Shown piece after piece: positions 1 through 64,000 of a stretch of DNA of 64,000 bases. Both the position numbers and the translations under genes were made by a program. Positions within the stretch are counted from its first letter, which is position 1. Each line of letters opens with the position of its first letter. This DNA is from Pseudomonadota bacterium. Lineage in GTDB: Bacteria > UBA10199 > 2-02-FULL-44-16 > JAAZCA01. The stretch spans positions 7,281 to 71,280 of the forward strand of contig JAZDOG010000020.1 in the NCBI GenBank assembly GCA_043798915.1, read 5' to 3'. Under the pieces are notes generated by a model. It saw only the letters and a program-made list of their open reading frames with translations. It was not told where the DNA came from and made no database searches.

Positions 1-525
1 TCGCGGCGAAAGGGTGTCGTCGAGCCGGTGGAGCGCGCCCAGAGAAGAGGCGAAGGCGCGCACGTCATCTATTTCAATTTCATTTTCCTTCAAGAGGCAC
101 GTTTTGAATCCGAGCTTCACGCCTTTGCGGTGAAGGTTCTTCACGGCACTGAACACCTTCTCCCTCGCTCCCCTGACGCCGGCGATTTTTTCGAACGCCG
201 TCCGGCTCATTGCCGGCAGCGTGATGTCGATCTTGTTCGGATTCAGGCGGGCGAACTCCCGGGCCGCTCGCGCATCTATCAGCGACCCGTTGGTGTAGAG
301 GATGAGCTGAAAACCCCTCCGTTTCGCGTGCCACATGATATCGAAGATGTCCTCCCTGAGGAGCGGCTCTCCGCCGGTGAACCCCAGATAGAGACAGCCG
401 GCATCGCGGAGCTGGTCCAGAAGGGAGAACACCTCTCCTGTCGAAAGCTCGGGCCGGCGCTTGAACCCTTCCGGCACGTAACAGTGCCCGCAGCGGAAGT
501 TGCAGCGATAGGTGAGTTCGAACAT
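1..525 (-). CDS. Radical SAM enzyme, partial (C-terminus beyond window start). N-terminus reads MFELTYRCNFRCGHCYVPEG... with a CxxxCxxC cluster.
   Basis: Manual reverse-complement translation of nt ~525->1 gives an uninterrupted frame with a canonical rSAM 4Fe-4S motif CNFRCGHC near the N-terminus and a GGE-like 'GFTGGEPLL' SAM-binding motif. Absent from the ORF track because it runs off the edge. G-rich SD (GAGGAGGGG) lies upstream. Start coordinate +/-3 nt. Confidence 0.65.
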   Translation of the reverse strand, partial: MFELTYRCNFRCGHCYVPEGFKRRPELSTGEVFSLLDQLRDAGCLYLGFTGGEPLLREDIFDIMWHAKRRGFQLILYTNGSLIDARAAREFARLNPNKIDITLPAMSRTAFEKIAGVRGAREKVFSAVKNLHRKGVKLGFKTCLLKENEIEIDDVRAFASSLGALHRLDDTLSPR

Positions 526-580
526 CACCCGGAGCGGGATGCCCCTCCTCGCCGCGCCCTCGCGGAGGCGGGCGTGGAAG

Positions 581-1678
581 TTATGATACGATCGATGGAT
601 CATTCATGCGCCGGAACGCCTTCTCCGCCATCCCGCAATAATAGGCTGCAGGGGCCTCCTCGTCGCCGGTCTCCAGAAAAGATGTGGCCGGGCAGATGCC
701 GCAGAGGGGCCTGAGCCGGCAGCTGCGGCATCTGGATTTCGTTTTGAATTTTTCCTTCAGGAGTTTCGGAAACTCCTCGTAGAAACCCTGCCGAAAGGGC
801 ACCTGCTTCAGATCGACGCCGAACCTCCTGGTCAGGGGGCACATCTTCAAAAAGCCAAAAGGGTCTATCGTGAACCCCGTCTTCCATTTCTCGCAATGAT
901 AAAGATGCTCCCTGTCCTTGTCCTTCGCCGGCCTGCGTGCCCTCTTCCCGGAGGGTGCCCCCTCACAATATTTTTTCCACATATCCTTATCCTGCCTCCT
1001 GACATCCTCGATCTCTTCGAACGTGAGTCTCAATTTCGTCGGCGCGAGGTCGCCGTTGAGCCTCGGCAAGATCATGGGGTCGTACTGGAAGCGATGTTTT
1101 TTCCGGTCCGGCGCGCCGGGGAGCCCATCGGCGAACGCCTTGATCCTTCCGATCTGATGCTGGTTCTGTTTCATGCAGTTCGTCTTGATCATGAAGGGAA
1201 TCTTTTCGTCGAAGAGCCTCCCGATGTTTCTCATCGTGCGCGCAAACGAGCCCTTCACCTGCGTGATCTCCTCGTAGACGTCCGCGGTGATGCCGTTGAG
1301 CGTTATCTCGACGGACTCCGGGGGGGAGGCGGCGAGATGGGAGATGATTCTTTCAGTCAGGGCATGCGCGCCGGTGTAGATGGTGACGATGAATCCCTTC
1401 CTCCTGGCGTAGTCGTAGAGCTCCAGGAAATCGGGCCTCACGAGGGGGTCGCCGCCGGTGAAGACGAGCCAGAGGCAGCCCTCCTCGCGGAGCCCATCGA
1501 GGATCTCTTTCCAGCCTTTGGCGGGGAGCTCCCGTTTTCTGTCCTCGCTGCCCTTGCAGAAGCAATGTATGCAGTTGAGGTCGCAGCTGTAGGTCAAACT
1601 GATATATCCCTTGAGCGGGGCGCGCTTCTTCTTGCGGTGTACCCAATCGCAAAAATAGACATGGCTGCGGTTCTTCAT
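581..1678 (-). CDS. Radical SAM/SPASM-domain peptide-modifying enzyme (maturase-like)
   Basis: Track ORF 581..1699 begins at TTG; the likelier ATG is at 1678 (MKNRSHVYFCDW..., GGAG 7 nt upstream). CxxxCxxC = CDLNCIHC. C-terminal Cys-rich SPASM-like region CRSCRLRPLCGICPA. 'VFTGGDPL' SAM motif. Confidence 0.8.
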   Translation of the reverse strand: MKNRSHVYFCDWVHRKKKRAPLKGYISLTYSCDLNCIHCFCKGSEDRKRELPAKGWKEILDGLREEGCLWLVFTGGDPLVRPDFLELYDYARRKGFIVTIYTGAHALTERIISHLAASPPESVEITLNGITADVYEEITQVKGSFARTMRNIGRLFDEKIPFMIKTNCMKQNQHQIGRIKAFADGLPGAPDRKKHRFQYDPMILPRLNGDLAPTKLRLTFEEIEDVRRQDKDMWKKYCEGAPSGKRARRPAKDKDREHLYHCEKWKTGFTIDPFGFLKMCPLTRRFGVDLKQVPFRQGFYEEFPKLLKEKFKTKSRCRSCRLRPLCGICPATSFLETGDEEAPAAYYCGMAEKAFRRMNDPSIVS

Positions 1679-1726
1679 CAGAGACTCCGGGAAGAGCAAT
1701 ACGGAAGGTCAATGCCTTGGTAAGGC

Positions 1727-1930
1727 TCAGCTAGTTGCAGCATACCAGACGGGTTCTACACACATACCTATCGCCGTAAACTTCTCGTAGGGCGTCCAGC
1801 AAGAGGAGCTTTCGTTCCAGTATTGACCCCCGTAAACTGGGTCGCTCATACAGTTGCATTCCAGCACTGCCTGCTCGGGGTTGAGCTCCACGCGGGTGAC
1901 CACCGGCCTGAATTTCGGTTTCTTGGGCAT
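1727..1930 (-). CDS. Candidate RiPP precursor peptide (67 aa): MPKKPKFRPVVTRVELNPEQAVLECNCMSDPVYGGQYWNESSSCWTPYEKFTAIGMCVEPVWYAATS
   Basis: Small ORF directly upstream of, and co-directional with, the rSAM/SPASM gene (48-nt gap). Very strong SD (AAGGGGGGGAGAT-ATG). Basic, charged N-terminal leader-like half; C-terminal half rich in Cys (4), Trp (3) and Tyr (4). The overlapping alternative-frame ORF 1731..1955 lacks an RBS and context. Confidence 0.5.
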   Translation of the reverse strand: MPKKPKFRPVVTRVELNPEQAVLECNCMSDPVYGGQYWNESSSCWTPYEKFTAIGMCVEPVWYAATS

Positions 1931-1967
1931 ATCTCCCCCCCCTTTTGCAGAACAACTATAATAACTT

Positions 1968-2058
1968 CCCCTCCTTTGTAAGGAGGGGACAGGGGAGGTA
2001 GATCAGCATTGAAACAGCGGTCTACCCCACCCTGACCCTCCCCTTACAAAGGGGAGGG
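1968..2058 (-). promoter_or_regulatory. Pair of near-identical perfect hairpins (CCCCTCCTT-TGT-AAGGAGGGG at ~1968-1988; CCCTCCCCTT-ACA-AAGGGGAGGG at ~2036-2058) in the 136-nt leader between the PqqD-like gene and the precursor peptide
   Basis: Seen directly in the sequence: 9-10-bp GC-rich stems with 3-nt loops. Their C-rich arms are complementary to the G-rich SD (GGGGGGGAG) of the peptide gene. Could act as an intra-operon attenuator/terminator or as SD-sequestering elements. Coordinates +/-2. Confidence 0.45.
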
Positions 2059-2066
2059 AAACGTCA

Positions 2067-2351
2067 CTAAACCAGGACCGCCTTGATCTCCTTTAAGTCC
2101 TTCAGGAGTTTTTTCATCTCCCTCTCCACCTCTTTGGGCGCGGAGCCAAACTCCTTCATGACCTTCTTTCCGATCCCCCCGGCCGTCGTCTTTCCGTCGA
2201 TCATCTCCCAGACCCGCGAGGCCGGTTTGTTGAGCGTGTAGATGCAATTGAGCTCTTCCGAGGTCTTGTAGATGGGCAGGAGGATTGTCTCATCGCCGAT
2301 CACGCGCGAGACCACGTCCGGATTCCTGCGCAGTATGGCGCCTTCACGCAT
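2067..2351 (-). CDS. PqqD-family protein (RiPP recognition element-like), 94 aa
   Basis: Track ORF 2067..2618, internal ATG at 2351 preceded by CAGGAGGGG. Sequence MREGAILRRNPDVVSRVIGDETILLPIYKTSEELNCIYTLNKPASRVWEMIDG... fits the PqqD/RRE pattern (P..v..r.idde.vLl.......y.LN..a..IWe..dG). The upstream 89 codons of the track ORF are G/P-rich low-complexity and probably untranslated. Confidence 0.7.
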   Translation of the reverse strand: MREGAILRRNPDVVSRVIGDETILLPIYKTSEELNCIYTLNKPASRVWEMIDGKTTAGGIGKKVMKEFGSAPKEVEREMKKLLKDLKEIKAVLV

Positions 2352-2440
2352 ATCCCCTCCTGTTGGAATGCCTTCCCCTGAATCCCGTGTATCTGACACG
2401 CGCGTATTTTTCAATAGATTTTTTGCCGGAGAGGTCCCCC

Positions 2441-2842
2441 TTAAGATTTTATCCATTGGTTCAGTCTGACCGCACCCCATATCCCAAGGCGGATCAGGGG
2501 GGCGAATACAACGATGGACCTGTTCACAAACCGATGCGCCCGGCTTGTCAGATTCACGACCGTGCCGTTCTTGAGGATTCCGACCACCTTTCCCAGACAG
2601 CGGTCCGGCGAGACGCATTCAGCGGTCCCGGATGTGTCGCCGCGCGCATAGAGGCGGTAGCCGCTGCCCTCTTTCGCCCTTCGAACGAGCCGGTGACAGA
2701 CGAACTTCTCGCCGGCGCGGTACAGGATGATGTCCCCCACTTTCAGATCACCGATGGGGGCCTCTCTTATTATCAGGCGCTCGCCCTGCTTGATGAACGG
2801 CCACATGCTGAATCCGGCCGTATCGAAGAATGAAACCTCCAT
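2441..2842 (-). CDS. S24/S26-family serine peptidase (signal-peptidase-I / SodX-like), 133 aa; candidate leader peptidase
   Basis: Start ATG at 2842 (MEVSFFDTAGFSMWPF...) with an AGGAGA RBS. A 'SMWP' motif matches the GDSMxP nucleophile box of S24/S26 peptidases. GDIILYR / GKVVGILKNG beta-strand motifs. Confidence 0.55.
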   Translation of the reverse strand: MEVSFFDTAGFSMWPFIKQGERLIIREAPIGDLKVGDIILYRAGEKFVCHRLVRRAKEGSGYRLYARGDTSGTAECVSPDRCLGKVVGILKNGTVVNLTSRAHRFVNRSIVVFAPLIRLGIWGAVRLNQWIKS

Positions 2843-2887
2843 GGAAAATCTCCTGTTTCGGTATTGAATGGTGGTGGGATATATGCC

Positions 2888-2915
2888 TGACATCATGGAC
2901 GTGTCAACTTCAGGA
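2888..2915 (+). repeat. Left copy of an imperfect direct repeat (TGACATCATGGACGTGTCAACTTCAGGA). Together with the upstream atggtggtgggatat it mimics the 5' end of the nucleotidyltransferase gene at 5406.
   Basis: Compare 5456-5483 TGCCGTCATGGATCTGTCAACTTCAGGA (about 25/29 identical). Encoded peptides MVVGYMPDIMDVSTSG vs MVDGYAEIGFYIDNEIPAVMDLSTSG. Flanks the 2.5-kb AlbA_2/ParA insert. Confidence 0.5.
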
Positions 2916-3170
2916 CATAGTGTGTGGGCGCGCCGGTTTGAAAAACCAGGTATTAAATTGTACGCACTTATAGCACTTTTTCAATATAACTACAAATTAG
3001 TTGATATAACCTCAATATTTGCGCTGTTATCACAAGTGAATTTGTGCAATGGTCTTTGTTGTTCTGTAAGTCACCACGATCTGGTATCTGTGCCTATACG
3101 GGTTGAGTTGTCACTTCCATTGAAAGAGTGCTGAGCTGTTACGAAAGACGAAGAAAGGGGGGAAGGGGCT

Positions 3171-4391
3171 ATGGGTTTAAAGATGATCGCCTATACTGAA
3201 CCAGAGATGGAGAAAATGCTCTCTGATCTCGAGACCGATAACGCCGAGCGAAAAGAATCCTTTCGGGGTGATGCGCCGACCAAGGTGCGCGAAGCCGTCT
3301 GTGCGTTTGCCAATGATTTGCCAAACCACGGCAAGCCAGGCATCGTCTTCGTCGGCGCGCGAGACGACGGAAATCCATCAGGGCTTGCGGTGACCGATGA
3401 GCTTCTTCGCCAGCTCGCAGACATCAAGACTGATGGCAACATTGTTCCTCCGCCGACGCTGACTGTTTCGAAACACGTTCTTCAAGGCAAGGAAATGGCG
3501 GTCATAACCGTTTGGCCCTCTGATTCCCCACCCGTGAGCTACAAGGGCCATATTTGCATTCGTATCGGCCCACGCCGTTGCATTGCCTCAGCGCAGGACG
3601 AGCGGCTTTTAAACGAAAAGAGACGGCACGGGGATCGTCCATTTGACGTTCGGGCAGTTCCGTCGTCTGCTCTGACAGATCTGGATCGACGGCGATTTGA
3701 GGAAGAGTACTTGCCTGCCGCCTTTGCATCCGATGTCCTTGCCGCAAACGAGCGCAGTTACGAGCAACGCCTTGCTGCGACCAAAATGGTGGTTGCGGCT
3801 GATGAGCCGACACCCACCGTGCTCGGTCTCCTGGTGCTGAGTGTGCGAACGCGCGATTTCATTCCAGGGGCGTATGTTCAATTTTTGCGGATTGCCGGTC
3901 GGGAGCTCGCCGACCCCGTTTCGGATGAACAAGTGATTGACGGCTCTGTGGTGGATGTGCTCCGACGCATAGATGAAAAACTAAGCTCACATAATCGCAC
4001 CGCGGTAGACCTGACAGGGGGAAGTCTGGAACGGCGCTCTTCCCTTTATCCAATGCCCGCCCTCCAGCAGCTCGTGCGCAATGCAATCATGCACCGAAGC
4101 TACGAAGCGACAAATGCCCCCGTGCGTGTGACATGGTATGACGACCGCATTGAAATCATCAACCCGGGCGGTCCCTATGGAGCTGTTACTAAGGAGAACT
4201 TTGGCCAGCCCGGCGTCAGCGATTACCGCAATCCCAGCCTTGCAGAAGCGCTGCGTGTTCTTGGCTTCGTGCAAAGATTCGGCGTAGGCATTGCCACAGC
4301 GCGCAGGGAACTACAGGCAAACGGGAATCCGTTGCCCGAGTTCGAAGTTACTGCGTCACACGTCGGTGTCACTCTGAGGTCTGCAACATGA
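3171..4391 (+). CDS. ATP-binding protein with AlbA_2 (Schlafen-like 'divergent AAA') N-terminal domain and HATPase_c_4-like C-terminus. Often annotated as RecG-like putative transcriptional regulator.
   Basis: 406-aa ORF. N-terminal region fits the AAA-4/AlbA_2 pattern; C-terminal region 'LVRNAIMHRSY...VRVTWYDDRIEIINPG' resembles HATPase_c_4. GC-richer than its AT-rich flanks. Confidence 0.5.
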   Translation: MGLKMIAYTEPEMEKMLSDLETDNAERKESFRGDAPTKVREAVCAFANDLPNHGKPGIVFVGARDDGNPSGLAVTDELLRQLADIKTDGNIVPPPTLTVSKHVLQGKEMAVITVWPSDSPPVSYKGHICIRIGPRRCIASAQDERLLNEKRRHGDRPFDVRAVPSSALTDLDRRRFEEEYLPAAFASDVLAANERSYEQRLAATKMVVAADEPTPTVLGLLVLSVRTRDFIPGAYVQFLRIAGRELADPVSDEQVIDGSVVDVLRRIDEKLSSHNRTAVDLTGGSLERRSSLYPMPALQQLVRNAIMHRSYEATNAPVRVTWYDDRIEIINPGGPYGAVTKENFGQPGVSDYRNPSLAEALRVLGFVQRFGVGIATARRELQANGNPLPEFEVTASHVGVTLRSAT

Positions 4392-5374
4392 AAACCATCG
4401 CCTTTTTTAACAACAAGGGTGGTGTAGGAAAAACCTCGCTAGTCTACCACCTTGCCTGGATGTACGCTGATCTCGGCCTCAGTGTGATCGCGGCGGATCT
4501 TGACCCACAAGCCAATCTCACTACCATGTTCCTGGACGAGGACGCCCTCGAAGCGCTCTGGCCGGAGGGAATGCCAGGACGGACTATTCTCGCCCCGCTG
4601 CTGCCGCTTTTGGAGGGAAGAGGTGGAATAGAGGAACCACATGTCGAGGACATCGCTGGCATAGGGCTCGTAGCCGGAGATCTTGCGCTTTCCGGATTCG
4701 AAGACGAACTGAGCCAACGATGGCCATACTGCCTTGAAGGCGATGCCCGAGCCTTCCGAGTAATAGGTGCGTTCCATCAGGTAATTGCGCTAGCAGCACA
4801 ACGTCGCGCGGCCGACGTCGTTCTAATCGACGTTGGTCCAAATCTCGGCGCGATCAACCGCGCAGCCTTGATTGCTGCCGATCATGTAGCAATTCCCCTC
4901 GCTCCGGATCTTTTTTCTCTCAAGGGACTTCAAAACCTTGGGCCCCGCTTGCGGGAGTGGCGTAAGGGATGGACAGAGCGCCTTAAAAAGTCTCCTGTTG
5001 GATTGGAGTTGCCTCAAGGGCACATGGCTCCGCTGGGCTATGTCGTAATGCAGCATGCAGTTCGTCTCGATAGACCTGTGAAGGCTTATGATAAGTGGAT
5101 GGTGCGAATCCCAAACGTGTACCGTGAGGCGGTTCTTGCGGAGGTAAAGACCCAGACAGATGTCGCTATCAACCGAGATCCTTACTGTTTGTCCACATTG
5201 AAACACTATAGAAGCCTTATGCCTCTCGCCCAAGAAGCACACAAACCCATGTTTTCGCTAAAAGCCGCCGACGGAGCGATCGGCGCTCATGCAAAATCTG
5301 TCCAAGACTGCTATCGTGATTTTCGTGAGCTTGCTATCGAAATTGCAAAACGGGCTGGAGTCACATTGCCGTAA
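4388..5374 (+). CDS. ParA/MinD-family P-loop ATPase
   Basis: Deviant Walker A 'FFNNKGGVGKTS' at the N-terminus; 'DLDPQANLT'; 4-nt overlap (ATGA) with the upstream gene suggests translational coupling. Confidence 0.8.
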   Translation: MKTIAFFNNKGGVGKTSLVYHLAWMYADLGLSVIAADLDPQANLTTMFLDEDALEALWPEGMPGRTILAPLLPLLEGRGGIEEPHVEDIAGIGLVAGDLALSGFEDELSQRWPYCLEGDARAFRVIGAFHQVIALAAQRRAADVVLIDVGPNLGAINRAALIAADHVAIPLAPDLFSLKGLQNLGPRLREWRKGWTERLKKSPVGLELPQGHMAPLGYVVMQHAVRLDRPVKAYDKWMVRIPNVYREAVLAEVKTQTDVAINRDPYCLSTLKHYRSLMPLAQEAHKPMFSLKAADGAIGAHAKSVQDCYRDFRELAIEIAKRAGVTLP

Positions 5375-5405
5375 TGGGGGTTAGCTTACGAACGGGAACG
5401 GTTGT

Positions 5406-6500
5406 TTGGTGGATGGCTATGCAGAAATAGGTTTTTACATTGATAATGAGATACCTGCCGTCATGGATCTGTCAACTTCAGGATGCGATTGGAACTCTGT
5501 CGTTGAACATGCCATCGAAAACGGCACGGCGACGCTCCTGTTTTCCCAATTGGCCTCGAAAGGGTTTCATGGCATGCCGCCGGCGGTCGTAGACCGCTTG
5601 AGGAAAATTTACTTATCCACGCTCATCAGCAACCGGAGGATGATGGCCGATGCGGCCCATGCCGTGCAGCTGCTCGAAAACGGCGGCGTCAAGACTGTGC
5701 TCATAAAGGGGATGGCGATGCTGGCGGACGTCTATGAGGACGCCGCGCTGCGCCGGACCTCGGACGCCGATATCCTCATCCATTTTGAAGACCTGGATAG
5801 AGCGAAGAAGATTCTCATGTCCGACGGCTTTGCCTGCGATCCCTTGGCCGACAAGTCGTCCTTTGCGAACGAGCTGGGTTTTGGAAGAAAAAACACAGTC
5901 TTCGTTGAGGTCAGATGGGACATGTGTCATCACGACCGCTTCCGGTTCTGCAACCGCTTCAGCATGGGGGGCATCTTCACGGGCGCCGCCGCCGCCGATC
6001 TCAATGGCGCCGCCGTAAAGATTCCCTCCCCGGAATATCAATTGCTCATCGCCGCCTTTCACCAATCGTTTGTCCACCATTTTGAAAAAAAGATGTGGCT
6101 GTATGATATCGTGGCGATCGCTGACCGCTACGGCAAGGACTTGAGCTGGGAGAGAGTCGTGCAGCTCTCAGAAACCTGCGGAATGCGGCGCGCCCTCGCG
6201 TACACGTTCCTTCGCGCGCGCCGGGAGTTCAATTTCAGCATGAAGCTTCCGCTGGAGATATCGCGCCTCCGGGTCCGCCTGCTGGATGCCTGCTCGCGCC
6301 GCCGTTACGGTTTTCTTGTGGAACTTCTCCTGCTGGACTGCCTGAAAGATCTCCTTCTCTATGCCGCGGGCGTCCTCTGGCCTTCCGACGGCTGGCTCAA
6401 ACACCACTACCGGACTTCGTCGACCAGACCCTGGCGCTTTCTGCATCCCTTTCTGGTCGCAGCGGGCGCCATCAAAAAAATCCTCGGGATATGGAGTTGA
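5406..6500 (+). CDS. Nucleotidyltransferase-family protein (NTP_transf_5-like, 'uncharacterised nucleotidyltransferase')
   Basis: 364-aa ORF. The track start is TTG; an in-frame ATG (MDLSTSG...) lies at 5463. Central 'TSDADILI...D' region is consistent with the nucleotidyltransferase fold of PF14907-like proteins. Confidence 0.5.
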   Translation: MVDGYAEIGFYIDNEIPAVMDLSTSGCDWNSVVEHAIENGTATLLFSQLASKGFHGMPPAVVDRLRKIYLSTLISNRRMMADAAHAVQLLENGGVKTVLIKGMAMLADVYEDAALRRTSDADILIHFEDLDRAKKILMSDGFACDPLADKSSFANELGFGRKNTVFVEVRWDMCHHDRFRFCNRFSMGGIFTGAAAADLNGAAVKIPSPEYQLLIAAFHQSFVHHFEKKMWLYDIVAIADRYGKDLSWERVVQLSETCGMRRALAYTFLRARREFNFSMKLPLEISRLRVRLLDACSRRRYGFLVELLLLDCLKDLLLYAAGVLWPSDGWLKHHYRTSSTRPWRFLHPFLVAAGAIKKILGIWS

Positions 6501-6503
6501 TGC

Positions 6504-7124
6504 ATGCTATATCAAAGAATATTGAGAAACCTTGCGCAGCTGGCGCAGGGCAAAATCAAGGCGCGAAAAATCCCTTCGAAGATAACCAATTTTATTCTCA
6601 GCTATAGTGAATCGCTCAGGCAGATCAAGAGAAGCAGATTCGCTATCGACGGCGTGATATTCAGGCCCGTTGAACCAAATGACGGATCGCGCTACGCCGA
6701 GTTTTTGCGCAATTATTATTTTCAGGAAGACATGCCTTACACAGGCGAGGCGGTAGCGGTCCCACATTGCAATGCGGAATACTTTTATCACGTCGCCGTG
6801 TATCAAAACAAGATCGTAGGAGGGGTGGGGATGGGCAGAATCCCGTCTGACACCGTTGACCTTTGGCGTATGGGAGGGTTGTCTGTTTTGCGTGATTTGC
6901 GCGGATACGGGATTGGCGAAAGGTTGCTGAAAACAGCAATTTCTGCCGTCGGGGAGGGGGACGCCATCATATTTCTCAATGTGGATAAAAATAATATGCC
7001 GGCGGTGAAATTATATAAGAAAGCCGGGTTTCATATGGCCGGCGGGCGGGAAAAAACCGTGATAAAAGATATCGGATACGCGCCGGGGAAAATAAGCATG
7101 GTGTTGGGGCGCATCCTCAATTGA
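6504..7124 (+). CDS. GNAT-family N-acetyltransferase
   Basis: Motif A-like 'RGYGIGERLLKTAI' and C-terminal 'LYKKAGF' typical of Acetyltransf_1. Confidence 0.7.
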   Translation: MLYQRILRNLAQLAQGKIKARKIPSKITNFILSYSESLRQIKRSRFAIDGVIFRPVEPNDGSRYAEFLRNYYFQEDMPYTGEAVAVPHCNAEYFYHVAVYQNKIVGGVGMGRIPSDTVDLWRMGGLSVLRDLRGYGIGERLLKTAISAVGEGDAIIFLNVDKNNMPAVKLYKKAGFHMAGGREKTVIKDIGYAPGKISMVLGRILN

Positions 7125-7178
7125 TATGCTGCCATTGACGAGGATGGCGTAGTGTTTTTTTATGAGTTTCATGGGAAT

Positions 7179-8804
7179 TCAGATTTTCCCGTTCATCTCA
7201 TATACATCAAAATGCCCGATCTCCTTCACCTTTAAGAAATTGTCGAAGATGTAGGATTTGAGCAGCGGAAAATCGTCAAGGCCGTCGTAATTATCAGGAT
7301 CAATTCTATGGAGGACCACTATCTCGACTTCATTTTTTTTGAGGTCATCCACGATCCAATTGTCCAGCCTGGCATCGTAGACCTCCGGATACGTCAACCT
7401 CTTTGCGAATTCGACCAGCGGCTGGGGAGAAGGCTTGCCCAGCGCGCCATAGAGCATGGCAAATAAATATGGAAAGGTAAAAAAATTCCTGTCCTTTTTC
7501 CGAAGATAGCTGGCCAGATTGTCAATATTCTCCGCTTTGTACGGATTGTCTTCGGTCGATGACTCAGCCCATTTCATGGGCTGCAGGTTGGGTTCCTTCA
7601 GCGCATTGAGGGACATGATGGGGGTAATCCACCCGCTTTTGAAAGCGTATCTGACGCCCCTGACCGCACAGACTATGAGCAGCATGGACACCAGCACGAT
7701 TAAAATCTTTCTTGGAGGAATCTTCAATTCACTGCGAAGCACTCCGGCGCTTTCGGGTATGGACAAATCAAAAAAATGGAACAGGAGGCCCGTCTCAAGT
7801 GAAGCGACGATGCCCACGAAGGAATACGATGTGGGGTAGACGGAGGTGTAAAAGAAGAAAAGCTGAAAGAGGAAGGCGCCTATGCACAGGACGGAAGATA
7901 TGAATGGGAGTCTCCATGAGGATCTCACCTTTTTAAAATTGCAGAAATACAATGCAACCACGACGGCCGGAACTGCGATGGTCAGCAATGCATATGGCTT
8001 GTGCATCTTCAGGGATTCGTTGAAAAGGGTTCCAAATCTTCCCGCGCCCACGCCGAATGGAAGGAGGATGTAATAACGCAGAAAATTATTGAGATCCGAT
8101 TTATATACAAGCCAGGACAAAAAAAGCGAAGCCGCCGCAGAAATGCCAAGGAGGAAAACGGCGATGCGTCCCCATGCGGGCCTCGCTTCGGAAATCGATG
8201 CTGCGATGATCAGCATAAGAAATAAAGGGATGGCAAAAAAACCCGTGTTCTGCTTCCCCAATAGTGTTGCGAATGCAAAGATTCCGCCTGTGAAGAGAAG
8301 CGCCATGTTGATGATGGACCGCCGTGATTTGCCGCAGAGCGCGGGGAGGATGAGCGCTATCGCTATGAATGAGAACGCCAGCGATATCTGCTCCGGCACC
8401 GGTATGCCGAAGGGCGCATTGAACCAGATTGCGGTGAGGAAACCCGCGATGTACGACAGATATTTCTGTGGAAAGAGGATTCTGACCGTCATCATGCTGC
8501 AGAGCGTCGCGACGACACTCATAGATGCCGCACAGACAAGGAACGCCACATAGTTGACGCCCAGGAGCTTGAAAAAAAGCGCCACAAGCCAGAACAACGC
8601 CAGGCTATGCTGGGAGACGAAGTCCTTGAACAGGATCTGGCCTGAGAATACCCTGTAACCGCCATCGAACGTCAATGCCGGGCTCAGCGGCATGGCAACC
8701 TGGCCTCCTATATAGCTCACGATGAACGCCGCTGATAGTATGAGCAGGATCACCGCAAGATCAAGCAGCTTGGAGCTCAGACGCGACGGATTGCTATTTG
8801 CCAT
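7179..8804 (-). CDS. Polytopic membrane glycosyltransferase, GT-C superfamily (ArnT/PMT/GT39-like), with C-terminal soluble domain
   Basis: About 12 predicted hydrophobic helices then a ~150-aa hydrophilic C-terminus. Probable ATG at 8804 (MANSNPSRLSSKLLDLAVILLIL...); the track ORF extends to 8909. Confidence 0.45.
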   Translation of the reverse strand: MANSNPSRLSSKLLDLAVILLILSAAFIVSYIGGQVAMPLSPALTFDGGYRVFSGQILFKDFVSQHSLALFWLVALFFKLLGVNYVAFLVCAASMSVVATLCSMMTVRILFPQKYLSYIAGFLTAIWFNAPFGIPVPEQISLAFSFIAIALILPALCGKSRRSIINMALLFTGGIFAFATLLGKQNTGFFAIPLFLMLIIAASISEARPAWGRIAVFLLGISAAASLFLSWLVYKSDLNNFLRYYILLPFGVGAGRFGTLFNESLKMHKPYALLTIAVPAVVVALYFCNFKKVRSSWRLPFISSVLCIGAFLFQLFFFYTSVYPTSYSFVGIVASLETGLLFHFFDLSIPESAGVLRSELKIPPRKILIVLVSMLLIVCAVRGVRYAFKSGWITPIMSLNALKEPNLQPMKWAESSTEDNPYKAENIDNLASYLRKKDRNFFTFPYLFAMLYGALGKPSPQPLVEFAKRLTYPEVYDARLDNWIVDDLKKNEVEIVVLHRIDPDNYDGLDDFPLLKSYIFDNFLKVKEIGHFDVYEMNGKI

Positions 8805-8893
8805 GCCATGCCCTTTGATGCGGTATCTAAGCTCAATTGAACCGCCGTGCATGCAAACATATTCCGGCGGGCAGTGCAACGGGACTTTGATGG

Positions 8894-9069
8894 TTACTAA
8901 GGAGAGCACATTATACCTCGCATCTTGCGGCCGCCAATGGCCTGCGACTGCGTCAGATTTCGCAAAAAGTGCTCAACGTAGCTTTGGCTACGCCTCCGCG
9001 CTTTTTGCTCATCTTCCTTGTCTCGGCTCATTGTCGTTGCAATCTGCGAGGTATAATGTGCTCTCCTTA
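8894..9069. mobile_element. MITE-like element: 29-bp perfect terminal inverted repeats (TTACTAAGGAGAGCACATTATACCTCGCA ... TGCGAGGTATAATGTGCTCTCCTTAGTAA) around a ~118-bp core
   Basis: Seen directly in sequence; lies in the divergent promoter region between the gene ending at 8804 (-) and the gene starting at 9118 (+). Explains the spurious mirrored ORFs 8722..9084(+) and 9009..9311(-), which both read 'KESTLYLA'. No transposase. Coordinates +/-2. Confidence 0.5.
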
Positions 9070-9117
9070 GTAAAGGGCTTGTAATGAACGCTGAAACTGG
9101 TAAAACTGGGTTCTCCG

Positions 9118-9975
9118 ATGAATATCAAAAAAGAAATATTCGATAAGCTCATCTGCTTAGGCTGCCATTCGAACGGATTGACCCTTTGCGCCGATTTCTC
9201 AATCCGGTGCGCCAAATGTTTGCGCACATATCCGATCGTGAACGGAGTGTATTCCTTTGTCCCGGAGGAAGCGGTTTCCTTCAGCGAAGTGCCGAAAGAG
9301 ATACGCGGCAATTATATCAGGGTTAAGAGGGCAGCCTACTTCGACGAGTCATTCATCCAAAAATTATACACGCATTATCATCGCTATGCGGGAAAGATGA
9401 GGAGCTTGTATGGCGGCGATGGATCAACGTTGGATATCGGGTTTGGGGCGGGCGAGCATTATGAATTCATCCGCCCTGACGAAAAAGACGGACGATCATT
9501 TATCGGAGCAGATCGCGACAGGTTCAAATTGGAATACTTTTGCAGAAATCATCAGGATGTTCCGGTGTTTCAGGCGGATGCACTCGACCTGCCGTTTTCG
9601 GATGGCAGTTTTGATGTGGTGCAGCTCTTGGCAACCATAGAACATTTTGATATAAAAGGCGTCAACAGGGTTATCTCTGAAAGCCTGAGGGTTTTGAAGG
9701 CGAACGGGATCCTGATCGTATGTTATCCGGCGGAAGGCAGCCTGCTGCTGAAGTGCTGCCGAAAGATCATGGGGGTCATTTTAAAGTTCAAGTCGGATTA
9801 TGACATGGTGAAAGATCTGGCGCATACGCATGCGCATTTATCTTCCGCCGCTGAAACAAGAAAAGCTTTGAAGAGCAACGGGCAATTAAAAAACGTCGAT
9901 TCATCATTCTACTTTCTGTCAATTCCAAATTTGCATTTATCACTTTTTATCAATGAAGTTTATAGAAAGATATAG
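9118..9975 (+). CDS. Class I SAM-dependent methyltransferase with N-terminal Trm112-like Zn-ribbon (CLGC...CAKC)
   Basis: Motif I 'LDIGFGAGEH'; acidic 'DALDLPFSDGSFDVV' post-I/II motifs (Methyltransf_11-like). Confidence 0.7.
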   Translation: MNIKKEIFDKLICLGCHSNGLTLCADFSIRCAKCLRTYPIVNGVYSFVPEEAVSFSEVPKEIRGNYIRVKRAAYFDESFIQKLYTHYHRYAGKMRSLYGGDGSTLDIGFGAGEHYEFIRPDEKDGRSFIGADRDRFKLEYFCRNHQDVPVFQADALDLPFSDGSFDVVQLLATIEHFDIKGVNRVISESLRVLKANGILIVCYPAEGSLLLKCCRKIMGVILKFKSDYDMVKDLAHTHAHLSSAAETRKALKSNGQLKNVDSSFYFLSIPNLHLSLFINEVYRKI

Positions 9976-9994
9976 CCGCCTTTGCAGGTAAAAT

Positions 9995-11512
9995 ATGACA
10001 ATGAATCGCAATAAAATATTGCTTGTTTATCCAAAGGTGGGGATGAGCGGTTCCTTTGCGTGTCATCTTCCTTTGAGCCTTCTCTATGCGGCGGCGGATT
10101 CCATCAAGGCTGGATTCGAGGTGGATATTGTCGATGTGAGGCTTTGTCCGCAGAAATGGAAGGAAGCCATCTCTGCGAAGATATCTTCCGGCACGATTTT
10201 GGCCGGGCTGAGCGTCATGACGGGCACGCCGATAAAAAATGCCCTTGAGATCTCCAGGTGGATCAGGAGTTCTTATTCCCATGTGAAGGTTGTCTGGGGA
10301 GGGCCCCACGCCGCTTTCAACGGCGCCGAGATTTTAAGGGAAAGGAGCATAGATTATGTCGTCAGCGGCTATGGTTCGCTGCCCCTGTCCAGGATTGCCA
10401 GGTTCCTGAGGGGCGACAAAGATGCATTGCAACTTGAGGACATATCCGGCCTGTCATATCGCAAAAACGGCTCTATCATGTCGGTGCCGAGGGAAAATAA
10501 ATTTGAGCTGATCAATTATAAAGACATTCCATACCACCTTATAGAAAAAGACCTTGGCCGCTATGGCCAGCTGGACAACGGCGAGATCATTTTCCCAATG
10601 TATAGCGTGGTAGGCTGCCCGTATCACTGCGCATTTTGTTCTTCCCCGGCTCAGTATAGGGATTTTACAAACAAGTACGAACGCATTTCATCGCAGGAGG
10701 TGGTCGACCATATCGAATTTGTTAAAAACGGGTATGGCGCCGAATATATATATTTCATCGATGATGATTCGTTCGTCAATCTTGAACATGTGACAAAAAT
10801 AATCGACGAGGTCAACAGCAGGGCGCTCAAGGTGCGCCTGGGTTTCAGGGGGGCCAGGATCGATGAGATCAAAAAAATGGATGACGAATATCTGGAAAAG
10901 CTGGTCGATGTCGGAACTGACATCCTTCATGTCGGTGCTGAATCAGGCTCGCAAAGGATGCTCGATCTGATACGAAAGGATATCACCGTCGATGATATTA
11001 TTTTCGTAAATAAAAAGATGGCGCGCCATAGCAGGATCGTTACCACATATAACTGGATAGTCGGGCTGCCGGGGGAGACGGAGGGCGATTTGCGCAAGAC
11101 GAGGGAGCTGATCATGACACTGCTGGGCGACAACCCGACTGCGATAATTGTCATGCCCAATAAATACCGCCCCTTGCCAGGAACAGAGCTGTATGAACAC
11201 GCGTTGAGACACGGCTATAAAAAACCTGCCAGGCTGGAAGACTGGATCGACAGAGAGGCGGAGGGAAGCTGGCGGATGCCGTGGTATACAAAAGAGACGG
11301 CAAAGATGATAGATATGATGCAGGTGACTTCATTTTTTATAGACGACAAAATATTCAAGGTGCGGACAGGCAGGACATTGAAGTTTCTCCTGGCGCGCCT
11401 GGTCTCCTGGATATATGCCCCGATAGCCAGGTTGAGATTTAAGCATGGTTTCTCAGGGATGCTAGTTGAACACAAATTGTTCCAATGGTCGGTCTCCGCC
11501 TTCCGAAAATAA
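9995..11512 (+). CDS. B12-binding-domain radical SAM protein (class B rSAM; likely C- or O-methyltransferase on a sugar)
   Basis: N-terminal Rossmann-like B12-binding region (ILLVYPK..., 'VVWGGPHA'), then rSAM cluster CPYHCAFC. Confidence 0.8.
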   Translation: MTMNRNKILLVYPKVGMSGSFACHLPLSLLYAAADSIKAGFEVDIVDVRLCPQKWKEAISAKISSGTILAGLSVMTGTPIKNALEISRWIRSSYSHVKVVWGGPHAAFNGAEILRERSIDYVVSGYGSLPLSRIARFLRGDKDALQLEDISGLSYRKNGSIMSVPRENKFELINYKDIPYHLIEKDLGRYGQLDNGEIIFPMYSVVGCPYHCAFCSSPAQYRDFTNKYERISSQEVVDHIEFVKNGYGAEYIYFIDDDSFVNLEHVTKIIDEVNSRALKVRLGFRGARIDEIKKMDDEYLEKLVDVGTDILHVGAESGSQRMLDLIRKDITVDDIIFVNKKMARHSRIVTTYNWIVGLPGETEGDLRKTRELIMTLLGDNPTAIIVMPNKYRPLPGTELYEHALRHGYKKPARLEDWIDREAEGSWRMPWYTKETAKMIDMMQVTSFFIDDKIFKVRTGRTLKFLLARLVSWIYAPIARLRFKHGFSGMLVEHKLFQWSVSAFRK

Positions 11513-11760
11513 TTTAGACGTCCCGCAAGGGAACTTCTGCCGAAATCAAGTGATTTGCTCATCAACGCCTTCTCGGTGCATGGTATCTCGCCGGGGTTCT
11601 TTCAATGGTCTTGGGGGCCTCCGGCGTTTTTACCGGGATCGGCGCAATGTATCTCGCTGGGACTCTTTGAATGGTCTCATGAGCTTCAGGGGCCTCCGGC
11701 GTTTTTACTTCCTCGGCTGGGAGTTGAGGCTCTTCGTATTTTCCCTTGGTGCGCACGTCC
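11466..11760. repeat. Tandem array of ~60-70-nt repeats (core ...CAATGGTC...GGGGCCTCCGGCGTTTTTAC...), about 3-4 copies
   Basis: Seen directly: tccaatggtcggtctccgccttccg / ttcaatggtcttgggggcctccggcgtttttacc / ttgaatggtctcatgagcttcaggggcctccggcgtttttact. On the minus strand they encode the VKTPEAPxxxETIxRxPARY and YYxEDVRTKG peptide repeats. Confidence 0.6.
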
Positions 11761-12068
11761 TCCTGATAATACTGCCCTTTAGTCCTCACATCCTCGCCGT
11801 AATAGCTGCCATTGACGCGTTCGCTCTGGATCCCTGACGGCGCCTGTGGATAGGGCACCGTTGTCTCGATATCCCGCCGCGGCGGGGCATTGGATATTGA
11901 AGAATTGATGATCGGCGAAATCACCTGGCCGATGCCCGTGGTCTGGCCGGCCACTGGGTTGGTTCCGGTTATGGCGCCGCCCGTATCCTGCCTCTGTGCG
12001 AAAACAGTCGTACTTACGGACAGGTCAAATATAAACACTATAATTGCTATTGAGTGAGATACCTTCAT
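11562..12068 (-). CDS. Secreted repeat protein (signal peptide MKVSHSIAIIVFIFDLSVSTTVFAQ; internal peptide repeats), hypothetical
   Basis: Probable ATG at 12068. Gly/Thr-rich linker then repeated motifs YYGEDVRTKGQYYQEDVRTKGKY and VKTPEAPEAHETIQRVPARYIAPIPVKTPEAPKTIERTPARYHAP. Confidence 0.45.
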   Translation of the reverse strand: MKVSHSIAIIVFIFDLSVSTTVFAQRQDTGGAITGTNPVAGQTTGIGQVISPIINSSISNAPPRRDIETTVPYPQAPSGIQSERVNGSYYGEDVRTKGQYYQEDVRTKGKYEEPQLPAEEVKTPEAPEAHETIQRVPARYIAPIPVKTPEAPKTIERTPARYHAPRRR

Positions 12069-12225
12069 TAATGATAGAATAGCATGTGATGTCACCGATT
12101 GTCAAATATAGCAGGAGTGATTTTGCTTGGCATTTCAAGTAATTAGGATGGTTGTCCAATAAGTTTGATTTAGATGAATGATGATGTTATCTTGATATAG
12201 CAAGGTATTTCAAAGTGAGGTCATT

Positions 12226-13398
12226 TTGCTGCGCTTCAGACAAATAATAAAGAACCCCGAAAAGGATAAGCAGCCAGAGGAAAAGAGGGGTTCGGTCTCA
12301 TTTTCAGAGCTGCGGGATCAAAAGGAATTCCCCGCACAGGGGCCGCCTGCGCAGGAACCGCGCGCACAGGAGCCGGCCAAAGAGGAGCCAAAAGCTGCAG
12401 ACTCGATAAATTTGCGGCTCTTCGATGTAAAAGAGCAGGGCAAGCAAATGTCCCCGCCCAAAGATGATCTGCCGTCGATTTCGGATGCGGTCTCCGCGTT
12501 CGATACGTATACGAAGATGGCCGATTTCTTGAGCGGGGTTACCGGCCGGCTTGTGCGCGCGGAGCCGGTCACTTATGATGAGATTGAGGCCCAGGTTGAA
12601 AATCTGCTGGCCGAAACCAAAGAACACCCGGATCAGACGCAGCTGTTGATAGAGGTGGACACTCCCGAGGATTACCCCGTAGGGCATATGGTCTGCGTCT
12701 GCATCCTGGCGCTCAGGATGGGCATGGAGCTCAATTTTAGCCATGAAAAGCTGATGACTATGGGAATAGGGGCTTCGCTGTTTGACGTTGGAATGATCAA
12801 ATTGCTGGACATCGCAAGTGTGGGACGCAATGTCAGCCCGCTCGAATTTGACGAGGTGAGGAAGCATCCTGAATACAGTGTGAATGTGATCAGACAGATC
12901 AAAGGCATGCCTGAGGCGGCTGTCGAGATTGCGATGCAGCACCACGAGCGCCCCGACGGGAAAGGCTATCCGTACGGTTTGCGCGCGGGGCAGATTTCCG
13001 AGCTTGCAAAAGTTGTGATGCTTGCCGACGTCTATGTGGCCTTGACTCACTCAAGGCCGAAGAGGGCGGGTGTGACGCCCCACGATGCGATCAAAGAGCT
13101 TTTGCAGGGCCCCCGTCTTTTCAGCCCCCATGTCCTGAAGGCGCTTCTGCGCGTTATCACGGTGTACCCCATCGGCACCTGGGTTGAACTCAATTCGCGC
13201 GATGTGGGGCGAGTCGTAAAGCTCAACCACGAACAGCCGCTGCGCCCCATAATTGAAGTCGTGTGCGACTATCGGGGCCAGAGGATGGAATCAAAAAATG
13301 TGGTAAATCTGAACGAACGCCCTCAGCTCTATATCACCGGCGTGGTGGAAAAGGATCATGTGAAAAAATGGGGCCTGGATGAGCTGGTCCTCGCTTGA
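12226..13398 (+). CDS. HD-GYP domain protein (c-di-GMP phosphodiesterase family) with low-complexity Pro/Glu-rich N-terminus
   Basis: 'HHERPDGKGYPYGL' matches the HD-GYP signature HHE.xDGxGYP. Paralogous to 53950..55080 and shares its C-terminal 'P(I/V)G(T/S)WV.L..(R/G).(V/A)(G/A)RVV.LN' domain. Confidence 0.75.
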   Translation: MLRFRQIIKNPEKDKQPEEKRGSVSFSELRDQKEFPAQGPPAQEPRAQEPAKEEPKAADSINLRLFDVKEQGKQMSPPKDDLPSISDAVSAFDTYTKMADFLSGVTGRLVRAEPVTYDEIEAQVENLLAETKEHPDQTQLLIEVDTPEDYPVGHMVCVCILALRMGMELNFSHEKLMTMGIGASLFDVGMIKLLDIASVGRNVSPLEFDEVRKHPEYSVNVIRQIKGMPEAAVEIAMQHHERPDGKGYPYGLRAGQISELAKVVMLADVYVALTHSRPKRAGVTPHDAIKELLQGPRLFSPHVLKALLRVITVYPIGTWVELNSRDVGRVVKLNHEQPLRPIIEVVCDYRGQRMESKNVVNLNERPQLYITGVVEKDHVKKWGLDELVLA

Positions 13399-13429
13399 TT
13401 TGCCCGCCTTTTGTGGCTTTAGTTTATTC

Positions 13430-13458
13430 GCCGACCCGTTCAAGGTCGGCCTTTTTAT
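13430..13458 (+). terminator. Rho-independent terminator (GCCGACC-CGTTCAA-GGTCGGC then CTTTTTAT) after the HD-GYP gene
   Basis: GC stem of 7 bp with a 7-nt loop followed by a T-run, about 35 nt after the stop at 13398. Coordinates +/-2. Confidence 0.5.
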
Positions 13459-13561
13459 CCTCCTGCGATTCTGCGAGTGAGACCATGCTTGCAAAAAACA
13501 GGAAGGAACCATAAACATAACAGGTTCAGGGATTTGGCTGTTTTTATCCAGGAGCGCTGGG

Positions 13562-14995
13562 ATGAAGGTTTTTGTGGCAGGCGGGGCGGGTTTTATCGGG
13601 AGCAACCTGATCGCGCGATTGCTCAGCGGCTATTCATTATTTGCGGCCGTCATTTTGGCGGCAGTCGTGCTTCGCCTGTATTGTCTCGGCGAAAGGACCT
13701 TGGGGGTGGACGAAGCGACCGCTTTGTTGACTGCCTCTCCTTCCGTCAAGGATATATGGCTGAACTCGTTTTATCAGCACCTGATATCTCAAAGTCACTT
13801 GCCAGCTTACTTCTGGCTGCTGCATTTCTGGATGCTCCTCGGAAAAAGCGAAATTGTCGTGAGGCTGCCCTCGGTCATAATGGGGCTGGCTGCATTTCCT
13901 CTGATGTACTCAACAATGGTAAAGCTGTATGATAGCAAAGCCGCAAAAATAGCATGTGTGCTCCTTGCGTTTTCATGGCTCCACATCCGATATTCGCAGG
14001 AAGCAAGGATGTATTCCTTGATGGTGTTCCTCAGCCTTTTGTCCTTCTATTTCTTCGTGAGAGCAATTCAGCAAAATCAGCGCCGCCATTGGCTGGCCTA
14101 CGTCTTCTTTACCGCAATCAATTTGTTTACGCACATCTTTTGCCTCATCCTGCCTTTAACTCAACTCATTTATCTCGTATTTTTTTATAAGGGGAATAAG
14201 AAAAAGATCGCGCCATATGCCATCCTGACTTTGCTCACTTGTCTTTTAATCATGTTTGTTATCCACAACTCATATCTGATGGCTATGACGGCTAATGTCA
14301 GAGCCGCACGAGACATTCATTTCATGCCGTCCGTGCTGGCAGGTCTCAGCTCCGGCCATCCAAGCCTTCCGTTGGGATATATTTCAATTCCGCTCTTCTT
14401 GGCGATTCTCTGTAAACCCATTTATCGGGCGATCAGAGAGCGCCAGACCGAATCCATCCTGCTCATCGTTCATTTTGCGATTCCGTTTTTTACCATCGCA
14501 GCATTGTCCATGCTCTCAACGAAAATTTTCATCCGCTATGTCATATTTCTGCTTCCGTTCTATCTCATGCTCGTTGCCATGGCTATCTCGAGCATAAAAA
14601 CGGTCATGCTTGGAAGGGCGCTCGTCATTCTGATCATTCTGCTCAATGTTGTTCAGCTTCATCATCATTATCGTTATGAAGAAGAGCCCTGGAGAGAGGT
14701 GGGACGTTTCCTTGAGCAAAGAACAGCGCCAGATGATGCGATTGTCGTCATCCCGGGGTATTACTGGATCGCATTGGATTATTATTACAAGGGGGGCAAC
14801 GAGAAGCTGGGGCTTATAACGGGGGCGGGTGGGAATCTTGATTCGATTGAGCGGTTGCATAGAAAAAAGAATGTATGGCTTATTTGCGACCCGTCTCTAA
14901 ATGATTACTGTGTAAATTTAGTTGGCAAACTTTCGCAAAGCCCTGCGGCGCAATCGGAATTTCCCAGCGTGTTTTATGTCAGACGCTCTGAGTGA
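13562..14995 (+). CDS. GT-C superfamily membrane glycosyltransferase (ArnT/PMT_2-like) carrying a foreign 21-aa SDR-type N-terminus (MKVFVAGGAGFIGSNLIARLL)
   Basis: After the GxGxxG Rossmann fragment, the protein continues as a typical PMT_2/ArnT N-terminus (AAVILAAVVLRLYCLGERTLGVDEA...), multiple TM helices and a C-terminal soluble domain. True ATG with an AGGAG RBS at 13562. Confidence 0.55.
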   Translation: MKVFVAGGAGFIGSNLIARLLSGYSLFAAVILAAVVLRLYCLGERTLGVDEATALLTASPSVKDIWLNSFYQHLISQSHLPAYFWLLHFWMLLGKSEIVVRLPSVIMGLAAFPLMYSTMVKLYDSKAAKIACVLLAFSWLHIRYSQEARMYSLMVFLSLLSFYFFVRAIQQNQRRHWLAYVFFTAINLFTHIFCLILPLTQLIYLVFFYKGNKKKIAPYAILTLLTCLLIMFVIHNSYLMAMTANVRAARDIHFMPSVLAGLSSGHPSLPLGYISIPLFLAILCKPIYRAIRERQTESILLIVHFAIPFFTIAALSMLSTKIFIRYVIFLLPFYLMLVAMAISSIKTVMLGRALVILIILLNVVQLHHHYRYEEEPWREVGRFLEQRTAPDDAIVVIPGYYWIALDYYYKGGNEKLGLITGAGGNLDSIERLHRKKNVWLICDPSLNDYCVNLVGKLSQSPAAQSEFPSVFYVRRSE

Positions 14996-15030
14996 GCTGC
15001 AGGCCAGGTTTCATTGCAAAATGCTTCATT

Positions 15031-16425
15031 TTATACATTGTCCCTCTCCGCCTGCGTTCTGGCCTTGCGCAGGAATCGGGAAATTATAAGAGGCAGCGTT
15101 TTGAAGAAAATCAGGATGTCCTTCGCCAGCGACCAGTTATCTATGTATTTGAGATCAAGTTCCATGGCCATGTCGAAGGCAACCTTTCCGGAGCTGTGTA
15201 TCTGCCGGTAACAGGTGAGCCCCGGTTTCATCGAAAGACGCCGGCGCTGCCAGCCGTGAGCGTATAGCTCGACTTCAGCGGGGATATGCGGACGCGGGCC
15301 GATAAAACTCATTTCACCCATGAGGATGTTGAACAGCTGCGGCAGCTCGTCCATGCCGGATTTTCTCAAGAATCTGCCGATCATCGTGACCTTGGAGCCG
15401 TCGGTCATCGAGCGGAACTTATAGAGCCTGAATGGGCGGCCGCGAAGACCGATCCTCTTCTGAGCGTAGAACACCGGCCCCTTCGAGCTGAGCTTTATTG
15501 AGAGGGCGATGATCAGGAACAGCGGGGACAGGAACACCAGAAATAGTGCGGCGAAAAATACATCAAGAAAATACTTCACGACCATCTGCCAGTTGAGCGG
15601 AGGCGCGGTTCTGAAGACCAGAAACGGCAGACCGTTGATCTCTTCGATTGCAAGGTGCGAAAGCGACAGCTCAAGAAAATCGGTGGCGAGCCAGGTTTCG
15701 ACCCCCTCCTCCTCGCAGATGAACATCGCATTCTCAACGTCGGGCAGCGTCCTCCGTTGCACGTTGAATATGACCTGATCGGCGGGATGACGATGAAGGA
15801 CCTGCCGTATTCCGGACAGTTCGCCGAGGATCGGGATCCCGCCGACGTCGCCAGCTGCCCTGTCATCATGAGCCAGACAGATAGCGCCGACCACCTTTAA
15901 GCCAAGCTCGCTGTGTGCAGATATGAGGTGGGCGAGGGATGTCAGGGCATTGTGAGGCCCGACCATGATCGCGTGCCTTAAGTTTTTTCCCCGGCGTCTT
16001 GAGAGGGTCAAGTAACCCTCGATCGCTCCATCTTTGGCAATCAAAAATAAAAAGTTTATTATCGCGAAGCCGATGATCAGGGAGCGACTTATCTCTGCCA
16101 CCTGAAACAGGTAGCTTATGGCCACCAAAAGCACCGTGCCTTCGACGGAACTCTTGAATATTACCCTTGCATCTCTCACAAATCGCCGGCCGTGATGTGG
16201 AGGGTAGAGGCCGTTTAAGTTGCTCAGCAACGGCCAGAGGAGACATGAGATGATAAATATGGCGGAATAATACTCAAAACTGGCGAGCCTCCCCAGATAT
16301 TCGAAGCTCTGCGTGGTGGAGATGCTATCCCTCACGCGATAAGCGATCACAAAGGAAGCGGCCGTTATTGCCGCATCCAGAAGGTTATTAAGGCGTTTAT
16401 AGATATGATGTTGTTCGCGAAACAT
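15031..16425 (-). CDS. Polyprenyl-phosphate sugar-1-phosphate transferase (WbaP/EpsB-type priming glycosyltransferase; 'bacterial sugar transferase' family)
   Basis: N-terminal TM helices and a central Rossmann-like domain. C-terminal catalytic domain with 'KRIGLRGRPFRLYKFRSM' and 'GEMSFIGPRP' signatures. Confidence 0.85.
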   Translation of the reverse strand: MFREQHHIYKRLNNLLDAAITAASFVIAYRVRDSISTTQSFEYLGRLASFEYYSAIFIISCLLWPLLSNLNGLYPPHHGRRFVRDARVIFKSSVEGTVLLVAISYLFQVAEISRSLIIGFAIINFLFLIAKDGAIEGYLTLSRRRGKNLRHAIMVGPHNALTSLAHLISAHSELGLKVVGAICLAHDDRAAGDVGGIPILGELSGIRQVLHRHPADQVIFNVQRRTLPDVENAMFICEEEGVETWLATDFLELSLSHLAIEEINGLPFLVFRTAPPLNWQMVVKYFLDVFFAALFLVFLSPLFLIIALSIKLSSKGPVFYAQKRIGLRGRPFRLYKFRSMTDGSKVTMIGRFLRKSGMDELPQLFNILMGEMSFIGPRPHIPAEVELYAHGWQRRRLSMKPGLTCYRQIHSSGKVAFDMAMELDLKYIDNWSLAKDILIFFKTLPLIISRFLRKARTQAERDNV

Positions 16426-16654
16426 GTGTCTCTATGGTCTGTTATCATACTCGCTATTTACTGCACAAGGGCAATTGGGTTCCTAAAGGGGCAATGGAGT
16501 CCAGTAAGATACAAATATGATTATGCCTTTACATCTGGCAAATAATATTCTATCTCTATGATATTAATAAGAAAAAGGGTTGGAGATAGCGGGCACTGAA
16601 AAGCTGTTTTTATAGTCGGCCGCCGCACTAGGTGGGCTGGCTTTGGCGAGCATA

Positions 16655-17818
16655 ATGAAGATTGCCTTGATAAACACCATCAGCAAGACCGTGGATCGGC
16701 CGCGTCATTGGTGGCAATTATTCGGGTCAACGCTGAAAAAACCTCTCAAAACCGATGCAGGAATCAACTTTCTAAGGATGGCAGACGCGATTGCCTGTTT
16801 GGGCAATGAGTGTCACGTGTTTGTGTCAGATGTGTATCGTCCCTGTGAATCTGTGCACAAAAATGCCGCATTGAAAATCCACTATTTGGAGACGATTGCA
16901 CGGTTCTTTTTTCCGCCAGCGTATTGCCCATTATTAAAGGGATTGTATGAAAAGCTTAAAAAAAGCAATTACGACATAATACAATCCTCGGATTTGATGC
17001 AGCCCTCGACTGTCATCGCCGCGCTTGCGGCGAAGCGCATTTTTGTGTGGCAGGAGCAGGACCAGTTTTCAAGTCGTGTTTTTTTGCGCCTGTTGCAAAT
17101 GATATATTTCAATACCCTGGGCCGCTGGATCGCGAAAAAGACTTTTTTCATTCCCAGAAGCATTGCCGCCCAACACTTTCTTGGTGAACTGGGCTATAGG
17201 AATATTCTCGAGGTTATACCAAGCGGGGTGGACACCCTGGGCACATTTCATCCAACCGGGTTGCCTGAAGAATATTTATTGGTGGTGAGCAGAATCGCTG
17301 CCGACAAGGGGTTCGATCTCCTTTTGGCTGCCGTGAGATTGGTGGTGAAGGAAGTGCCTTCGATAAAACTGCTGATCAAGGGGGATGGTCCGTATCGTTC
17401 CGCGGTTGAAGAGGCGCTGAAGAAACTGGCTCTGGAGCGAAATGTGTTTATAGACGATGCCATTGCCTCGCAGACAGAACTGAACGATGTTTACAATCGT
17501 GCAATGCTGACAATAATCTCCACGGAGGGCGGCCTGTTTCCGTTCGTGGCCTTGGAGAGTTTTGCCGCAGGCAAGCCGATTGTTTCTTCCTTTGCGCGCG
17601 CACTCAAAGGACTTATTGTTAATAATCAGACTGGGTTTATAGTCAACACCGCGGAAGAGATGGCGGACCGGATCGTGTACCTTGTAGAAAATGAGAGTGA
17701 GCGCAAAAGGATGGGCGAGGAGGCATTAAAGCTCTCAAAGAATTATGATCTGCAACACGTCGCGCACAGGTTTGACAAACTATATCGCGGCATAAAAGCC
17801 GGAGCCGACAATGATTGA
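16655..17818 (+). CDS. Glycosyltransferase family 4 (GT-B, glycos_transf_1)
   Basis: C-terminal GT4 signature 'EGGLFPFVALESFAAGKPIVSS'; ATG at 16655 (track start is TTG 16643). Confidence 0.8.
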   Translation: MKIALINTISKTVDRPRHWWQLFGSTLKKPLKTDAGINFLRMADAIACLGNECHVFVSDVYRPCESVHKNAALKIHYLETIARFFFPPAYCPLLKGLYEKLKKSNYDIIQSSDLMQPSTVIAALAAKRIFVWQEQDQFSSRVFLRLLQMIYFNTLGRWIAKKTFFIPRSIAAQHFLGELGYRNILEVIPSGVDTLGTFHPTGLPEEYLLVVSRIAADKGFDLLLAAVRLVVKEVPSIKLLIKGDGPYRSAVEEALKKLALERNVFIDDAIASQTELNDVYNRAMLTIISTEGGLFPFVALESFAAGKPIVSSFARALKGLIVNNQTGFIVNTAEEMADRIVYLVENESERKRMGEEALKLSKNYDLQHVAHRFDKLYRGIKAGADND

Positions 17819-19340
17819 TCCGGAGCTGAAAATATATATATTGGCGCCGCTGTTCTATCTGCTGTTGTTTGCCGCCGTTGGTTCCATCCTGGCCACTAGT
17901 CCGGATATCGCTTTTGTGATGACGGGCATTATTTTGTTTCTGATATTCTTTCTTCATACGAAGGAGGGCGTGTTCTTTTACTCGGTCTATCTGGCTTTTG
18001 AAGAGACGATACTTCAGCATATACCGGGCGCCTCGTTCCTCTTTATAAAATATTCGGGCGACCTGATGATCACCATGCTGGCGCTGGCGGTGTTCACCAA
18101 GCTCGCTACCAGAAGATACACTCTCCAGATAGTAATGTGGAATCCCATCAACAAGCCGCTTCTCATCTTTGTCGGCCTTGCCATCCTGTCTGCTCTCATA
18201 AATGAAGTTCCCTTTTTTCCTGCATTTGCGGGCATGAGACAGCTGCTGAGATTCGTTGTTTTATTCTATCTCATAACAATCATAAGCACGTCGGAGTGGG
18301 ATTCGAGAACGGTGCGCAGCCTGCTTGCCGTTCTGGCGTGCGTTGTAGTGATTCAGGCCTTAATCGGTTATGCTCAAGCGATTTTAGGCCCCGGATCCTC
18401 GTTCAATCATTTTCTGTCGCCGGGGAGGAGCTACTTTTACGAGGGCATATGGATCTCGGGCGGACTGTCATGGGCCGACTCCAAAGGGGTGTACGGCACA
18501 ATGTTGAGCAAGAACACGTATGGTGTTTTCATGATGAGTGTTTCCGTGTTTATATTGGGCATGCTTCAAATGGCGAAACAAAACAGGGAGCGGTATATGC
18601 TGATTTTGGTCATTGCGGCCCCCTGCATATTATTATCGTATGCACGACAGTCAATGTATGGTTTTCTTATTGGTGGAGCTGCCATATCCATTGTTGTGCG
18701 AAACAAGAGGCTCCTTATTGCGATCATCATGATGGCATCGCTGCTGGTGCTGTTGGCCAGGCACCAGGCATTTGAGGATCCAAAGATCTCTGAAGAAGCA
18801 ACCATCTCTCAACGATTCGTTTCGACATTCCATAAACCATATATAAAGAGGAGCATGGCCGGTGACAGATTGTTCGTTGCCACAAAAATTACGCCGAAGC
18901 TATTTGCCAGCAAATACATCTTCCTGGGCCTTGGTCCCGCAGCATTCGGTTCCGCAGTAGGTTCCGCCATCGGCTATCTTGAAGGCTATAAAAAAATGGG
19001 TGTTCCTACGATATCTGCGATCGTGAGCGATGTCGGGTTTGTGTCGCTGTTGGGTCAGTTTGGCATCATCGGACTGGGGGCGATGATGATGATTTTTGTG
19101 CGGCTTTTTGTTTCAATTTACCATTTGCATAAAAACAGCGATGACGAGTTCTTCAGGGGGATGGCTCTGGGCTCAATGGGGCTGCTTTGCGCCTTTATTA
19201 TCACCAATTTTGGCTATGTAAATTTTGAACTGCGTCAGTGCTCATTCTGTTTCTGGCTGTTGCTGGCCCTGACGCTGACATATTGGGGCAAGGATACTGT
19301 CGCGAAGCTGGGCTTGGCTGAAGGAGATGAGAAGAGATAA
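17811..19340 (+). CDS. Polytopic membrane protein, O-antigen ligase/polymerase (Wzy-like) family
   Basis: About 10-12 hydrophobic helices with a large loop containing a conserved Arg-rich region (YARQSMYGF...). Sits in a Wzx/Wzy-type cluster; overlaps the upstream GT4 stop. Confidence 0.55.
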   Translation: MIDPELKIYILAPLFYLLLFAAVGSILATSPDIAFVMTGIILFLIFFLHTKEGVFFYSVYLAFEETILQHIPGASFLFIKYSGDLMITMLALAVFTKLATRRYTLQIVMWNPINKPLLIFVGLAILSALINEVPFFPAFAGMRQLLRFVVLFYLITIISTSEWDSRTVRSLLAVLACVVVIQALIGYAQAILGPGSSFNHFLSPGRSYFYEGIWISGGLSWADSKGVYGTMLSKNTYGVFMMSVSVFILGMLQMAKQNRERYMLILVIAAPCILLSYARQSMYGFLIGGAAISIVVRNKRLLIAIIMMASLLVLLARHQAFEDPKISEEATISQRFVSTFHKPYIKRSMAGDRLFVATKITPKLFASKYIFLGLGPAAFGSAVGSAIGYLEGYKKMGVPTISAIVSDVGFVSLLGQFGIIGLGAMMMIFVRLFVSIYHLHKNSDDEFFRGMALGSMGLLCAFIITNFGYVNFELRQCSFCFWLLLALTLTYWGKDTVAKLGLAEGDEKR

Positions 19341-20341
19341 TGAAGAAGCCGTCAAGCGCCATCGTAGCTGTCACTTGCCGATGCAACGGTCGTTGTGTCA
19401 TGTGCAATATATGGCGCAACGCCAGGAAAAAAGAATTGAAGGCTGAAGATTTTGCGAGGTTGCCCGAGTCGCTTTCGATCATAAACATAACAGGAGGAGA
19501 GCCTTTCCTGAGGGAGGATCTTGTCGAGATCATCTCCGTGCTCAACGACAGGTGCGGAGGCCCAAGGTTTGTCATTTCGACCAACGGGTTGAGGCCGGAC
19601 CTCATTGAGGCTCAGCTGAAAAAAATGCGATGGTCCGGGCTGCGTCTTGGTGTCAGGGTGTCGGTCGACGGCGTCGGTCAGACGCACGATGCCGTCAGAG
19701 GCGTCGAGGGCGCATTTGACCGCGCGATGGAGACGGTCGACGTCCTGAAAAGACTCAAGGTGCGGGACGCAGGCATCGCTTTCACCATTTTGAAAGAGAA
19801 TGCGCACCAGCTCAAGGCTGTCTATGATCTTTCGCGCAGGCTGGGCGTTCAATTTACGGTCTCAGCGGCGCAGAATTCCGAAATATATTTTGGCGTCAAT
19901 GCGCTGCCCCCTGCCAGTGGAGGCAAGATAATTCAAGATCAAATGGAGGCTGTCATCAGGGACCAGCTTGCTCGATTCAACATCAAGGATTGGTTCCGGG
20001 CATACTATCTCTTTGGGCTTCACCGGCACATGGTTGGAAAAAGCCTTGCAGGGTGGTGCGGTGCGGCGCAGGATTTTTTCTTTATGGATCCCGAGGGCAA
20101 TATCTATATCTGCCCCCTTCACGACATGAAGCTCGGAAATATATGCGAGTCTGCATTTGGCGATATCTGGTCATCGCTATCGGCCGACAAAGCCAGGGCA
20201 TTTGCGCAGACGTGTTCGCGCAAATGCTGGATGACATGCACTGTTACGCCCTATATAAGGAGGCGTTTTCTCAGGGTGCTTTGCTGGATCGCCGCTAATA
20301 AAATTGCGGTCCATTGCGGAAAAAACGTAATGAGACAATGA
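19340..20341 (+). CDS. Radical SAM protein with C-terminal Cys-rich (SPASM/twitch-like) region
   Basis: N-terminal CNGRCVMC (CxxxCxxC) at residues 15-22; 'ITGGEPFL'. C-terminal cysteines CPLHDMKLGNICE...CSRKCWMTC. Confidence 0.75.
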   Translation: MKKPSSAIVAVTCRCNGRCVMCNIWRNARKKELKAEDFARLPESLSIINITGGEPFLREDLVEIISVLNDRCGGPRFVISTNGLRPDLIEAQLKKMRWSGLRLGVRVSVDGVGQTHDAVRGVEGAFDRAMETVDVLKRLKVRDAGIAFTILKENAHQLKAVYDLSRRLGVQFTVSAAQNSEIYFGVNALPPASGGKIIQDQMEAVIRDQLARFNIKDWFRAYYLFGLHRHMVGKSLAGWCGAAQDFFFMDPEGNIYICPLHDMKLGNICESAFGDIWSSLSADKARAFAQTCSRKCWMTCTVTPYIRRRFLRVLCWIAANKIAVHCGKNVMRQ

Positions 20342-21594
20342 AAATCCAGAAATTGAAAATAATCCAGGCAAATAATTATTTTTATTATCGCGGCGGCGCT
20401 GAGAGTTGTTATTTTGCCATCATGCGCCTTCTCGCAAGCATGGGGCACGATGTCTTCCCGTTTTCAACCAAAAACAAATTCAACTGCGCTTCTCCGTACG
20501 AGAGCTGTTTTGCAGAGACGTTTGATCCGGACGCGCTGCGTTTGTTGCCGCTGCCTGATAAAATCGGCATGGCCCTGAGAACGATCTATTCCTTTGAGAC
20601 GAAGAGGCGCATGTCTCGTTTTTTGGAGAGAACCAGCCCCGATCTAGCGCATTGCCACAACATATACGGTGCGCTTTCCCCCTCGGTGCTGTGCGCTTTT
20701 AAGGAACGAGGATTGCCCGTCGTCATGACGGTTCACGACGTGAAGCTGCTCTGCCCCAACCACAGGATGTATATTGAGCATGCGGCATGCGAGAGGTGTA
20801 AAATCAACAGATTCTACAATTGTGCGTTCCATAAGTGCATGGGCCAGTCCATGGCCGCAAGCGTGCTGGGCTGCGTTGAATCGTATATCCACCGTTTTCT
20901 TAAGGTTTATCGCAGAAATGTGGACGTGTTCATAACGCCGAGCGTTTTTTTGAGGGCAAAGCTCATCGAATACGGATTCCCTGCTGACCAGATCATCAGT
21001 GTGCCTAATTTTATCAATGTTGGCGTGTATTCTCCTGATTACGAATATGGCGATTATGTGATCTTCTTTGGCAGGCTGGAGGAAACAAAGGGGCTTAATA
21101 TATTGATGGACGCCGCTTCTGAGTTGAAGGGTGTTGTCAAGATTGTGGTGGCTGGCAGCGGACCTATGGAGGCAGATTTGCGACGGAGAATCGTCGAACG
21201 GGATGTCGACAATGTGCGGTTGTTGGGCAATGTGGAACACGGCAAGGGGTTGATTGATCTGATCAGGAATTCGATGTTCAGCGTCGTCCCTTCCATATGG
21301 CATGAAAACTTCCCGCAGTCGATTCTCGAATCCTATGCCTGTGGCAAGCCGGTAATAGGGGCAAATATCGGGGGCATCCCTGAGATGATCGATGATGGAG
21401 AAACCGGAATGCTCTTCCAGGCGTCTGATGCGGAAGATCTGGCTAAAAAAATCAGATTTATGATCGGGAATAGATCGTTGGTCGCACAGATGGGCAGGGC
21501 GGCAAGAAAAAAGGTGATGGATGAGTATTTGCCGGAGATACATTACGAACGCATGTGCGCAGTGTATAGCAAGCTTTTGGGAAATCGACAATGA
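20338..21594 (+). CDS. Glycosyltransferase family 4
   Basis: 'FFGRLEETKG', 'ENFPQSILESYACGKPVIGANIGGIPEMI' GT4 EX7E-type motif; ATGA overlap with the upstream gene. Confidence 0.8.
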   Translation: MKIQKLKIIQANNYFYYRGGAESCYFAIMRLLASMGHDVFPFSTKNKFNCASPYESCFAETFDPDALRLLPLPDKIGMALRTIYSFETKRRMSRFLERTSPDLAHCHNIYGALSPSVLCAFKERGLPVVMTVHDVKLLCPNHRMYIEHAACERCKINRFYNCAFHKCMGQSMAASVLGCVESYIHRFLKVYRRNVDVFITPSVFLRAKLIEYGFPADQIISVPNFINVGVYSPDYEYGDYVIFFGRLEETKGLNILMDAASELKGVVKIVVAGSGPMEADLRRRIVERDVDNVRLLGNVEHGKGLIDLIRNSMFSVVPSIWHENFPQSILESYACGKPVIGANIGGIPEMIDDGETGMLFQASDAEDLAKKIRFMIGNRSLVAQMGRAARKKVMDEYLPEIHYERMCAVYSKLLGNRQ

Positions 21595-22679
21595 ATATTG
21601 CAATGATAGGCATCAGGTCTCTGGGTTTTACAGCAGGGATCGACAGCTATGTGACAGAGGTCGCGATGCGTTTGGCAAAAAAGGGCCATTGCATCACCGT
21701 TTTATGCCGGTCCGGATATGTGGTCACGAAGAATCATAATGACATCCATGTTGTCGCTGTCCGCACAATAAAAAACAAATATTTAGGCACACCCCTGTAT
21801 GCCTTCTTTTCAACGATCTATGTCCTGACGCACAGATTCGATGTCATAAGCTATCACGGCCTGGGCTCTGCCGGGTTTTCTTTTTTGCCAAGGCTCTTCG
21901 GCAGAAAGGTCACGGTTACAATCCATGCCCTTGATTGGGAGGGGAAGAAATGGAGTTTTTTCAGCCGGAAGGTGTTGTGTCTGGCGGCGACGATGGCCAT
22001 CAGGTTTTCAAATTGCACCACCGTTGTTTCAAGGTATGTAAAAGAGTATTTTGAAAATCATCACAATCGCAATGTGACCTACATACCCAACGGGACATCC
22101 GATGCGATTCCCAGAGAACCGGAATTGATCAAGGAATATGGTCTGAAAGATGGGAACTATATTTTATTTCTGGGAAGACTGGCACCCGGGAAGGGATGTG
22201 AATATTTGATGGATGCTTTTGGGCGGCTGAAATTGGATCTCAAGCTTGTAATTGCAGGCGATGCCATCAACGAAAGAGAATATGTTGAGTCGCTGAGAAA
22301 AATGGGCGGCAAAAACATCATCTTCACCGGCTGGGTTCAGGGGCCTATCAAGGAGGAGCTGCTGTCGAATGCGTATCTGTTTATCCAGCCGTCGGAGCTG
22401 GAAGGCATGTCGGGCGTACTTTTGGAGGCGATGAGCTACGGACGGTGTATCGTTGCAAGCGACATACCGCAAAATCTGGAAGTCATTGGCGAAACCGGTT
22501 TTTCATTCAGGAGCGGAGACGCCGATGATTTGAAACGCATTATTGAGTTCCTTGTAGAAAATAAAGAAAAAGCAAGAAGCCATGGCAATCTTGGAAAGGA
22601 ACGAGTTCTGAGGTGTTATCACTGGGATAGAATAGCGGACGAGTGGCAGAAGACATACTGTGCTGTCCTGGGGAATTGA
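21591..22679 (+). CDS. Glycosyltransferase family 4
   Basis: 'FLGRLAPGKG', 'ELEGMSGVLLEAMSYGRCIVASD' motifs; 4-nt overlap with the upstream gene. Confidence 0.8.
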   Translation: MNIAMIGIRSLGFTAGIDSYVTEVAMRLAKKGHCITVLCRSGYVVTKNHNDIHVVAVRTIKNKYLGTPLYAFFSTIYVLTHRFDVISYHGLGSAGFSFLPRLFGRKVTVTIHALDWEGKKWSFFSRKVLCLAATMAIRFSNCTTVVSRYVKEYFENHHNRNVTYIPNGTSDAIPREPELIKEYGLKDGNYILFLGRLAPGKGCEYLMDAFGRLKLDLKLVIAGDAINEREYVESLRKMGGKNIIFTGWVQGPIKEELLSNAYLFIQPSELEGMSGVLLEAMSYGRCIVASDIPQNLEVIGETGFSFRSGDADDLKRIIEFLVENKEKARSHGNLGKERVLRCYHWDRIADEWQKTYCAVLGN

Positions 22680-22681
22680 GG

Positions 22682-23611
22682 ATGCCTGGAGTGGCCAATT
22701 TGCTGAATCCTGAATTGATAGATTTCCTGGCATGTCCCGATTGTCATGGCGACATTCTCAGCGCGGAAACTCATTTGATATGTTGTCATTGCAGGCGAAA
22801 ATATAATATTGAAAAAGGAATACCTGTTCTATACCCCATGACCATTGACATCGATCACTTGAAGGAGGAGGAGAAGCTTGCAAGTCTGATGCAACAACCT
22901 CCTTCAAGCAGAAAAGATCGTTTTCAGGCTTCACAATGGAATCTTTCGAAGCAGGAATTCTGGGAAGTGGTGAGAAAAAATATTGCCCCTCCGCCAAGGT
23001 CCATTGTCAACCTTGGGTGCGGTTACGATTCACATTTTGAGCACTTTGAACAAGAAGGCTATATGTTTGTCAATTTCGATATCGTCCGCACGATGCTTGA
23101 TAAGTTGAACAAGGATTATGGAGCCAGATCGTGCGTTGCGGGTGATATCAACCGGGCGCCTTTCAAAAAAAATGTGTTTGATTATGTTGTCTCGATAGAT
23201 CTGATCCACCACGAAATCAAAAACCTTTTCAAGCTGATCGAATCCTTCCGCGATCTGTTGAAGCCGGGCGGCTTGCTTTTTCTGGAAGACCCCAATGCCT
23301 GGGGACTGTTTCAAATGGCAAAATCGATAATGCTCCCACAGCCCCTCTATAAATTTCTGCGATCTTCCTTTCACGGCTTAAGACATTCCACGCATCGACC
23401 GGCCGATTACGAATTTCCCACCAGCGTCTGGCGCGTAAAAAGCATTCTTCGTGATCATGGCTTTTCCAATATCACAGTTTATTCGCATAGCGCCTATCCA
23501 TGTATTGGCGAAGTCGGTTATCGTATTTTCAAGGAATTAGGCCGGGTTCAATGGGTTCGTAAATATCATAATTACCATTACATGCTGAGTGCAGAAAAAA
23601 CGCCGGGATAG
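22682..23611 (+). CDS. Class I SAM-dependent methyltransferase with N-terminal Trm112-like Zn-ribbon (CPDCHG...CCHCRRKY)
   Basis: ATG at 22682 with a GAGG RBS; motif I 'VNLGCGYDSHF'; 'DLIHHE', 'LLKPGGLLFL'. Confidence 0.7.
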   Translation: MPGVANLLNPELIDFLACPDCHGDILSAETHLICCHCRRKYNIEKGIPVLYPMTIDIDHLKEEEKLASLMQQPPSSRKDRFQASQWNLSKQEFWEVVRKNIAPPPRSIVNLGCGYDSHFEHFEQEGYMFVNFDIVRTMLDKLNKDYGARSCVAGDINRAPFKKNVFDYVVSIDLIHHEIKNLFKLIESFRDLLKPGGLLFLEDPNAWGLFQMAKSIMLPQPLYKFLRSSFHGLRHSTHRPADYEFPTSVWRVKSILRDHGFSNITVYSHSAYPCIGEVGYRIFKELGRVQWVRKYHNYHYMLSAEKTPG

Positions 23612-23728
23612 AATTGCCGAATATTGATGAAGACTCTACCAGACATCGCTGGACTTTCCTCCTGGTATTTTTTATAAAAGGGGCCGCCGGGTTTTGCGAC
23701 AATTTAAAGCCCAGAAGAGTAAAACAGC

Positions 23729-24340
23729 ATGAAGTTATTGAGCTATCTCAGGAAAATGCCCATAGACTTGGGTCAGAAGGAGTTCCGCCTTTGCACGAAG
23801 GGCTCTTTGATCGCCATGGAACTCTCCGGCGAGGGAAACAATGGAAAAGCGCTCGATGCTGGTTGTGGAGACGGGTTTTGGAGTGAAAAACTGAAAAAAG
23901 CGGGATGGCAGGTGACATCCATCGATCTGAAAAGCGACTATTCCGGGTGCATTGATCATGATCTCAACCTGGATATGCCGATTCCCGACAACAGCTTTGA
24001 CCTCGTTGTTTCAACCTCGGTGATCGGATATTTATCACGGCCGGAGCATTTCATAAAAGAAATCAGAAGGGTGCTCAAACCAGAAGGCATATTTATAATC
24101 ACAACCCCCAATTGCAATTTTTGGCTCAATTATATTCTTGGGATTTTTGGCTATTCCCTCAAAGGCTTTCTGGATTCCACCCAGAAGAACTTTTTTTATT
24201 TCGAAGAAATAGAAAGGCTGTTTCCAAATGAAAAGATATTAGGCTATTTTCCATACTTCCTGGCCAAGGCCAGAATATCAAAATTTGTCGGCCTGCTCTC
24301 TCCGACATTTATTGTGGTTGGTAAAAAAGGTTCATGCTGA
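23729..24340 (+). CDS. Class I SAM-dependent methyltransferase (Methyltransf_11/23-like)
   Basis: Motif I 'LDAGCGDGFW'; 'FDLVVSTSVIGYL', 'VLKPEGIFIITTPN'. Confidence 0.7.
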   Translation: MKLLSYLRKMPIDLGQKEFRLCTKGSLIAMELSGEGNNGKALDAGCGDGFWSEKLKKAGWQVTSIDLKSDYSGCIDHDLNLDMPIPDNSFDLVVSTSVIGYLSRPEHFIKEIRRVLKPEGIFIITTPNCNFWLNYILGIFGYSLKGFLDSTQKNFFYFEEIERLFPNEKILGYFPYFLAKARISKFVGLLSPTFIVVGKKGSC

Positions 24341-24355
24341 GGCGATGCTGAAAAT

Positions 24356-25159
24356 ATGGTCAAAACCATCAAAGCTTTTTTTAAAATAAAGGAAGCCGCA
24401 AAGGAGATAGCCTTGAGGTCGGAGTTATTTTATTACATTTATTTAAAATATAAGGGGGCGCACAAGCAATCGATATGCCCCGGGTTTATTCCGCCGAACG
24501 CGGTTTTAACAACCGAACAAGAATATAAAGATGCATTGAATAAAATTAAATCCTCAGGCCTTATTCCACATATCGATCTGCCCAAAAATTGGGACAGTTT
24601 AGGAGCATTGTATCAGGTATTAAAACAAACCGGCAAAAGCGCATCGATTCTCGATGCGGGCGGACAATTATATTCAGTTATTTTGCCGTGGCTATTTCTG
24701 TATGGGTATAAAGATCTGACATCCCTCGATTTGGCATTTTTAGGAAAAATCACACGCGGACCAATCAATTATAAATATGGAGATATAACCTGCACAGATT
24801 TTAAGAATGCCAGCTTTGATGCGGTCACTTGTTTGAGCGTAATTGAACACGGAGTAAACGTAGAAGAATATTTCAGAGAAATGTCGCGCATCATCAAGCC
24901 CGGTGGAATACTGATCACGTCGGTCGATTATTGGGAATCCCCGGTTGACACTAAAGGCCAGGTTGCATTTGGCGTTCCGATACATATTTATACGCCCGAT
25001 GAAATCCTGGAGGCAATCAATGTTGCAAAAAAATACAACTTCGAATTGGTGGGGGATGTTGAATTAAAATGCAAAGACAGGGTTGTTGAGTGGAATGGGC
25101 TAAAATTTACGTTCATCTATTTTACCCTGCGACGGAAAACAAACAAGGACGCCAGCTGA
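24356..25159 (+). CDS. Probable class I SAM-dependent methyltransferase
   Basis: 'ILDAGG' degenerate motif I, 'FDAVTCLSVIEHG', 'IIKPGGILITSV'; AT-rich gene. Confidence 0.5.
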   Translation: MVKTIKAFFKIKEAAKEIALRSELFYYIYLKYKGAHKQSICPGFIPPNAVLTTEQEYKDALNKIKSSGLIPHIDLPKNWDSLGALYQVLKQTGKSASILDAGGQLYSVILPWLFLYGYKDLTSLDLAFLGKITRGPINYKYGDITCTDFKNASFDAVTCLSVIEHGVNVEEYFREMSRIIKPGGILITSVDYWESPVDTKGQVAFGVPIHIYTPDEILEAINVAKKYNFELVGDVELKCKDRVVEWNGLKFTFIYFTLRRKTNKDAS

Positions 25160-25160
25160 C

Positions 25161-26360
25161 ATGAAAATAGGCATATTTGTAGATATATTGACGAACAAGA
25201 AAACGGGTGTCGAATACTATACGCAGAACCTGCTGCAGCATCTGCTGGAAATGGACATAAAAAACCAATATTGCCTTATACGGCACGACGGAGTCGGGGT
25301 CGATTTTGAATCTGAAAAAAAATATACGGAAATAGTCTGTAAAAAGAGGAATCAGTCGATATTGTTCCTGCGCAGGTTTATCAATGTGTTGCCGCGACAA
25401 ATAACCCTGACCGTAATCAGGCAGATATTGAAATTCGTGCCGTCAATTTATTATTCCACCAACAAGAAGTTGAGGTCATTTGATATTTTGTTTTCGCCTA
25501 ATTTTGGCTTGGAGCTGGAGACCAATCCCCGCGCATATCAGATCGTCATCGTATATGACATAACTCCCATCCGCGTGCCTCAATGCCATAACAAAGAGGT
25601 GGGCATATTTTTCAATGCTGTCTTAGGCGATATTCTGAAGAAGGCGGACAAGATAATTGCCATAAGCGAATTTACAAAGCGCGATCTGATAACGCATTAT
25701 GGCATTGTTGAGGAAAAAATCAGCGTGATCTATCCTGGTTTAAACCGGCACATGACGCGGACGCCCAAAAGTTGCGATATTGTCAAAAAGTATAATCTTC
25801 CTGAAGATTTTATTCTCAGTTTTGGAACGCTTGAACCGAGAAAAAATGCCATTGCCGTCGTGAAATCATTCGCTCTGTTAAAGAAAGATGGGCGCAGGGA
25901 AATGCTTGTCATAGCTGGCAGAAAAGGATGGGGTTACGAGGACGTCTTTGTAACACTCAAACAGTTGGGGTTGGAGAAAAGTGTCTTGTTTACGGGGTAT
26001 GTCGATGAGGAGGACGTTCCGGGACTTTATGGCGCGGCGAGATTGCTCGTGTACCCGGCCCTTTACGAAGGGTTCGGGCTCCCTGTAATAGAGGCGATGT
26101 CATGCGGGTGCCCGGTGATCACATCCAGCACATCCTCGCTTCCTGAGGCGGGAGGGGATGCGGCGCTATACATCGATCCGACTGATGAAAAACAAATTTA
26201 TGAAGCCATGAAAAAAGTGATCGGTTCAGAAGAATTGAGGGGAGATATGATCATGAAGGGGCTCATTCAGGCATCCAAATTCAACTGGGATGAATCGGCC
26301 AGGAAGGTCATCAAAATCTTTGAAGAAGCAGAAAGGGCCATGCATAATGAACGAATCTGA
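25161..26360 (+). CDS. Glycosyltransferase family 4
   Basis: 'FGTLEPRKN', '[28 protein letters not shown]' signature. Confidence 0.8.
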
Positions 26361-27870
26361 TACAGGTGGAAGTGCGTTTCTTGTCACGTTTATAAATGTC
26401 CCCGGACATAAGACGGTGACGACGACAAATCTGCCGCCCATCGGTATTCTGTCTATGTCCGCATGCTTGAAAAAAGAGGGGAACCGGGCAGATTTTATAG
26501 ATGCGGATGCATGCAGGTATGGCATCGATCAACTGATAAGTCTCCTGAGGAAAAGGGCCCCCGATCTGATCGGCATCACCATGAACGTCGGACATGTATA
26601 TGCTGCAGCAAAATACATCCGGGCGATCAAGGGAGAATTTCCAGGAATTCCGATTGTCATAGGGGGCCCGTATGTGAGCGTAACACAGAAACAGATCCTC
26701 AATGAGTTTCCGGAAGCCGATTATGCCGTCGCGTATGAGGGCGAGCATGCGATAGTCGAACTCGTCGCCGTTCTAAAGGGCACAAGAAAGATCGAAACGG
26801 TCCGAAATCTTGTCTATCGTAAAGGCTGCGATATTAAAATTAACGAAAATGAGAGAATTGTGGACATCGATGCATTGCCGTTGCCGGACTATGGACTTAT
26901 AAAACATTTGCTTGGAAAGTATAGGGGAGTCTACCCCACGATTGCGAGGCCATCTATAGGCGTGATGTGCAGCAGGGGGTGTCCGTTTCATTGCGGGTTC
27001 TGTTCGAGCCCGAGCCTTTGGGGGAGCAAGGTAATATTCCGAAACATAGATGCGGTCATCGATGAAATAAAAATGCTGAGGGACACGCTGGCCGTCAAAG
27101 AGGTCTTCTTTCACGATGACACCTTGAATGTGAGGCCCGGCTGGTTTATTGAATTGTGCGACGCGATAATCAAGAGCGGCCTCAATGAGCAGATATATTT
27201 CAAATGCGCCCTGAGGGTCAACAAAGCCATGTTGAGCGAAGAGCTCCTGATAAAGGCAAAACAGGCAAATTTCTGGATGATTTTCTATGGCGTCGAGAAC
27301 GGAAACCAGGAGATGTTGAATCGCATGAACAAGGGAACGACGATCGAAGAGATAGAGCGTGCGTTCAAGCTGACGAGGGGTTGTGGCATTTGTACCTATG
27401 CGTTATTGATCGTTGGCTACCCTGGGGAGACCAAGGGGACATTTGCCGACTCATTGGCGCTGCTGGAGAAAATAATGCCGGATTTTTCAGGGTTTGCGGC
27501 TGCCATACCCATTCCGGGCACTGAAATGCACAGGATTGCTCTTGAGCAAGGATTAATATCTGTGACCGATTTCAAAAACTATCAATATGGCGACATAATA
27601 ATGGGGACCAGCGAACTTGAAACGAGGGACATTGCAGCTTCTGTGAACAAGGGCTATGACGAAATCAGCAGACTGGCATCGTCCACAAAATTCAAAAAAA
27701 TGACGGAGGCTTTTGGCCAGGAGAGATTTCACAGGATGGTCGATGGGCCATTTTACTGTGAGAGACGCCAATTTAAATTGCGCATCAAACAGATGAGAAG
27801 GTGTCTGAGGGCTGCGCCGTTTCTGTTGGCCATAAAAAGGAAGATAGGAAAACGCCATGAACTGTATTAG
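26347..27870 (+). CDS. B12-binding-domain radical SAM protein (second class B rSAM)
   Basis: B12-binding-like N-terminal domain ('IVIGGPYVS'), rSAM cluster CPFHCGFC; ATG at 26347 overlapping the upstream stop. Confidence 0.8.
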   Translation: MNESDTGGSAFLVTFINVPGHKTVTTTNLPPIGILSMSACLKKEGNRADFIDADACRYGIDQLISLLRKRAPDLIGITMNVGHVYAAAKYIRAIKGEFPGIPIVIGGPYVSVTQKQILNEFPEADYAVAYEGEHAIVELVAVLKGTRKIETVRNLVYRKGCDIKINENERIVDIDALPLPDYGLIKHLLGKYRGVYPTIARPSIGVMCSRGCPFHCGFCSSPSLWGSKVIFRNIDAVIDEIKMLRDTLAVKEVFFHDDTLNVRPGWFIELCDAIIKSGLNEQIYFKCALRVNKAMLSEELLIKAKQANFWMIFYGVENGNQEMLNRMNKGTTIEEIERAFKLTRGCGICTYALLIVGYPGETKGTFADSLALLEKIMPDFSGFAAAIPIPGTEMHRIALEQGLISVTDFKNYQYGDIIMGTSELETRDIAASVNKGYDEISRLASSTKFKKMTEAFGQERFHRMVDGPFYCERRQFKLRIKQMRRCLRAAPFLLAIKRKIGKRHELY

Positions 27871-28798
27871 ATTCAATCTGATTGCGATGTGTTCGGTGGC
27901 ATCGATTGCTCTGCTTTTGGTGTGGAGGTACGACTGGTCCACGATATTCGACAATTACAACAAGTGCAAAGATGCCGAGTTGAATGAAGTGGATGGCTAT
28001 CCAGGCAGAGTCAGATGGTTTTGGTCGTATGTGCGCCTATTGTGGTGGAGAAGATCGCTGCGCGATCCAGCTCGGATAGAAGAAAATGCTTATAGAAAAA
28101 AAGTCGTGCCGGGTTTCCCCGGGATATTCTATTCGACGGCGAATGATCTTGCCTGCCTGTTCGAAGAGATTTTTTTGTTGAAATATTATTACTTTGAGGC
28201 GTCGTCCTCCGAGCCATTTATAGTGGATTGCGGCGGCAATATCGGCGTGAGCGTCATATTTTTCAAGATGCTTTATCCAAATGCAAAGATACTGGCATTT
28301 GAACCGAGCCGCAGAAATTTCGAGGCATTGAAAAAGAATATAGTCAGCAATAATTTAAAGGATGTGGAGATTGTCAATAAAGCACTGTCGGACAGGGAAG
28401 GTCCTTCATGGCTTCATGGCGCAGGGCTTGCTCTGGGTTCGATGATAATAGAGAGAGACGGGCAGAAGGAGGGACAGAAAGAGGAAATACATACGGTTCG
28501 CCTGTCGGATTATGTGGATCGAGAAATAGATCTTTTGAAGCTCGACATCGAGGGAATGGAAGCGGTTGTAATTCAGGATCTGGCCGATAATGACAAGCTG
28601 AAATTTATCAAGGAAATGGTGATAGAGGTTCATTATGAGGAAAATGAGCTGGAGGGCAATTTTTCCAAACTCATAAATCTATTTGAGGGAAATGGTTTTG
28701 TCTATCAGGTCAGGGGACAAAAGCTAATTCCGGTTTATAAAGAAAAATTGAGTTATATCATTCTCGTTCAGGCGTATAACAGGAGATTCAGAAATTGA
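27857..28798 (+). CDS. FkbM-family methyltransferase (Methyltransf_21)
   Basis: 'FIVDCGGNIGVSVIFF', 'ILAFEPSRRNFEALKKN' typical FkbM motifs; N-terminal hydrophobic segment. Confidence 0.75.
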   Translation: MNCIRFNLIAMCSVASIALLLVWRYDWSTIFDNYNKCKDAELNEVDGYPGRVRWFWSYVRLLWWRRSLRDPARIEENAYRKKVVPGFPGIFYSTANDLACLFEEIFLLKYYYFEASSSEPFIVDCGGNIGVSVIFFKMLYPNAKILAFEPSRRNFEALKKNIVSNNLKDVEIVNKALSDREGPSWLHGAGLALGSMIIERDGQKEGQKEEIHTVRLSDYVDREIDLLKLDIEGMEAVVIQDLADNDKLKFIKEMVIEVHYEENELEGNFSKLINLFEGNGFVYQVRGQKLIPVYKEKLSYIILVQAYNRRFRN

Positions 28799-28813
28799 AG
28801 GCGGCGGAGGGAA

Positions 28814-30277
28814 TCAATTTCCCAGGGTAGTGTAATTGCCGAACCGAAGCTTTTTTGGAAGCTGCATATCCTTCAGGGATTCTATGCCTTTGAATATTCC
28901 TGCGGACTTGAGCAGAACGAGGTAGGCCGCTGCCGTGGCCATGAATATAAAAATTCTCAAGATAATGCCGAATTGGCTGATGCAAAATAAATTGAGCGAA
29001 AGGATGCCGCCCGAAAATATTATCTTTAGCAGCGGGACCATCTGCACCGGCATTCCGTGCCGGCTGATATCGTAGCTCACCCATAAGAAGCTGATATACT
29101 GAAGGAGGATTGCCGATAAAACGGCGCCCGGCAGCCCGATCAATTTTACCAGACAAATCAGAATGAAAAGATAAAAAAGCGCCATAGATCCAGTGATCAT
29201 TGATGATCTCTTAAATCTTTCCAGGTACACCAATGTGTAGCTGACGATGTGGTTCAGAATTCTTCCGGGAACTACAAAGGCGAACATGGCAAGCAGGGCG
29301 CCGCTGTCCGCATATTTCTGGCCAAGGAGCACAGCGATAAACTCCCTTGCAAAGGATGCCAGAAAAAACACCACGGGAAGCAAAACGATGAGCGAGAGTC
29401 GCAATATATCATTCAGAAAAACCCTGCCTCGTTCCCTCGTCATCGAATTGAGCGTTGGTATAACGAAAGGTCCGATCGGAAAAAACCCGTAAAAGATCAA
29501 GACAATAGCCAGGCATGCCCGATATGATGCGAGCAGCGATGTGGTAAGAATTCCGCTGATAATTATTACATCCAGATACTCCGTTGCCGCAAAAGCGATG
29601 TTCCCCGGCGCCGTTTCCAGCGCGCCGCGTATGATCCATCCTTTGTCGATTTCAGATTTTCCGGACAGCTTTCTGAGCGTGATGCCCAATGCCATTATCA
29701 GCGCAACGGAGACACCCAGTATCTGTGCAAATATTATTCCGCTCACCCTCAGGCCGGACCATAAAAAAAATAAGAGCGAGATCAATATGATCACTTCCCG
29801 CGGGAGGCACACCTTGAGAGCAAAGGCCTTGAATTGGTTGAGGCCCGTGAAGGTCCACTCGTAAAATGAAATCAGTGAATACAGGATGTAGAGGATTGCT
29901 GACAGGCGGATGAGGTCTACGGCATATGGAATGTCATATATTGTGGCAATTGACGGTGCGGAAAGGAAAAGGACAAGCGCAAAAAACATGGTTATGAGAC
30001 CATAGAGTTTTAAATTGAAGCGATAATAGGAAGCTGCTTTTGGGTTATCGCTTTCATGATATTGGGATATGCTCTTGATCGTCATGAGGGGCATGCCGAT
30101 ATTGGACACAGAGTTGAATAAACCCACAATTGCAAAGATCAGGGCCCAGAGGCCATAGTCAGTCTTGGACAGGACGCGGATGATAATCACGCTGCATACG
30201 AACGCGATGATCCTCAAAAGTATGCTGTTGAACGCGCTATAAAATATATTTTTTATAAATGTTGTGACGGGATTCAT
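28814..30277 (-). CDS. Polysaccharide biosynthesis protein / oligosaccharide flippase (Wzx, MOP superfamily)
   Basis: 487 aa with about 12-14 TM helices and an N-terminal pattern typical of PF01943 'Polysacc_synt'. Confidence 0.7.
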   Translation of the reverse strand: MNPVTTFIKNIFYSAFNSILLRIIAFVCSVIIIRVLSKTDYGLWALIFAIVGLFNSVSNIGMPLMTIKSISQYHESDNPKAASYYRFNLKLYGLITMFFALVLFLSAPSIATIYDIPYAVDLIRLSAILYILYSLISFYEWTFTGLNQFKAFALKVCLPREVIILISLLFFLWSGLRVSGIIFAQILGVSVALIMALGITLRKLSGKSEIDKGWIIRGALETAPGNIAFAATEYLDVIIISGILTTSLLASYRACLAIVLIFYGFFPIGPFVIPTLNSMTRERGRVFLNDILRLSLIVLLPVVFFLASFAREFIAVLLGQKYADSGALLAMFAFVVPGRILNHIVSYTLVYLERFKRSSMITGSMALFYLFILICLVKLIGLPGAVLSAILLQYISFLWVSYDISRHGMPVQMVPLLKIIFSGGILSLNLFCISQFGIILRIFIFMATAAAYLVLLKSAGIFKGIESLKDMQLPKKLRFGNYTTLGN

Positions 30278-30292
30278 TTGTTTATGGACACC

Positions 30293-31162
30293 TCAATCGT
30301 GGAAACAGGGAGGATGGGCCTCGCGGCGTATCAGAAAATAGCGCGGTGGTTCATAGTGATTCTCGGCCGAGAAGGGCTTGGCGAATGACCCGCCGGCCAG
30401 ATCGTTCCGAACGAAGAAGGCATTGACGCCGGACAGACCGCAGCCGACGAGCGCATAGCCAAGCTCCTGTCCCAGGAGCTCAAAGGCCTTCAGGCTTGCG
30501 CCAAAATAAATTGTTTCATTGCAAACCTTGCCCGGCGCATAATCCACCTTCCAATCCACATCGGGCGGAAAAGTGGCATTGTATTCTATCACTACGGCGC
30601 GCGGCCTGAAAGACCCGAGCGCCTTCCACACCCAGTAGGTGTTGCGGTCTATGTCCAAGGACAGAAGGTCGAATTCCGCAGGGACCTTCATTTCCCGCAA
30701 AATATGTTCGATGTTCGCCGCAGTGACACATGCGTCAGCCAGCTTCAACCGGCCATCGGCCAACGGGGTCCGGAAGCATTGGCGAATGGCCTCTGCTGAA
30801 ACAGCGCTGCCTTCCACCCAAAGGCCATTCCATCCCTGTGACAGAAGGTAGGCCGTGTTGTTCTCCTGTCCGTCGCCTGCTGCTATTTCGACGAAGAAGC
30901 GGTTGCTTACCCCAATGCGGCGGAAGATCTCCGCCAGAATGCCATCCTCGCCGCTCTGCGAAAAAACCTGAAACTCATGCCGGTTCAATTTCCCGGGCTC
31001 GCGATATTTTTCCTGCTGAAGAAGGGTAAAATGCGTGTATTGATTCAGCTGCTGGAGCGTCTGGTTCTGCACGTTTGATTCCAGACTTATGAGAGAACTG
31101 GCAATTTGGCGAAGCTCTCGAATGGCGGGAAGCCTGTGATAGAGGTGGCGCAGCCAACCCAT
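30293..31162 (-). CDS. Hypothetical protein, possibly FkbM-like methyltransferase fold
   Basis: 'FSQSGEDGILAEIF...FFVEIAAGDG' resembles the FkbM/Methyltransf_21 N-terminal motif; otherwise unassigned. Confidence 0.35.
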   Translation of the reverse strand: MGWLRHLYHRLPAIRELRQIASSLISLESNVQNQTLQQLNQYTHFTLLQQEKYREPGKLNRHEFQVFSQSGEDGILAEIFRRIGVSNRFFVEIAAGDGQENNTAYLLSQGWNGLWVEGSAVSAEAIRQCFRTPLADGRLKLADACVTAANIEHILREMKVPAEFDLLSLDIDRNTYWVWKALGSFRPRAVVIEYNATFPPDVDWKVDYAPGKVCNETIYFGASLKAFELLGQELGYALVGCGLSGVNAFFVRNDLAGGSFAKPFSAENHYEPPRYFLIRREAHPPCFHD

Positions 31163-31341
31163 AATCTCCCCCTTCAGCGCCCTCGGCGCGCAACCACTGG
31201 AATTTACAAGAACTATCTCAAAATGACAAGGATGTATTTTGTGACTTTTTCAATAAGGCACTGTCCACTGATTCAAGGAAATGTTACAATCGGCCGAAGG
31301 CAAGTTTGGGGCAAGTTGTATAAAAAGGCGAAATATCACTG

Positions 31342-32133
31342 GTGATTTCCACGACACATGACTGGCCTCCGAATTCGCTTCTGGGGCATGGCGGCAAGCG
31401 CTCGATCCCGAGCGTGTCAAAATACTGCGACCATCTGGGTTGCACGGGTCCTCTTGTCCTCGATGTCGGCTGCGGCGATGGTATCGTGGTGAGAGAGCTT
31501 TGCAGGCGGGGTCTGAAGGCGGTCGGCGTCGATCGTCTTGCCGGGGCATGGGAGGGGTTGCCTGCTCTCGTAGCCGACGCTTTCCATCTTCCATTTCCCG
31601 ACTGCTCCTTTGACGCGGCAGGCTGTTTCGCCGTCCTCGAACATCTGGCGGAGCCGGCGCTCATCCTGAAAGAAATAGCGCGGGTGACAAGGCCGGGCGG
31701 CAGGATTGTAATAGGATGCCCCAACATGCGAGCTGTTTTCCTGCTGCATCCGGGGCATTTTGTGACCCACCGCGGCGGCCTCAGACAGAGGTTTGTAAAT
31801 TTGATTGTCTATTTGAAAACGCTTTTTAGAGCCCTTGGCTCAAAGGACATTCCGTTTGAAATCATGCCCCCCCCTGATATGACAAAAATACCACAGGGCG
31901 CCTCCGACTATAATGCATTATGCGCAACCAACTTCGTTACAGTCAAATATGCCCTCAGAAGACTCAATCTGAAGATAGTCTACATATCCGCAGGCATGGA
32001 ATATTCAAAAGGCATTTTGAAGATTATTCTGGTCAGAATCATCGACAAAATTCCTGTTGTCAGAGAATTGTTTGGTGGAATGTTCGTTGTTGCCGTAAAG
32101 AGGGAATGCGGCAGAAAGAGCGGAGGCCGATGA
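31342..32133 (+). CDS. Class I SAM-dependent methyltransferase (Methyltransf_11-like)
   Basis: Motif I 'VLDVGCGDGIVV'; 'FDAAGCFAVLEHL', 'VTRPGGRIVIGCPN'. Confidence 0.7.
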   Translation: MISTTHDWPPNSLLGHGGKRSIPSVSKYCDHLGCTGPLVLDVGCGDGIVVRELCRRGLKAVGVDRLAGAWEGLPALVADAFHLPFPDCSFDAAGCFAVLEHLAEPALILKEIARVTRPGGRIVIGCPNMRAVFLLHPGHFVTHRGGLRQRFVNLIVYLKTLFRALGSKDIPFEIMPPPDMTKIPQGASDYNALCATNFVTVKYALRRLNLKIVYISAGMEYSKGILKIILVRIIDKIPVVRELFGGMFVVAVKRECGRKSGGR

Positions 32134-32194
32134 CAGGGCATGCTCATGGGAGTCGCGCTTTGAGGCGGTTCACAGCCGTCGGATCGGAGTCCGT

Positions 32195-33706
32195 GTGAAG
32201 ATATGTTGTGTGCAACGGGATTATCATTCTGGAAAAATCCATCCATTGCAGTGGAATGGCGATCATCAGGTTCAATATTGCAGCGAATCGCGAGGTTTAA
32301 ATCCCGATCGTTATTTGAAGATGCTCTCCCAGTCAGACGTCATCGTTCGGCTTAAATTATCCCAACTGCCATTGCCTCCCACCCTGCTTGAAAATTTATT
32401 GAGCCTGTGGCTGAAGAATAAATTTTACGTGAAATGCACCGGCAGTCAGATTTTATTGGACAGCCTGTGTATAGAGATATTTGGCAATGAGGCGGTGCGG
32501 TCCGTCAAACTTCAGAAACATCGTTTTTTAGAGGACGGAGCGCTGAATGCCTTCGTGGACAGCCGCGCGGTGCCCTATTGGATGAGCTTGGAGGAACAGC
32601 GTTTTTATCTGTTGGACAATTTTGATCGATATTATTCAAAACCGAACACCTATATCATAGAGACGACGCCTTTTTGCAATCTCAAGTGTGTCAAATGCCC
32701 CCATCATTCGATGAGGTTGCCACGCCCGGCGGCAGGGGCCAAGCCCCTGCCGGGGCAGGCGTTCATGACGCTCGAGGAGTGGAAATATATTATAGATATG
32801 GTGAGCGAAGTTTCCCGCAACGCCCCGCAGCCGCCAGGCATATTCCCGGCCGTCCGCGGCGAGTGCCTTATGAATAAGGATATTATCCCGATGGTCGCCT
32901 ATGCAGCGAACAGCGGCCATATCGTAAAAATTATCACCAATGGCAATCTTCTGACTGAAGACAAGGCCAAAGGCCTCATCGATGCCGGCCTTGGTTCCAT
33001 CATCTTCAGTTTAGATGCAGTCAATGAATCACAATATGACAAACTGCAACCCGGTGGCAGTTATCGGGACGTCGTCAGGAACATAGAGAGGCTGCTGAAG
33101 CTCAGGGGCGGCATGAAAAGGCCATCCGTCGGTGTACTGTGCTGCCAAACACCTGAGAACCAGGATGATTTTCAAGAGTATCTCCGACGTTGGGAGGGGC
33201 AGGTGGATACTGTCACCGCCTCTGTCTGTTATGACATAGAGAAAGGTTTTCGACCATGGAAGGTTTTTTATCCTGTCGCAGATCGATACCCGTGTATCTA
33301 TCTGTGGGGTTCCATGCTGATTCATGCAGATGGCGGGATGGCGCTCTGCGGAATTGATGTGTCCCGAAAATATAACCTGGGCAATATCTTCAAAGGGGAT
33401 CTGCTTTCAATCTGGAACAGCGAAAAAATCCATCGCCTGCGCGAATACCAGATGAGCGACAAAAGAAAAGAGGGTTTGTGCCAGGAGTGCATATGCTGGA
33501 CGAATCCCTATTTTATCGAAAAAATAGATGGCGACAGGAGCTGGACTATAGGCCCGCAGAACATGTCGATATCGCACTATCGGCCAAAACCGCTCGGCGA
33601 ACGCGCCGCCGTTCGAACCAAAAAGCTGTTGCTCGGTCTCGGCGTTCCCAGTGGTATCATCGGCCGTCTTCGAAAATTTTATTTCAAACTTGGAAGGCGA
33701 CATTGA
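32195..33706 (+). CDS. Radical SAM/SPASM-domain protein with ~150-aa N-terminal extension
   Basis: CNLKCVKC (CxxxCxxC) at about residue 163. C-terminal SPASM-like Cys cluster CGIDVSRKYNLGNIF...GLCQECICW. True start may be an internal Met. Confidence 0.7.
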   Translation: MKICCVQRDYHSGKIHPLQWNGDHQVQYCSESRGLNPDRYLKMLSQSDVIVRLKLSQLPLPPTLLENLLSLWLKNKFYVKCTGSQILLDSLCIEIFGNEAVRSVKLQKHRFLEDGALNAFVDSRAVPYWMSLEEQRFYLLDNFDRYYSKPNTYIIETTPFCNLKCVKCPHHSMRLPRPAAGAKPLPGQAFMTLEEWKYIIDMVSEVSRNAPQPPGIFPAVRGECLMNKDIIPMVAYAANSGHIVKIITNGNLLTEDKAKGLIDAGLGSIIFSLDAVNESQYDKLQPGGSYRDVVRNIERLLKLRGGMKRPSVGVLCCQTPENQDDFQEYLRRWEGQVDTVTASVCYDIEKGFRPWKVFYPVADRYPCIYLWGSMLIHADGGMALCGIDVSRKYNLGNIFKGDLLSIWNSEKIHRLREYQMSDKRKEGLCQECICWTNPYFIEKIDGDRSWTIGPQNMSISHYRPKPLGERAAVRTKKLLLGLGVPSGIIGRLRKFYFKLGRRH

Positions 33707-33708
33707 CT

Positions 33709-34824
33709 ATGACCGATGAGTCGCCGATGAGCAATCAGGTTTATCAACTGCCTTCTCGCATTCCAGAGCTCGACGGCCTGCGTGCGATAGCCGTGCTGGC
33801 TGTGATGAGCGCTCATGCGGGGCTTCCCGGCTTCGCACGGGGTGGTGTGGGTGTTTATCTTTTTTTCGTGCTTTCAGGATTTCTCATCACCGGAATTCTC
33901 CTGGATGCTGACAAGGGTAAAGGGTATTTCAAAAACTTTTACGCTCGGCGTGCGCTTCGCATTTTTCCGATTTATTACATGACATTTGCGTTTCTATTGG
34001 CGCTGGCCTTTCTTCAGGGCTTGAAAACAAGCGATTGGCCCTGGTATCTTGCCTATGCTCAAAATTATCTTTTCATCTTCAAACATTTTCCGCCGAATTT
34101 CCCCAGCTGCTTTAATCATACCTGGTCCCTGGCCGTCGAGGAGCAGTTTTATTTCATATGGCCATTCCTCATTGGGATCCTCGGAAAAAGACGAGTGTTC
34201 ATCGTCTCCCTGATCTTCATCCCTTTGGCCATCGGCTTGCGTTGCTTTCATATCCAGGCAATCTTTGGTCCCGAGGTTTGGACGCTGCCCGTGAATCTGA
34301 ATTCGCTCGGCGGGGGGGCGGCGCTGGCAGTGGCGGTCCGTACCTTTGACCGGGAAACCCTGAAGAAAGTCTGCCGTGCGCTCTTCCTTGGTGGTGCGAT
34401 CGCCTGGGTTGTGATTCAGATATTCGTGAGCCCATATGGAATGGGCTGGCTTGAGCTTGGAATGGTTTGCTGCACTACAATAACATTCACCGGGCTCGTT
34501 GGAACAGCTGTGCTGTCACCGCCGTCGCTACTATCCGGTTTTCTTAGCCTTGGCTGGATGCGCTATATCGGCAAAATCAGTTATGGATTATATCTGTACC
34601 ACCCGCTGGTTTTTCTTTTGATGTGGCACTTGTTCAGGGGGCAAGTGGTCAGGCCAGATCATGGCAAGGGTGTGATCCTTTTGTTGGTCCTGGCCAAATT
34701 CGGTTTGACTTTCGTTGCAGCCTCCTTATCATGGCTCCTTTTGGAAAAGCGCATGAATGGTTTCAAGAAGAAGTTTGAATATACCAGAGTCACCCTGAGC
34801 CGCATTGCCCAAGCTCCGATGTAA
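33709..34824 (+). CDS. Acyltransferase family 3 (OafA/OatA-like membrane O-acyltransferase)
   Basis: ATG at 33709. N-terminal 'LDGLRAIAVLAVMSAHAG', 'GVGVYLFFVLSGFLIT', 'RRALRIFPIYY' hallmarks of Acyl_transf_3; about 10 TM helices. Confidence 0.8.
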   Translation: MTDESPMSNQVYQLPSRIPELDGLRAIAVLAVMSAHAGLPGFARGGVGVYLFFVLSGFLITGILLDADKGKGYFKNFYARRALRIFPIYYMTFAFLLALAFLQGLKTSDWPWYLAYAQNYLFIFKHFPPNFPSCFNHTWSLAVEEQFYFIWPFLIGILGKRRVFIVSLIFIPLAIGLRCFHIQAIFGPEVWTLPVNLNSLGGGAALAVAVRTFDRETLKKVCRALFLGGAIAWVVIQIFVSPYGMGWLELGMVCCTTITFTGLVGTAVLSPPSLLSGFLSLGWMRYIGKISYGLYLYHPLVFLLMWHLFRGQVVRPDHGKGVILLLVLAKFGLTFVAASLSWLLLEKRMNGFKKKFEYTRVTLSRIAQAPM

Positions 34825-34870
34825 GGAGTTAGCGGATGCGAGGGTGCTTGTTGAAGGGTGAGAACAGGAG

Positions 34871-36295
34871 GTGTTGATGTGCTCAGCTGATGGTGAAACA
34901 GGAACGAGGAAGAGCTTCATCGCTGCGACCATAAAGTTTTTTTCGTCATGGCGTGGAATGCATTTTTTTATCTTGGCATTTGTTATGGCGGTTGCCTTTT
35001 CTTTTATTTTTCCGCAAAAAATTGAATATGATTCCACGCAGTATGAGCATCTTGGATGGAACATTTCCCAGGGAAACGGTTTGTCAGATGCCTCGGCAGC
35101 GCCTTTTGTGCCGACCTCAGGCCGCGAGCCGGTCTATCCGCTCTTTATCAGTTTGTTTTATCTTTTTTTTGGAAGACATCCGGAAATTGTGCTGGTAGCC
35201 CAGTCGCTGTTGCATGCAACCACTGCTCTTTTGATCTACCGGCTGGCCTGTCGATGGTTTTCCTTAAGCGTGGCCGGTCTGGCCGGCTTTCTGACCGCTG
35301 TGGATCCAACCCTTTATGGTTTTTGCAGCTACTTGCTGACAGAACCCCTGGCTCTCTTTTTGCTGGCCTCGTTCGTCTATTTGGCGGTTTTCGTGCGAGA
35401 GCGGAATGGTCTGGCTTTCTCCTTGGCGGGGGGGGCACTGCTCGGCGCTTTGGCGCTTTGTCGTGCGGTGTTTATGTTTTTGCCGGTTGTTTTTTTTGTG
35501 TTTATGGTGTTTTCGCGTTTTCCATCAAAACTTGGAAAAAGGATCGTTTATGGGATGATTCTGATCCTTGTTTTTATGAGTGTTCTTTCGCCATGGTTGT
35601 ATAGGAATAAAAAGGCATTCGGTGTTGCTTTTATCACCGCGCGTTCAGGCGAGATGCTTTTGTGGAAGGCGTTGAGGACAGAGCACTCCCCAAGGGAAAT
35701 GCTCGTGGATCTTGTTTATGGAACATCGGATACTCTGGGCCGAAAATTATTTCCCGATGATTATTCGAGGATGAATATCAGCGGGGAACATGGTCCGGAA
35801 AACGTATATCCCATTGGCGTAGAGAGATATATGCGGTATCTTGCCGATGGGTACTCTGAGCTTGAGGCCGATCGCCTGCTTCGAATCGATGCGATTAGGA
35901 TAATTATAAAACGCCCCTTTAAATACATCGCTCAGTGTTTTGTCGACGCGTGGAAGCTCTCTTTTTTTGAGATAGTTCCATTTGCCTACTCAACACGGTT
36001 CAATCAGTTGATGCAAAGGGGAGATTGTCTGTTAGGCTTGGGGACCGCCCTGAGGATACTGCTTCGTTATGTGTATTCATGGCTGATAATTTTATTGGCT
36101 GTCAAAGGATTTCTGGAAGTCCAAAAAGAATGGAGACGAAAATGTCTGTTGCTGGTACCAATTATTTATACGATAGGGACGGCCATTCCATTTGATGTTA
36201 GCGGGAGATACGTCTATCCTGCATTGCCATTTATCCTGATTTTAGCATCGGTATCGGTTGTCAATTTCATTGAAAGAAAACAGCCGTCTTTGTAA
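34871..36295 (+). CDS. GT-C superfamily membrane glycosyltransferase (ArnT/PMT_2-like); paralog of 42463..43839
   Basis: 'YDSTQYEHLGWNISQGNGLS...REPVYPLFIS' closely parallels 'YDAAQYEHLGWNLSQGNGLS...REPLYPFFIS' in the paralog; multiple TM helices. Confidence 0.55.
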   Translation: MLMCSADGETGTRKSFIAATIKFFSSWRGMHFFILAFVMAVAFSFIFPQKIEYDSTQYEHLGWNISQGNGLSDASAAPFVPTSGREPVYPLFISLFYLFFGRHPEIVLVAQSLLHATTALLIYRLACRWFSLSVAGLAGFLTAVDPTLYGFCSYLLTEPLALFLLASFVYLAVFVRERNGLAFSLAGGALLGALALCRAVFMFLPVVFFVFMVFSRFPSKLGKRIVYGMILILVFMSVLSPWLYRNKKAFGVAFITARSGEMLLWKALRTEHSPREMLVDLVYGTSDTLGRKLFPDDYSRMNISGEHGPENVYPIGVERYMRYLADGYSELEADRLLRIDAIRIIIKRPFKYIAQCFVDAWKLSFFEIVPFAYSTRFNQLMQRGDCLLGLGTALRILLRYVYSWLIILLAVKGFLEVQKEWRRKCLLLVPIIYTIGTAIPFDVSGRYVYPALPFILILASVSVVNFIERKQPSL

Positions 36296-36313
36296 AACCG
36301 CATTTCATGAGAG

Positions 36314-37225
36314 TCAGGGTTTCTCCGATTTTGTGAGCATGGACAGCGTTCTATCGGGGAGCGCGACGCCATTCTGTTCAGCCAAAAACCCCATTGCCAT
36401 TATTATAGAGACGGCAATCAAAAAAAAGCTCGCCAGCGATATTGCGAAACGAGCCTGGGCCGAATATATGGCCAACAGGATCATGAATGCGCCGGTTATT
36501 GACATTGCAGTGATCAAGGCGAGAAATGCCTTGATCGGATTATAGAGCAGGATTGCCCTCACTATAAGCTGGAGCGTCCACAGCACGTCCCTTTTGAATT
36601 TAATCTTGCTTTTGCCCTTTCTTGCGAAATACGTTATCGGCGTGTGCGCGACGAATCTGCCGGAGAGGAGGCTGACCAAGGTGATCGTTGTCGTGATGGA
36701 GAAGCCGCCACACAGCACTCGCCAGAAGTCGGTGAAGATATCCTTTCTTATTACGCGCATGCCGCTGTTTACATCCGGTATGGAGCGGCCGGTCGCAGAT
36801 TCGCACAGCATGCGGAAGAATATACGAGCTATTCGCAGGATTATGTTTCCATGATATATCTTTCCTTGTCTGGCCCCGACCAGCATGTCGAGATTCCTGT
36901 CGGCCAGGCTCTGCACCATTTCTGGCAAAACCTCCACCGGGTATGTTCCATCGGCATCTATCATGGCGATGATTTCGTGTTTTGCGTTTGCGACTCCTGT
37001 CTTTACGGAATTGCCGTACCCTATGTTGCAGGGGTGTCTGAAGACTCTCGCCCCGGCCTCCTCCGACATTCGGGCTGTTTCATCGGCGGAGCCGTCGTCC
37101 ACGACGATGAGCTCAGCCTCGATATCGGAGGAATCAAATGCCAGTTTGAGTTTTTCAAGCATTTCAGCAATATGCGGGCCCTCATTGAGGGCCGGGATAA
37201 CAACGGAGACTCCTAACCGTTTCAT
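36314..37225 (-). CDS. GT2 polyprenyl-phosphate sugar synthase (Dpm1/ArnC/GtrB-like) with C-terminal TM anchor
   Basis: 'VVIPALNEGPHI', 'VVDDGSADETA', 'DADGTYP' DXD region; two C-terminal TM helices typical of ArnC/GtrB. Confidence 0.8.
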   Translation of the reverse strand: MKRLGVSVVIPALNEGPHIAEMLEKLKLAFDSSDIEAELIVVDDGSADETARMSEEAGARVFRHPCNIGYGNSVKTGVANAKHEIIAMIDADGTYPVEVLPEMVQSLADRNLDMLVGARQGKIYHGNIILRIARIFFRMLCESATGRSIPDVNSGMRVIRKDIFTDFWRVLCGGFSITTTITLVSLLSGRFVAHTPITYFARKGKSKIKFKRDVLWTLQLIVRAILLYNPIKAFLALITAMSITGAFMILLAIYSAQARFAISLASFFLIAVSIIMAMGFLAEQNGVALPDRTLSMLTKSEKP

Positions 37226-37236
37226 AATTTTACCCC

Positions 37237-38457
37237 CTACTTAAGATTGCGCATGTGCTGAGCCAGCTCAACAGACGGCAACAGCTCCTCAGCGATATGT
37301 TTTCCGATAAGCTCCGATGTTTCTTCAGTGGGATGGCTGGTGTCATCGAAAAAAATGTCGCGCGGACGCATTATTTTTTTGCCCCATTTTTCCAGATCGA
37401 TCACCTGCAATCCACGCTGCTTTGCCAATCGGCGCAGGTCGAAGTTATACTGTTCAATAAGCTTTGCAAGGACATAGGGATTGTTTGTATAGGGCGGCAG
37501 AAAGCCGACCTTAAAGGCCCTTTCGCTCGGCTCTTCCTCCATGATATAAAGGCTTGGTATTGTGATTATGACTACCTTGCTTCCCACCGATTGCATTTCA
37601 TCTATGATCTTTGCAATATCCTTCAAAAATTTTGGGTTGTATCCTTCTGCGCTGTGAACCTGCGGTGCATTTTTGTCGGGAGCCATTGCCCTCCTGAGCC
37701 ATCCCTGCGATTCAATTTTCCGCATGCCTATAACCAGATTGGCAAGTCTCATGAAAGCGCTTCTCGCAAGTCGGAAACTCGCTAAATAGCTTTCAATTCC
37801 TCCAGCCGGACCTTCCTCCCATATGGAATTCCATCCAAGATATATTGTTGTGATTTCAGGTCGAAGCTCCTTCATTTTTTCTATGTTGAGGAGGACGTCC
37901 TTTGGTCGATAGCCTTCAACACCGGCATTGACGACCTCAATCCTTTTACCCCGGTTGCGAAGTTCGCGTTCCAACGCTCTCGGGTAGGAATATTTGTCAA
38001 ATAACGACCGAAATGTGCATGAATCGCCGATAGTCAGAATCCTCGGTTGGCTGTGCGTCTTGTCTATCTCGGGTCCTTTGAATCCATCGCTGTTTATCTG
38101 ATATATGATTTCATCCTGATTGAAATTTAATTGAGAGGCTCGGTCGGTTAAATGTTTGACGGCCAAAAATCGCCCTGAATATTCTTTTGCGTTGACTGTT
38201 TGTTCCAATGTTCTCGAGATTCCAGGCCTCAAAACCCAGCTGAGCGATGGATGTTTCGGGTCTGGCATCTCATATTCGTTCAAATCTGGTGTTGCAGCGA
38301 GGTTCAAAAAAGTTTTGATTTCGTCACGAAAGACGAATGCGAGGCGCGAACCGCCTTCTATAATTATTCCTGTCAATACAATCACAAGGAAGATAAACAA
38401 GAACCGAACGTCGTGCGAGCGTCTTTTAGCGTTCTTTATTTTCCCTCCGTCAGCCAT
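37237..38457 (-). CDS. SGNH/GDSL-family hydrolase or acyltransferase with N-terminal TM anchor; paralog of 61923..63098
   Basis: 'RILTIGDSCTFRS' GDS(x) nucleophile block, 'VNAGVEGY' block II. Paralog shares RILTIGDSCTFGS, NAGVEGY, TIY(L/I)GWN. Confidence 0.65.
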   Translation of the reverse strand: MADGGKIKNAKRRSHDVRFLFIFLVIVLTGIIIEGGSRLAFVFRDEIKTFLNLAATPDLNEYEMPDPKHPSLSWVLRPGISRTLEQTVNAKEYSGRFLAVKHLTDRASQLNFNQDEIIYQINSDGFKGPEIDKTHSQPRILTIGDSCTFRSLFDKYSYPRALERELRNRGKRIEVVNAGVEGYRPKDVLLNIEKMKELRPEITTIYLGWNSIWEEGPAGGIESYLASFRLARSAFMRLANLVIGMRKIESQGWLRRAMAPDKNAPQVHSAEGYNPKFLKDIAKIIDEMQSVGSKVVIITIPSLYIMEEEPSERAFKVGFLPPYTNNPYVLAKLIEQYNFDLRRLAKQRGLQVIDLEKWGKKIMRPRDIFFDDTSHPTEETSELIGKHIAEELLPSVELAQHMRNLK

Positions 38458-38517
38458 GTTGTTGTCAGGGGCTGGTCTTCGCGAGATAATTTTATATTGA
38501 GCACATGCTTTAAAGCG

Positions 38518-39303
38518 TCAGGCCTTTTCGGCCAGGACTGTCCATGACATGTCATTGCAATGAACCAGTCTGATGTTTTTCAAGGGCAGCCCTTCCGTGA
38601 GGCCGAGGACCTCGTCCCTCTTCCAGTAGTGGCAAATGCTTGGAATGAGCTGGTCAAAAACAATTCCCTCCACATTTCTGAAGGGCATCTGTTGTAAATG
38701 GCGGAAGTATTCTTCTTTATTGGGAAATAACAAATATAGCTTCAATATGCAGGCAAGCATTTTTGCGAGCAGGTGATTCAACATGGGCGGCATTCGCGAC
38801 GTAAGGTGAATTCTCAATGGGTCAAAAAGCTTCACGTACGTTTCATTTCCTTCATAGGCATACACGTATACGATTAAAGCGCCTCCTCTTTTCAAAGCGC
38901 GCACTAGGTTCTCCAGCGCCCGGCGAGGGTCCGCCAGGCAATGGACCACGCCGATTGAAAAGACTATGTCGAACCTGTCCTGGAAATCGATGTCATAGAT
39001 CGATCGAAAGGCAACCTCGCAGTTGGAAAAGCCTTCCAGATTGCTTTTTGCCGCGGCCACCGTCCTGTGATCGTGATCGAACGCATAGCCGGAAGCAGCC
39101 CCGGCTTTGAGGGCAAAGAAGCTGTTGCGCCCGTTCCCGCAGCCGGCATCCATAAAGCTCTTTCCCTTGAATATGGAGGGGTAGAGGCCTCCGGACCAGC
39201 GCCGGAACTGCTCTTCATTGATCGGCATGATTTCTCTAAATAAATTCCACTCGTAGCCGAACTGTTTTTCGGTTCCAATCGGATGGTCGCTGTTTTTTTT
39301 CAT
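38518..39303 (-). CDS. Class I SAM-dependent methyltransferase
   Basis: Motif I 'FMDAGCGNGRNS'; 'FDIVFSIGVVHCL', 'ALKRGGALIVYVY'. Confidence 0.7.
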   Translation of the reverse strand: MKKNSDHPIGTEKQFGYEWNLFREIMPINEEQFRRWSGGLYPSIFKGKSFMDAGCGNGRNSFFALKAGAASGYAFDHDHRTVAAAKSNLEGFSNCEVAFRSIYDIDFQDRFDIVFSIGVVHCLADPRRALENLVRALKRGGALIVYVYAYEGNETYVKLFDPLRIHLTSRMPPMLNHLLAKMLACILKLYLLFPNKEEYFRHLQQMPFRNVEGIVFDQLIPSICHYWKRDEVLGLTEGLPLKNIRLVHCNDMSWTVLAEKA

Positions 39304-39444
39304 GTTTCTCGCTTTTTTCGGTTTCTTTATGCAAAATCTAGAGTAATACTGCTGAATTGATACAGCTCATCCGTAAATGTAGCAAAAACTCAGTGTTATG
39401 AAAAGAACTTTATAATATAAAACAGAACATTATCAAGCACACCC

Positions 39445-40431
39445 ATGCCAGCGGCAAAAAAAATATTGATAAACGGCGGCGTCGGCTTCATCGGGTATCA
39501 CCTCTCCAAAAAGCTCCTGGACGATGGCCACGATGTCGTCATCTACGATGCCTTTATAAATTATATCCCGGCGGATAAAAGCACATATGCGCTTTATCTG
39601 CATGCTCGTCTGGCCGATCTGGACAAGCGCGTTGAGATCATCAGGGGCGATATAAAAGATGTCGATCATCTGATAAAGACCATCAAAGAACACAGGCCGG
39701 AGGTTTTGATAAATCTGGCTGCCGTTCCGATCGCCACGGCGTCCAATGAAATGCCCTGGGAGCTGATCGAGGTGAATCTCGAGGGCACCATTGCAATTTT
39801 GGACGCTATCCGGTCGACCGATTCGGTGAGGCGTTTCGTCTATACCTCCTCGAGCTTTGTCTATGGCAATTTTAAAAAGGAACCGGCGGATGAAAACCAC
39901 ATCACGGAACCGATAGATATTTACGGTGGCACAAAGCTGGCGGGGGAGATCCTGACAAAAACCATAGGAAAAAAATTTGGCATCGAATATACAATCATCA
40001 GGCCGTCTGCGGTGTACGGGCCGACCGACGCCAACCGGCGGGTGACGCAAATATTTGTGGAGAATGCCCTGAGCGGCAAACCCCTGATTTTGCACGACGG
40101 CGGTTCGGGCAGGCTGGATTTCTCCTGTGTGATGGATGTGGCGGACGGGTTTGCCCTGGCGGCCCTTTCTCCAAAGGCCAGAAACGAGACATTCAACATC
40201 ACCTGTGGCGAGGGCCGCAGCATGAGGAGCTTCGCCGAAATTTTGCAAAGGCTGGTCCCTGGCGTAAAAATTATCGAGCGGCCTTCCGATGACATCAGGC
40301 CGGAACGAGGGGCCCTGGATATCTCCAAGGCCAGAAGATTGTTGGGGTACAATCCCAAATATCCGCTCGAAAAGGGAATGGAAGAATATGTCAGATATGT
40401 GAAGGATTCCGGCATACTGTCAAAATTATGA
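39445..40431 (+). CDS. NAD-dependent epimerase/dehydratase (extended SDR) acting on a nucleotide sugar
   Basis: N-terminal 'ILINGGVGFIGYHL' GxxGxxG; catalytic 'YGGTK' (YxxxK); 328 aa. Confidence 0.85.
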   Translation: MPAAKKILINGGVGFIGYHLSKKLLDDGHDVVIYDAFINYIPADKSTYALYLHARLADLDKRVEIIRGDIKDVDHLIKTIKEHRPEVLINLAAVPIATASNEMPWELIEVNLEGTIAILDAIRSTDSVRRFVYTSSSFVYGNFKKEPADENHITEPIDIYGGTKLAGEILTKTIGKKFGIEYTIIRPSAVYGPTDANRRVTQIFVENALSGKPLILHDGGSGRLDFSCVMDVADGFALAALSPKARNETFNITCGEGRSMRSFAEILQRLVPGVKIIERPSDDIRPERGALDISKARRLLGYNPKYPLEKGMEEYVRYVKDSGILSKL

Positions 40432-41537
40432 TCCCATTATCCGTCATAGACGTAGGGGACGAGGAGCTGAGGGCCGTAAAAGAGGTGCTCGATTCAGGCT
40501 GGTTGACCGAGGGCGTCAAAAACAGGGAATTTGAAGAACGATTCGCCGAATATATAGGCGTCAAAAAGGCGGTCGCCCTGAATTCCTGCACTTCGGCACT
40601 TTTCCTGGCTGTCAAAGCCCTGAATATCACAGGGGAAGTCATTTTGCCCAGCTTCACATTTGTCGCCTCCGCCAACGCAGTGGTCACGGCTGGGGCCATG
40701 CCGGTTTTTGCCGACGTGAATTACGAGACGTGCAATATCGACCCACACGACATAGAGAAAAAAATCACCAAAAGGACGCAAGCGATCATGCCGGTCCATT
40801 TTGGCGGTCTCCCGGCCGAGATGGAAGCGATCGTCGGGATAGCCCGGAAACATAATTTGCGCATCATCGAGGATTCCGCTGAGACTATCGGCGGTGAATA
40901 CGGCGGAAAAAAAACCGGCAGCTATGACATAGGTTGCTTCTCTTTCTTTCCAACCAAAAGCATGACCACTGGAGAGGGGGGCATGCTGACCACCGGCGAC
41001 GCCGATCTCTCGGAGAAGATAAAAACACTGGCAGGTCATGGTGTTTCAAAAGGCGATCATAAAAACAAAAAAGGGGAAAAGCCGTGGTCCAGGGAGGCTG
41101 TTCTTGCGGGCTACAATTTCCGGATGAGCGATATCCTCGCCGCCATAGGTGTCGAGCAGCTCAAAAAAATTGAAAAAATGAACAGCCTGAGGAGACAGCA
41201 TGCAGGATATTTGACTGCTGGCCTTGCCGGGCTGGGCATCGATCTGCCGGTGGAGAGCGCCGGCTGCAGGCACGTCTATCAGATGTACACTGTTAAAACG
41301 GGCAGAGAAAGAGACCGGGTTGTTTTGAGGTTGAGGGAAATGGGCGTGGGCGCGTCCGTTCATTTTGATCCGCCGGCTCACCTGCAGCCGTATTACATGG
41401 ATAACTTCGGATGCAGGAGGGGCGACCTGCCGGCAACCGAGCGATTGGCGGACTCTATATTGACCCTGCCGATGTATCCGCAGATGAAAAGGCCGGATCT
41501 CGATTTTATAATCTCCGCCATGAAGGAGGTCCTGTGA
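40428..41537 (+). CDS. DegT/DnrJ/EryC1/StrS-family PLP-dependent sugar aminotransferase (ArnB/Per-like)
   Basis: 'DSGWLTEG', 'ALNSCTSAL', 'FSFFPTKSMTTGEGGM' (Lys in the FxxK motif); 4-nt overlap with the upstream epimerase. Confidence 0.85.
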   Translation: MIPLSVIDVGDEELRAVKEVLDSGWLTEGVKNREFEERFAEYIGVKKAVALNSCTSALFLAVKALNITGEVILPSFTFVASANAVVTAGAMPVFADVNYETCNIDPHDIEKKITKRTQAIMPVHFGGLPAEMEAIVGIARKHNLRIIEDSAETIGGEYGGKKTGSYDIGCFSFFPTKSMTTGEGGMLTTGDADLSEKIKTLAGHGVSKGDHKNKKGEKPWSREAVLAGYNFRMSDILAAIGVEQLKKIEKMNSLRRQHAGYLTAGLAGLGIDLPVESAGCRHVYQMYTVKTGRERDRVVLRLREMGVGASVHFDPPAHLQPYYMDNFGCRRGDLPATERLADSILTLPMYPQMKRPDLDFIISAMKEVL

Positions 41538-41539
41538 TT

Positions 41540-42448
41540 GTGGACGACCATCGGAAATTCAACATGCCTTATGTTGTAGTCTTTGTGCCCGCGCACAACG
41601 AGGAGGGCTCGATCGGTCGGGTGATCGAGGCGATCGATAAGAGTTACCGCGGCGATGCCCCCCGCGACTATGTTTTGGATATCGTGGTGGTGGACGACGG
41701 ATCCAGCGATGAGACTGCACGGATAGCCAGGCAGATGAAGGTCAAGAGGGTCATCAGCCATCCGTACAATAGGGGTCTGGGGGCGGCCACAAGGACCGGG
41801 ATGCAGGTCGCCTATGAGATGGAAGCGGATGTCGCCGTCAAGATAGACGCCGACTTTCAACACGATCCTGAGGATATCGAGCGCGTTATCCGTCCGATTC
41901 TTGAGGACAGGGCTGACTGCGTGTTCGGCTCAAGATTTCTCGGGGGCCTTCAATACAAGATGCCATTGTACCGCTCTCTGGGGAATAAATTTTTCGGCTG
42001 GATGACGGGCACGATCATCAAGCAAAAGGTCACGGACGGGCAGACCGGCCTGATGGCATTCAACAGGAGATATCTTTCGAGATTCACAATTTTAAGGGAT
42101 TACAACGAAACCCAGCAGCTGATCATAGATTCCTGGGGGAAGGGCATGAGGGTCATAGAGGTCTCGGTGCTGTTTCACAAGCGCGTTTCCGGACAATCAT
42201 TTATCTCCTGGAAATATCCCCTTGAAGTCATCCCTTCGATTCTAAGGGCCTGCGCGCATGCAAACCCTTTAAGGGTATTCCTGACTCTGGGGCTTGCGGT
42301 GACGCTGACCGGAGTGCTCATCGCTGCCGCGTGGATCTCCGGCTTGACTCGGTTTCCTGGAGATGCCGCCGCCTCGATACTGATCGTCGTGGGGGCGCAG
42401 ATAATCCTTTTTGGTTTTCTTGCCGATATCATCAAATTCAATCGCTAG
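41540..42448 (+). CDS. GT2 polyprenyl-phosphate aminosugar/sugar synthase (ArnC/GtrB-like) with C-terminal TM helices
   Basis: GTG start after a GAAGGAGG RBS; 'VVFVPAHNEEGSI', 'VVVDDGSSDETA', 'DADFQHDP'; C-terminal hydrophobic helices. Confidence 0.75.
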   Translation: MDDHRKFNMPYVVVFVPAHNEEGSIGRVIEAIDKSYRGDAPRDYVLDIVVVDDGSSDETARIARQMKVKRVISHPYNRGLGAATRTGMQVAYEMEADVAVKIDADFQHDPEDIERVIRPILEDRADCVFGSRFLGGLQYKMPLYRSLGNKFFGWMTGTIIKQKVTDGQTGLMAFNRRYLSRFTILRDYNETQQLIIDSWGKGMRVIEVSVLFHKRVSGQSFISWKYPLEVIPSILRACAHANPLRVFLTLGLAVTLTGVLIAAAWISGLTRFPGDAAASILIVVGAQIILFGFLADIIKFNR

Positions 42449-42462
42449 ATGGGAAAGGCGGA

Positions 42463-43839
42463 ATGAACATGAAGTTTTTTTCAACAAGACAGGGGATGAT
42501 CGTTTTTGTTCTGGGGTTCCTCATGGTGATGGTGATGGCCTTTTGCTTCAGGTGGGCGCCCATTTACGATGCTGCGCAATACGAACATCTCGGCTGGAAC
42601 CTCTCGCAGGGGAACGGGCTTTCAAATTCCATCGCGCCGCCCTTTGTTCTGACGGCCGATCGCGAGCCTCTGTACCCGTTTTTTATCAGCATCATTTACA
42701 GAATATTCGGGCGCCATTACGGGTGTGTCTATATTGCGCAGGGTTTCCTCGTCGCCCTCTCCTCCTTGTTGACATTCAAGCTGGCCGGGCGCTTTTTTTG
42801 CCAGCGCATAGCCTTCCTGGCCGGCATCCTTGTGGCGGCAGACCCCACCATCTCGGGTTTTGCCGGCCAGTTCTGGACAGAGTCGCTTGCTCTTTTTCTC
42901 CTGATCTCCTTCATCTATATGATGGCTGTCTTCAAGGAAGAGCGTCCATTTCTCTTTGCGCTATCAGGAGGCGCGCTGATTGGCCTTCTGACTCTTTGCC
43001 GCGCCGTGTTTATGCTCATGCCTCTGGCCGTTGCGGCGTTGTTGATCTTTTCAAAACATCAGCCGTTGAAAAAGCGGCTGCTTCAGGTTGTCGCGCTGAT
43101 GGCCGCCTTCACAATTATCGTGGGGCCCTGGATATATCGAAACAAAAAGGAATTCAATGTTCCGTCCATCACGACTCGCTCTGGCCATCTGCTTCTGTGG
43201 CGGGCCTTGAGGACAGAGTACACGCCGAAGGATATGCTGATACATCTTTCATATGGTGCCTCCGACACTCTGGGACGCAGGCTTTTTCCCGGTGAATATT
43301 CACGGATGTCGGTGAGGGGTGTCTGGGGGCCTGAAAATATATATGAGAAGGGCGCAAGGATGTATCTTGACTATCTTGCCAGGGGGTATTCCGAATTTGA
43401 AGCGGATCGCATGCTTCAACTCGAAGCCGTCAATATTATCAAAAAGCACCCGGCCATGTATGTGCTTCAGTCCTTTCTGGAATTGTGGAAGCTTTCTTTC
43501 TTTGAAGTCGTCCCTTTTGCATATTCAGACAAGTACAAACAGCTGATGCAGGGCGGGGCAACATTTTATGTCATAGGAAAAATGCTTCGCGTGGGGCTTC
43601 GTTATTATTACTCATGGCTGATCATCGCCCTGGCTGCTGTGGGTTTAATCAGAGGCCACCGCAGTCTGGATGGCAGGAAATCGGTATTTCTGCTGCCGAT
43701 AGTTTATGTGATTATCACCGCCATGCCTTTAAATGCCGGCCCGAGATACCTGTGTCCGGCCCTGCCATTTATCATGATCTTTGCCGCAGCGGCGTTTTTT
43801 GATCAAGACCTGTCCGGTTTTAAGGAGCGTAGCCCGTAA
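42463..43839 (+). CDS. GT-C superfamily membrane glycosyltransferase (ArnT-like)
   Basis: ATG at 42463 (MNMKFFSTRQG...). Paralog of 34871..36295; completes an aminotransferase / GT2 / GT-C triad. Confidence 0.6.
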   Translation: MNMKFFSTRQGMIVFVLGFLMVMVMAFCFRWAPIYDAAQYEHLGWNLSQGNGLSNSIAPPFVLTADREPLYPFFISIIYRIFGRHYGCVYIAQGFLVALSSLLTFKLAGRFFCQRIAFLAGILVAADPTISGFAGQFWTESLALFLLISFIYMMAVFKEERPFLFALSGGALIGLLTLCRAVFMLMPLAVAALLIFSKHQPLKKRLLQVVALMAAFTIIVGPWIYRNKKEFNVPSITTRSGHLLLWRALRTEYTPKDMLIHLSYGASDTLGRRLFPGEYSRMSVRGVWGPENIYEKGARMYLDYLARGYSEFEADRMLQLEAVNIIKKHPAMYVLQSFLELWKLSFFEVVPFAYSDKYKQLMQGGATFYVIGKMLRVGLRYYYSWLIIALAAVGLIRGHRSLDGRKSVFLLPIVYVIITAMPLNAGPRYLCPALPFIMIFAAAAFFDQDLSGFKERSP

Positions 43840-43855
43840 GGGCTATGTCTGATTC

Positions 43856-44608
43856 ATGATATTCATAATCCTTCCCGCCTACAATGAAGAGAAACATGTT
43901 TCATCTCTGCTTCAAATGATCGACTTGAGTCTAAAGGAATACAGCCATGAATATAAGGCCATTTTAGTGGATGATGGTTCAACGGATGACACGGTCAAGA
44001 TCGCAAGATCGTTTGGGGGGCTGATGCCTGTCGCGGTCATTTCCCACGACAAAAATATGGGATTGGGTGAGGCCATCAAAACGGGTCTCGTTCATGTCGT
44101 TCAAGCGGCTGTTGACAATGATGTCATAATCACGATGGACGCGGACAACACACACGCCGCCGGCCTCATCATGCGCTTGAACCGCAATATCTGGGAGGGA
44201 TGCGATGTGGTGATTGCCTCTCGCTATGTAAAGGGGGCTCAGGTCATTGGGGTCCCGCTCTCAAGAGGGTTCTTGAGCCTTGGGGCGAACATTTTGTTAA
44301 GAGTCCTTTTTCATATTCGAGGGATACGGGATTACACATGTGGTTACCGTGCTTATCGGGTCTCTTTATTGAAGAAGGCGTTTGAAAAATACGGCGATAT
44401 ATTCGTATCGGAATCGGGATTTTGCTGCCAGATAGACATCCTGCTTAAATTGAGGGCATTTCAGCCTGTTATCAGCGAGGTGCCTATCATCTTAAGGTAT
44501 GACCATCGCAAGGCCATATCGAAAATGAATGTAAAACAAACGATCAAGGACACATTAAAGTTAATATCCAAACAATTCTTCAAAACCAGCCACCATTCCG
44601 ATCAATAA
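43856..44608 (+). CDS. GT2 glycosyltransferase (Dpm1-like, soluble, 250 aa)
   Basis: 'IILPAYNEEKHV', 'LVDDGSTDDT', 'DADNTH' DXD region; no TM anchor. Confidence 0.75.
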   Translation: MIFIILPAYNEEKHVSSLLQMIDLSLKEYSHEYKAILVDDGSTDDTVKIARSFGGLMPVAVISHDKNMGLGEAIKTGLVHVVQAAVDNDVIITMDADNTHAAGLIMRLNRNIWEGCDVVIASRYVKGAQVIGVPLSRGFLSLGANILLRVLFHIRGIRDYTCGYRAYRVSLLKKAFEKYGDIFVSESGFCCQIDILLKLRAFQPVISEVPIILRYDHRKAISKMNVKQTIKDTLKLISKQFFKTSHHSDQ

Positions 44609-44637
44609 AGGCTCGAAGGCGATAAAAAACGAAACAT

Positions 44638-45558
44638 ATGAATGAAAAAAATCTAAAATGTCCTGTTTGTAATTCTAAAAATATAATCATCAAATATAGA
44701 GAAGGGAAAGAAAAACCAAGCTTGGAGATAGGGTATGCCCGTGCCGGGGTAATTTCAGAATTATATAAATGCAAAGGATGCGGTGTTAAATTCACAAATG
44801 TTTTAATTAATTTTGATAAAAATATTTATGCTTCTGGCAATGATGTAATTTATAAAAGATCGGAGCGTGCCAGAAAGTTAACATTTAAAAAAGATATTGA
44901 AAACCTCTTAAAGAAATTTAGAGGCGCAAAGGGAGGTATTTTAGACGTCGGCTGCGGACCGGGCTATTTTTTAGAAATTGTTAAAGAAAAAGGATTTAAG
45001 GCCGATGGGATTGATCTTTCAACTGCAGATTGTGCCGAAGCCAATTCAAAAGGATTGAACGTTTATTGCACAGATTTCATGAATTTCTGTGAAAAGAATA
45101 AAGACAAAAAATATGATTTAATTACAATGTGGGATTTTATAGAACACGTTGAAAATCCTCAAGAGGTAATGGTTAATTGTCATAATATTCTTAATATTGA
45201 CGGCAAATTAGTAATAAGCACGCCTGACGCAGGAAGTTTATTTGCAAAAATAATGGGCAGAAGATGGTGGAATCTTCTGAGCATGCATCTATTATATTTT
45301 AATAAAAGAAGCATAAAATACCTTCTTGAAAACAATGGATTCAGGGTTTTGGATATTGGATCTTATTCCAGGATTTTAAATATCAAGCATGGTTTAAATT
45401 GGTTAAACAGATATCCTGGTTTGTTTAAAATTGCAGAGTTCTTTATAGCTTTATTGGGAATAGATAAGCTTAATCTGCCTCTTAATTTCTTTGATAGCAT
45501 GATAGTCTACGCTGAGAAGAAAGAACCGCTATCCAAGCAAGGCCATCTTGCGCTTTAA
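44638..45558 (+). CDS. Class I SAM-dependent methyltransferase with N-terminal Zn-ribbon (CPVC...CKGC); strikingly AT-rich gene
   Basis: Motif I 'ILDVGCGPGYFL'; 'YDLITMWDFIEHV', 'LNIDGKLVISTPD'. Base composition is much more AT-rich than its neighbours. Confidence 0.7.
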   Translation: MNEKNLKCPVCNSKNIIIKYREGKEKPSLEIGYARAGVISELYKCKGCGVKFTNVLINFDKNIYASGNDVIYKRSERARKLTFKKDIENLLKKFRGAKGGILDVGCGPGYFLEIVKEKGFKADGIDLSTADCAEANSKGLNVYCTDFMNFCEKNKDKKYDLITMWDFIEHVENPQEVMVNCHNILNIDGKLVISTPDAGSLFAKIMGRRWWNLLSMHLLYFNKRSIKYLLENNGFRVLDIGSYSRILNIKHGLNWLNRYPGLFKIAEFFIALLGIDKLNLPLNFFDSMIVYAEKKEPLSKQGHLAL

Positions 45559-46668
45559 TATCTTAAGGATCCTCTCGCATGCCCTTCCATCCCCAAAAGG
45601 ATTCTTGCCGGTCGTTTTCGGGGGTCTATCCAGCCACTTCATGGCCAATGCAACGATGTCATCTTTTTTCGTTCCGACGATCCGCCCCATGCCGGAGGCT
45701 GCGAGCTCCGGGCGTTCAGTCCTTTTCCTCATCACTATCACGGGCACCCCAAATGACGGCGCCTCTTCCTGTATCCCGCCTGAATCCGTGAGCACGAGAG
45801 CGGAACGCGCGAGCAGATATAGCAGCGGTTCGTATTCCAATGGTTCTACCAGATAGAGATGTTCGTGGTCAGAGAGTATCTTTCTCACAGTCCCGCGCAC
45901 ATTGGGGTTTGGATGGACGGGAAATACGCATCTGATGTCACAGCGGCTTTCTAAAAGTGAATGGATGGCATGGCAGATGGATTCCAGTTCCTTTCCAAAG
46001 CTCTCCCTCCTGTGGGCAGTTATGAGCACCAGCTTGCCGAAGGATTTTCCTGTCAGATTCAATTTGTACCTGTCCATGAAAAAATCGGTCCATTTTTTAC
46101 TTTTCTTGGTGTCTTGAAGGCGGCGATTAATATATTTCAAGGAATCGACGACTGTATTGCCTGTCACAAATATTCGCTTGGATGAAATGCCCTCGTTCAA
46201 AAGGTTCTGCTTCGCGATACTTGTCGGCGCGAAGCAGATGTCGGCCAGGCGGTCGATAAGAACTCTATTGATCTCCTCAGGAAATGGGTTGTCGAAATGG
46301 AAGGAACGCAGGCCCGCCTCCACGTGGGCGATTGGGATGCCCTTGTAGGCGGCAGCGATCGCTGTCATCACGGCTGTTGTGGTGTCGCCATGGACGATCA
46401 CTAAAGAAGGCCTGGTCTTATCCAGGAAGGGCCCTAGCTGACCGAGGGCTCGGCTTGAGAATCTGGTCAGATCTTGATCGTCCTCCATTAAGTCGAAATC
46501 GATATCAGGTTTGATCTCAAAGAGGTCGAGCACCTGATCCAGCAGATGACGATGCTGGGACGTGACGCAGACCGTAGTTAGGAATGACCTCTCCCTTTTT
46601 AATTTGAGAATCAGAGGGGCCAGCTTGATGGCCTCAGGCCTTGTGCCAAAGACGAAACATATCTTCAT
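45529..46668 (-). CDS. wecB: UDP-N-acetylglucosamine 2-epimerase (non-hydrolysing, WecB/MnaA family)
   Basis: 'MKICFVFGTRPEAIKLAPL', 'HVEAGLRS', 'DSGGIQEEAPSFGVPV' family signatures. Confidence 0.85.
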   Translation of the reverse strand: MKICFVFGTRPEAIKLAPLILKLKRERSFLTTVCVTSQHRHLLDQVLDLFEIKPDIDFDLMEDDQDLTRFSSRALGQLGPFLDKTRPSLVIVHGDTTTAVMTAIAAAYKGIPIAHVEAGLRSFHFDNPFPEEINRVLIDRLADICFAPTSIAKQNLLNEGISSKRIFVTGNTVVDSLKYINRRLQDTKKSKKWTDFFMDRYKLNLTGKSFGKLVLITAHRRESFGKELESICHAIHSLLESRCDIRCVFPVHPNPNVRGTVRKILSDHEHLYLVEPLEYEPLLYLLARSALVLTDSGGIQEEAPSFGVPVIVMRKRTERPELAASGMGRIVGTKKDDIVALAMKWLDRPPKTTGKNPFGDGRACERILKILKRKMALLG

Positions 46669-46700
46669 AGCTCAAAATCTCTTTCTAAAGGCCATCTTCA

Positions 46701-48389
46701 TTATTTATCAAGACGATATAGTTTAAAATGTGCAGTCTGCACCACAAGAGTCAAATTGAACGTCTGAAAAATCCTCTGATAGTCTGGAGCGAACTCATTA
46801 TCAAAATAGCCTGAATAACTTGACAAAAAAAGCGGTTTTTTGTCTTCGAGGAGACCGCGCACAAGCTCATCCGTTGCCAACGGGACAGCCGGGGGAAATA
46901 TTTTGCCCTTGAAGTAGAATTGCAGATCGGCATAGGCCACGTTTGGCGAGACTGCGATAAATGTCACGTTTTTGGAACGTCCCACCTGATGCGTAAATAG
47001 TATCGGTTCGAAATCAGAAATCAGGAAAGAACCATCCGGCAATTTATTCTTCATAAAGTCCAGATAATCCCGCTTGAGCGTTTCAAATGGCGGATGAGAG
47101 TATGAATAGGCGAAGGGAATGAAGGTCAGGAGACCGATAAATATTACGGCTGGCGCTTTTTTAAAAAATCGGCCTATCCCTGCTGCCGCAGACAAGATTA
47201 TGATCGGAGCGACGGGAAGCATGTAACACGTGCTTTGTGAGAAGAGAAACACATGCGGCAGGTAATATGCCGCAAAAAAAATGGCAGAAAAAAAGAAAAA
47301 AGGTCTATCCCTTCGATAAAACTGGACGAGTCCAAAGACAGCAAAGAGCCAGATGATAATTGCGAGAGCTATTTGATCGGGCCGAGCCGATAAAATAGTG
47401 GAGGGTTCCGCTCCTGTCGAGGAAATAAGGTTATATAATATATTTGAACTTGCTCCGTATGCTGGCCTGGAAGCGTAACTCAAGGAAAATGGTCTCTGGA
47501 TATTGGCCGTGAAATGTGTCCAGTAAGAATAACCAGTGAGCAACGGCGAACCGAATTCTCTCCATTGATAATAAAAGAGTCCCGCCAATGGAATAATGGC
47601 GCCTAGCAAAAGACTTGCGCTCCTTTTAAGTTTGAATTCCCGCTCGTTCTGCATCAGGAGATAAACAACCGCCGCTGGTACCGCGGCTATGGCGAGATAA
47701 CGGACGGCCGCCGCGAAACCAAGCAGGAAACCCGCGATCATCAGCTTTGCTGTGCCGGTCTTTTTATCGGCAAGCAAAAGCAATGCCCCTAAAACAAGAA
47801 ACAGCGGCGCCATCATGGGCAATATAATCCGGCTATTGGAGATATGAAGGGGTGAAAACGAAAGGAGCAGAAGAGCCAGCAAGGCAGTTTGCTCATCCGC
47901 GATTTTCCGCCCCAAGCGATATATTATGAGGAGCGAAAGAATTCCCAAAAGAAGGGGGCAAAAAACACCCGCCCCAAGATCGCTGCCAAATACGAGGTAA
48001 AAAGGCGCAAGCATCATAGAAAAACCTGGGGCCTTGCTCATCGGGTGATCTGTCTGGTTAATAGGGACGGATAAGGTGCCCGAACTTATAAGCTCTGCCG
48101 CAGGAACGGCGTAGTGAACACTGTCAAAACTTACCATCTCTTCAAATCCACGGCTAGCGGAAACGACCCTTAATAAAATCGCACTAATCAAAATGACACA
48201 ATAAAACATCTTATTGATCCTGATCGAAGAAAATTTAAAGCGATGTTTCAAGAAAAAGAAGACAGTGAAGAGCAAAGCGGCAAGGACCAACCCCTTTTCA
48301 AGCAAGCGGAGCTGATAGACAGTCCAGGGCAGGAGCTGATGGTCCAGGCTCAGATGTTTTTGAACGAAAAATTCAAGTGGATGCATCAT
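46701..48389 (-). CDS. GT-C superfamily membrane glycosyltransferase (ArnT/PMT-like), 562 aa
   Basis: Many TM helices ('LLLLSFSPLHISNSRIILPMMAP...'), C-terminal soluble domain. Start may be an internal Met (MFYCVILISAILL...). Confidence 0.5.
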   Translation of the reverse strand: MMHPLEFFVQKHLSLDHQLLPWTVYQLRLLEKGLVLAALLFTVFFFLKHRFKFSSIRINKMFYCVILISAILLRVVSASRGFEEMVSFDSVHYAVPAAELISSGTLSVPINQTDHPMSKAPGFSMMLAPFYLVFGSDLGAGVFCPLLLGILSLLIIYRLGRKIADEQTALLALLLLSFSPLHISNSRIILPMMAPLFLVLGALLLLADKKTGTAKLMIAGFLLGFAAAVRYLAIAAVPAAVVYLLMQNEREFKLKRSASLLLGAIIPLAGLFYYQWREFGSPLLTGYSYWTHFTANIQRPFSLSYASRPAYGASSNILYNLISSTGAEPSTILSARPDQIALAIIIWLFAVFGLVQFYRRDRPFFFFSAIFFAAYYLPHVFLFSQSTCYMLPVAPIIILSAAAGIGRFFKKAPAVIFIGLLTFIPFAYSYSHPPFETLKRDYLDFMKNKLPDGSFLISDFEPILFTHQVGRSKNVTFIAVSPNVAYADLQFYFKGKIFPPAVPLATDELVRGLLEDKKPLFLSSYSGYFDNEFAPDYQRIFQTFNLTLVVQTAHFKLYRLDK

Positions 48390-48485
48390 GTTAAGGGTAT
48401 CGCTAAAAACCGCATTTGCAAGGCAAAGTTTCTCCTAAGGAAATCATTGCCAAGGAGCCGCCTTTTAAGTATAAAGCCGTCGCTT

Positions 48486-49481
48486 ATGAAACGCGCCTTA
48501 ATCACAGGGATAACCGGCCAGGATGGTTCTTATCTGGCAGAGCTTCTGCTGCAGAAGGGCTATAGTGTGTACGGCGTTGTTCGGCTTTCGCGCACCTATG
48601 GTTTTGAAAACATAAAAGGAATCCTCGACCGGATCACGCTGCTTGATGCTGACCTGTTGGAGCACACATCGCTGACCGCTCTATTGGAAGATGTTGAGCC
48701 TGACGAGGTGTACAACCTGGGCTCATTGTCCTATGTGCCAACATCATGGAAGATGCCGGTATTGATGGCAGAGATAAATGCCGTTGGCGTCGGTCGCATC
48801 CTGGAAGCCATTCGGTGCGTGAATCCCAAAATAAGATTTTACCAGGCCTCCAGCAGCGAGATGTTTGGGGCTGTCAAGGAAGTTCCGCAAAACGAGGATA
48901 CGCCGTTCAATCCGGTCAACCCCTATGCGGTCGCGAAGGTCTATGGCCATCACATCACACGAATATACCGTGAGGCTTATGGTCTCAATGCCTGCAGTGG
49001 CATCCTTTTTAATCACGAATCCCCGCGCCGCGGCCTGCAGTTTGTCACCAGAAAAGTAACCAGGGGCGTCGCACAGATCAAACTCGGGCAGGCCAAGGAG
49101 ATATGCCTGGGGAATTTAGAAGCCAAGAGGGATTGGGGGTATTCCCCTGATTACGTGGAGGCGATCTGGATGATGCTGCAGCAGCGGAAACCCGACGACT
49201 ACGTCATCGCAACCGGAAAAACGCGCAGCGTCGAAGAACTGCTGGACTGTGCCTTTAGCTATATCCGCCGCCCATGGCGGGAACACGTCAGGATTGATCC
49301 AAAGATGAAAAGGCCAGTCGATGTAAATCTGCTCGTGGGCGATGCGAGCAAGGCCAAACAGCATTTAAATTGGTCGCCGAAGAAGACTTTTCAAGAGATG
49401 ATCTGGGAAATGGTAGAGGCTGACATCAGAGATCTCACCGATAATCGACAGGGTATGTCGCCCATCAGCACGGCCGGGTAA
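48486..49481 (+). CDS. gmd: GDP-mannose 4,6-dehydratase
   Basis: 'MKRALITGITGQDGSYLAELLLQKGYSVYGVVR' is the canonical Gmd N-terminus; 'YAVAKVYGHHIT' YxxxK. The upstream 81 codons of the track ORF are likely untranslated. Confidence 0.85.
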   Translation: MKRALITGITGQDGSYLAELLLQKGYSVYGVVRLSRTYGFENIKGILDRITLLDADLLEHTSLTALLEDVEPDEVYNLGSLSYVPTSWKMPVLMAEINAVGVGRILEAIRCVNPKIRFYQASSSEMFGAVKEVPQNEDTPFNPVNPYAVAKVYGHHITRIYREAYGLNACSGILFNHESPRRGLQFVTRKVTRGVAQIKLGQAKEICLGNLEAKRDWGYSPDYVEAIWMMLQQRKPDDYVIATGKTRSVEELLDCAFSYIRRPWREHVRIDPKMKRPVDVNLLVGDASKAKQHLNWSPKKTFQEMIWEMVEADIRDLTDNRQGMSPISTAG

Positions 49482-49491
49482 GGCGCGGCCG

Positions 49492-50622
49492 TCACGACCT
49501 GACCTGACAGCCGACTTTTTCCCGAGATGCCTTCAGGTAGATGGCCTTCAGAGTTTCGCAGTATAATCGATAATCGTATTTTTCTTCGATCAGGCGCCGG
49601 GCTTGCGCCCCGATATTGCCACAGAGGCGGTTGTCCTCCAGAAGGCCGGCAATGGAACCTGCAAATTTATTAAAATCATCCTCGATTATTATATTCTCCC
49701 CATGCACTACATCCAGGCCCTCGGCGCCCTTGCTGGAAGACACGGTTGCCTTGCCCATGGCCATATATTCGAGAATCTTGAGCCTGCTGCCGGATCCATA
49801 CCGGAGCGGCGCTATGCAGACCCGCGCCTTCTGCACATAGGGGCGCACGTCCTCCACCCGGCCCAGAAATTTCACGTTGGGCGGCGCCGGCATATTCAAT
49901 GACCCTCCACCCAATATGTGGAATTCGGCATTTACCCGCGGCGCTATATCCTCGCAGATGATGCGAACTGCGTCGATATTTGGAAAATAGATCAGAGAGC
50001 CCATAAACAGGACGATCCTGCCGTCGTTGGAGCTCGTTTGATATCTGTCTATGTCCAGGCAGTTGGGGATATAGCTGATGCGCCCTTTCAGCTGAGGCAA
50101 CTTGCCCAGGATGATATCCCGATCGGCGGTCGAACAAACGATGACATGGGATGATCTGTTCAGCGCTGCAAGTTCATACTTGGTGGCGCGGCTGAGCAGC
50201 CATCCCTTCAGCGTTTTTTTTAAAGGGACCCGTCTGAGGGTGGGTCCTCGGTGCATTTCGTATTCCGCAAGCTTCCAATACACATTGTGTTCATCCAGGA
50301 CAACCGGCACGCCCGGGAACTGGGCCGCAAGAGCAAAGAGGGATGGATGCTCGACTTGGATGATGTCGGGCTGTTCATCGATCCCGATCGGTTTGAAGGA
50401 GGTCCGATAGTAACTGGTCAGCCGTTTGATTCTGGAGGACAACCCCTCGGGAAACAGCCGGTGATGAAATTTAACCCCGGCTATCGCCGGAACATCTGGA
50501 TCAAAGGTGGAAAGCACAGACACCTGCGCTATTTGCGAGCACATCTGTGCCAGACTATGGACCCGCAGCGGGAATCCACCCCCAAAAGGGTTGCAGCTGG
50601 TGGTTATGATGAGCACCTTCAT
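49492..50622 (-). CDS. Glycosyltransferase family 4
   Basis: 'LFMGSLIYFPN', 'GSGSRLKILEYMAMGKATVSS' GT4 motifs. Confidence 0.75.
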   Translation of the reverse strand: MKVLIITTSCNPFGGGFPLRVHSLAQMCSQIAQVSVLSTFDPDVPAIAGVKFHHRLFPEGLSSRIKRLTSYYRTSFKPIGIDEQPDIIQVEHPSLFALAAQFPGVPVVLDEHNVYWKLAEYEMHRGPTLRRVPLKKTLKGWLLSRATKYELAALNRSSHVIVCSTADRDIILGKLPQLKGRISYIPNCLDIDRYQTSSNDGRIVLFMGSLIYFPNIDAVRIICEDIAPRVNAEFHILGGGSLNMPAPPNVKFLGRVEDVRPYVQKARVCIAPLRYGSGSRLKILEYMAMGKATVSSSKGAEGLDVVHGENIIIEDDFNKFAGSIAGLLEDNRLCGNIGAQARRLIEEKYDYRLYCETLKAIYLKASREKVGCQVRS

Positions 50623-51686
50623 CGTGCGCTTTCTATGACGCGAAACAGGATTTCCTCAAACAAAGACCAATTGTATTTTTTTAGGATCAATTCCTTCGCA
50701 TTGTCGCCGATGCTCTGACCCAGGTCAGCGCCGGCGATCAGCGCCCTTATCTTATCGGCAAAGCCGGCTTCGGTATCGGCGACCAGGCAATTTTTGTTGT
50801 TTTCAAGTTCCGGGATTCCCAGCAGGGCAAATGGAGTGACCACCGTGGGTTTTCCATAAGCCATCATCTGCAGGACCTTTTCCAGAATTCCAACGCCGCG
50901 CCAGATTGGAGCGATGCATATATCCGATGCGCTGATGTATGGCCCCAAGTTGTCCACGAATCCCCTGAAGTCGACGTTGTCTTTGAATGGGATGTCCAGC
51001 TTGCCTCTGCCTGCCAGAATTATTTTTGCCTCCGGAAAGGAAGGCGCCAGCCTGTCATTGATGAAATTTGCAGCCTCCAGGTTGGGAAAGTAGTTGTAGG
51101 AGCCAAGAAAAAGAATTATTTTTATGTCAACCGGCAGTCCAAGCATGTTGCGCGCCTCGGCCTTGGCGATTGAATTGACATCGTCGAAATCTACGCACGT
51201 CGGAATGACTTCGACTGTATTTTCATTGAAACCCATCCGGATATAGGCGATCCTGTCGGTCTCCGAGACCGTGATGATCTTCTTTGTTTTTCCAAGGAGG
51301 TTTTTTTCGGGAAGGATATTCCTCAGCCTGAAGAAATAACCCGCGTTCAAATTTCTGCACAGGAGTTCGGGGTTGCCGTGGCTGTCGAATATGAAAGGGC
51401 GTCGCAGTTTCTTCGCAATTATGCTGCCGATGAGCGCATGCCTGCCCTGACTCGCAAAGACGATGTCCACGTCGTCGAATAAATCGCAATTCAAGAACAG
51501 CGCTTTGAACAATTCAGCAAGGCGTTCGACAATTTTGAATGGGCGGTCGAAAATCGGATGCGGGCTGTGAAGCAGGGTCGAGGGCAGGGCTGTCAGGGAG
51601 TGCCTCTTCGAGAGGACCATCATGAGGCTTGGAATGCGCGCAATCGTGTTGCGCTCATTCTGCTCTGGAATGAATAATATTTTCAT
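50619..51686 (-). CDS. Glycosyltransferase family 4
   Basis: 'LFLGSYNYFPN', 'GVGILEKVLQMMAYGKPTVVT'. Likely ATG at 51686 (MKILFIPEQ...); the track ORF extends to 51815. Confidence 0.7.
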   Translation of the reverse strand: MKILFIPEQNERNTIARIPSLMMVLSKRHSLTALPSTLLHSPHPIFDRPFKIVERLAELFKALFLNCDLFDDVDIVFASQGRHALIGSIIAKKLRRPFIFDSHGNPELLCRNLNAGYFFRLRNILPEKNLLGKTKKIITVSETDRIAYIRMGFNENTVEVIPTCVDFDDVNSIAKAEARNMLGLPVDIKIILFLGSYNYFPNLEAANFINDRLAPSFPEAKIILAGRGKLDIPFKDNVDFRGFVDNLGPYISASDICIAPIWRGVGILEKVLQMMAYGKPTVVTPFALLGIPELENNKNCLVADTEAGFADKIRALIAGADLGQSIGDNAKELILKKYNWSLFEEILFRVIESAR

Positions 51687-51702
51687 TATAAAAGGCGCGC
51701 CA

Positions 51703-52017
51703 TTATCGATTGTGCTTGTTTTGCCAGCTCTTATAAAATGCGCTGCTCTCCTTTGTGATGTCGATATCGAGCAGCGAATGACAAAAGGAAACGATGCCGA
51801 GCAGTGCCGCGACAACCCACAGAATTGCCTTTGCCCAGCTCCATACGGAAAATTTGTTTCTTATGAATGTGAGGCATAGAAAGGGGATGAAGATGATGGG
51901 CAGGATGAACAGATAGGTGATTCTGAAATCGGATGGAATCTTGAACCAAAGGAGCAGCCAGGCAAAGATCAACATTGTGTTGACGGATATGTATATTGAA
52001 TCGCGATTTAATTTCAT
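51703..52017 (-). CDS. Small membrane protein (3-4 TM), hypothetical; possibly GtrA-like
   Basis: Hydrophobic segments LIFAWLLLWF, ITYLFILPIIFIPFLCL, AILWVVAALLGIVSF. Placed next to Dpm1/GT-C genes but the similarity is weak. Confidence 0.3.
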   Translation of the reverse strand: MKLNRDSIYISVNTMLIFAWLLLWFKIPSDFRITYLFILPIIFIPFLCLTFIRNKFSVWSWAKAILWVVAALLGIVSFCHSLLDIDITKESSAFYKSWQNKHNR

Positions 52018-52039
52018 AAATCTGATTTTTTCCAAGAGT

Positions 52040-52990
52040 TCATCCGCGTTCCTTGGCCCGATTTGATTCCTCGTTGAGACAGTCAATCACTTCCTTCGGA
52101 GGGCTTATTTTGCCCGACGCATATAATTTTGCAACAATCTCCCATCCGCCCACGTCGGACCAGCCGACGTCGAGCGGGAGCACGATTGCGCGATCGATCT
52201 TTTCCATCAGGGCGCGATCGATGGAGATGCCGGGCGATTCATTAAAAAAAACGCACAGCGAGTCCTGGTCAACGATGCCATCTTCAATTTTCAGTTTCAG
52301 AGCGCAGGAGGCGATGTCAGGCGCATGTTTTTTTATAAGGCGCATCAGGACATCCGTCCGCCACACGAACATGCCGCTGTTCCAGAAGTAACAGCCTTCG
52401 CGGATATACTTCACGGCGGATTTACGGTCGGGTTTTTCGACGAAACGATCGACCTCAAATGCCCCGTCCGGCCTTTTTTTGCCGCGCTTTATGTATCCAT
52501 ATTCCTGGGAAGGATGATTCGGGGTGATGCCAAGGATCAGCGGGGATTTCTCAGAATCAGCCAACGCTATGGCCCTCCTCATGATATCTATGTATTCCCC
52601 GTATTCCCCGGTTTTTTCGATGAGGTGGTCCGATGGCGCGGCAACCAAAACGGCATCCCGGTCTCGCGAGGCAACGATGGCGCCTGCGAGGGCTATGGCA
52701 GGGGCGGTGTTTTTTCTGAAAGGCTCGCCTATTATATTTGAAGAGGGAATCTGCCGCAGCTGTTCTTTGACCAGGGGTATGTATTCTTTGTTTGTGGAGA
52801 CAAGGCATCGCTCAGGCGGCACCAGCCGGAGCATGCGCTCGCATGTCTCCTGAATCATCGTGCGTTTTGGATGCGTTATGGGGAGGAATTGCTTGGGTTT
52901 CCGGGATGTGCTGTAAGGGGTGAACCTCACGCCTTCGCCACCGGCCAAGATCAAGACATAGGTTCTCTCCGAGACCGGTTTTTTCACCAT
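52040..52990 (-). CDS. manC: Mannose-1-phosphate guanylyltransferase (NTP_transferase family)
   Basis: 'YVLILAGGEGVRFTPYSTSRKPKQFLPI' N-terminal nucleotidyltransferase motif; the size (316 aa) lacks the PMI domain. Confidence 0.8.
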   Translation of the reverse strand: MVKKPVSERTYVLILAGGEGVRFTPYSTSRKPKQFLPITHPKRTMIQETCERMLRLVPPERCLVSTNKEYIPLVKEQLRQIPSSNIIGEPFRKNTAPAIALAGAIVASRDRDAVLVAAPSDHLIEKTGEYGEYIDIMRRAIALADSEKSPLILGITPNHPSQEYGYIKRGKKRPDGAFEVDRFVEKPDRKSAVKYIREGCYFWNSGMFVWRTDVLMRLIKKHAPDIASCALKLKIEDGIVDQDSLCVFFNESPGISIDRALMEKIDRAIVLPLDVGWSDVGGWEIVAKLYASGKISPPKEVIDCLNEESNRAKERG

Positions 52991-53119
52991 GGGGAGGGAT
53001 AGATTTTTGATTGCGCTATGTCAATGACGCAGTACGGTTCGGATAATGAAAGCCCTTGAATAAATTATGGATATGCTGTATTTATGATATGCTGGATGAG
53101 TTGGAAACGGGGACATGCC

Positions 53120-54004
53120 ATGTACAAAGCCTATTGGTCGCTCAGCATCAAGCCGTTTGAAAACACCCCTGATCCCCAGTTCATGTTCAACTCCGCAAAG
53201 CACGAAGAGGCCCGGATGCGCATGCTGTATGCAGCGCATGAGCGCAAGGAGGGCGCGCTCCTCACGGGCGAGTATGGGAGCGGCAAAACGGTTTTATCCC
53301 GGGTGTTGCTCAACACCCTGGCTCGGGATGAGAAATACAGGACAGTTTTGATCCTGAATCCCAAGGTCTCTCATTCCGAAATGCTCAAGGAGATCCTGTT
53401 CCAGCTGGGCGAACCAGCCACCGACGGCAGCAGGATGGCCCTGCAGTATCAATTGGGGCGGCGGCTGGAGGGGTTGGCCGATGAGGACAGAAGCGCGGTC
53501 ATAATCATCGATGAAGCCCAGGTTATGGATGCCAATGATTTCAATGAGTTAAGACTGCTCTTGAATTTCAAACGAAGCGATCGCTTCCTCTTTACGCTCC
53601 TTTTGGTCGGTCAGACCGATCTCAAGGAGAAGATACTGTCGATAGAGCCTCTGAAGCAGAGGCTGGCCATGCGGTACCACCTGAGCGCCCTGGATGAGGC
53701 GGAGACGGCGGGATATATAGAGCACAGGTTGGGCATCGCAGGCAGAAGAAAGCTGACCTTCAGTCAAGAGGCTTCAAAGCTGGTATATCAGGGCTCCGAA
53801 GGGATACCGCGCAGGATCAACAACATTTGCGACTATTGCCTGTTGATCGGTTTTGGAAGAAAGGCGAGCCAGATAAGCGCGGGCATCGTTGAGGATGCCC
53901 TGAAAGACCTCGAAGAGAATGTCTGCGAAAAGAAGGAAGAGAGGGGCAAATGGTCAGGATTGCTGAAATCGTGCGCGAAGAGATTGGTGCCGACGAGACT
54001 CTGA
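53120..54004 (+). CDS. ExeA/GspA-like AAA ATPase (AAA_22; resembles PEP-CTERM-locus 'secretion ATPase' subfamily)
   Basis: 'LTGEYGSGKTVL' Walker A, 'IIIDEAQ' Walker B, 'GIPRRINNICD' C-terminal box; paralog at 59219..60034. Confidence 0.7.
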   Translation: MYKAYWSLSIKPFENTPDPQFMFNSAKHEEARMRMLYAAHERKEGALLTGEYGSGKTVLSRVLLNTLARDEKYRTVLILNPKVSHSEMLKEILFQLGEPATDGSRMALQYQLGRRLEGLADEDRSAVIIIDEAQVMDANDFNELRLLLNFKRSDRFLFTLLLVGQTDLKEKILSIEPLKQRLAMRYHLSALDEAETAGYIEHRLGIAGRRKLTFSQEASKLVYQGSEGIPRRINNICDYCLLIGFGRKASQISAGIVEDALKDLEENVCEKKEERGKWSGLLKSCAKRLVPTRL

Positions 54005-55080
54005 TCCCGGACCGCGCGCCAGCGCAAGAGCAGCGCGATTCGACTCCGCGCGAGAAGGATGTGAACTTCAGGCTTTCGTCTTCTCTGGCGGATGAGATGA
54101 TGAACAGGCAGGTCGCATCGGCGCAGACGGGCGATGTCGAAGGCCATGATTACAGCCTGAACGAACACACCGAAAAAAACTATGCGCGCCTGCTCGTCGT
54201 GGCCAGGGAAGTGATGCGCAATGCAGAGAACGGCCTTCCTCTCGATTGCCGCAGCGTTGAACGGGCCGCGGGCGACCTCATCGATGAATTTGTGAGCGGA
54301 AATGAGCAGCTGATCGCCGCTGCCTGTTCGCCGGTCAAGGGGGATGAAAATTATCTTTATGCGCACATCGTGAATGTCACCATATTGTCTCTGGCGATGG
54401 GCATGGACCAGAAGCTGAATATTTCAAAATTGATCGATCTGGGTGTCTCGAGCTTTTTTCACGACGTCGGAATTACAAGGGTCCTCCATCTTGTGAATAA
54501 GCAGGATTATTTGAGTCCGTCCGAAAAGGGATTGGTGAGAGAGCACCCCATGTTCGGAGTGGAAATTCTCAAGAAGACATCTGGCATCAGCGACACCGTT
54601 CTCAAGGTTGTCTATCAGGAGCATGAGCGCCTTGACGGCTCCGGCTATCCTGAGGGGATCACCGATGCAGGGAAGCTTGACGAATGCTCGCGCATAGTGG
54701 CTGTGGCGGACGTGTTTGAAGCGATCACGCACAGGCGCCCGCATCGCGACGGTGTTTTGCCGCACGAGGCGATGAAGCGCATGCTGGGCAGCGAAGAGGT
54801 CGTCAAATTTGACTCCGGGGTGCTCAAATCGCTGGTGAATCGCGTGGGGATATATCCGGTCGGGAGCTGGGTCAGGCTATCGAATGGAGAGGTGGCCAGG
54901 GTCGTGGGGCTGAATGCGGGGCGGGCCCTGAAGCCCAAAGTAAAAGTGATATTCGACAAGGACGGGTGGAAATTGCGGGAGGCGAGGCTGCTGAATATGG
55001 CCGATTGTGACGCAATCCAGATCGTAAAGCTGGTTGGCGACAGCGAGCTCAATGGATATTTTAATAGAAGTTTGATATAA
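53950..55080 (+). CDS. HD-GYP domain protein (second paralog)
   Basis: 'HDVGI', 'YQEHERLDGSGYPEGI' HD-GYP signature; C-terminal domain homologous to 12226..13398. 5' end overlaps the ExeA-like gene by ~55 nt, so the true start may be downstream. Confidence 0.7.
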   Translation: MVRIAEIVREEIGADETLIPDRAPAQEQRDSTPREKDVNFRLSSSLADEMMNRQVASAQTGDVEGHDYSLNEHTEKNYARLLVVAREVMRNAENGLPLDCRSVERAAGDLIDEFVSGNEQLIAAACSPVKGDENYLYAHIVNVTILSLAMGMDQKLNISKLIDLGVSSFFHDVGITRVLHLVNKQDYLSPSEKGLVREHPMFGVEILKKTSGISDTVLKVVYQEHERLDGSGYPEGITDAGKLDECSRIVAVADVFEAITHRRPHRDGVLPHEAMKRMLGSEEVVKFDSGVLKSLVNRVGIYPVGSWVRLSNGEVARVVGLNAGRALKPKVKVIFDKDGWKLREARLLNMADCDAIQIVKLVGDSELNGYFNRSLI

Positions 55081-55125
55081 AGATCAGAGTCTTTTATACT
55101 GAGTCAGTTTTTACGCAAGGCGGGG

Positions 55126-55878
55126 GTGTTTGTGAGGTTCTTTTCTCTCAGCGTTGTCGTTTTCATAATCATGGTCGCCAGCGCGGGTTGTGCCACCTAT
55201 GCTCACACTCAAGGTAAACATGCGCCCGCAGCTGCGTCTGCGAAGGGCGAATTAGCTGCAGTTCCTGCCATGCCGCCGAAGATCATGCCTTACAGGATAA
55301 ACGTGGGAGATGTTATCGAGGTCTCCGTGTGGCGGACCAAGGACATGGACAAGGACGTCATCGTCAGGCCCGACGGCGTCATATCATATCCTCTCGTGGG
55401 CGATGTCCCTGTCGTGGGTCTGACGCTGACTGAACTGGACCGCAAGCTCACCACGGACCTCAAGGCGTTTATCCGGAATCCGATCGTCTCCATCGCGATA
55501 AAGAAATTTGGAGGCACAAAGGTTATCATCCTGGGCGAGGTGAAGGCGCCTGGCGTCTATACGCCATCGGGTCAGGGAAGCGTCCTCGAGCTGATCGCCT
55601 TGGCCGGCGGTTTTACGGACGATGGGGTCCGGAGCAGGACGCTCCTGATACGAGGCGGGCTTGAGAGTCCGAGACCCATTCCTCTGAACCTCGCTGCGGC
55701 GCTTGCGCGGGGCGATCAGGACGAAAATCCGCCCCTGATGCCGAATGACATAGTCTATGTGCCGAAGAGCGCCACGGCCTCGTTCAATTATATCATGAAG
55801 CAGATAACTCCTGTGCTGTCCAACTTCCTGCTGGGCACGACGATCGCCAACGATTTCGGCTGGCGCGGGACGCGATAG
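55126..55878 (+). CDS. Polysaccharide export outer-membrane lipoprotein (Wza/Poly_export + SLBB domains)
   Basis: Lipobox 'VASAGCA'; 'YRINVGDVIEVSVW', 'DGVISYPLVGDVPVVGLT', 'GEVKAPGVY' Poly_export/SLBB motifs; GTG start. Confidence 0.8.
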   Translation: MFVRFFSLSVVVFIIMVASAGCATYAHTQGKHAPAAASAKGELAAVPAMPPKIMPYRINVGDVIEVSVWRTKDMDKDVIVRPDGVISYPLVGDVPVVGLTLTELDRKLTTDLKAFIRNPIVSIAIKKFGGTKVIILGEVKAPGVYTPSGQGSVLELIALAGGFTDDGVRSRTLLIRGGLESPRPIPLNLAAALARGDQDENPPLMPNDIVYVPKSATASFNYIMKQITPVLSNFLLGTTIANDFGWRGTR

Positions 55879-55895
55879 CGGGCGTCTAAAAAATA

Positions 55896-57884
55896 ATGCA
55901 GAGACTGGAATTCAACCTCTCCGATTATTGGCGCATCGTCAGGCGTCGGAAAGCTGTCATCATCGCTTCCGCGCTGTTTGTGACGGCTATTGTCTTTTAT
56001 AAAAATTATACAACACCCCCGCTCTTCAAGGCCTCAGCCGTGGTAATGGTGGAGATGGCCACTTCGCTCATGACGGGCGCCCGCGATTACTATTATCCTT
56101 ATGAAGGGGATTTTTTTGAGACGCAGCAGCATGTCATTGCCAGCAAGCCGGTGGGCGAGGAGGCAGGAAGGTACATCGGGCTCATAAGCGAGACGACGCC
56201 TGCGGAGGAGCGCGACAGGATCGCGGCTGGGCTGGCCGGCAGCGTCAACGCCGATAAAGTGGGTTCGACCAACCTCATCAGCATAAACGCCACGGCCGTG
56301 GAGGCCGGGAAGGCGGCTGCGATTGCCAACGCCATTGCCCACGGTTATCAGGTCTGGAGTTTGAAAAACAGAAACGAACAGGCGCGCAAAGTCAGGGAAT
56401 TCGTGGAGGGCCAGCTCAAAGAGACAGGCGCGCGTCTTGCCGAAGGGGAAGATACGCTCAAAAAATTTCAGGAATCTTCGGAGGAGGCCGGCCAGATCAC
56501 GGCGCTCCAGTCTCAGCTGATGAACCTCCAGGTGGATATGGCCACCCTGCTTCAGCAGTATACCGAACAGCATCCGGATGTGATCGAACAGCGGGCAAGG
56601 ATTGCCGAGGTGAAGGAGGAGATGGCAAGGAATCCGGGGCTGCAACTCGAGTACGCGCGCTTGAAGCGCGAGGTCGACACGAACAACGCGCTTTATTCCA
56701 ATTTGAGACAGCGGTATCAGGATGCGAAGATCAGGGAGGCTGAGAAGATCAGCGGCGTCACCATAGTCAACGCCGCGGAGGTTCCGGGCTACCCCATAAG
56801 CCCAAAGACAAGGGCCAATACGATGTTTGCGCTCATGGTGGGCCTGCTTCTGGGCTTTGTTCTGGCATTCGTGAAGGAAAATCTGGATACCTCCATAGCG
56901 ACCATCGAAGATGTGGAGGATTTTCTCGGTTTGCCGATCCTGGGCGTCATACCCCAGATGGAGACCGATGCAGGCGGCGGGCGAAAGTTTTCCTTCTTCA
57001 GGCTCTTCGAATCGTTTATCCCGTCGCCTCCGCACATCACCAAGCGCGAGATGAGAAGGCTGCTCGTCCTGATCGGCGGGGGGACTTCGGCGCCGGTTGA
57101 GGCCTATAAGACTTTGAGGGCCAATATACAGTTCGCGGTGTTGCAGAAAAAAAGCCGGGTGCTCCTGTTCAGCAGCTCCGGCCCCCATGAAGGAAAGACG
57201 ATAACCGCCAGCAACTGCGCCATAGCGTTCGCACAGAACGGCCAGAAGGTCCTTCTGGCCTCCGCAGATCTCAGGCGCGCCGGGATTGCGGATGTCTTCG
57301 GGCTGCGCAGCGAGCCGGGGCTCTCGGAAGTGATAAGCGGCGACGTCGATTGGAAAAAGTCGCTGCGCACAATCGAGGATCTGATGGTGGGAGAACTGGA
57401 CACGGCGAAGCTCCTTGAGACGCCGGGCATCGACAACCTGTCGATCCTCACGGCCGGCCGAGTTCCGCCGAATCCGGCCGAGTTCCTCCAGTCGGAGCGC
57501 ATGAAGAGTTTTATAAAGGAGGCGCGCGAGGTTTTTGATTTTGTCCTGCTGGACTGCCCTCCTGTGCTGCCGGTGAGCGACGCCCTCGTCCTTTCGCCCT
57601 TCGTGGACGGCATCGTCCTCATTTACCAGACTGGCCAGACGGCCCGCGGTGCGCTCAAGCGTGCAAAATCGATGCTGGCATCGGCGGGCGTGGAGATACT
57701 CGGCGTGGTGCTCAATGGCATCAAGGCCCAGGAGATGAAGCTGGCGCCATCCTATCGCTACTATGGCGGGTATTACGGCGGCAAGTACGGCAGCGCTTAT
57801 GGGTATGGATATGGCCCCGAGGAGGAGCCTAAAAAAAAGCCGGGCTGGTGGCCTTTCGGAAACAAGGTTAAGAAACAGGAATAA
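55896..57884 (+). CDS. Wzc-like polysaccharide co-polymerase fused to bacterial tyrosine (BY) kinase
   Basis: N-terminal TM plus periplasmic coiled-coil (Wzz/GNVR-like). Second TM, cytoplasmic P-loop 'SSGPHEGKTITASN' (Walker A), 'LLDCPPVLPVSDA' (Walker B). C-terminal Tyr cluster YRYYGGYYGGKYGSAYGYGYG. Confidence 0.85.
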   Translation: MQRLEFNLSDYWRIVRRRKAVIIASALFVTAIVFYKNYTTPPLFKASAVVMVEMATSLMTGARDYYYPYEGDFFETQQHVIASKPVGEEAGRYIGLISETTPAEERDRIAAGLAGSVNADKVGSTNLISINATAVEAGKAAAIANAIAHGYQVWSLKNRNEQARKVREFVEGQLKETGARLAEGEDTLKKFQESSEEAGQITALQSQLMNLQVDMATLLQQYTEQHPDVIEQRARIAEVKEEMARNPGLQLEYARLKREVDTNNALYSNLRQRYQDAKIREAEKISGVTIVNAAEVPGYPISPKTRANTMFALMVGLLLGFVLAFVKENLDTSIATIEDVEDFLGLPILGVIPQMETDAGGGRKFSFFRLFESFIPSPPHITKREMRRLLVLIGGGTSAPVEAYKTLRANIQFAVLQKKSRVLLFSSSGPHEGKTITASNCAIAFAQNGQKVLLASADLRRAGIADVFGLRSEPGLSEVISGDVDWKKSLRTIEDLMVGELDTAKLLETPGIDNLSILTAGRVPPNPAEFLQSERMKSFIKEAREVFDFVLLDCPPVLPVSDALVLSPFVDGIVLIYQTGQTARGALKRAKSMLASAGVEILGVVLNGIKAQEMKLAPSYRYYGGYYGGKYGSAYGYGYGPEEEPKKKPGWWPFGNKVKKQE

Positions 57885-57928
57885 GATCCGGATGATGGAC
57901 CAAGAGATAGACCAGGAAATATCCCCTT

Positions 57929-58711
57929 ATGCCAAATTGTCGCCTGCATTGCCGCCTGTCGCCGCGCGATTATGATCGCGGGTGGCTGCAGTTCTTTGAA
58001 ACAAACGGCCTCGTCCCTGAAATTTATTTCGTCGACAATGATCTGGAAGATGGGCAGGGAAATGCGCTGGGTGAAATTGCGGATTGGCTCAAATCCAGAA
58101 ACTTAAGGCCGTCCCTTCATGCCCCGATCGGGAGCGGCGATCCGGTCGTGCTGGATGACGCAGCAAAGAATTATGGGCGCCGGATGACCGGGCAGATCGC
58201 CGCCATGGCGCGGAAATTCGATGCCAGGGTCGTGGTCTTTCACCCGGTTTTCGACAAGTACAGCGTCGGAAAGAAATTTCCGAAATGGGTGGAAGAAAAT
58301 CTGGATTTTTTTGAAGGGGTCCTCAACAGGACAGCTGGCCTCGACACGACGATCGCAGTCGAGAATATTTTCAGCGACCAGCCTGACCCGATAGCTGAAT
58401 TGATCTCCGATCTTGGTTCCGAAAGATTCAGGTTCTGCTTCGATGTGGGGCATTTCAACAAATATTCCTCCGTCGGTCTTTCAAAATGGTTCAAGCTTCT
58501 TGGCGACAGGATCTGCGAGATTCATGTCCACGACAATTTCGGAAAACACGACGAGCATCTCCCTCCCGGCGAGGGCAATTTTCCGTTTAAAAAGCTTGTG
58601 GATTTTATAAACAGCGTCGATCGCGAACTCATTCTCACGATAGAAACAGTGGACAGAGAAGCTGCGCTCCGCGCCGTCGGCAATTTAAAGGGGTTTTTAG
58701 GGATAGAATGA
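57929..58711 (+). CDS. Xylose-isomerase-like TIM-barrel protein (sugar phosphate isomerase/epimerase family)
   Basis: 'LHAP', 'VVFHP', 'IAVENIF', 'CFDVGH', 'HVHDN' pattern of metal-binding TIM-barrel AP-endonuclease-2/xylose-isomerase-like proteins. Confidence 0.55.
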   Translation: MPNCRLHCRLSPRDYDRGWLQFFETNGLVPEIYFVDNDLEDGQGNALGEIADWLKSRNLRPSLHAPIGSGDPVVLDDAAKNYGRRMTGQIAAMARKFDARVVVFHPVFDKYSVGKKFPKWVEENLDFFEGVLNRTAGLDTTIAVENIFSDQPDPIAELISDLGSERFRFCFDVGHFNKYSSVGLSKWFKLLGDRICEIHVHDNFGKHDEHLPPGEGNFPFKKLVDFINSVDRELILTIETVDREAALRAVGNLKGFLGIE

Positions 58712-59217
58712 AAAAGAGCGGCCGTCCGTGGATCGTCGTGGCCTGCTATGTCGCGCTGATGTATCTTGCGACGTTCATCGCGAGTGCAACCCGGCTTCTC
58801 GACGACAGGGTCAGGACGGCAAACCTTTCCATTGTTGCGTACATAGTCTTCGGGATTGCGCTGATCGCCCTGGTTGTTTTAAGGTTCGGTTTCAAAAACG
58901 CTTACGGGTGGATATACACGGGTTTTTTTGCGGCGCTCCTTGCGATGGTGGCTTTCTACCTCCCGGAGCCGAAAGACCGGCTGCATTTTCTTGAGTATTG
59001 TTTGATGTTCGTCCTGATCTATGCGGCCTTTAAAAGGAGCGTCGGAGGTCCTCTGCGCTACGCCCTGGCCCTGATCTCGATTTTTGCTCTTGGCATTTTT
59101 GACGAAACGCTGCAGTCTTCCTATCCGAACGGTTTCTTTGACTTTTCGGATGCCTTGCACGACGCATTTGCCGGCTATGTTGCGGCCGGCGCAGTCCTCA
59201 TTTGGGAAAGGCTCTGA
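58708..59217 (+). CDS. VanZ-like family membrane protein
   Basis: 4 TM helices; C-terminal 'GIFDETLQSSYPNGFFDFSDALHDAFAGYV' matches the VanZ signature. Confidence 0.6.
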   Translation: MKKSGRPWIVVACYVALMYLATFIASATRLLDDRVRTANLSIVAYIVFGIALIALVVLRFGFKNAYGWIYTGFFAALLAMVAFYLPEPKDRLHFLEYCLMFVLIYAAFKRSVGGPLRYALALISIFALGIFDETLQSSYPNGFFDFSDALHDAFAGYVAAGAVLIWERL

Positions 59218-59218
59218 C

Positions 59219-60034
59219 ATGTATAGAAAATATTGGGGGTTGACGGAAAAGCCGTTTGAGAACACGCCTGACCCGCGTTTTTTCTACCGTTCTCAGGAGC
59301 ATGAGGAGGGGCTTCTGCGCCTGCTCTATGCCATTCAGGAGGCCAAGGGCGCCGCCATGCTCACGGGCGTGTTCGGCTGCGGCAAGACGCTGCTCGGCAG
59401 GGAGCTGATGAGGGAGATGGGCAAGGATGTCTACAAGGTCGTCTGCATAAGCAACCCTCTCCTTACTTCTCTGGAACTCCTGATGATGATAACCACCGAG
59501 CTGGGCGTCACCGATCTGCCGACAAAGAAGACGGAAGTGCTGACCAGCATGGTGTTGCAAAGGCTGGGCTGTGCGCTGAACAACAACCTGAACGACGGCA
59601 GGCGCACGGTGATTATCATAGACGAGGCCCACATAATCACCGAGCATGATGTCTGGGAAGAGCTGCGCCTTCTTCTGAACTACCAGCTCGATTCGGCATT
59701 TCTTCTGACGCTCCTCTTGATGGGCCAGCCCGAGCTCAAAAAAAGCATCGACAGCAACAAGCAGCTCTCCCAGAGGATCGCAATCCGCCATCACCTCAAG
59801 CCCTTGAGCGTGGAAGAGACAACCGACTACGTCCTCCACCGCCTGAATGTCGCCGGGCGTTCGTCGGCGCTCTTTGACGACGAGGCGCTGAAGGTCATCT
59901 ATGAAAAAGCGGGCGGCATCCCCCGCCGCATAAATCACATATGCGATCTGTGCCTGCTCACCGGCTTCAGCAGAAATCTCCAAATGGTCGGAGCCGACGT
60001 GGTGCGCGAGGTGGCCGCCGATCTGGAAGGGTGA
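59219..60034 (+). CDS. ExeA/GspA-like AAA ATPase (second paralog)
   Basis: ATG at 59219 (MYRKYWGLTEKPFENTPDPRFFY...). 'LTGVFGCGKTLL', 'IIIDEAH', 'GIPRRINHICD'; the N-terminal 30 aa are near-identical in pattern to the first paralog. Confidence 0.7.
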   Translation: MYRKYWGLTEKPFENTPDPRFFYRSQEHEEGLLRLLYAIQEAKGAAMLTGVFGCGKTLLGRELMREMGKDVYKVVCISNPLLTSLELLMMITTELGVTDLPTKKTEVLTSMVLQRLGCALNNNLNDGRRTVIIIDEAHIITEHDVWEELRLLLNYQLDSAFLLTLLLMGQPELKKSIDSNKQLSQRIAIRHHLKPLSVEETTDYVLHRLNVAGRSSALFDDEALKVIYEKAGGIPRRINHICDLCLLTGFSRNLQMVGADVVREVAADLEG

Positions 60035-60052
60035 CAGCAGGGGAGCCATCGG

Positions 60053-61882
60053 ATGCTGATTCTGGGGATATCCGCTTACTACCATGACAGCGCTGCCTGC
60101 ATCGTCAGGGATGGCGTCATCGTCGCCGCTGCGCAGGAGGAGCGTTTTTCGCGCAAGAAGCACGACATGCGCTTCCCTTCTCATGCGGTCGCCTGTTGCC
60201 TCGCGGAGGCTCAGGCCGGGTTCAAGGACGTGGACGTTGTTGCCTTCTACGAAAAACCTTTCGTGAAGTTCGAACGCCTCCTCGAGACCTATCTCACGTT
60301 CGCTCCAAAGGGTCTTCGATCCTTCGCCATGGCGATGCCGGTCTGGATCAAGGAGAAGCTCTTCCTCAAGAGGACGATCGAGAGGGAGCTTCGGTCGCGT
60401 TTCGGCAAAGGGGCGCCCCGCTTCATCTTCTCCACGCATCATCAGGCCCACGCTGCCTCCGCGTTTTTTCCTTCGCCGTTTGATGAGGCTGCGATTCTGT
60501 GCCTGGATGCTGTGGGGGAATGGACGACGACTTCCGCGTGGACCGGGCGCGGCAACGCGGTGAAACCCCTATGGGAGCTGCGCTTCCCGCATTCGCTCGG
60601 GATGCTCTACTCCGCTTTCACGTACTACACCGGCTTCAAGGTCAACTCCGGCGAGTACAAGGTGATGGGGCTGGCCCCCTATGGCCGTCCAACCTATGTC
60701 AGGACGATCCTCGACAACCTGATCGACTTGAAGCCCGACGGCACCTTCCGCCTCAACATGGAATATTTCGGCTTCTGCACGGGACTCGCGATGACCAACG
60801 CGCGTTTCCACGGGCTCTTCGGCGGAGAGCCTCGCAAACCGGAGACCGGACTGACGCAGAAGGAGATGGACCTGGCGCGCTCGATACAGGAGGTCACGGA
60901 GGAGATAGTCATGCGCCTGGGGCGATCGCTCCATGGCGACACGGGGCTTGGGAGCCTCTGCCTTGCCGGGGGCGTCTCGCTCAACTGCGTTGCCAACGGG
61001 AGGCTCTTGCGCGAAGGGCCCTTCAAAAGAATATGGATCCAGCCCGCTTCGGGCGATGCTGGAGGGGCGGTGGGGGCCGCGCTTGCAGCCTGGCACACGC
61101 ACTTCGGCAACGAGCGGCATCCCCAAAACCCCGACGGCATGAAGGGGGCGTATCTCGGCCCGGCCTTCTCCGGCGATGAGATCGAGGCGTTCCTCAAGGG
61201 GCACGATATCCCCGGCCGTTTCGTCGCAGAGAAGGATATATTCGATCTTGTCGCCGGCGAGCTTTCCGCCGGCAAGGTCATCGGCTGGTTTGCCGGGCGG
61301 ATGGAGTTTGGCCCACGGGCGCTGGGGGCGCGCAGCATCATCGGCGACGCCAGGTCCGCAAAGATGCAGTCGATCATGAATCTGAAGATCAAGCATCGCG
61401 AGTCCTTCCGGCCCTTCGCGCCTTCGGTCTTGAGGGAGCGCGTCGCCGACTACTTCGAGATGGATTGCGACAGCCCCTACATGCTCCTGGTCGCCGCGGT
61501 TAACCCGGAGCGCAGGATAGCTCCCGCTGAGAACGCGGGGAATCTCTGGGGAATCGATCTCTTGAATGTCCCCAGGTCGGACATCCCCGCGGTGACCCAC
61601 ATCGATTACTCGGCAAGGGTCCAGACGGTCCATCGCGAGACCAACCCCCGCTACTGGCAGCTGATCAAGGCGTTCGAGAAGCTCACCGGATGCGGCGTGA
61701 TCGTTAACACCTCCTTCAACGTGCGCGGCGAGCCGATTGTCTGCACGCCCGAAGACGCATATCGCTGCTTCATGAGGACGGAGATGGACCTGCTCGTCAT
61801 GGAAAACTTCGTTCTGGATAAGAGGGAGCAGCGCGGTATCGCAGAAGATAATGACTGGATGAAGGAGTTTGAGCTCGATTAG
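60053..61882 (+). CDS. Carbamoyltransferase (NodU/CmcH family)
   Basis: 'MLILGISAYYHDSAACIV.DG.IVAAAQEERFSRKKHD' canonical N-terminus; 609 aa with a Carbam_trans_C-type C-terminal domain. Confidence 0.85.
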   Translation: MLILGISAYYHDSAACIVRDGVIVAAAQEERFSRKKHDMRFPSHAVACCLAEAQAGFKDVDVVAFYEKPFVKFERLLETYLTFAPKGLRSFAMAMPVWIKEKLFLKRTIERELRSRFGKGAPRFIFSTHHQAHAASAFFPSPFDEAAILCLDAVGEWTTTSAWTGRGNAVKPLWELRFPHSLGMLYSAFTYYTGFKVNSGEYKVMGLAPYGRPTYVRTILDNLIDLKPDGTFRLNMEYFGFCTGLAMTNARFHGLFGGEPRKPETGLTQKEMDLARSIQEVTEEIVMRLGRSLHGDTGLGSLCLAGGVSLNCVANGRLLREGPFKRIWIQPASGDAGGAVGAALAAWHTHFGNERHPQNPDGMKGAYLGPAFSGDEIEAFLKGHDIPGRFVAEKDIFDLVAGELSAGKVIGWFAGRMEFGPRALGARSIIGDARSAKMQSIMNLKIKHRESFRPFAPSVLRERVADYFEMDCDSPYMLLVAAVNPERRIAPAENAGNLWGIDLLNVPRSDIPAVTHIDYSARVQTVHRETNPRYWQLIKAFEKLTGCGVIVNTSFNVRGEPIVCTPEDAYRCFMRTEMDLLVMENFVLDKREQRGIAEDNDWMKEFELD

Positions 61883-61922
61883 GCCAAGGATAAGCGCAAC
61901 ATGTTTCACCGGGAGGGTATCT

Positions 61923-63098
61923 ATGGCTGACATGAAGAAACAACACGGTTTCGGAGCGCGGCTAGCCTTCGCCGTCATCGTTATCTTTTTAGCGGCGGCC
62001 CTCATAGAGGCGGCGGCGCGGATCATCTTCCCCTCCAGAGACGCAATCAAGACCATCATGAAGATGGATGCACGCCGGGATCTCAACGAATATGAGATGC
62101 CCGACCCGCGCTATCCCTATATCAACTGGGTGCTGAGGCCCAGTTTTTCGCGCACGTTCAAAGAGGCGATCGAGGCCAAACAGAGAGAGGGGCGGGCCTT
62201 GGGCGCGGCTAATCTCGAGAAATTAGCGGCGGATCTGGGAGTTGGCGAGGACGAGGTGGTCTATCGGATCAATAGCGATGGTTACAAGGGTCCGGAGATC
62301 GACAAGGCTCATAGCAAGACCCGCATCCTGACGATCGGAGACTCCTGTACCTTCGGATCCCTTGTTGATAAACATTCCTATCCGCGGGTACTGGAGCGAG
62401 AGCTCCTCGCCCTGGGCAAGAATGTCGAGGTCATCAACGCCGGCGTGGAGGGCTACCATCCGAAAAACGTACTTTTGCGGATGGACGAGCTTAAGGCCCT
62501 GAAGCCCGACATAGCTACCATCTACATCGGCTGGAATGCCCTGGATGGTGAACCGGCTACCGGTCTCGAGCGCTCTCTCTACAGCGTCCGGCTCGCGAAG
62601 AGCGCCCTCAGAAAGATATTCCATTTTTTCGATTCGCCCCAGAAGGCGGCCCTCTTCGAGTACAGCCAGCCCAGGCATCCTGATGCGAGCGCACCGGATG
62701 TCAAATCGCTCGATGGATATAGTCCCCTGTTCATGAAGGATGTTGAGAAAATTGCGGAGGAACTCCGGTCGATCGGATGCAAGGTCGTCTTCGTCACGCT
62801 CCCGAGCCTCTACGTGATGTGGGAGGTCCCCAGCGAAACGGCGATGAAGGTGGGAAGCCTGCCGCCTTACACGGACAACCCCTACGTATGGGCTAAGGTG
62901 GTCGAGCAGTACAACATCGACATCAGGAAGCTTGCGCAGGAGGATGGACTTGCGGTGGTCGACCTCGAGCGCTGGAGCCGCACGGCGCTCGTGCCCCGCG
63001 ACGCCTATTTCGGCGACTCCGTGCACCTCGATGATCGTGGGCAGGAGATGATCGGGGAATACATGGCGGAGGAGATCTCCCCGCTTCTCCCGAAATGA
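61923..63098 (+). CDS. SGNH/GDSL-family hydrolase or acyltransferase with N-terminal TM anchor (second paralog)
   Basis: ATG at 61923 with a GGGAGGG RBS; 'RILTIGDSCTFGS', 'INAGVEGY', 'DSVHLDDRG' (catalytic His block). Confidence 0.65.
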   Translation: MADMKKQHGFGARLAFAVIVIFLAAALIEAAARIIFPSRDAIKTIMKMDARRDLNEYEMPDPRYPYINWVLRPSFSRTFKEAIEAKQREGRALGAANLEKLAADLGVGEDEVVYRINSDGYKGPEIDKAHSKTRILTIGDSCTFGSLVDKHSYPRVLERELLALGKNVEVINAGVEGYHPKNVLLRMDELKALKPDIATIYIGWNALDGEPATGLERSLYSVRLAKSALRKIFHFFDSPQKAALFEYSQPRHPDASAPDVKSLDGYSPLFMKDVEKIAEELRSIGCKVVFVTLPSLYVMWEVPSETAMKVGSLPPYTDNPYVWAKVVEQYNIDIRKLAQEDGLAVVDLERWSRTALVPRDAYFGDSVHLDDRGQEMIGEYMAEEISPLLPK

Positions 63099-63105
63099 GC
63101 GCTGC

Positions 63106-63507
63106 ATGAAGATGCAAAAAAAATGCACGACGAAGGACCTGCGCTTCTTTGGATTTTTGCTCGCCGCGTTTCTGGCCCTGGTGGGCATCTGGCCAGCCCT
63201 CTTCCGCCATCAGCCGGCAAGAATCTGGGTGCTGGCAGCAGCGGCACTGCCTCTCCTGATAGCTGTCCTGCGGCCATCGGTCCTGGCTTGGCCTTGTCGG
63301 GGCTGGCTCTCGATCGGCAATATCATCGGGGGTGTCGTCACCCGGATCGTCCTGGGCGCTATTTTTTTTCTCATGTTCACGCCGGTGGGATTGATCCGGA
63401 GGATATTAAAGCGCGACACGCTCTCCTTGCGCTACGATGCGGGAGCTGATAGCTACAGAATAGCGGTGAACCTGAATGATATCCAAAGCATGGATCGGCA
63501 ATATTAG
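63106..63507 (+). CDS. Small membrane protein associated with carbamoyltransferase (SxtJ-like)
   Basis: 133 aa, 3 hydrophobic helices. Position immediately after the NodU/CmcH-type gene and before a DUF5989/SxtK-like micro-ORF mirrors the sxtI-sxtJ-sxtK arrangement. Confidence 0.4.
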   Translation: MKMQKKCTTKDLRFFGFLLAAFLALVGIWPALFRHQPARIWVLAAAALPLLIAVLRPSVLAWPCRGWLSIGNIIGGVVTRIVLGAIFFLMFTPVGLIRRILKRDTLSLRYDAGADSYRIAVNLNDIQSMDRQY

Positions 63508-63528
63508 ATGTCGGGAGGAGAAAAGAGC

Positions 63529-63681
63529 ATGATATCGTTTCTGAGAGAACTCTGGGCCTTCGCGAAAGCGCGGAAGAAGTATTGGCTCCTTCCTTTCATC
63601 GTCAGCCTGCTCCTCCTGGGAGTCCTGATCGTCTTCACGGAGGGCAGCGCGGTGGCCCCCTTCATCTACACGCTCTTTTAG
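63529..63681 (+). CDS. 50-aa membrane micro-protein, DUF5989/SxtK-like: MISFLRELWAFAKARKKYWLLPFIVSLLLLGVLIVFTEGSAVAPFIYTLF
   Basis: Not in the ORF track (under 60 aa). Manual translation; GGGAGGAG RBS 8 nt upstream. The pattern (FL.ELW.F.K.RKK.WLLP.I..LLLLG.L.V.T.GSA.APFIYTLF) matches the small protein family found next to O-carbamoyltransferases. Coordinates +/-2. Confidence 0.55.
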   Translation: MISFLRELWAFAKARKKYWLLPFIVSLLLLGVLIVFTEGSAVAPFIYTLF

Positions 63682-63737
63682 GCGCCTGTCTTCGGCCGCT
63701 TGCGGCATTTCTCCGGGCGGTGTATACTTTCCGTCTG

Positions 63738-64000
63738 ATGCGCTCTATTAAGCCATTCAGGCTCGTTCCCGGGGACCGCGTCGGTGTCGTGGCCCCGGCC
63801 TCCTCCTTCGAGAGGCGGGGATTGAGGCGCGGGCTGGAGAAACTGCGCTGGTGGGGATTCGACCCGGTCGTGCCGAAAGAGGTTTTGAAGCACGCCCATC
63901 GTCCGCTCGAGCGCGAACGGACGCGACGTTATGAGGAGAAGGCCTTCGAGATCGTCCGGATGTTCATGGACCCGACGATCGCCGCCATATTTTGCGCCGA
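63738..64000 (+). CDS. LD-carboxypeptidase (peptidase S66, LdcA-like), N-terminal fragment running off the window end
   Basis: Manual translation MRSIKPFRLVPGDRVGVVAPASSFERRGL...; 'PGDRVGVVAPAS' is the conserved N-terminal motif of the S66 family. Absent from the track because it is edge-truncated. Coordinates +/-2. Confidence 0.55.
   Translation, partial: MRSIKPFRLVPGDRVGVVAPASSFERRGLRRGLEKLRWWGFDPVVPKEVLKHAHRPLERERTRRYEEKAFEIVRMFMDPTIAAIFCA

Follow-up and report, generated by a model that had tools for sequence, protein, structure and literature searches.

The operon at the left end of the window, i.e., of the whole 64,000-nucleotide stretch of DNA that was analysed, is the front (upstream) half of a larger conserved cassette. 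We consider it likely, on the strength of sequence comparison, that this cassette is a RiPP gene cluster belonging to an undescribed family. Very probably, it makes a cross-linked natural product out of a small Cys-rich peptide that varies strongly. Both the peptide family and the cassette were absent from the protein-family libraries and the literature searched. A sequence-only reading of the same DNA had proposed a radical-SAM (rSAM) dependent RiPP operon with a 67-aa ORF as the precursor. This proposal is supported: the small ORF is conserved and syntenic with rSAM genes in other genomes, and the rSAM proteins fall outside any clean non-peptide family.

Gene organization and enzymes of the operon

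The operon consists of the following features, among which are the five co-directional genes of the earlier reading, all confirmed in place.

2957-2984, minus strand: promoter-like site TTGAAA-16-TACAAT, upstream of the peptidase gene (10 of 12 matches in a consensus scan)
2441-2896, minus strand: S24/S26-fold peptidase gene (151-aa ORF; 133 aa from the likely ATG start at 2842)
2067-2351, minus strand: stand-alone PqqD-family gene (94 aa; PF05402)
1931-2062, minus strand: long inverted repeat (RNA hairpin) in the spacer between the PqqD and precursor genes
1727-1930, minus strand: precursor peptide gene (67 aa; assigned by family relatives and synteny)
581-1678, minus strand: rSAM-a gene, an rSAM/SPASM maturase, paralogue a (365 aa, NCBI call)
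1-603, minus strand: rSAM-b gene, an rSAM maturase, paralogue b (N-terminal 201 aa visible, the gene being cut by the window edge)

The spacers between the peptidase, PqqD, peptide and rSAM-a genes measure 89, 136 and 48 nt, and rSAM-a and rSAM-b overlap by 23 nt. The site at 2957-2984, a pattern match only, is a candidate operon promoter. Positions 1-2900, formerly given as the extent of the cluster, do hold the five genes, but the window edge cuts the cluster and associated genes lie outside this interval.

The peptidase most likely starts at Met19 (2842), which is preceded by AGGAG at 7 nt and agrees with the starts of its orthologues. Its earlier assignment as an S24/S26-type peptidase holds for the fold, with scores just under both family thresholds: 22.4 bits for Pfam Peptidase_S24 (gathering score 23.3) and 40.9 bits for its best NCBIfam match, TIGR02228 or archaeal-type signal peptidase I (cut-off 51.85). 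Judged from its motifs, the protein is more precisely of the Ser/His (SipW/ER) type and not LexA-like. The GxSMxP, C-H-R-L and GD motifs are kept in 13 orthologues, with Ser replaced by Cys in two of them, and identity to the peptidases of loci L002, L007 and L013 amounts to 48-53%. The ER-type/SipW-type signal peptidases I (S26B; TIGR02228) share the conserved serine motif, and the window protein also resembles them in having an H-R motif in place of the Lys of bacterial SPase I. Unlike these enzymes, however, it is short (133-151 aa), lacks an N-terminal membrane anchor, scores below the TIGR02228 cut-off and is encoded in a RiPP cassette. It is a candidate leader peptidase. In other loci, the peptidase domain is fused to NTP_transf_5 (L017) or to a PMT-type glycosyltransferase (L026).

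The PqqD-family protein that had been recognized from sequence matches PF05402 with 41.9 bits (threshold 23.4; E 1.3e-10). It shares 54-65% identity with the PqqD proteins that about 20 loci encode directly 5′ of the precursor, and is predicted to be a leader-binding RRE chaperone. In the spacer between its gene and the precursor gene, which starts in the context AAAAGGGGGGGGAGAT-ATG, a CCCUCCCC tract of the 1931-2062 repeat pairs with the G-rich Shine–Dalgarno of the precursor. The RNA folds with -73 kcal/mol (z = -5.15), and none of 200 shuffled sequences folds equally well. The repeat, which also contains a promoter-like site at 1955-1982, occurs once within the window, and the equivalent spacers of related loci that were examined contain no such inverted repeat.

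Both rSAM proteins bear out their initial description, the first as an enzyme with a SPASM-type domain and the second as an rSAM enzyme truncated by the window. rSAM-a, for which an alternative TTG start is present at 1699, matches PF04055 with 68.2 bits and has CX3CX2C at C32/C36/C39. Seven invariant C-terminal Cys (C262, C280, C317, C320, C326, C329 and C348) are, by their pattern, the full 7-Cys SPASM motif; Pfam SPASM PF13186 was not matched at E<=0.01. rSAM-b matches PF04055 with 91.8 bits, contains CX3CX2C and has a start that agrees with its orthologues, the full-length members of which carry the 7-Cys SPASM motif. The two proteins are 46-50% and 58-64% identical to the products of the first and second rSAM genes of L001-L003, respectively. 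The count of two rSAM enzymes thus applies to the window, but relatives carry three paralogues (a, b and c), all with CX3CX2C and the seven invariant SPASM Cys. In the AF2 model of rSAM-a (pLDDT 85) the TIM barrel begins at about residue 20, and there is therefore no fused N-terminal RRE domain. Top Foldseek matches of this model are SkfB, PqqE, SuiB, CteB and anSME, PqqE being second-best; the first four, to which the model is closest, are maturases of RiPPs.

When the rSAM proteins were searched against known maturase families, as had been proposed, no family cut-off was reached: the best NCBIfam scores were 95-108 bits, compared to cut-offs of 265-650. The highest scores of the two window proteins belong to AhbD heme b synthase (103 bits) and NirJ2 (107.8 bits), which, together with anSME among the structural matches, could suggest enzymes for tetrapyrroles or other small molecules, either AhbD/NirJ-like or acting as anSME on a sulfatase, next to an unrelated small ORF. 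However, the AhbD and NirJ2 matches span the N-terminal rSAM core only (approximately residues 26-192) and stay far under the cut-offs of 500-650, and an orthologue of the third rSAM paralogue reaches 56.8 with the model for anaerobic sulfatase maturases (cut-off 349). Heme, siroheme and sulfatase genes were not seen among the scanned neighbours, and in about 20 loci the rSAM genes are strictly accompanied by PqqD and the peptide. The small-molecule reading is disfavoured and has next to no probability.

The precursor family and its cassette in other genomes

Within the precursor, codons 1-23 (1862-1930) form the leader, encoding MPKKPKFRPVVTRVELNPEQAVL, and codons 24-67 (1730-1861) the core, encoding ECNCMSDPVYGGQYWNESSSCWTPYEKFTAIGMCVEPVWYAATS, with a boundary that we infer from conservation. 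The peptide is identical to NCBI MFH0798814.1, annotated as a hypothetical protein, and has no match in Pfam or NCBIfam even at E<=10. A word search for relatives gave four matches. In an exhaustive HMM search of 1.84 billion representatives, 776 cluster representatives passed E<=1e-3, of which 518 also passed E<=1e-10. Because of these 518 relatives and the synteny with the same enzymes in other genomes, the observation is far beyond chance.

Across the family, the leader follows the consensus MxKKPKFxPxITRVKLNPEQAVL with a mean pairwise identity of 0.81, while the core is hypervariable (about 0.30). The core nevertheless has a fixed scaffold, x-C-x-C-(aromatic)-x-x-G, followed by one or two more Cys and a C-terminal Ser or Ser-Ser. 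The xCxC element directly follows the leader in all 151 members; the residue after CxC is Y, W or F in 134 and core position 8 is Gly in 108. The C-terminal residue is Ser in 143 members and Thr in five. The window peptide is atypical of its family, with Met instead of an aromatic residue after CxC and Pro instead of Gly at core position 8.

Three or four Cys are present in 132 of the 151 cores. Such numbers, in combination with a signal-peptidase-type enzyme and an ABC exporter in the cassette, would fit a secreted, disulfide-bonded mini-protein, the N-terminus of which would serve as an atypical export signal, cleaved off by the signal-peptidase-like enzyme, with only an indirect role for the rSAM proteins. 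While 80 cores do contain four Cys, 52 have an odd number, three. The N-terminus is moreover highly charged and without a hydrophobic h-region, and therefore not a Sec signal, and the most conserved part of the cassette is PqqD with the three SPASM enzymes. We judge a mini-protein very improbable and return to the precursor reading.

Homologues of the 67-aa peptide, for which the earlier reading had proposed a search, were indeed found beside rSAM genes elsewhere. The peptide was detected at 33 genome loci, mostly in Candidatus Omnitrophota MAGs, and, in about 20 of 30 independent loci, adjoins orthologues of both PqqD and the rSAM enzymes. The cassette starts with the peptidase, followed by an optional UPF0489-TPR protein, PqqD, 1-8 precursors and three paralogous rSAM/SPASM enzymes. 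Next come a P-loop protein that is ScmC-like and has HPr-kinase motifs, the ABC exporter and a nucleotidyltransferase of the NTP_transf_5 family. Gene order is identical in L002, L008, L013, L016, L026, L028 and others. For the 30 loci, PqqD was counted in 21, rSAM genes in 20 (all three paralogues in 17), the ScmC-like and ABC proteins in 15 each and NTP_transf_5 in 11; the loci without cassette genes are mostly short or truncated contigs. One to three precursors per cassette are usual, with eight tandem copies in L036. No cassette gene lies within 10 kb of the precursors of L005, L020, L030 and L036. Genes for the ScmC-like protein, the exporter and the third rSAM enzyme are absent from the window and would fall past its left edge.

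The ScmC-like protein has an invariant GKSGxGKS P-loop and an LNDDR motif, and weakly matches HprK-related kinase B (E 1e-5) and HPr(Ser) kinase (E 5e-4). Pfam Hpr_kinase_C is found in nine of 13 members and PEPCK_ATP in three. A sequence-profile search yielded no significant PDB match, and the structural model is poor (pLDDT 59.5), with HprK/P and PEPCK appearing only at E about 0.1.

Comparison with described systems

The nearest catalogued system is the SynChlorMet (SCM) cassette (TIGR04248-TIGR04251; PF27840), which is known only from comparative genomics and has a bioinformatic definition in TIGRFAMs/NCBIfam: ScmC, the PqqD-like ScmD and the rSAM/SPASM proteins ScmE and ScmF. We know of no precursor identified in its description, and no mention of the cassette was found in the literature searched. 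The window operon might be a plain member of SCM. Both follow one logic, in which a free-standing PqqD homologue is combined with several rSAM/SPASM enzymes resembling PqqE and with a P-loop protein of the ScmC family; among NCBIfam models the window PqqD scores best with ScmD (20.8 bits, cut-off 100), ScmE and ScmF are among the rSAM matches, and related loci encode a protein with the precomputed Pfam family PF27840 ‘ScmC’. Scores are, however, far off the equivalog cut-offs (ScmD 20.8-34.9 against 100, ScmE/ScmF 46-83 against 400, ScmC 27-29 against 125). There are three rSAM paralogues, not two, and the Ser/His peptidase, NTP_transf_5, the ABC exporter and often the UPF0489-TPR protein are additions. 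In contrast to SCM, the window-type cassette has a clearly identifiable precursor family, mainly in Omnitrophota. Its leader patterns had no confirmed match beyond six groups; genomes with the labels Syntrophobacter, Chlorobium or Methanocella, which the collection may not include, are not among these. Plain SCM membership is thus unlikely.

A second comparison concerns PQQ (PqqA/D/E) and mycofactocin (MftA/B/C), where a separate PqqD-family RRE also serves a rSAM/SPASM enzyme without an RRE of its own. By analogy, the peptide would give rise to a redox cofactor or quinone, with its C-terminal residue as the target of one rSAM; oxidative decarboxylation of the terminal Ser would be one example. 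The invariant C-terminal residue resembles the C-terminus of MftA, which is Val-Tyr, and, with 92-94 bits, the models for PqqE and for the mycofactocin maturase count among the better NCBIfam matches, although these scores are far under the cut-offs of PqqE (381) and MftC (265). Those systems use one enzyme and one conserved precursor, conserved cores being typical of cofactor precursors, whereas the present cassette combines hypervariable cores, as many as eight different precursor copies per locus, three enzymes, a dedicated ABC exporter and a peptidase. Genes for PqqB/PqqC and MftD/E/F were not seen in the loci. A cofactor is accordingly a highly improbable product compared to a cross-linked RiPP.

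Among RiPP enzymes, the sactipeptide and ranthipeptide maturases SkfB, AlbA, CteB and PapB are similar in being SPASM or twitch rSAMs that act on Cys-containing cores. They differ in having an RRE fused to their N-terminus, and a cluster usually contains just one such enzyme, which works on its own. Scores also miss sequence-family membership, with 66-83 bits against 625 for StsB, 47-51 against 850 for AlbA and 72 against 340 for PapB.

Proposed maturation and neighbouring genes

For the RiPP reading, the following route can be proposed, the chemistry of which we infer at every step. PqqD would bind the leader, probably at the ITRVKLNPEQAVL stretch, and offer the core to the rSAM enzymes, which carry no RRE domain themselves. 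Each of the three SPASM enzymes would abstract a hydrogen atom and make an intramolecular cross-link. With somewhat less than even confidence, we regard Cys-derived thioethers of the sactionine or ranthionine type, or Cys/aromatic links, as the likeliest outcome, involving the invariant CxC-aromatic motif together with the Cys further along the core. The signal-peptidase-like enzyme would remove the leader and may cut behind V-L-(A/S/T), immediately ahead of the first Cys. In 18 of 151 precursors, the residue at this proposed -1 site is Gln, an uncommon one for type I signal peptidases. Finally, the ABC transporter would export the product.

As is known from certain lasso peptides, the C-terminal Ser may become phosphorylated or glycosylated. 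The route envisaged, modelled on paeninodin and pseudomycoidin, is O-phosphorylation by the ScmC-like, HPr-kinase-like protein and subsequent decoration by the NTP_transf_5 protein, to which we attach somewhat less than even confidence. In lasso systems, the C-terminal Ser of the precursor is phosphorylated by HPr-kinase homologues and a hexose is then attached by an NTP-transferase; proteins in which NTase and protease are fused are also found there (PMC6993621, PMC8498205). The paeninodin (PadeK) and pseudomycoidin (PsmK, PsmN) systems resemble the present one by the obligatory C-terminal Ser and by an HPr-kinase-like P-loop protein with an uncharacterised nucleotidyltransferase (PMC6993621, PMC8498205). 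The fusion of nucleotidyltransferase and leader protease has its counterpart in L017. Unlike in lasso systems, the core-forming enzymes are rSAM/SPASM proteins, the kinase-like protein is remote from HprK (E 1e-5 to 1e-3) and encoded outside the window, and no lasso cyclase or B-type protease was present among the ORFs scanned or matched, which are part of the ORFs of the loci.

Three further genes in the window may belong to the cluster.

5406-6500, plus strand: NTP_transf_5 nucleotidyltransferase gene (PF14907, 141.8 bits)
6504-7124, plus strand: GNAT acetyltransferase gene (PF00583, 55.4 bits)
7179-8909, minus strand: gene for a polytopic membrane protein with a weak PMT_2 (GT-C glycosyltransferase) match (PF13231, 19.4 bits, under the 26.1 gathering score)

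The NTP_transf_5 gene, separated from the operon by an unrelated AlbA_2/HATPase_c_4 gene and an equally unrelated ParA-like gene, is probably a cluster member. Its product, in which a D-x-D motif (SDADIL) can be read, may tailor the C-terminal Ser. The membrane protein gene is possibly an accessory gene or else a piece of the adjacent glycan locus; its assignment is uncertain because a glycan-synthesis locus occupies 9 to 23 kb of the window. The GNAT gene, of uncertain membership, is another possible accessory gene. It lies translationally close to the NTP_transf_5 gene, and in L025 a weak GNAT relative adjoins PqqD.

The operon and its probable precursor peptide

The left end of the window very probably encodes part of a PqqD-dependent radical-SAM (rSAM)/SPASM RiPP pathway, whose precursors form a new family and whose tailoring genes are an unusual combination. 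The sequence-only reading had proposed an rSAM-dependent RiPP operon here, with five co-directional minus-strand genes at 1-2900. All five have been located and their coordinates confirmed, and the proposal as a whole is supported and extended by the precursor family, by synteny and by the SPASM motifs. The cluster is very likely to make a RiPP, the 67-aa peptide being the substrate.

Features of the operon
2957-2984, minus strand: promoter-like site (pattern match)
2441-2896, minus strand: peptidase, ORF of 151 aa with Peptidase_S24 and TIGR02228 as best matches
2067-2351, minus strand: PqqD protein, 94 aa (PF05402, 41.9 bits)
1727-1930, minus strand: precursor peptide, 67 aa, with a G-rich ribosome-binding site upstream
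581-1678, minus strand: rSAM-a, 365 aa according to the NCBI call (MFH0798813.1)
603 (start), minus strand: rSAM-b, cut by the window edge after 201 residues, with a 23-nt overlap with rSAM-a; the start agrees with full-length orthologues in an alignment

The peptide is identical to the NCBI protein MFH0798814.1 (locus tag V2A66_01390), annotated as hypothetical, from a MAG labelled 'Pseudomonadota bacterium'. The word-based search that identified this protein gave three further relatives, with the likeness confined to the first ~27 residues. When 1.84 billion representatives were searched exhaustively with a profile, 776 relatives were retrieved at E<=1e-3, counted as clusters at 50% identity, and 518 at E<=1e-10, all relatives being 38-102 aa long. 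Leader and core were compared in the best 151 hits of this search. The leader, M-x-(K/R)-K-P-K-F-x-P-x-I-T-R-V-K-L-N-P-E-Q-A-V-L, has a mean identity of 0.81, whereas identity in the core is about 0.30, with generous gapping allowed. Directly behind the leader, x-C-x-C is present in all 151 peptides and is followed by Tyr, Trp or Phe in 134 of them. Gly is found at core position 8 in 108 peptides, and 132 have three or four core Cys. The C-terminal residue is predominantly Ser (143/151; Thr in 5/151), with a Ser-Ser end in 81. The window peptide fits this scaffold by its CNC motif, its four Cys and its ...ATS end, and is atypical in having Met behind CxC and Pro at core position 8. Ten diverse precursors gave zero matches in NCBIfam (June 2026) and Pfam at E<=10. 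The family combines a conserved leader, a variable core and synteny with modifying enzymes, by which RiPP precursors are recognized, and the initial reading of the 67-aa ORF as the peptide of a RiPP-like operon is supported. Hundreds of precursors with a near-invariant, portable leader and highly variable cores are the mark of a peptide library diversified by nature, and such a combination is attractive for discovery and engineering.

Variant precursors are present in related loci L032-L036. They have a different basic N-terminus, 'AVLSCC' instead of the usual 'AVLxCxC', and shorter cores, with the Ser end being kept. Locus L036 carries eight SCC-variant precursor genes in tandem (7927-12119); the cassette reference proteins gave no match within 19 kb of this locus.

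The first gene of the operon had been assigned to an S24/S26-type peptidase. The motifs G-x-S-M-x-P (GFSMWP in the window) and C-H-R-L, together with a GD box, are kept across 12-13 aligned orthologues, the motif Ser being Cys in two of them. Both family thresholds are narrowly missed, with 22.4 bits vs. a gathering score of 23.3 for Pfam PF00717 and 40.9 bits vs. a cut-off of 51.85 for NCBIfam TIGR02228 (archaeal/ER-type signal peptidase I). The assignment therefore stands at the level of motifs and falls just short of formal family membership. SipW/ER-type signal peptidases use a Ser/His arrangement, LexA a Ser/Lys arrangement; the predicted catalysis of the window peptidase is of the former and not the latter kind. 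Met19 at 2842 is the likely start of translation, judged from the orthologues and from an AGGAG that precedes it by 7 nt.

The predicted modifying enzymes

Three paralogous rSAM/SPASM enzymes, rSAM-a, rSAM-b and rSAM-c, occur in the related loci. The two that are represented in the window exceed the gathering score of PF04055 (29.5) with 68.2 bits (rSAM-a) and 91.8 bits (rSAM-b). The CX3CX2C motif of rSAM-a (C32/C36/C39) is invariant across 40 homologues, and rSAM-b carries CNFRCGHC. In addition, rSAM-a has seven invariant C-terminal Cys (C262, C280, C317, C320, C326, C329, and C348). Their spacing, C-x12-G-x4-C ... CX2CX5CX2C ... C, was compared with the SPASM consensus for two auxiliary clusters, CX9-15GX4C ... 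CX2CX5CX3C ... C; the last interval is one residue short. The seven Cys as well as CX3CX2C are also found in orthologues of paralogues b and c, the SPASM part of the window rSAM-b lying beyond the edge. PF13186 (SPASM) gave no hit with rSAM-a and its orthologues at E<=0.01. SPASM membership of rSAM-a is assigned because the Cys motif coincides with a fold match to SkfB, PqqE, SuiB, CteB, and anSME. In a Foldseek search with the AlphaFold model (pLDDT 85.1), these four peptide maturases are the nearest neighbours, followed by anSME. The modelled barrel begins at about residue 20, so that rSAM-a is predicted to have no fused RRE domain.

The rSAM enzymes match 55-78 NCBIfam families, all far under the cut-offs. 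The top scores (NirJ2 107.8, AhbD 103, and MftC 94 bits, with cut-offs of 265-650) reflect the rSAM core only. The HMM comparison with known maturase families that had been proposed for these proteins thus reaches no named family, anSME included. Memberships in AhbD/NirJ, anSME, PqqE, MftC, AlbA, StsB, PapB, GeoRSP, and ACGX were rejected, as the scores are far below the cut-offs. As for the anaerobic sulfatase maturases, TIGR03942 is outside the best 25 families listed for either window enzyme, and paralogue c of the related locus L002 scores 56.8 bits vs. 349. No sulfatase gene was found among the neighbours scanned.

The window PqqD protein clearly passes PF05402 (gathering score 23.4; E 1.3e-10), and in about 20 loci the precursor gene is immediately preceded by a PqqD gene. 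In the marine Omnitrophota MAG JAHJHM01, a single ORF without an internal stop spans PqqD, a linker rich in Arg and Glu, and the precursor at three loci:

L018, 7151-7990: PqqD-linker-precursor single ORF
L027, 8868-9623: PqqD-linker-precursor single ORF
L029, 9536-10258: PqqD-linker-precursor single ORF

At another locus of this MAG (L024, 3107-3950), the PqqD ORF (3107-3496) stops and the precursor continues in an overlapping frame (3393-3950). In the JAHJHM01 copies, another residue stands where the precursor normally has its initiator Met. These ORFs suggest a covalent fusion of RRE and substrate. Two other fusions involve the peptidase:

L017, 6733-8481: NTP_transf_5 and S24-like peptidase, 582 aa
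L026, 6211-8271: S24-like peptidase and PMT-type GT-C glycosyltransferase, 686 aa

The former parallels the nucleotidyltransferase-B2 protease fusions of lasso peptide clusters. Moreover, some cassettes have inserted GT1 and GT2 glycosyltransferases. Through these fusions the peptide is linked to PqqD, to the peptidase and the nucleotidyltransferase, and to glycosylation.

The related loci additionally encode a P-loop protein, referred to as ScmC-like, which is unusually conserved (70-97% identity) and for which the broader Pfam family PF27840 'ScmC' is on record. Its P-loop GKSGxGKS (GKSGAGKST) is invariant, as is LNDDR 18 residues further, an arrangement that we take to resemble the P-loop and DD of HPr kinase. 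The protein was compared with three features of HPr-kinase-like proteins, i.e., a P-loop GxSGxGKS, a metal-binding DD ~18 residues later and an HprK/PEPCK-like fold. The HMM hits, though weak, agree with one another: HprK-related kinase B is matched at E 1e-5 and HPr(Ser) kinase at 5e-4, and of 13 members scanned with Pfam, nine gave weak hits to Hpr_kinase_C and three to PEPCK_ATP. A profile search of the PDB gave no match. The structure model is poor (pLDDT 59.5), and Foldseek retrieves PEPCK and HprK/P only at E ~0.1, with nothing significant. In the lasso kinase PsmK, the D158A/D159A substitutions abolish activity, as described in the pseudomycoidin paper. The ScmC-like protein may plausibly be a kinase.

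The cassette in other genomes and its proposed function

The peptide is carried by three metagenome contigs and 33 loci of species-representative genomes. Most of these loci (27/33) are labelled Candidatus Omnitrophota, the other labels being Verrucomicrobiota, Elusimicrobia, Planctomycetales, delta proteobacterium, NPL-UPA2, and WOR-3. Mapping of the locus ORFs against a reference set of cassette proteins revealed a recurring order: peptidase, in some loci a UPF0489(FlmR-N-like)-TPR protein, PqqD, precursor, rSAM-a, rSAM-b, ScmC-like protein, rSAM-c, ABC exporter, and NTP_transf_5. That homologues of the peptide would lie beside rSAM genes elsewhere is confirmed, since 20 of 30 loci have rSAM genes, with all three paralogues in 17. 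PqqD is present in 21 of the 30, the ScmC-like protein and the ABC transporter in 15 each, and NTP_transf_5 in 11; the loci without these genes are mostly short or end near the peptide. There are one to three precursors per cassette, sometimes interleaved with the enzymes.

Identities between the window and the related loci L001-L003 are 48% for the peptidase, 65% for PqqD, 46-50% for rSAM-a and 58-64% for rSAM-b. Because of these identities and the recurring gene order, the window is considered to hold the first part of a cassette; by the same comparison, the ScmC-like gene, rSAM-c and the exporter of this cluster would be situated beyond the left edge. One further gene, to the right of the operon, is very probably a cluster member:

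5406-6500: NTP_transf_5 (141.8 bits)

Next come a GNAT gene and a gene for a weakly PMT_2-like membrane protein; whether these two belong to the cluster is uncertain.

In many cassettes a UPF0489 and TPR protein of ~500 aa is encoded between the peptidase and PqqD; the window does not have it. The UPF0489 family includes the FlmR/OhkR peptide arginases.

L002, 743-2148: UPF0489-TPR protein, split into two ORFs
L013, 8088-9632: UPF0489-TPR protein
L007, L009, L016, L026, and L031: UPF0489-TPR protein also present

The NCBIfam match of this protein scores 38.5 bits vs. a cut-off of 350. By inspection, the Arg content of the cores has no clear relation to the presence of this arginase-like gene, L002 having the gene and a core without Arg.

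The nearest named system is SynChlorMet (SCM), which has the overall logic and the ScmC-type protein in common with the cassette. The cassette differs by having three rSAM genes instead of two, and several additional genes. Membership of SCM itself was rejected for all components. For ScmD (TIGR04248, cut-off 100), the window PqqD scores 20.8 and the L002 orthologue 34.9 bits. For ScmE/ScmF (TIGR04250/TIGR04251, cut-off 400), the scores are 65.2/64.3 bits for rSAM-a, 45.9/71 bits for rSAM-b and 66-83 bits for the L002 paralogues. For ScmC (TIGR04249, cut-off 125), L002 reaches 27.5 and L001 29.4 bits.

A separate PqqD is also found in PQQ and mycofactocin biosynthesis. A cofactor role for the product is disfavoured because the cores are hypervariable, the precursors occur in multiple copies and an exporter is encoded. 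Sacti- and ranthipeptides are defined by thioethers from a Cys sulfur to an alpha-, beta- or gamma-carbon. The cassette has cores of three to four Cys and SPASM enzymes, without a match to the named maturase families, and it may work like these pathways. Clusters for lasso peptides with a kinase have only the tailoring logic in common with the cassette, i.e., a kinase-like protein, NTP_transf_5 and a C-terminal Ser. Neither a lasso cyclase (Asn-synthetase-like) nor B1/B2 proteins were found among those ORFs of the window and of the related loci that were scanned or matched to the reference set, and the cassette is therefore not regarded as a lasso system.

The pathway proposed here is deduced from a gene set that is itself directly observed. 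The leader (residues 1-23, including ITRVKLNPEQAVL) would be bound by PqqD, which would recruit the three SPASM enzymes. These would introduce cross-links into the core, namely at its invariant Cys-x-Cys-aromatic motif and at the Cys that come later. That the links are thioethers or Cys/aromatic bonds is a tentative assignment, and any specific modification is at best proposed with the same reserve. A precedent comes from two lasso peptides, paeninodin and pseudomycoidin. There the terminal Ser receives a phosphate from a homologue of HPr kinase, hexose is added by an NTP-transferase that is uncharacterised, and nucleotidyltransferase-protease fusions are known as well (PMC6993621, PMC8498205). 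By analogy, the kinase-like protein and NTP_transf_5 might tailor the C-terminal Ser, although we would put this at somewhat below even chances. The Ser/His peptidase is the candidate leader peptidase, as it is the sole protease of the cassette and the ABC exporter is without a C39 domain. Cleavage of the window peptide is predicted immediately ahead of Cys25. In about 75% of the members, the V-L-A/S/T that precedes the first Cys conforms to the -3/-1 signal-peptidase rule; the Gln at -1 in 12% is a misfit to it.

A more far-reaching reading is that the cassette defines an unrecognised RiPP class typical of Omnitrophota, in which three dedicated SPASM enzymes act on a hypervariable library at Cys-x-Cys-aromatic and the later Cys, so that the cross-links are new in topology or chemistry, and in which the C-terminal Ser is phosphorylated or glycosylated. 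This combination as a whole we consider rather unlikely. In the papers searched, mostly outside subscription journals, the leader, the SCM cassette and an rSAM/HprK RiPP are undescribed. Surveys of Omnitrophota gene clusters (RiPP, ranthipeptide) give antiSMASH classes only and do not describe the cassette. If true, the reading as a new RiPP class would provide the first usable precursor model for orphan SynChlorMet-type cassettes. The cassette joins SCM-type rSAM cassettes, which have no known substrate, with lasso-type kinase/nucleotidyltransferase tailoring of a C-terminal Ser. Much new peptide chemistry has come from rSAM/SPASM enzymes, most characterised families each having given a new kind of cross-link. 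Omnitrophota have ultra-small cells, are possibly host-dependent, and are not known to include well-studied cultured members. An exported, conserved and diversified peptide could bear on their interactions with other cells. The cassette is a strong discovery lead; should details prove wrong, a well-defined, testable gene cluster and not an artefact would be left.

Neighbouring DNA

NCBI gives the source MAG the label 'Pseudomonadota bacterium'; the region has a G+C content of 54-60%. The closest relative of rSAM-a is 54% identical, and nearly all cassette relatives are in Candidatus Omnitrophota MAGs. Wrong assignment or binning of the contig might explain this mismatch with the label, as might horizontal transfer or the divergence of the lineage.

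The spacer between PqqD and the precursor is filled by a long inverted repeat:

1931-2062, minus strand: long near-perfect inverted repeat

Its RNA fold has a free energy of -73 kcal/mol (z = -5.15), and its CCCUCCCC tract pairs with the G-rich Shine–Dalgarno region of the precursor. A promoter-like site occupies positions 1955-1982 within the repeat, and a terminator-like hairpin positions 1967-1989. The repeat is unique in the window. The hairpin is absent from the equivalent spacers of the related loci that could be examined, and is therefore placed outside the family design. It may act in regulation or stabilise the transcript, or it may be a small repeat that was inserted here. Scans of all 64 kb of the window for Rfam families and tRNAs found nothing.

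Two overlapping plus-strand genes (3171-5374) lie between the operon and NTP_transf_5. They encode a protein with SLFN/AlbA_2 and HATPase_c_4 domains and a ParA-like AAA_31 ATPase. Neither was seen in the related loci, and the pair may be an insertion with a role in regulation, defence or partition.

A glycan-synthesis locus (7179-23611) adjoins the cluster:

7179-8909: PMT_2-like membrane protein
9995-11512, plus strand: B12-binding rSAM protein
13562-14995: PMT_2-like membrane protein
17811-19340: 509-aa protein without a Pfam match
19340-20341: further rSAM protein, with a Pfam SPASM hit

The locus also encodes a SAM methyltransferase, an HD-domain protein, a Bac_transf sugar transferase and several GT1/GT4 glycosyltransferases. 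The B12-binding rSAM gene was rejected as a cassette member, as the copies at other loci are merely 22-28% identical to it, which indicates superfamily similarity and not orthology. Such genes are present in or near six other loci (L007, 15707-17242; L015, 6475-8037; L022; L025; L026; and L008). In L007 the gene lies between rSAM-b and rSAM-c, in L015 between the ScmC-like gene and rSAM-c, and it is possible that B12-binding rSAM genes are optional methyltransferase tailoring genes.

Follow-up and report, generated by a model that had tools for sequence, protein, structure and literature searches.

A Probable Precursor Peptide of a Recognition-Element- and Radical-SAM-Dependent RiPP Pathway from a Peptide Family Found Mainly in Uncultured Omnitrophota

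A short minus-strand open reading frame (ORF) of the window, by which we mean the whole analyzed stretch of 64,000 nucleotides, appears to encode the precursor in a RiPP pathway that would require a recognition element together with radical-SAM (rSAM) enzymes; on the strength of sequence comparisons, we assign this reading a probability of roughly 0.8. The original prediction had read the ORF as a precursor peptide consisting of a leader and a Cys-containing core, and both the family alignment and the gene context support this central claim. As expected of RiPP precursors in general, the peptide is short, combines a conserved leader with a variable core, and is encoded next to modifying enzymes and a putative RRE. 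At odds somewhat below even, we further suggest that the peptide belongs to a new RiPP class, residing mainly in uncultured Omnitrophota, whose members would be crosslinked several times by rSAM enzymes, anchored at a C-x-C motif, and provided on their C-terminal Ser with a phosphate group (possibly further glycosylated or nucleotidylated) by a ScmC/HprK-related kinase.

Table 1. Features of the window bearing on the putative precursor peptide, with their positions and strand.
Feature	Position	Strand	Remarks
rSAM enzyme B, N-terminal 201 aa only (gene cut by the window edge)	1..603	-	Radical_SAM 91.8 bits
rSAM/SPASM enzyme A, 365 aa from ATG 1678	581..1678	-	Radical_SAM 68 bits
Putative precursor peptide gene	1727..1930	-	67 aa plus stop; MPKKPKFRPVVTRVELNPEQAVLECNCMSDPVYGGQYWNESSSCWTPYEKFTAIGMCVEPVWYAATS
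Hypervariable core, residues 32-67	1730..1837	-	Cys44, Cys57, tail A-A-T-S, Ser67 (nt 1730..1732)
Conserved core start, residues 24-31 (ECNCMSDP)	1838..1861	-	Family consensus x-C-x-C-[YWF]-x-x-G
Leader, residues 1-23, MPKKPKFRPVVTRVELNPEQAVL	1862..1930	-	Near-invariant block in 151 family sequences
Purine-rich ribosome-binding region, GGGGGGGGAGAT, directly 5' of the ATG	1931..1942	-	
Structured palindromic element between pqqD and the peptide gene	1934..2059	-	Inverted repeats I1, I3-I5; RNA fold
PqqD-family protein, putative leader RRE	2067..2351	-	Pfam PqqD 41.9 bits vs cutoff 23.4
S24/S26-type (archaeal/ER-type signal peptidase I-like) peptidase, putative leader peptidase	2441..2842	-	
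Promoter-like site TTGAAA-16-TACAAT, 5' of the peptidase gene	2957..2984	-	10/12 consensus, pattern match only
NTP_transf_5 'uncharacterised nucleotidyltransferase'	5406..6500	+	PF14907 141.8 bits

Because the first 12 kb of the window contain 95 ORFs of at least 40 amino acids, the size of the ORF alone is no evidence of a gene. The GC-rich nature of the stretch and its plentiful short ORFs might suggest that the ORF (ATG at 1930..1928, stop codon at 1729..1727) arose by chance, or that the real gene is either the overlapping minus-strand frame 1731..1955 or the antisense ORF 1823..1981 on the plus strand, explanations to which we attach practically no weight. The original prediction had itself pointed to the lack of an intact ORF in relatives, or to conservation of the frame 1731..1955, as findings that would speak against it. 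The peptide frame is intact in all 48 distinct homologous ORFs, and none of these 48 homologues has frame +1 or +2 of the same strand open, which disposes of the overlapping frame; the antisense frames, for their part, are open in only 2-19% of them. The codon-position entropy of the homologous ORFs (0.64/0.51/1.33), with third positions about twice as variable as first and second ones, agrees with the peptide frame as well, and the product of the alternative frame is without a meaningful family match in Pfam and NCBIfam. On this comparative sequence evidence, which is decisive, the ORF is a genuine coding gene under purifying selection. Its product is identical to a protein deposited at NCBI (MFH0798814.1) under the name 'hypothetical protein'.

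The peptide is the only member in the window of a large family, whose HMM it matches with 75.5 bits (E 3.6e-22). An exhaustive profile search, in which cluster representatives at 50% identity were counted, yielded at least 776 representatives at E<=1e-3, of which 518 also pass E<=1e-10, compared with the four proteins recovered by a word-indexed protein search. The members originate mostly from uncultured Omnitrophota, have lengths of 55-102 amino acids among the 150 matches listed, and were the sole occupants of their 90% identity clusters in each of ten clusters checked. We found 50 copies in 36 loci, with one to five divergent copies per locus. When the window peptide and 40 family members were scanned against Pfam and NCBIfam, none of the 41 sequences matched any model. 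The family escaped the curated models because no Pfam-A or NCBIfam entry covers these short peptides; the sources name them only 'hypothetical', the leader motif was not found in the searchable literature, and the literature that we found on RiPPs in Omnitrophota gives only counts of biosynthetic gene clusters. The searchable literature likewise yielded nothing relevant on SynChlorMet cassettes, on PF14907 or on ranthipeptides of this phylum.

An alignment of 151 family sequences reveals the division of the peptide into two parts that its leader-like N-terminal half had suggested. The leader follows the consensus M-x-[RK]-K-P-K-F-[KR]-P-x-I-T-R-V-K-L-N-P-E-Q-A-V-L; its positions are 90-100% conserved overall, with the F, the P and the L-N-P-E-Q-A-V-L stretch at 99-100%, and its nucleotide variation falls mainly on third codon positions. 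C25 and C27 of the ensuing C-x-C motif are invariant (151/151), the position that follows is aromatic in 93% of the sequences (Y/W/F/H), and the Gly of the aromatic-x-x-G segment is present in 72%. Past about residue 31, the family is hypervariable, and core lengths range from 15 to 75 residues. Paralogues within one locus display the same partition at the nucleotide level, with identities of 0.62-0.95 (most at or above 0.7) in the leader and mostly of 0.45-0.63 in the core. Cys3 and Cys4 nevertheless keep their approximate places: the third Cys lies at a median core position of 25, a fourth is often present, and the gap between the two has a median of 13 residues (12 in the window peptide). 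The window peptide deviates from the family at three of the conserved consensus positions (K15E, Met28 in place of the aromatic residue, and Pro31 in place of Gly), which we count against our main reading.

Several residue-level claims of the original prediction can be judged against this alignment. The three Trp (38, 45, 62), four Tyr (33, 37, 48, 63) and the GG pair (34-35) are indeed present, but the four Cys (25, 27, 44, 57) that had all been placed in the C-terminal 40 residues include C25, which had already been counted in the N-terminal 25. The spacings C-x-C, SSSCW and GMCVEPVW all occur in the window peptide; the latter two are not conserved in the family. The proposed search for invariant Cys and Trp positions succeeded for C25 and C27, while neither the Trp and Tyr positions nor the GG pair are conserved in the family alignment. 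What had been missed is the C-terminal Ser, the conserved trait that stands out most in the core: 95% of the family end in Ser and 3% in Thr, and the penultimate residue is Ser in 55%. We also considered and rejected a double-glycine leader (relatives do not share the GG pair, and the record for the ABC transporter of the related locus L002 lists no C39 peptidase domain), a Sec signal peptide (the peptide has no hydrophobic segment), and a role of the Cys residues in disulfide formation alone (members with three Cys make up 34% and thus form the second most common group). The leader end, A-V-L-x-C-x-C, holds no textbook A-x-A site.

The peptide gene sits in an operon of which the window shows the genes for the peptidase, PqqD, the peptide, rSAM_A and part of rSAM_B, and which continues past the left edge; the window also shows the gene for the NTP_transf_5 protein. 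With PqqD encoded directly upstream and rSAM_A directly downstream, the predicted placement of a precursor in a PqqD/rSAM operon is confirmed, and in most related loci the peptide gene is likewise flanked by a PqqD/RRE gene and by rSAM/SPASM genes, with PqqD orthologues located immediately 5' of it in many of them. The gene order S24/S26-type peptidase, PqqD, peptide(s), rSAM_A, rSAM_B, ScmC-like protein, rSAM_C, ABC transporter and NTP_transf_5 recurs in about 25 genome loci and is seen in most of those with enough flanking DNA; of this set, the window itself does not show the ScmC-like gene, rSAM_C or the ABC transporter, which are known from the relatives and would be expected beyond the left edge. 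Of 51 peptide copies, 37 have a maturase gene within 3 kb. Orphans with no maturase within 10 kb also occur, for instance a copy beside biotin genes (L005) and the five copies of L036. Such copies far from the maturases could indicate that the peptide is no substrate at all and is instead a small structural, regulatory or immunity protein resident in the operon. We consider this highly improbable: a conserved leader joined to a hypervariable core, the multiplicity of copies and the fixed place between the RRE and rSAM genes form the pattern of a substrate, and there is no hydrophobic segment that would fit an immunity protein. Orphan precursors are, moreover, common in other RiPP families.

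In the pathway that we propose for the precursor, the discrete PqqD protein would bind the leader and present the core to three paralogous rSAM/SPASM enzymes, which may crosslink it intramolecularly via the invariant C-x-C motif and one or two downstream Cys residues. Cys-S-to-carbon thioethers of the sactipeptide/ranthipeptide type would be the most likely linkages, and the aromatic residue that follows C-x-C could also take part. The ScmC-like kinase is then envisioned to phosphorylate the nearly invariant C-terminal Ser on its side chain, in the manner of PadeK (paeninodin) and PsmK (pseudomycoidin), and the resulting phosphate may receive a further group from the NTP_transf_5 protein, in a step like that of PsmN. 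A membrane-anchored signal-peptidase-like enzyme with a Ser/His active site would cleave off the leader, and the ABC transporter would export the product. The peptidase gene, whose ORF is open to 2896, starts with an ATG at 2842 after AGGAG; its product matches TIGR02228 sigpep_I_arch (E 1.8e-10) and Peptidase_S24 (E 1e-4), and the orthologues share a conserved G-x-S-M-x-P-F serine box and an invariant H-R pair. The NTP_transf_5 gene is divergently oriented at a distance of 2.5 kb from the operon, with two unrelated genes between them; since members of this family are found beside the ABC transporter or the maturases in at least ten related loci, it probably belongs to the cluster. A search of the PDB with the NTP_transf_5 protein gave no match.

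All three rSAM orthogroups contain the CX3CX2C motif and a 7-Cys SPASM pattern, which in the window rSAM_A include CRSCRLRPLCGIC; the truncated window enzyme is an orthologue of the rSAM_B found in the related loci. With the SPASM model of Pfam, by contrast, there was no match to the window rSAM_A (E<=1) or to rSAM_B and rSAM_C of L002 (E<=0.01). The nearest relatives of rSAM_A with solved structures are the peptide-modifying enzymes SkfB (the best match), PqqE and SuiB. Matches to NCBIfam are all far below the cutoffs, with enzymes of tetrapyrrole, mycofactocin and PQQ biosynthesis as the best ones, and no curated maturase model is matched above its threshold (40-131 bits vs cutoffs of 265-850). 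With sactipeptide and ranthipeptide systems (SkfA/SkfB, subtilosin SboA/AlbA, SCIFF/CteB, PapA/PapB), the cluster has in common a short precursor composed of leader and Cys core, 7-Cys SPASM rSAM enzymes, RRE/PqqD-like leader recognition, a dedicated protease and an ABC exporter, and PapB and AlbA figure among the NCBIfam matches. It differs from these systems in that the RRE is a separate protein rather than a domain fused to the rSAM enzyme, in the presence of three paralogous rSAM enzymes per cluster, in an additional HprK-fold kinase and NTP_transf_5 protein, and in the near-invariant C-terminal Ser; no precursor model, whether SCIFF, sactipeptide or other, recognises the peptide, the rSAM scores reach 72 bits against the PapB cutoff of 340 and 51-72 against the AlbA cutoff of 850, and a thioether is suggested here only by the Cys residues and the SPASM pattern.

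The combination of PqqD with PqqE-like rSAM/SPASM enzymes is a hallmark of the PQQ (PqqA/D/E) and mycofactocin (MftA/B/C) pathways, which likewise rely on a PqqD-like chaperone that is a separate protein, on an rSAM/SPASM enzyme and on a small peptide as substrate, and to whose enzymes MftC and PqqE some of the top NCBIfam matches point. Hence, the peptide might be the precursor of a redox cofactor or another fixed small molecule, as are PqqA and MftA, from which only a few conserved residues are kept and the variable remainder is discarded; the shortness of the strictly conserved core features, C-x-C-aromatic-x-x-G and the C-terminal Ser, would fit this explanation. We regard it as very unlikely. 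Cofactor precursors are single-copy and have conserved cores, whereas the peptides studied here occur in up to five divergent copies per locus, with hypervariable cores of widely differing length; conservation extends to a dedicated ABC exporter and a leader peptidase, no genes for cofactor-dependent enzymes are conserved nearby, and the rSAM scores stay 4- to 6-fold under the PqqE and MftC cutoffs.

Returning to the peptide as a RiPP precursor, a further likeness concerns the SynChlorMet (SCM) cassette (ScmC TIGR04249, ScmD TIGR04248, ScmE TIGR04250, ScmF TIGR04251), which also comprises a PqqD homologue, PqqE-like rSAM/SPASM paralogues and an HprK-related protein. The scores of the cluster remain well below the NCBIfam equivalog cutoffs (ScmC 27.5 vs 125, ScmD 20.8 vs 100, ScmE/F 64-83 vs 400 bits), and there are three rSAM enzymes here in comparison with two in the SCM cassette. 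To our knowledge, no precursor is identified in the TIGRFAMs description of that cassette; annotations of SynChlorMet-type and 'HprK-related kinase' cassettes go back years, and no precursor is known for them.

The ScmC-like protein has an HprK/PEPCK fold, with a GKSGAGKS P-loop and an N-D-D-R motif that are invariant among its homologues. ScmC-like proteins are not known to act as peptide kinases. Precomputed Pfam annotation places them in PF27840 'ScmC', and their NCBIfam matches to ScmC, HprK-related kinase B and HPr(Ser) kinase are weak. Sequence searches against the PDB were not significant (E 0.13-0.46), the likeness to HprK lying at the level of fold and motif only, but an AF2 model (pLDDT 82) clearly displays two domains with closest similarity to PEPCK, not to HprK. 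Phosphorylated and phosphoglycosylated lasso peptides (paeninodin, PadeA/PadeK; pseudomycoidin, PsmA/PsmK/PsmN) offer a precedent: the only conserved core feature of their precursors is the C-terminal Ser, which HprK homologues phosphorylate with few other sequence demands, and to whose phosphate an 'uncharacterized nucleotidyltransferase' attaches a hexose (PMC6993621, PMC8498205). Their clusters combine an HprK-family kinase, a PqqD-type RRE, an uncharacterised nucleotidyltransferase and an ABC exporter (PMC6993621, PMC8498205, PMC7533575), the genes for the first three co-occurring (PMC7533575). We liken the NTP_transf_5 protein to PsmN by the shared description 'uncharacterised nucleotidyltransferase' and the ScmC-like protein to PadeK and PsmK via the HprK fold and motif. 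The pairing of a C-terminal Ser with an HprK-family kinase, here taken from related loci, is found in our family as well. The lasso cyclase (Asn-synthetase-like) and the B2 transglutaminase-like leader protease are absent from the recorded Pfam lists of L001-L003, with loci beyond these compared only with this cluster's own proteins; rSAM/SPASM enzymes take the place of cyclase and B2 protease, and the kinase is a distant, PEPCK-like relative of HprK with an extra N-terminal domain.

The marginal sequence similarity of the ScmC-like protein to HprK and its fold nearer to PEPCK leave room for an explanation that we judge to be rather unlikely, though less so than any other alternative considered here. 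The peptide would still be a RiPP precursor, but its C-terminal Ser would be a signal through which the peptidase or exporter recognises or processes it, or else would accept a crosslink, with the ScmC-like protein in a non-kinase or non-peptide role as a scaffold or regulator. It fits in with this that a few loci (L007, L033) contain the peptide and rSAM genes with no ScmC-like gene detected in the stretch available. The invariant Walker-A and D-D metal-binding motifs, on the other hand, argue for catalysis by the ScmC-like protein, the D-D pair is essential in PsmK (PMC6993621), and the association of an HprK-like protein, PqqD and NTP_transf_5 with a C-terminal Ser has its precedent in the lasso peptides.

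Should our reading that includes Ser phosphorylation be true, the peptide family would fill the place of the substrate that is missing from the SynChlorMet-type and 'HprK-related kinase' cassettes, and it would assign ScmC-like/PF27840 proteins a testable role as kinases of the C-terminal Ser of peptides. The leader motif (usable as an HMM), the core architecture and the conserved enzyme set provide an entry point to a large uncharacterised family, whose producers, most of them Omnitrophota together with other candidate phyla, are essentially unexplored in their chemistry, and whose peptides are small and easy to synthesise or express. The module of PqqD, HprK-like protein and NTP_transf_5 is proposed to move between RiPP classes (lasso and rSAM peptides), and the three co-evolving SPASM enzymes that would act on the C-x-C-aromatic motif may hold new crosslink chemistry.

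With respect to translation signals, the run of G residues ahead of the peptide start, given as seven in the original prediction, reads as eight in the window sequence (AAAAGGGGGGGGAGAT-ATG). The ORF had also been singled out as the only one in the operon with a perfect extended Shine-Dalgarno (SD) sequence; this is not the case, as PqqD has AGGAGGGG, the peptidase AGGAG and rSAM_A GGAG, and nearly all homologues possess a GGAGG-type SD 5-10 nt upstream, strong SDs being typical of the family. The intergenic element upstream of the peptide gene matches no Rfam family, is no dispersed repeat in the window, and, among the homologous loci compared, is not a family-wide 5' structure. It is predicted to fold as RNA with -72.6 kcal/mol (z -5.3) into two perfect 10-bp hairpins and a long-range pairing in which the SD G-run is base-paired with an upstream C-rich arm, and it contains terminator-like and promoter-like matches. 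The TTGAAA-16-TACAAT site is a possible candidate for the operon promoter.

The 67-amino-acid peptide encoded by the ORF at 1727-1930 belongs to a large and as yet unnamed family of precursor peptides whose genes are found in a conserved radical SAM (rSAM)/PqqD/kinase cluster. The original prediction, a precursor peptide of a PqqD/rSAM operon, is supported by a conserved leader, a variable core, and a recurrent gene cluster. Since ORF length alone is unremarkable (95 ORFs of at least 40 amino acids in the first 12 kb of the window), the case for the peptide gene rests on the comparison with relatives. A word-indexed protein search recovered just four proteins: an identical one from an NCBI MAG and three relatives that have the first 27 residues in common with the window peptide, and nothing beyond. 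When a profile of these four was run against 1.84 billion cluster representatives, 776 matched at E<=1e-3, and 518 of them at E<=1e-10; this exhaustive HMM search found 776 cluster representatives of the family for which the word-indexed one found four proteins. The best 150 of the 776 matches are 38-102 amino acids long, all but one being at least 55. Ten 90%-identity clusters were checked; each has a single member, and all source names read 'hypothetical protein'.

A back-translated pattern scan (one genome per species) led to 33 loci, and six-frame inspection of all loci yielded 50 peptide copies plus the window's own. In the leader, mean entropies at the three codon positions are 0.64, 0.51 and 1.33 (48 distinct nucleotide versions); within the L-N-P-E-Q-A-V-L block, position 3 is free to vary while positions 1 and 2 are nearly invariant. 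The possibility that the overlapping frame at 1731..1955 is the conserved one, named in the original prediction as a refutation, is itself refuted, because the peptide frame is intact in 48/48 homologues and stops interrupt both remaining frames of that strand in 48/48. On the opposite strand, open frames occur in only 2-19% of the homologues, and a GGAGG-type Shine-Dalgarno (SD) sequence precedes the ATG by 5-10 nt in nearly all of them. The window ORF is a real, conserved gene. Its ATG is directly preceded by AAAAGGGGGGGGAGAT, with eight G residues rather than the seven originally counted; the claim that no other ORF of the operon has a perfect extended SD is wrong, as pqqD has AGGAGGGG, the peptidase gene AGGAG, and rSAM_A GGAG.

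Family members begin with the leader M-[PSG]-[RK]-K-P-K-F-[KR]-P-x-I-T-R-[VI]-K-L-N-P-E-Q-A-V-L, in which F, P, and LNPEQAVL are conserved at 99-100%. The core starts with x-C-x-C (both Cys in 100% of 151 sequences), followed by an aromatic residue (Y 60, W 15, F 14, H 4%) and x-x-G (Gly 72%). It continues with a variable G/S/T-rich stretch, and a small-residue tail ends in [AT]-S-S (final residue Ser 95%, Thr 3%). Cores range from 15 to 75 residues and contain three Cys in 34%, four in 53%, and at least five in 11% of the members. The third Cys (median core position 25) is invariant in a 40-sequence alignment, and the fourth, present in 53%, lies a median of 13 residues past it. The window peptide, MPKKPKFRPVVTRVELNPEQAVLECNCMSDPVYGGQYWNESSSCWTPYEKFTAIGMCVEPVWYAATS, fits this architecture (C25, C27, C44, C57; C3-C4 gap 12; ATS ending) and departs from the consensus at K15E, aromatic28M, and G31P. 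Its Trp (38, 45, 62), Tyr (33, 37, 48, 63), and GG (34-35) residues were correctly counted in the original prediction together with the Cys residues, apart from C25, which appeared on both sides of the proposed leader/core split. The Trp/Tyr positions and the SSSCW and GMCVEPVW spacings that had been singled out are not conserved among the family sequences.

Loci carry one to five peptide copies. Same-locus paralogues retain leader nucleotide identities of 0.62-0.95 (most at least 0.7), while their cores mostly share 0.45-0.63 (nucleotide) and 0.11-0.46 (amino acid), the level of unrelated sequences. With leaders kept and cores diverged, the evolution of these sequences is substrate-like. In a sub-branch of five loci (L032-L036), C-C replaces C-x-C (...NPEQAVLSCC); there, the N-terminus is longer and Lys-rich, cores are shorter, and the maturases are more divergent (ScmC-like protein 31-35% identity in L035).

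Features of the window around the peptide gene
Feature	Position	Strand	Remarks
rSAM_B	1-603	minus	cut by window edge
rSAM_A	581-1678	minus	
Peptide gene	1727-1930	minus	ATG at 1930, stop 1727-1729, product 67 aa
Palindromic element, 126 nt	1934-2059	minus	between pqqD and peptide gene; contains SD G-run
Structured spacer, ~135 nt			between PqqD and peptide; includes the palindromic element
PqqD	2067-2351	minus	
S24/S26-type peptidase	2441-2842	minus	
Promoter-like site	2957-2984	minus	
SLFN/AlbA_2 + ParA-like pair	3171-5374	plus	between peptide operon and NTP_transf_5; unrelated genes
NTP_transf_5 (PF14907, 142 bits)	5406-6500	plus	probable partner of peptide operon
NTP_transf_5 + GNAT stretch	5406-7124	plus	GNAT acetyltransferase 206 aa, 3 nt after NTP_transf_5
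Large multi-pass membrane protein	7179-8804	minus	no Pfam match
Class-I SAM methyltransferase	9118-9975	plus	
B12-binding radical SAM protein	9995-11512	plus	

Called genes with recorded Pfam hits (L001-L003) and a BLAST map of all loci revealed the recurrent order [ABC]-S24-(UPF0489/TPR protein)-PqqD-peptide(s)-rSAM_A-rSAM_B-ScmC-like-rSAM_C-ABC-NTP_transf_5. A maturase gene lies within 500 nt of 32/51 peptide copies and within 3 kb of 37/51; half of the window's cluster is beyond its left edge. The window PqqD scores above the Pfam cutoff (41.9 vs 23.4 bits). All three rSAM orthogroups possess CX3CX2C and a seven-Cys SPASM pattern including CX2CX5CX2C; their NCBIfam matches are generic (AhbD, NirJ, MftC, PqqE, StsB, PapB, ScmE/F) and far under every cutoff, and the nearest solved relatives of rSAM_A (SkfB, PqqE, SuiB) all modify peptides. 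The peptidase is similar to archaeal/ER-type signal peptidase I (E 1.8e-10), with the S-M-x-P serine box and the invariant H-R both retained. The ScmC-like protein, annotated as PF27840, matches the NCBIfam models of ScmC, HprK-related kinase B, and HPr(Ser) kinase only weakly; G-K-S-G-A-G-K-S and N-D-D-R are invariant among 26 aligned members, and its AF2 model (pLDDT 82, pTM 0.81) finds PEP carboxykinases in Foldseek (E down to 5e-8). Because of these motifs and matches, we assign it, on a modelled fold, to the P-loop kinases of the HprK/PEPCK superfamily.

As judged from comparative sequence analysis, the peptide is translated, is divided into leader and core, and sits in a fixed gene neighbourhood whose products have intact catalytic motifs. 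In the pathway that we envision, PqqD would bind the leader, and the three SPASM enzymes would crosslink the core through its conserved Cys residues, most likely as thioethers if they act like SkfB, AlbA, and PapB-type enzymes; the aromatic residue that follows C-x-C might also serve as a partner. The ScmC-like kinase would then phosphorylate the terminal Ser, NTP_transf_5 may extend the phosphate, the signal-peptidase-like enzyme would remove the leader, and the ABC transporter would export the product. The proposed phosphorylation rests on lasso-peptide precedent: HprK homologues phosphorylate the C-terminal Ser of lasso precursors with little other sequence needed, the D-D motif of PsmK is essential, and the 'uncharacterized nucleotidyltransferase' PsmN adds hexose to the phosphate (PMC6993621; PMC8498205). 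Genes for HprK, PqqD, and an uncharacterised nucleotidyltransferase are also found together in lasso clusters (PMC7533575).

The present system has this accessory trio, tailoring module, and C-terminal Ser in common with phosphorylated lasso peptides (PadeK, PsmK, and PsmN being likened by description), but rSAM enzymes take the place of the cyclase, and neither the class-defining cyclase nor the B2 protease is among the Pfam hits recorded for L001-L003. It shares its parts list with the SynChlorMet cassette but has three rSAMs, and its proteins score 4- to 6-fold under each equivalog cutoff. It is unlike PQQ/mycofactocin precursors, because its core is hypervariable and the peptide multi-copy. 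It would work like a sacti/ranthipeptide pathway, but with a discrete RRE. With its conserved rSAM/PqqD/kinase cluster, the family falls among the RRE-dependent rSAM RiPPs, and its chemistry is inferred. Precursor and maturases fail every curated family model, and the searchable literature, subscription journals lying outside its scope, yielded no paper on the leader motif or cassette name.

The palindromic element upstream of the peptide gene contains two perfect 10-bp hairpins (1967-1989 and 2036-2058); its minimum-energy fold (-72.6 kcal/mol, z -5.3) pairs the SD G-run with an upstream C-rich arm and might, if formed, control the precursor : enzyme ratio. A promoter-like match (1955-1982) and terminator-like matches lie within it. 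It matches no Rfam family, and a comparable upstream structure is not general among family members. The entire 64-kb window contains no tRNA gene and no Rfam family at the gathering threshold.

The SLFN/AlbA_2 + HATPase_c_4 protein (406 aa) and the ParA/AAA_31-like ATPase (328 aa), whose genes overlap by 4 nt, may constitute an inserted module of the defence or partition type; the pair's GC content is 0.54 vs 0.57 for the peptide operon and 0.51 for the whole window. The GNAT enzyme may be an extra tailoring enzyme of this genome; it is not a regular member of related clusters, L025 alone having a weak match.

Most loci bear the label Candidatus Omnitrophota; Verrucomicrobiota, Elusimicrobia, Planctomycetales, delta proteobacterium, NPL-UPA2, and WOR-3 are each the label of a single locus. 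The MAG from which the window comes is assigned to Pseudomonadota by its label. Orphan members at L005 (10001-10261) and L036 (8225-12119) have no maturase within 10 kb. The former is directly upstream of biotin-synthesis-like genes (assigned by a CX3CX2C ORF and N-terminal sequences only), and the latter comprises five divergent copies amid ORFs with prepilin-like hydrophobic N-termini. A UPF0489-domain protein, adjoining or fused with TPR repeats, is encoded between peptidase and PqqD in L002 (743-2148), L007, L009, L013, L016, L026, and L031; it matches the FlmR/OhkR peptide arginase family weakly (38 bits vs cutoff 350), and the window's cluster lacks it. L001 carries a truncated leader remnant (143-271; MYTKKKRFKPVITRVKLNPEQ) that runs on into unrelated sequence. 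An NTP_transf_2/HEPN pair immediately downstream parts this remnant from the intact precursor (1307-1549); the arrangement looks as if a toxin-antitoxin-like module had inserted into a precursor gene and disrupted it. Glycosyltransferases are added in some clusters (L001, L022, L026), and L001 also encodes a CxxCxxCC protein.

Follow-up and report, generated by a model that had tools for sequence, protein, structure and literature searches.

How did an ATPase gene pair come to lie within a peptide biosynthesis cluster, and do the direct repeats that bracket it record its arrival? This question is raised by a locus in a 64,000-nucleotide stretch of DNA from a Pseudomonadota bacterium (here called the window), in which a Schlafen-like gene and a ParA-like gene separate two operons of a RiPP-like cluster (Table 1).

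Table 1. Features of the locus (positions refer to the window)
Feature	Position	Strand	Remarks
Radical-SAM gene	581-1699	-	minus-strand operon, downstream of peptidase
Precursor gene	1727-1930	-	minus-strand operon, downstream of peptidase
PqqD gene	about 2067-2351	-	minus-strand operon, downstream of peptidase
S24/S26-type peptidase gene	2441-2842	-	first gene of the operon; P0125 (133 aa) fixes the start at 2842
Direct-repeat copy 1	2883-2915	+	truncated duplicate of the nucleotidyltransferase 5' end
AT-rich spacer	2916-3170		41.6% GC; between copy 1 and the Schlafen gene; origin unassigned
Schlafen-like gene	3171-4391	+	406 aa; SLFN_AlbA_2 nuclease domain, GHKL/HATPase_c_4 and C-terminal wHTH-like region ("Schlatpase"); predicted effector
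ParA-like gene	4388-5374	+	328 aa; ParA/MinD-class ATPase of PDB 3PG5 type; predicted sensor or regulator of the effector
76-nt segment	5375-5450		between the ParA-like stop and copy 2
Direct-repeat copy 2	5451-5483	+	overlaps the functional nucleotidyltransferase start (ATG at 5463)
NTP_transf_5 nucleotidyltransferase gene	5463-6500	+	P0121, 345 aa, NCBI start 5463; PF14907, 3.6e-41
GNAT gene	6504-7124		downstream of nucleotidyltransferase; Acetyltransf_1, 8.8e-15

The direct repeat and the segment between its copies

The initial annotation had described imperfect direct repeats duplicating the 5' end of the nucleotidyltransferase gene. Such repeats are present, but they are shorter than described. 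The two copies align without gaps over 33 nt, 28 of which are identical, and share an exact 14-nt core, TGTCAACTTCAGGA, which occurs at 2902 and 5470 and nowhere else in the 64-kb window. The leftmost block of 15 nt (2868-2882 against 5406-5420, across a 30-nt indel) proved marginal, the best alignment of the left extension matching at 14 of 19 positions (z = 1.8, p = 0.08), and no homology extends beyond the right end of the repeat (p = 0.82). Formal local alignment, which had been proposed as a check, gave a score of 42.5 for the repeat; 500 shuffles gave 16.7 ± 2.8 with a maximum of 30.5. Chance similarity was also gauged empirically, with pseudo-modules of equal length set into the flanks (320 nt upstream, 150 nt downstream) of 126 related loci. 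Only 2 of 915 controls reached the window's score of 41 (range 41-45), and 3 of 124 did so with 1-kb flanks. The repeat is real and rare. Copy 1 is made up of a 12-nt leader, an ATG at 2895 and six codons; the divergent peptidase gene starts 41-73 nt away from it. Copy 2 runs from base -12 to base +21 of the nucleotidyltransferase gene and spans its NCBI-annotated start. Since copy 1 contains the same ATG and six codons, the gene's 5' end is indeed duplicated.

We regard it as distinctly unlikely that the 33-nt similarity is a coincidence, or a regulatory or translation-initiation motif common to both divergent operons, unrelated to the arrival of the module. The repeat is short, it was picked from a 64-kb window and a few controls scored as high; moreover, its copies coincide with the leader of the peptidase operon (copy 1) and with the start of the nucleotidyltransferase gene (copy 2). 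However, both copies are on the same strand and hence in opposite orientation relative to the divergent operons, the repeat is non-palindromic with a core unique to the two sites, and both the start codon and the reading frame of the neighbouring gene are preserved in it. A high prior also speaks against coincidence, because about 10% of the cassette loci have the same kind of flanking repeat (see below).

The copies enclose 2,535 bp consisting of the spacer, which is AT-rich as initially noted, the Schlafen/AlbA_2-GHKL gene and the overlapping ParA-like gene. The spacer contains a 14-nt inverted-repeat pair (2972-2985 and 3119-3132) and a single minus-strand σ70-like match (2984 to 2957), which is no more than expected by chance; a stable structure, an Rfam family or homology to any other module-carrying locus was not found in it. 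Neither structure nor homology to other loci was found in the 76-nt segment, and the DNA homology of other loci to the window ends at the coding limits (3183-5375). The cassette genes had been considered noticeably GC-richer. Their GC content (56.1% for the AlbA_2 gene, 53.8% for the ParA-like gene) matches that of the left-flank genes (57.5%) and of the nucleotidyltransferase gene (57.3%), and their GC3 (0.57 and 0.52, respectively) is below that of the adjacent cluster genes (0.72-0.79), which contradicts this description. In the composition profile, the tetranucleotide distance of the module reached only the 61st percentile of windows; composition does not set the module apart from the genome as a whole, a point against insertion. 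In agreement with the initial annotation, no integrase or transposase, and also no tRNA, was found in the visible flanks.

The Schlafen and ParA-like genes

The initial assignment of both proteins was borne out by Pfam. SLFN_AlbA_2 and HATPase_c_4 were matched in the Schlafen protein (PF04326, 4.8e-13; PF13749, 5.3e-19), which has more than 7,900 homologues and matches PDB 3LMM, 2KYY, an AlbA_2 domain and GHKL kinases in fold. Within its family, E21 and E26 are conserved in 112 of 112 members and D65 in 99 of 112, N304 is invariant and a CAFAN motif is present. The GHKL catalytic Glu is replaced by Q300 in 100 of the 112 members, that of the window included, and the domain probably binds ATP without hydrolysing it. 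The ParA-like protein carries AAA_31 (1e-25) and CbiA domains and matches 3PG5 over residues 1-302 (E = 7.9e-30), with K10, K15, D37, D39 and D148 kept in 119-123 of 123 family members.

The two genes overlap, as originally described, by 4 nt (ATGA at 4388-4391), and through this overlap of the ParA-like start with the Schlafen stop the pair is translationally coupled. Of 56 loci retrieved with the ParA-like gene, 55 have the Schlafen gene immediately 5' of it, an obligate association on the ParA-like side. A ParB or centromere partner is absent. Close relatives of the pair are chromosomal and occupy scattered sites; there are no close plasmid relatives (best identity 35%), and a distant plasmid homologue of the ParA-like gene is coupled to a SIR2 protein instead.

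Homologues of the Schlafen protein with 55-85% identity occur in more than ten phyla, within unrelated neighbourhoods and in taxa including Acidobacteriota, Planctomycetota, Myxococcota, Gemmatimonadota, Chloroflexota, Spirochaetota, Pseudomonadota, Cyanobacteria and Clostridia. Judging from these similarities, the pair is a widespread operon that moves horizontally. Six of the eight closest relatives of the module lie between an SNF2/NOV_C helicase gene and a DUF1156 gene. These genes encode HmaA, the helicase, and HmaB, the DUF1156 methylase, of Hma/type-1 BREX-related systems, in which the lineage is normally embedded at this position; DUF1156 follows immediately 3' at 22 of the 91 pair loci. 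The window contains no Hma or BREX gene, and its cassette is an orphan copy.

PMC12839542 records Schlafen-HK-wHTH proteins in at least 1,017 taxa, where they are auxiliary effectors of BREX and BREX-related loci, and genes embedded in Hma systems have been reported (bioRxiv 10.1101/2024.01.29.577857). The supradomain composed of SLFN_AlbA_2 and a GHKL ATPase, termed Schlatpase, was characterised in the Schlafen-Argonaute RzAgo, a Schlafen-GHKL protein which cleaves tRNA and requires ATP binding; a short stand-alone Schlatpase with a C-terminal HTH is the majority form (bioRxiv 10.64898/2026.05.29.728809). The window protein is of this short form, with the same two Pfam domains in the same order, a matching GHKL fold, the E-x4-E...D acidic residues and a SAFAN-like motif (CAFAN in its family). 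In contrast to RzAgo, it has no Argonaute core, and the residue corresponding to E314 (the catalytic Glu of the GHKL ExxxN motif) is Gln in the 100 family members mentioned above. The family also has an obligate ParA-like partner, whereas the word ParA is absent from that preprint. The Schlafen RNases that act as auxiliary or backup effectors in BREX and in DUF499-centred, BREX-related Hma systems (PMC12839542) have the same Schlafen, minimal histidine-kinase-like and wHTH regions, and the closest relatives of the module occupy an Hma position, but the window's cassette stands alone in a biosynthetic cluster.

The pair had been called an uncharacterised two-gene module. This no longer applies to the Schlafen-GHKL-wHTH protein, which has been described as a BREX/Hma auxiliary effector (PMC12839542; bioRxiv 10.64898/2026.05.29.728809), but it holds for the ParA-like obligate partner, of which no description was found in the literature searched and no mention in PMC12839542 or bioRxiv 10.1101/2024.01.29.577857. 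PADLOC has no model for the pair, its embedded-candidate models did not match it, and the AlphaFold model is mediocre (pLDDT 63), all of which weakens the case for a defence function. The ParA-like protein resembles ParA, Soj and MinD in its deviant Walker A motif KGGVGKT with the signature lysine and in the conserved Walker A' and B aspartates. It differs from them in being coupled to a nuclease-type protein instead of ParB and a centromere, and its scattered chromosomal loci are not replicon-maintenance loci. PDB 3PG5, which it matches, is itself an uncharacterised protein.

The peptide cluster and its probable interruption

The nucleotidyltransferase has a single real homologue, P0122 (34% identity), in which an S24 peptidase is fused to NTP_transf_5, and the two interrupted partners therefore belong together. 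When related loci were compared, as had been suggested, three homologous clusters (L173, L175 and L177) were found to contain the same peptidase, PqqD, precursor and radical-SAM genes without the Schlafen-ParA pair. The view that the module is foreign to the peptide cluster is supported by these comparisons and by the wide transfer of the cassette. It would be extremely improbable that the pair is native to the cluster and serves there, for example, as a regulator, in immunity or in ParA-type segregation. Its position immediately 5' of the nucleotidyltransferase-GNAT genes on the same strand, and its bulk GC, would suit a native pair; the homologous clusters lacking it, its low GC3, its relatives in Hma systems and many unrelated contexts, the absence of a ParB or centromere partner and the chromosomal, scattered location of its close relatives all speak against this.

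The arrangement was originally interpreted as an old insertion or segmental duplication which separated the RiPP-like genes from the nucleotidyltransferase/GNAT pair. The foreign character of the module and the related clusters without it agree with this interpretation, but no empty site was found: the collections searched contained neither an empty-site allele nor a close relative of the peptide cluster, and a degenerate empty-site pattern had no match in metagenomes. The insertion is consequently something that we infer, and an uninterrupted locus would have preceded it.

Flanking duplications at other loci

Flanking repeats scoring at least 41 were found at 12 of 126 loci as opposed to 2 of 915 controls (Fisher p = 4.5e-10), the repeat-bearing loci being partly non-independent (L105/L106 are 98.8% and L111/L129 93% identical). 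These imperfect direct repeats of 33-872 nt copy the end of the adjacent host gene, which differs by locus: the 5' end of DUF1156 or HEPN-DUF499 genes, or the 3' end of helicase, M19 dipeptidase or OppC-like permease genes. The window's repeat is the weakest of its class (33 nt, score 41), which counts against the insertion reading. At the non-Hma sites, the window included, mismatches between the copies show no synonymous bias, consistent with an in-place duplication whose truncated copy later decayed. At Hma-embedded loci, the copies differ at 23 synonymous versus 3 non-synonymous codons, which points to recombination between diverged systems and not to target duplication. More than one process generates flanking repeats around the cassette. 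At L038, the 5' part of the downstream gene is duplicated over 872 nt with 99.2% identity. Related Spirochaetia genomes carry the same 1.27-kb cassette at different positions; in L068 it is flanked by a duplicated gene end at the X|Y gene junction, which in L082 and L079 contains no cassette.

These loci bear on an unlikely alternative, in which the module already lay between the operons, and a tandem duplication of the spacer, module and nucleotidyltransferase 5' end (e.g. under dosage selection) was followed by an imprecise deletion leaving the 33-bp remnant upstream. On this alternative, the repeat would be the trace of a local cycle of duplication and deletion instead of marking the arrival of the module. 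The Spirochaetia cassettes on different sides of gene X, with remnants of neighbouring gene ends beside them, are explained as well by such a cycle as by insertion, the L038 repeat resembles a recent local duplication, and the unbiased mismatches at non-Hma sites are in line with it. However, two events with suitably placed junctions are required, the presence of the module in a cluster whose relatives are without it is left unexplained, and neither the module nor the spacer has left a second, partial copy in the window.

The chance is slim that the copies are attL and attR of a small mobilisable island, integrated site-specifically into the nucleotidyltransferase 5' end by an integrase acting in trans, with the 14-bp core as the crossover region and a replacement gene start brought by the island. 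The perfect core at the right end, the imperfect similarity extending leftward only and the sharp right boundary are att-like, and the working start codon comes from copy 2. Nevertheless, neither the segment nor the roughly 18 kb downstream of it contains an integrase or recombinase, and a tRNA is also absent. Conserved cassette termini are lacking, and the same core is absent at independent insertions at more than 120 loci. The repeats at other insertions differ wholly in sequence and length (40-872 nt) and copy local host genes; being host-specific, they indicate that there is no conserved att.

Origin of the locus

Transposon target-site duplications and att sites likewise bracket an insert with direct repeats and leave the host gene intact, but the cassette has no transposase, integrase or terminal inverted repeats, and its repeats are long, variable, imperfect and specific to the host gene at each site. 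In Campbell-type insertion-duplication and homology-facilitated illegitimate recombination, both familiar from work on natural transformation, foreign DNA inserts without a dedicated recombinase and a host duplication of variable length flanks it. The synonymous differences between the Hma-embedded copies are as expected for recombining diverged homologues. By analogy, such a route may be considered for the window's cassette, although a donor with a homologous nucleotidyltransferase is unlikely because this gene is nearly unique in databases.

We give a probability of roughly 0.58 to the reading that a recombinase-less defence cassette was inserted into the peptide cluster and that a target duplication kept the nucleotidyltransferase intact. 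The two-gene cassette would have been acquired horizontally and placed between the peptidase operon and the nucleotidyltransferase-GNAT operon, and the 33-bp imperfect repeat would be what decay has left of a duplicated nucleotidyltransferase 5' end; this duplication would have arisen as the 2.5-kb segment was joined in, and would have preserved the start of the host gene. A recombinase was most likely not involved in the joining, which would have proceeded by illegitimate end-joining or homology-facilitated recombination, and selection would keep events that duplicate a gene end over those that delete it. If the repeat marks the ends of the insert, the original peptidase-nucleotidyltransferase intergenic region would have been only about 52 nt long, which counts against this reading; the peptidase operon would then have to draw its promoter from the inserted AT-rich spacer or from within the nucleotidyltransferase gene.

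Judging from the conserved catalytic-type residues, the fold matches and the RzAgo precedent, the pair is probably an abortive-infection module, in which the ParA-like ATPase would sense or gate and the Schlafen domain would cleave tRNA or other RNA. The recurrent scars give a hint of the way in which such cassettes may spread although they encode no recombinase.

Structure of the locus and its direct repeat

The Schlafen-type gene and the ParA-like gene lie between the divergently oriented genes of a peptide cluster and a nucleotidyltransferase gene, and further downstream there are genes for methyltransferase, radical-SAM and glycosyltransferase proteins.

Features of the locus surrounding the Schlafen-ParA gene pair (positions in the window)
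Feature	Position	Strand	Remark
Radical-SAM gene	581-1699	-	
Precursor gene	1727-1930	-	67 aa
Hairpin	1959-2069		~100 nt, between PqqD-like and precursor genes
PqqD-like gene	about 2067-2351	-	
S24/S26 peptidase gene	2441-2842	-	
Repeat copy 1	2883-2915		followed by AT-rich spacer of 255 nt upstream of Schlafen gene
Inverted repeat in AT-rich spacer	2972-2985 / 3119-3132		14 nt (13/14), arms 133 nt apart, upstream of Schlafen gene
Schlafen-type gene	3171-4391	+	SLFN_AlbA_2 + HATPase_c_4, 406 aa
ParA-like ATPase gene	4388-5374	+	328 aa, ATGA overlap with Schlafen gene; gap of 76 nt before copy 2
Repeat copy 2	5451-5483		
Nucleotidyltransferase gene (NTP_transf_5)	5463-6500	+	begins within copy 2
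GNAT gene	6504-7124	+	

The pair is bracketed by an ungapped direct repeat of 33 nt with 28 identical positions. Its terminal 14-nt exact core, TGTCAACTTCAGGA, is present within the 64 kb only at the two copies. Local alignment of the 120-140-nt neighbourhoods gave a score of 42.5, compared with 16.7 +/- 2.8 for shuffled sequences. To retain the texture of real genomes in an empirical control, we placed pseudo-modules equal in length to the module in the flanks of related loci and compared 320 nt upstream with 150 nt downstream; only 2 of 915 reached the score of the window. The repeat reported in the initial annotation thus exists and its similarity does not fall to chance level, but it is shorter than the stretches claimed (2868-2915 and 5406-5483): the extra 15-nt block on the left, displaced by an indel of 30 nt, reaches only marginal similarity (14/19, p = 0.08). 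No homology continues past the right end of the repeat. Copy 2 covers positions -12 to +21 of the nucleotidyltransferase gene (start as annotated for protein P0121); the ATG and six codons of this gene recur in copy 1, which is separated by 52 nt from the start of the divergent peptidase gene at 2842 (set by protein P0125).

A foreign origin of the module was not supported by its composition. The module had been described as GC-richer, which did not prove correct, since the two genes have 56.1% and 53.8% GC and the flanking cluster genes 57.5% and 57.3%. The GC3 values of the pair (0.57 and 0.52) are well under those of its neighbours (0.72-0.79) and near those of the rest of the window, and the tetranucleotide distance of the module is unremarkable. 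The genes of the peptide cluster (581-2842 and 5463-6500) have a GC3 of 0.72-0.79 versus 0.57-0.64 for the other genes of the window. If anything, the compositional outlier is the biosynthetic cluster itself and not the inserted pair. This cluster also contains a long near-perfect hairpin with C/T-rich and G/A-rich arms, which in Rfam has only weak microRNA-precursor matches because of its hairpin shape. A separate inverted repeat in the AT-rich spacer has the arms AGCACTTTTTCAAT and ATTGAAAGAGTGCT.

Relatives of the peptide cluster bear on the question of whether the locus was once uninterrupted. Among 5.8 billion proteins, only one real homologue of the nucleotidyltransferase was found (P0122, 34% identity; locus L010, 653-2218). 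In this protein of 521 aa, an S24 peptidase domain is fused to NTP_transf_5, and the fusion indicates that the genes separated in the window belong together functionally. The neighbours of the fusion gene are DUF5678 genes and an ORF of 49 aa. Homologous clusters in Omnitrophota and on other contigs carry the peptidase (50-57%), PqqD (54-60%), the precursor leader and radical-SAM genes, and none of them contains a Schlafen or ParA gene. No empty site was found: a codon-degenerate pattern of the nucleotidyltransferase 5' end had zero matches in metagenome contigs, and exact-protein look-ups of the proteins of the window gave nothing either. Related genomes sharing the interrupted arrangement were not encountered. 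The fusion homologue and the clusters lacking the pair are indirect evidence consistent with an insertion, and it is likely that a foreign, mobile defence cassette entered this locus, although its empty site was not seen.

Schlafen-type protein and ParA-like ATPase

The Schlafen-type protein has an SLFN_AlbA_2 domain at its N-terminus (PF04326, E = 4.8e-13, residues 21-135), followed by a GHKL/HATPase_c_4 domain (PF13749, E = 5.3e-19). The Foldseek search matched 2KYY, an AlbA_2-type N-terminal domain, as well as BCKD/PDK and histidine-kinase catalytic domains. PDB entry 3LMM (DIP2311 of Corynebacterium diphtheriae) matches both by sequence and by fold (E = 6e-14). The AlphaFold model is of moderate quality (pLDDT 63) and served for fold-level confirmation only. 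Among 112 sequences, the acidic nuclease residues E21 and E26 are present in all and D65 in 99 (E-x4-E ... D), and the SAFAN-type motif has the form C44-A-F-A-N48 (CAFAN) with invariant C and N; the residue register relative to SLFN11 and RzAgo was derived from motif spacing, not from structural superposition. In the ExxxN motif of the GHKL domain, N304 is invariant, whereas position -4 is Gln in 100/112 sequences, including Q300 of the window, and Glu in 12/112. The supradomain and the acidic and SAFAN features of a "Schlatpase" are therefore present, but the catalytic Glu of the GHKL domain, which is one of the defining features (E314 with N318 in the Schlafen-GHKL-Argonaute RzAgo), is replaced by Gln. 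In RzAgo, ATP binding leads to tetramerisation and active tRNA cleavage, and the E314A variant still binds ATP while hydrolysis is abolished (bioRxiv 10.64898/2026.05.29.728809).

The ParA-like protein matches AAA_31 (1e-25) and CbiA (3.8e-12). Its deviant Walker A motif (KGGxxK[ST]) retains K10 in 120 and K15 in 119 of 123 sequences, and the Walker A'/B aspartates D37, D39 and D148 are found in all 123. PDB entry 3PG5, which matches at 8e-30, is presumably the nearby DIP2308 of C. diphtheriae and would then extend the linkage to Actinobacteria, with a structure available for each of the two proteins. Several observations bear on a possible role in partition: NCBIfam partition models scored far under their cut-offs, neither gene neighbouring the ParA-like gene encodes a ParB-family domain (the partner being a Schlafen-GHKL-wHTH protein), and the loci are scattered over chromosomes, with plasmid homologues at most 35% identical. 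No close relatives on phages were found; one relative (67% identical) lies at a viral contig edge, and viral homologues with 37-39% identity occur without a Schlafen gene and resemble ordinary partition ParAs. In the literature searched, we found no paper joining Schlafen with a ParA-like partner and none on 3PG5.

Two observations concern the partners of this ATPase. On the Spirosoma oryzicola plasmid NZ_CP089544.1 (L172, 5001-6889), a homologue with 30% identity overlaps a SIR2-family gene by 4 nt behind a DEAD/DEAH helicase gene, which suggests that the ParA-like ATPase family partners with interchangeable effectors. In loci L097-L103, the ParA-like protein is 70-74% identical to that of the window, and the Schlafen partner is 44-49% identical in L097-L099 and L101-L103 and 70% in L100. 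This amounts to an exchange of partners between clades.

Distribution and genomic context of the pair

The Schlafen-type protein has more than 7,900 homologues, the best 120 of which, drawn from many phyla, have 71-85% identity. The 80 genome loci compared belong to Acidobacteriota, Planctomycetota, Myxococcota, Gemmatimonadota, Chloroflexota, Spirochaetota, Pseudomonadota, Cyanobacteria and Clostridia. The ParA-like gene follows the Schlafen gene directly on the 3' side in roughly 60% of them. Conversely, among the 56 ParA-like loci whose upstream sequence is long enough, 55 have a Schlafen gene immediately upstream; the ATPase thus depends on the Schlafen gene and not vice versa. At the DNA level, other loci resemble the window over exactly 3183-5375; the similarity ends at the coding ends, and there are no conserved cassette termini.

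The closest relatives of the pair (L011, L091, L092, L095, L017 and L019; 77-86% identity) are situated between the SNF2/NOV_C helicase and DUF1156 methylase genes of Hma, the type-1 DUF499-centred BREX-related defence system, with its DUF499 ATPase gene further on. Such embedding was found in 22 of 91 pair loci and in 6 of the 8 closest. Unlike these relatives, the copy in the window is not embedded in an Hma or BREX system: tblastn searches of the 64 kb for the helicase, DUF1156 and HEPN-DUF499 detected no Hma gene, and this copy is thus an orphan. The PADLOC models gave only domain-level matches, to Argonaute-associated Schlafen proteins, and a PDC-M28B match to the P-loop only. Proteins combining Schlafen, minimal histidine kinase and wHTH domains were catalogued as auxiliary effectors in such systems (PMC12839542), and accessory genes embedded in Hma systems were exploited to discover new defences (bioRxiv 10.1101/2024.01.29.577857); neither study mentions the ParA-like partner. 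The Schlafen component belongs both to a described supradomain family and to this described class of auxiliary effectors.

Flanking repeats at other loci

The flanks of every non-redundant locus were compared, first over 1 kb and then as tight flanks. Over 1 kb, direct repeats scoring above 120 were present in 8 of 75 genome loci (81-872 nt, 83-99% identical; none of 124 controls above 67), and 7 of 46 metagenome loci scored at least 75 (controls at most 34). With tight flanks, the score of the window was reached or exceeded by 12 of 126 loci versus 2 of 915 controls (p = 4.5e-10); some of the 12 belong to the same lineage, and the independent events number roughly ten. The flanking repeats are a copy of the end of the adjacent host gene, which itself remains intact. 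The duplicated end is the DUF1156 5' end in L035, L105/L106, L111 and L129, the helicase 3' end in L041 and L110, the first 839 nt plus a 37-nt leader of the HEPN-DUF499 gene (99.2% identity) in L038, and the 3' ends of an M19 dipeptidase gene in L024 and an OppC-like permease gene in L082.

Repeat copies inside Hma systems differ by 23 synonymous and 3 non-synonymous codons, whereas those outside, the window included, show no synonymous bias (7 vs 15; p = 7e-5 for the contrast). For the Hma-embedded repeats, the codon pattern indicates that diverged Hma loci recombined at those gene ends that are most conserved. The remaining repeats would fit in-place duplication followed by decay of the truncated copy.

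In several Hma-embedded loci, the Schlafen gene is closely preceded by a short ORF for the conserved DUF1156 N-terminus alone (KKLIEVALPLEAIN...SAREKSIRHGH...): L035 (5846-6007, its stop overlapping the Schlafen start as ATGA), L111 (1577-1699), L129 (1351-1464) and L105 (1018-1074), and also L112 and L132. Their differences from the full downstream DUF1156 gene are almost all synonymous. In L038, the HEPN-DUF499 5' duplication (2998-3873 / 6345-7220; 872 nt, 99.2% identical) brackets the pair and has created a separate upstream HEPN-only ORF of 337 aa while leaving the full gene intact; it appears to be the youngest of these events. The flanking repeats of L102 (3031-3124 / 5842-5935) and L100 (16-115 / 2811-2907) are apparently non-coding, and those of L102 hold two stem-loops (GTCGGCTGC...GCAGCCGAC and GTTGGCTGC...GCAGCCAAC). 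The repeats of these two loci may represent an element type other than the gene-end duplications.

Four Spirochaetia loci (L068, L078, L079 and L082) contain a sharply bounded single-gene Schlafen cassette of 1.27 kb (about 5937-7205), 88-95% identical, which consists of a 45-nt leader (promoter-like motif TTGACC-17-TTCAAT, 9 nt before the ATG) and the ORF. Its position around the same neighbouring genes varies between related genomes. In L068 a duplicated gene end brackets the cassette, which occupies a junction X/Y found without the cassette in L082 and L079; ~106 nt present at this junction in L068 are absent from L082, which is thus not the exact ancestral site.

Signatures of established types of mobile element were looked for and not found. 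No integrase, transposase or recombinase gene is present in the segment, which contains two genes only, or in the next 14-18 kb (genes to about 21.6 kb), and no tRNA was found at positions 1-12000. Against an integrative element with att sites, there is neither recombinase nor tRNA and the sequence of the flanking repeats changes from locus to locus; against an insertion sequence or transposon, there is no transposase, no inverted repeat joining the ends and no conserved terminus, the duplications ranging from 33 to 872 nt. The attC-type hairpin expected of an integron gene cassette is absent: the region 5372-5465 folds like shuffled sequences on both strands (z = 0.0 and 1.0). No terminator-like fold and no Rfam family was found, and promoter and terminator scans remained at chance level. 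The absence of a recombinase, conserved end and att core, together with the variable duplication length, argues against transposition, site-specific integration and integron capture.

Discussion

The most economical reading would be that a short DNA segment was joined to this locus independently of a recombinase, by illegitimate end-joining or homology-facilitated recombination, and that selection then kept those joinings which duplicated, and did not destroy, a gene end. The uninterrupted allele would have consisted of the peptidase leader and ATGGA(C/T)(G/C)TGTCAACTTCAGGA joined directly to TGCGATTGGAAC, with position 2915 adjoining 5484. A simple insertion has its cost: the divergent genes would originally have been separated by only about 52 nt, and the peptidase operon would consequently now rely on a promoter in the inserted spacer, where the single sigma-70-like match (2984 to 2957) is no more than expected by chance. 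A serious alternative is that the repeats are the scar of a duplication followed by a deletion instead of the footprint of an insertion; the Spirochaetia data and L038 agree with this reading just as well.

More generally, Schlafen-GHKL cassettes, alone or with a ParA-like partner, may constitute a group of minimal mobile defence cassettes that lack a recombinase. They would spread among Hma/BREX-related systems via recombination at the conserved helicase and DUF1156 ends and enter unrelated genes by insertions that duplicate gene ends, both routes leaving imperfect direct repeats as in the window and about 10% of loci. Family knowledge and genomic context lead us to propose that the pair could act as an abortive-infection module, with the ParA-like ATPase sensing or gating and the Schlafen domain as the RNase. 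It might be a new, self-sufficient two-component anti-phage system, in which a SIMIBI-class ATPase would gate a Schlafen RNase whose GHKL domain has lost the catalytic glutamate. That these two linked readings, the recombinase-less cassette class and the two-component system, hold is a tentative view, to which we assign a probability of about 0.3.

At this locus, the insertion probably uncoupled the two halves of a peptide biosynthetic cluster, which is relevant to attempts at its expression. The significance of the locus lies mainly in the general pattern to which it led. Schlafen-GHKL proteins are, to our knowledge, among the most abundant uncharacterised defence-associated proteins of prokaryotes. 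Neither the obligate ParA-like partner nor the recurrent flanking duplications of host-gene ends appear to have been described in the literature searched. The way in which accessory defence genes that lack mobility genes enter other systems, or other places in the genome, is not explained in the study of embedded genes (bioRxiv 10.1101/2024.01.29.577857). The recurrent duplications of neighbouring gene ends provide a concrete molecular footprint that can be surveyed over thousands of loci and tested experimentally, and the obligate ParA-like partner, if true, would define a two-gene system amenable to testing and bring in an ATPase class that is new to defence signalling.
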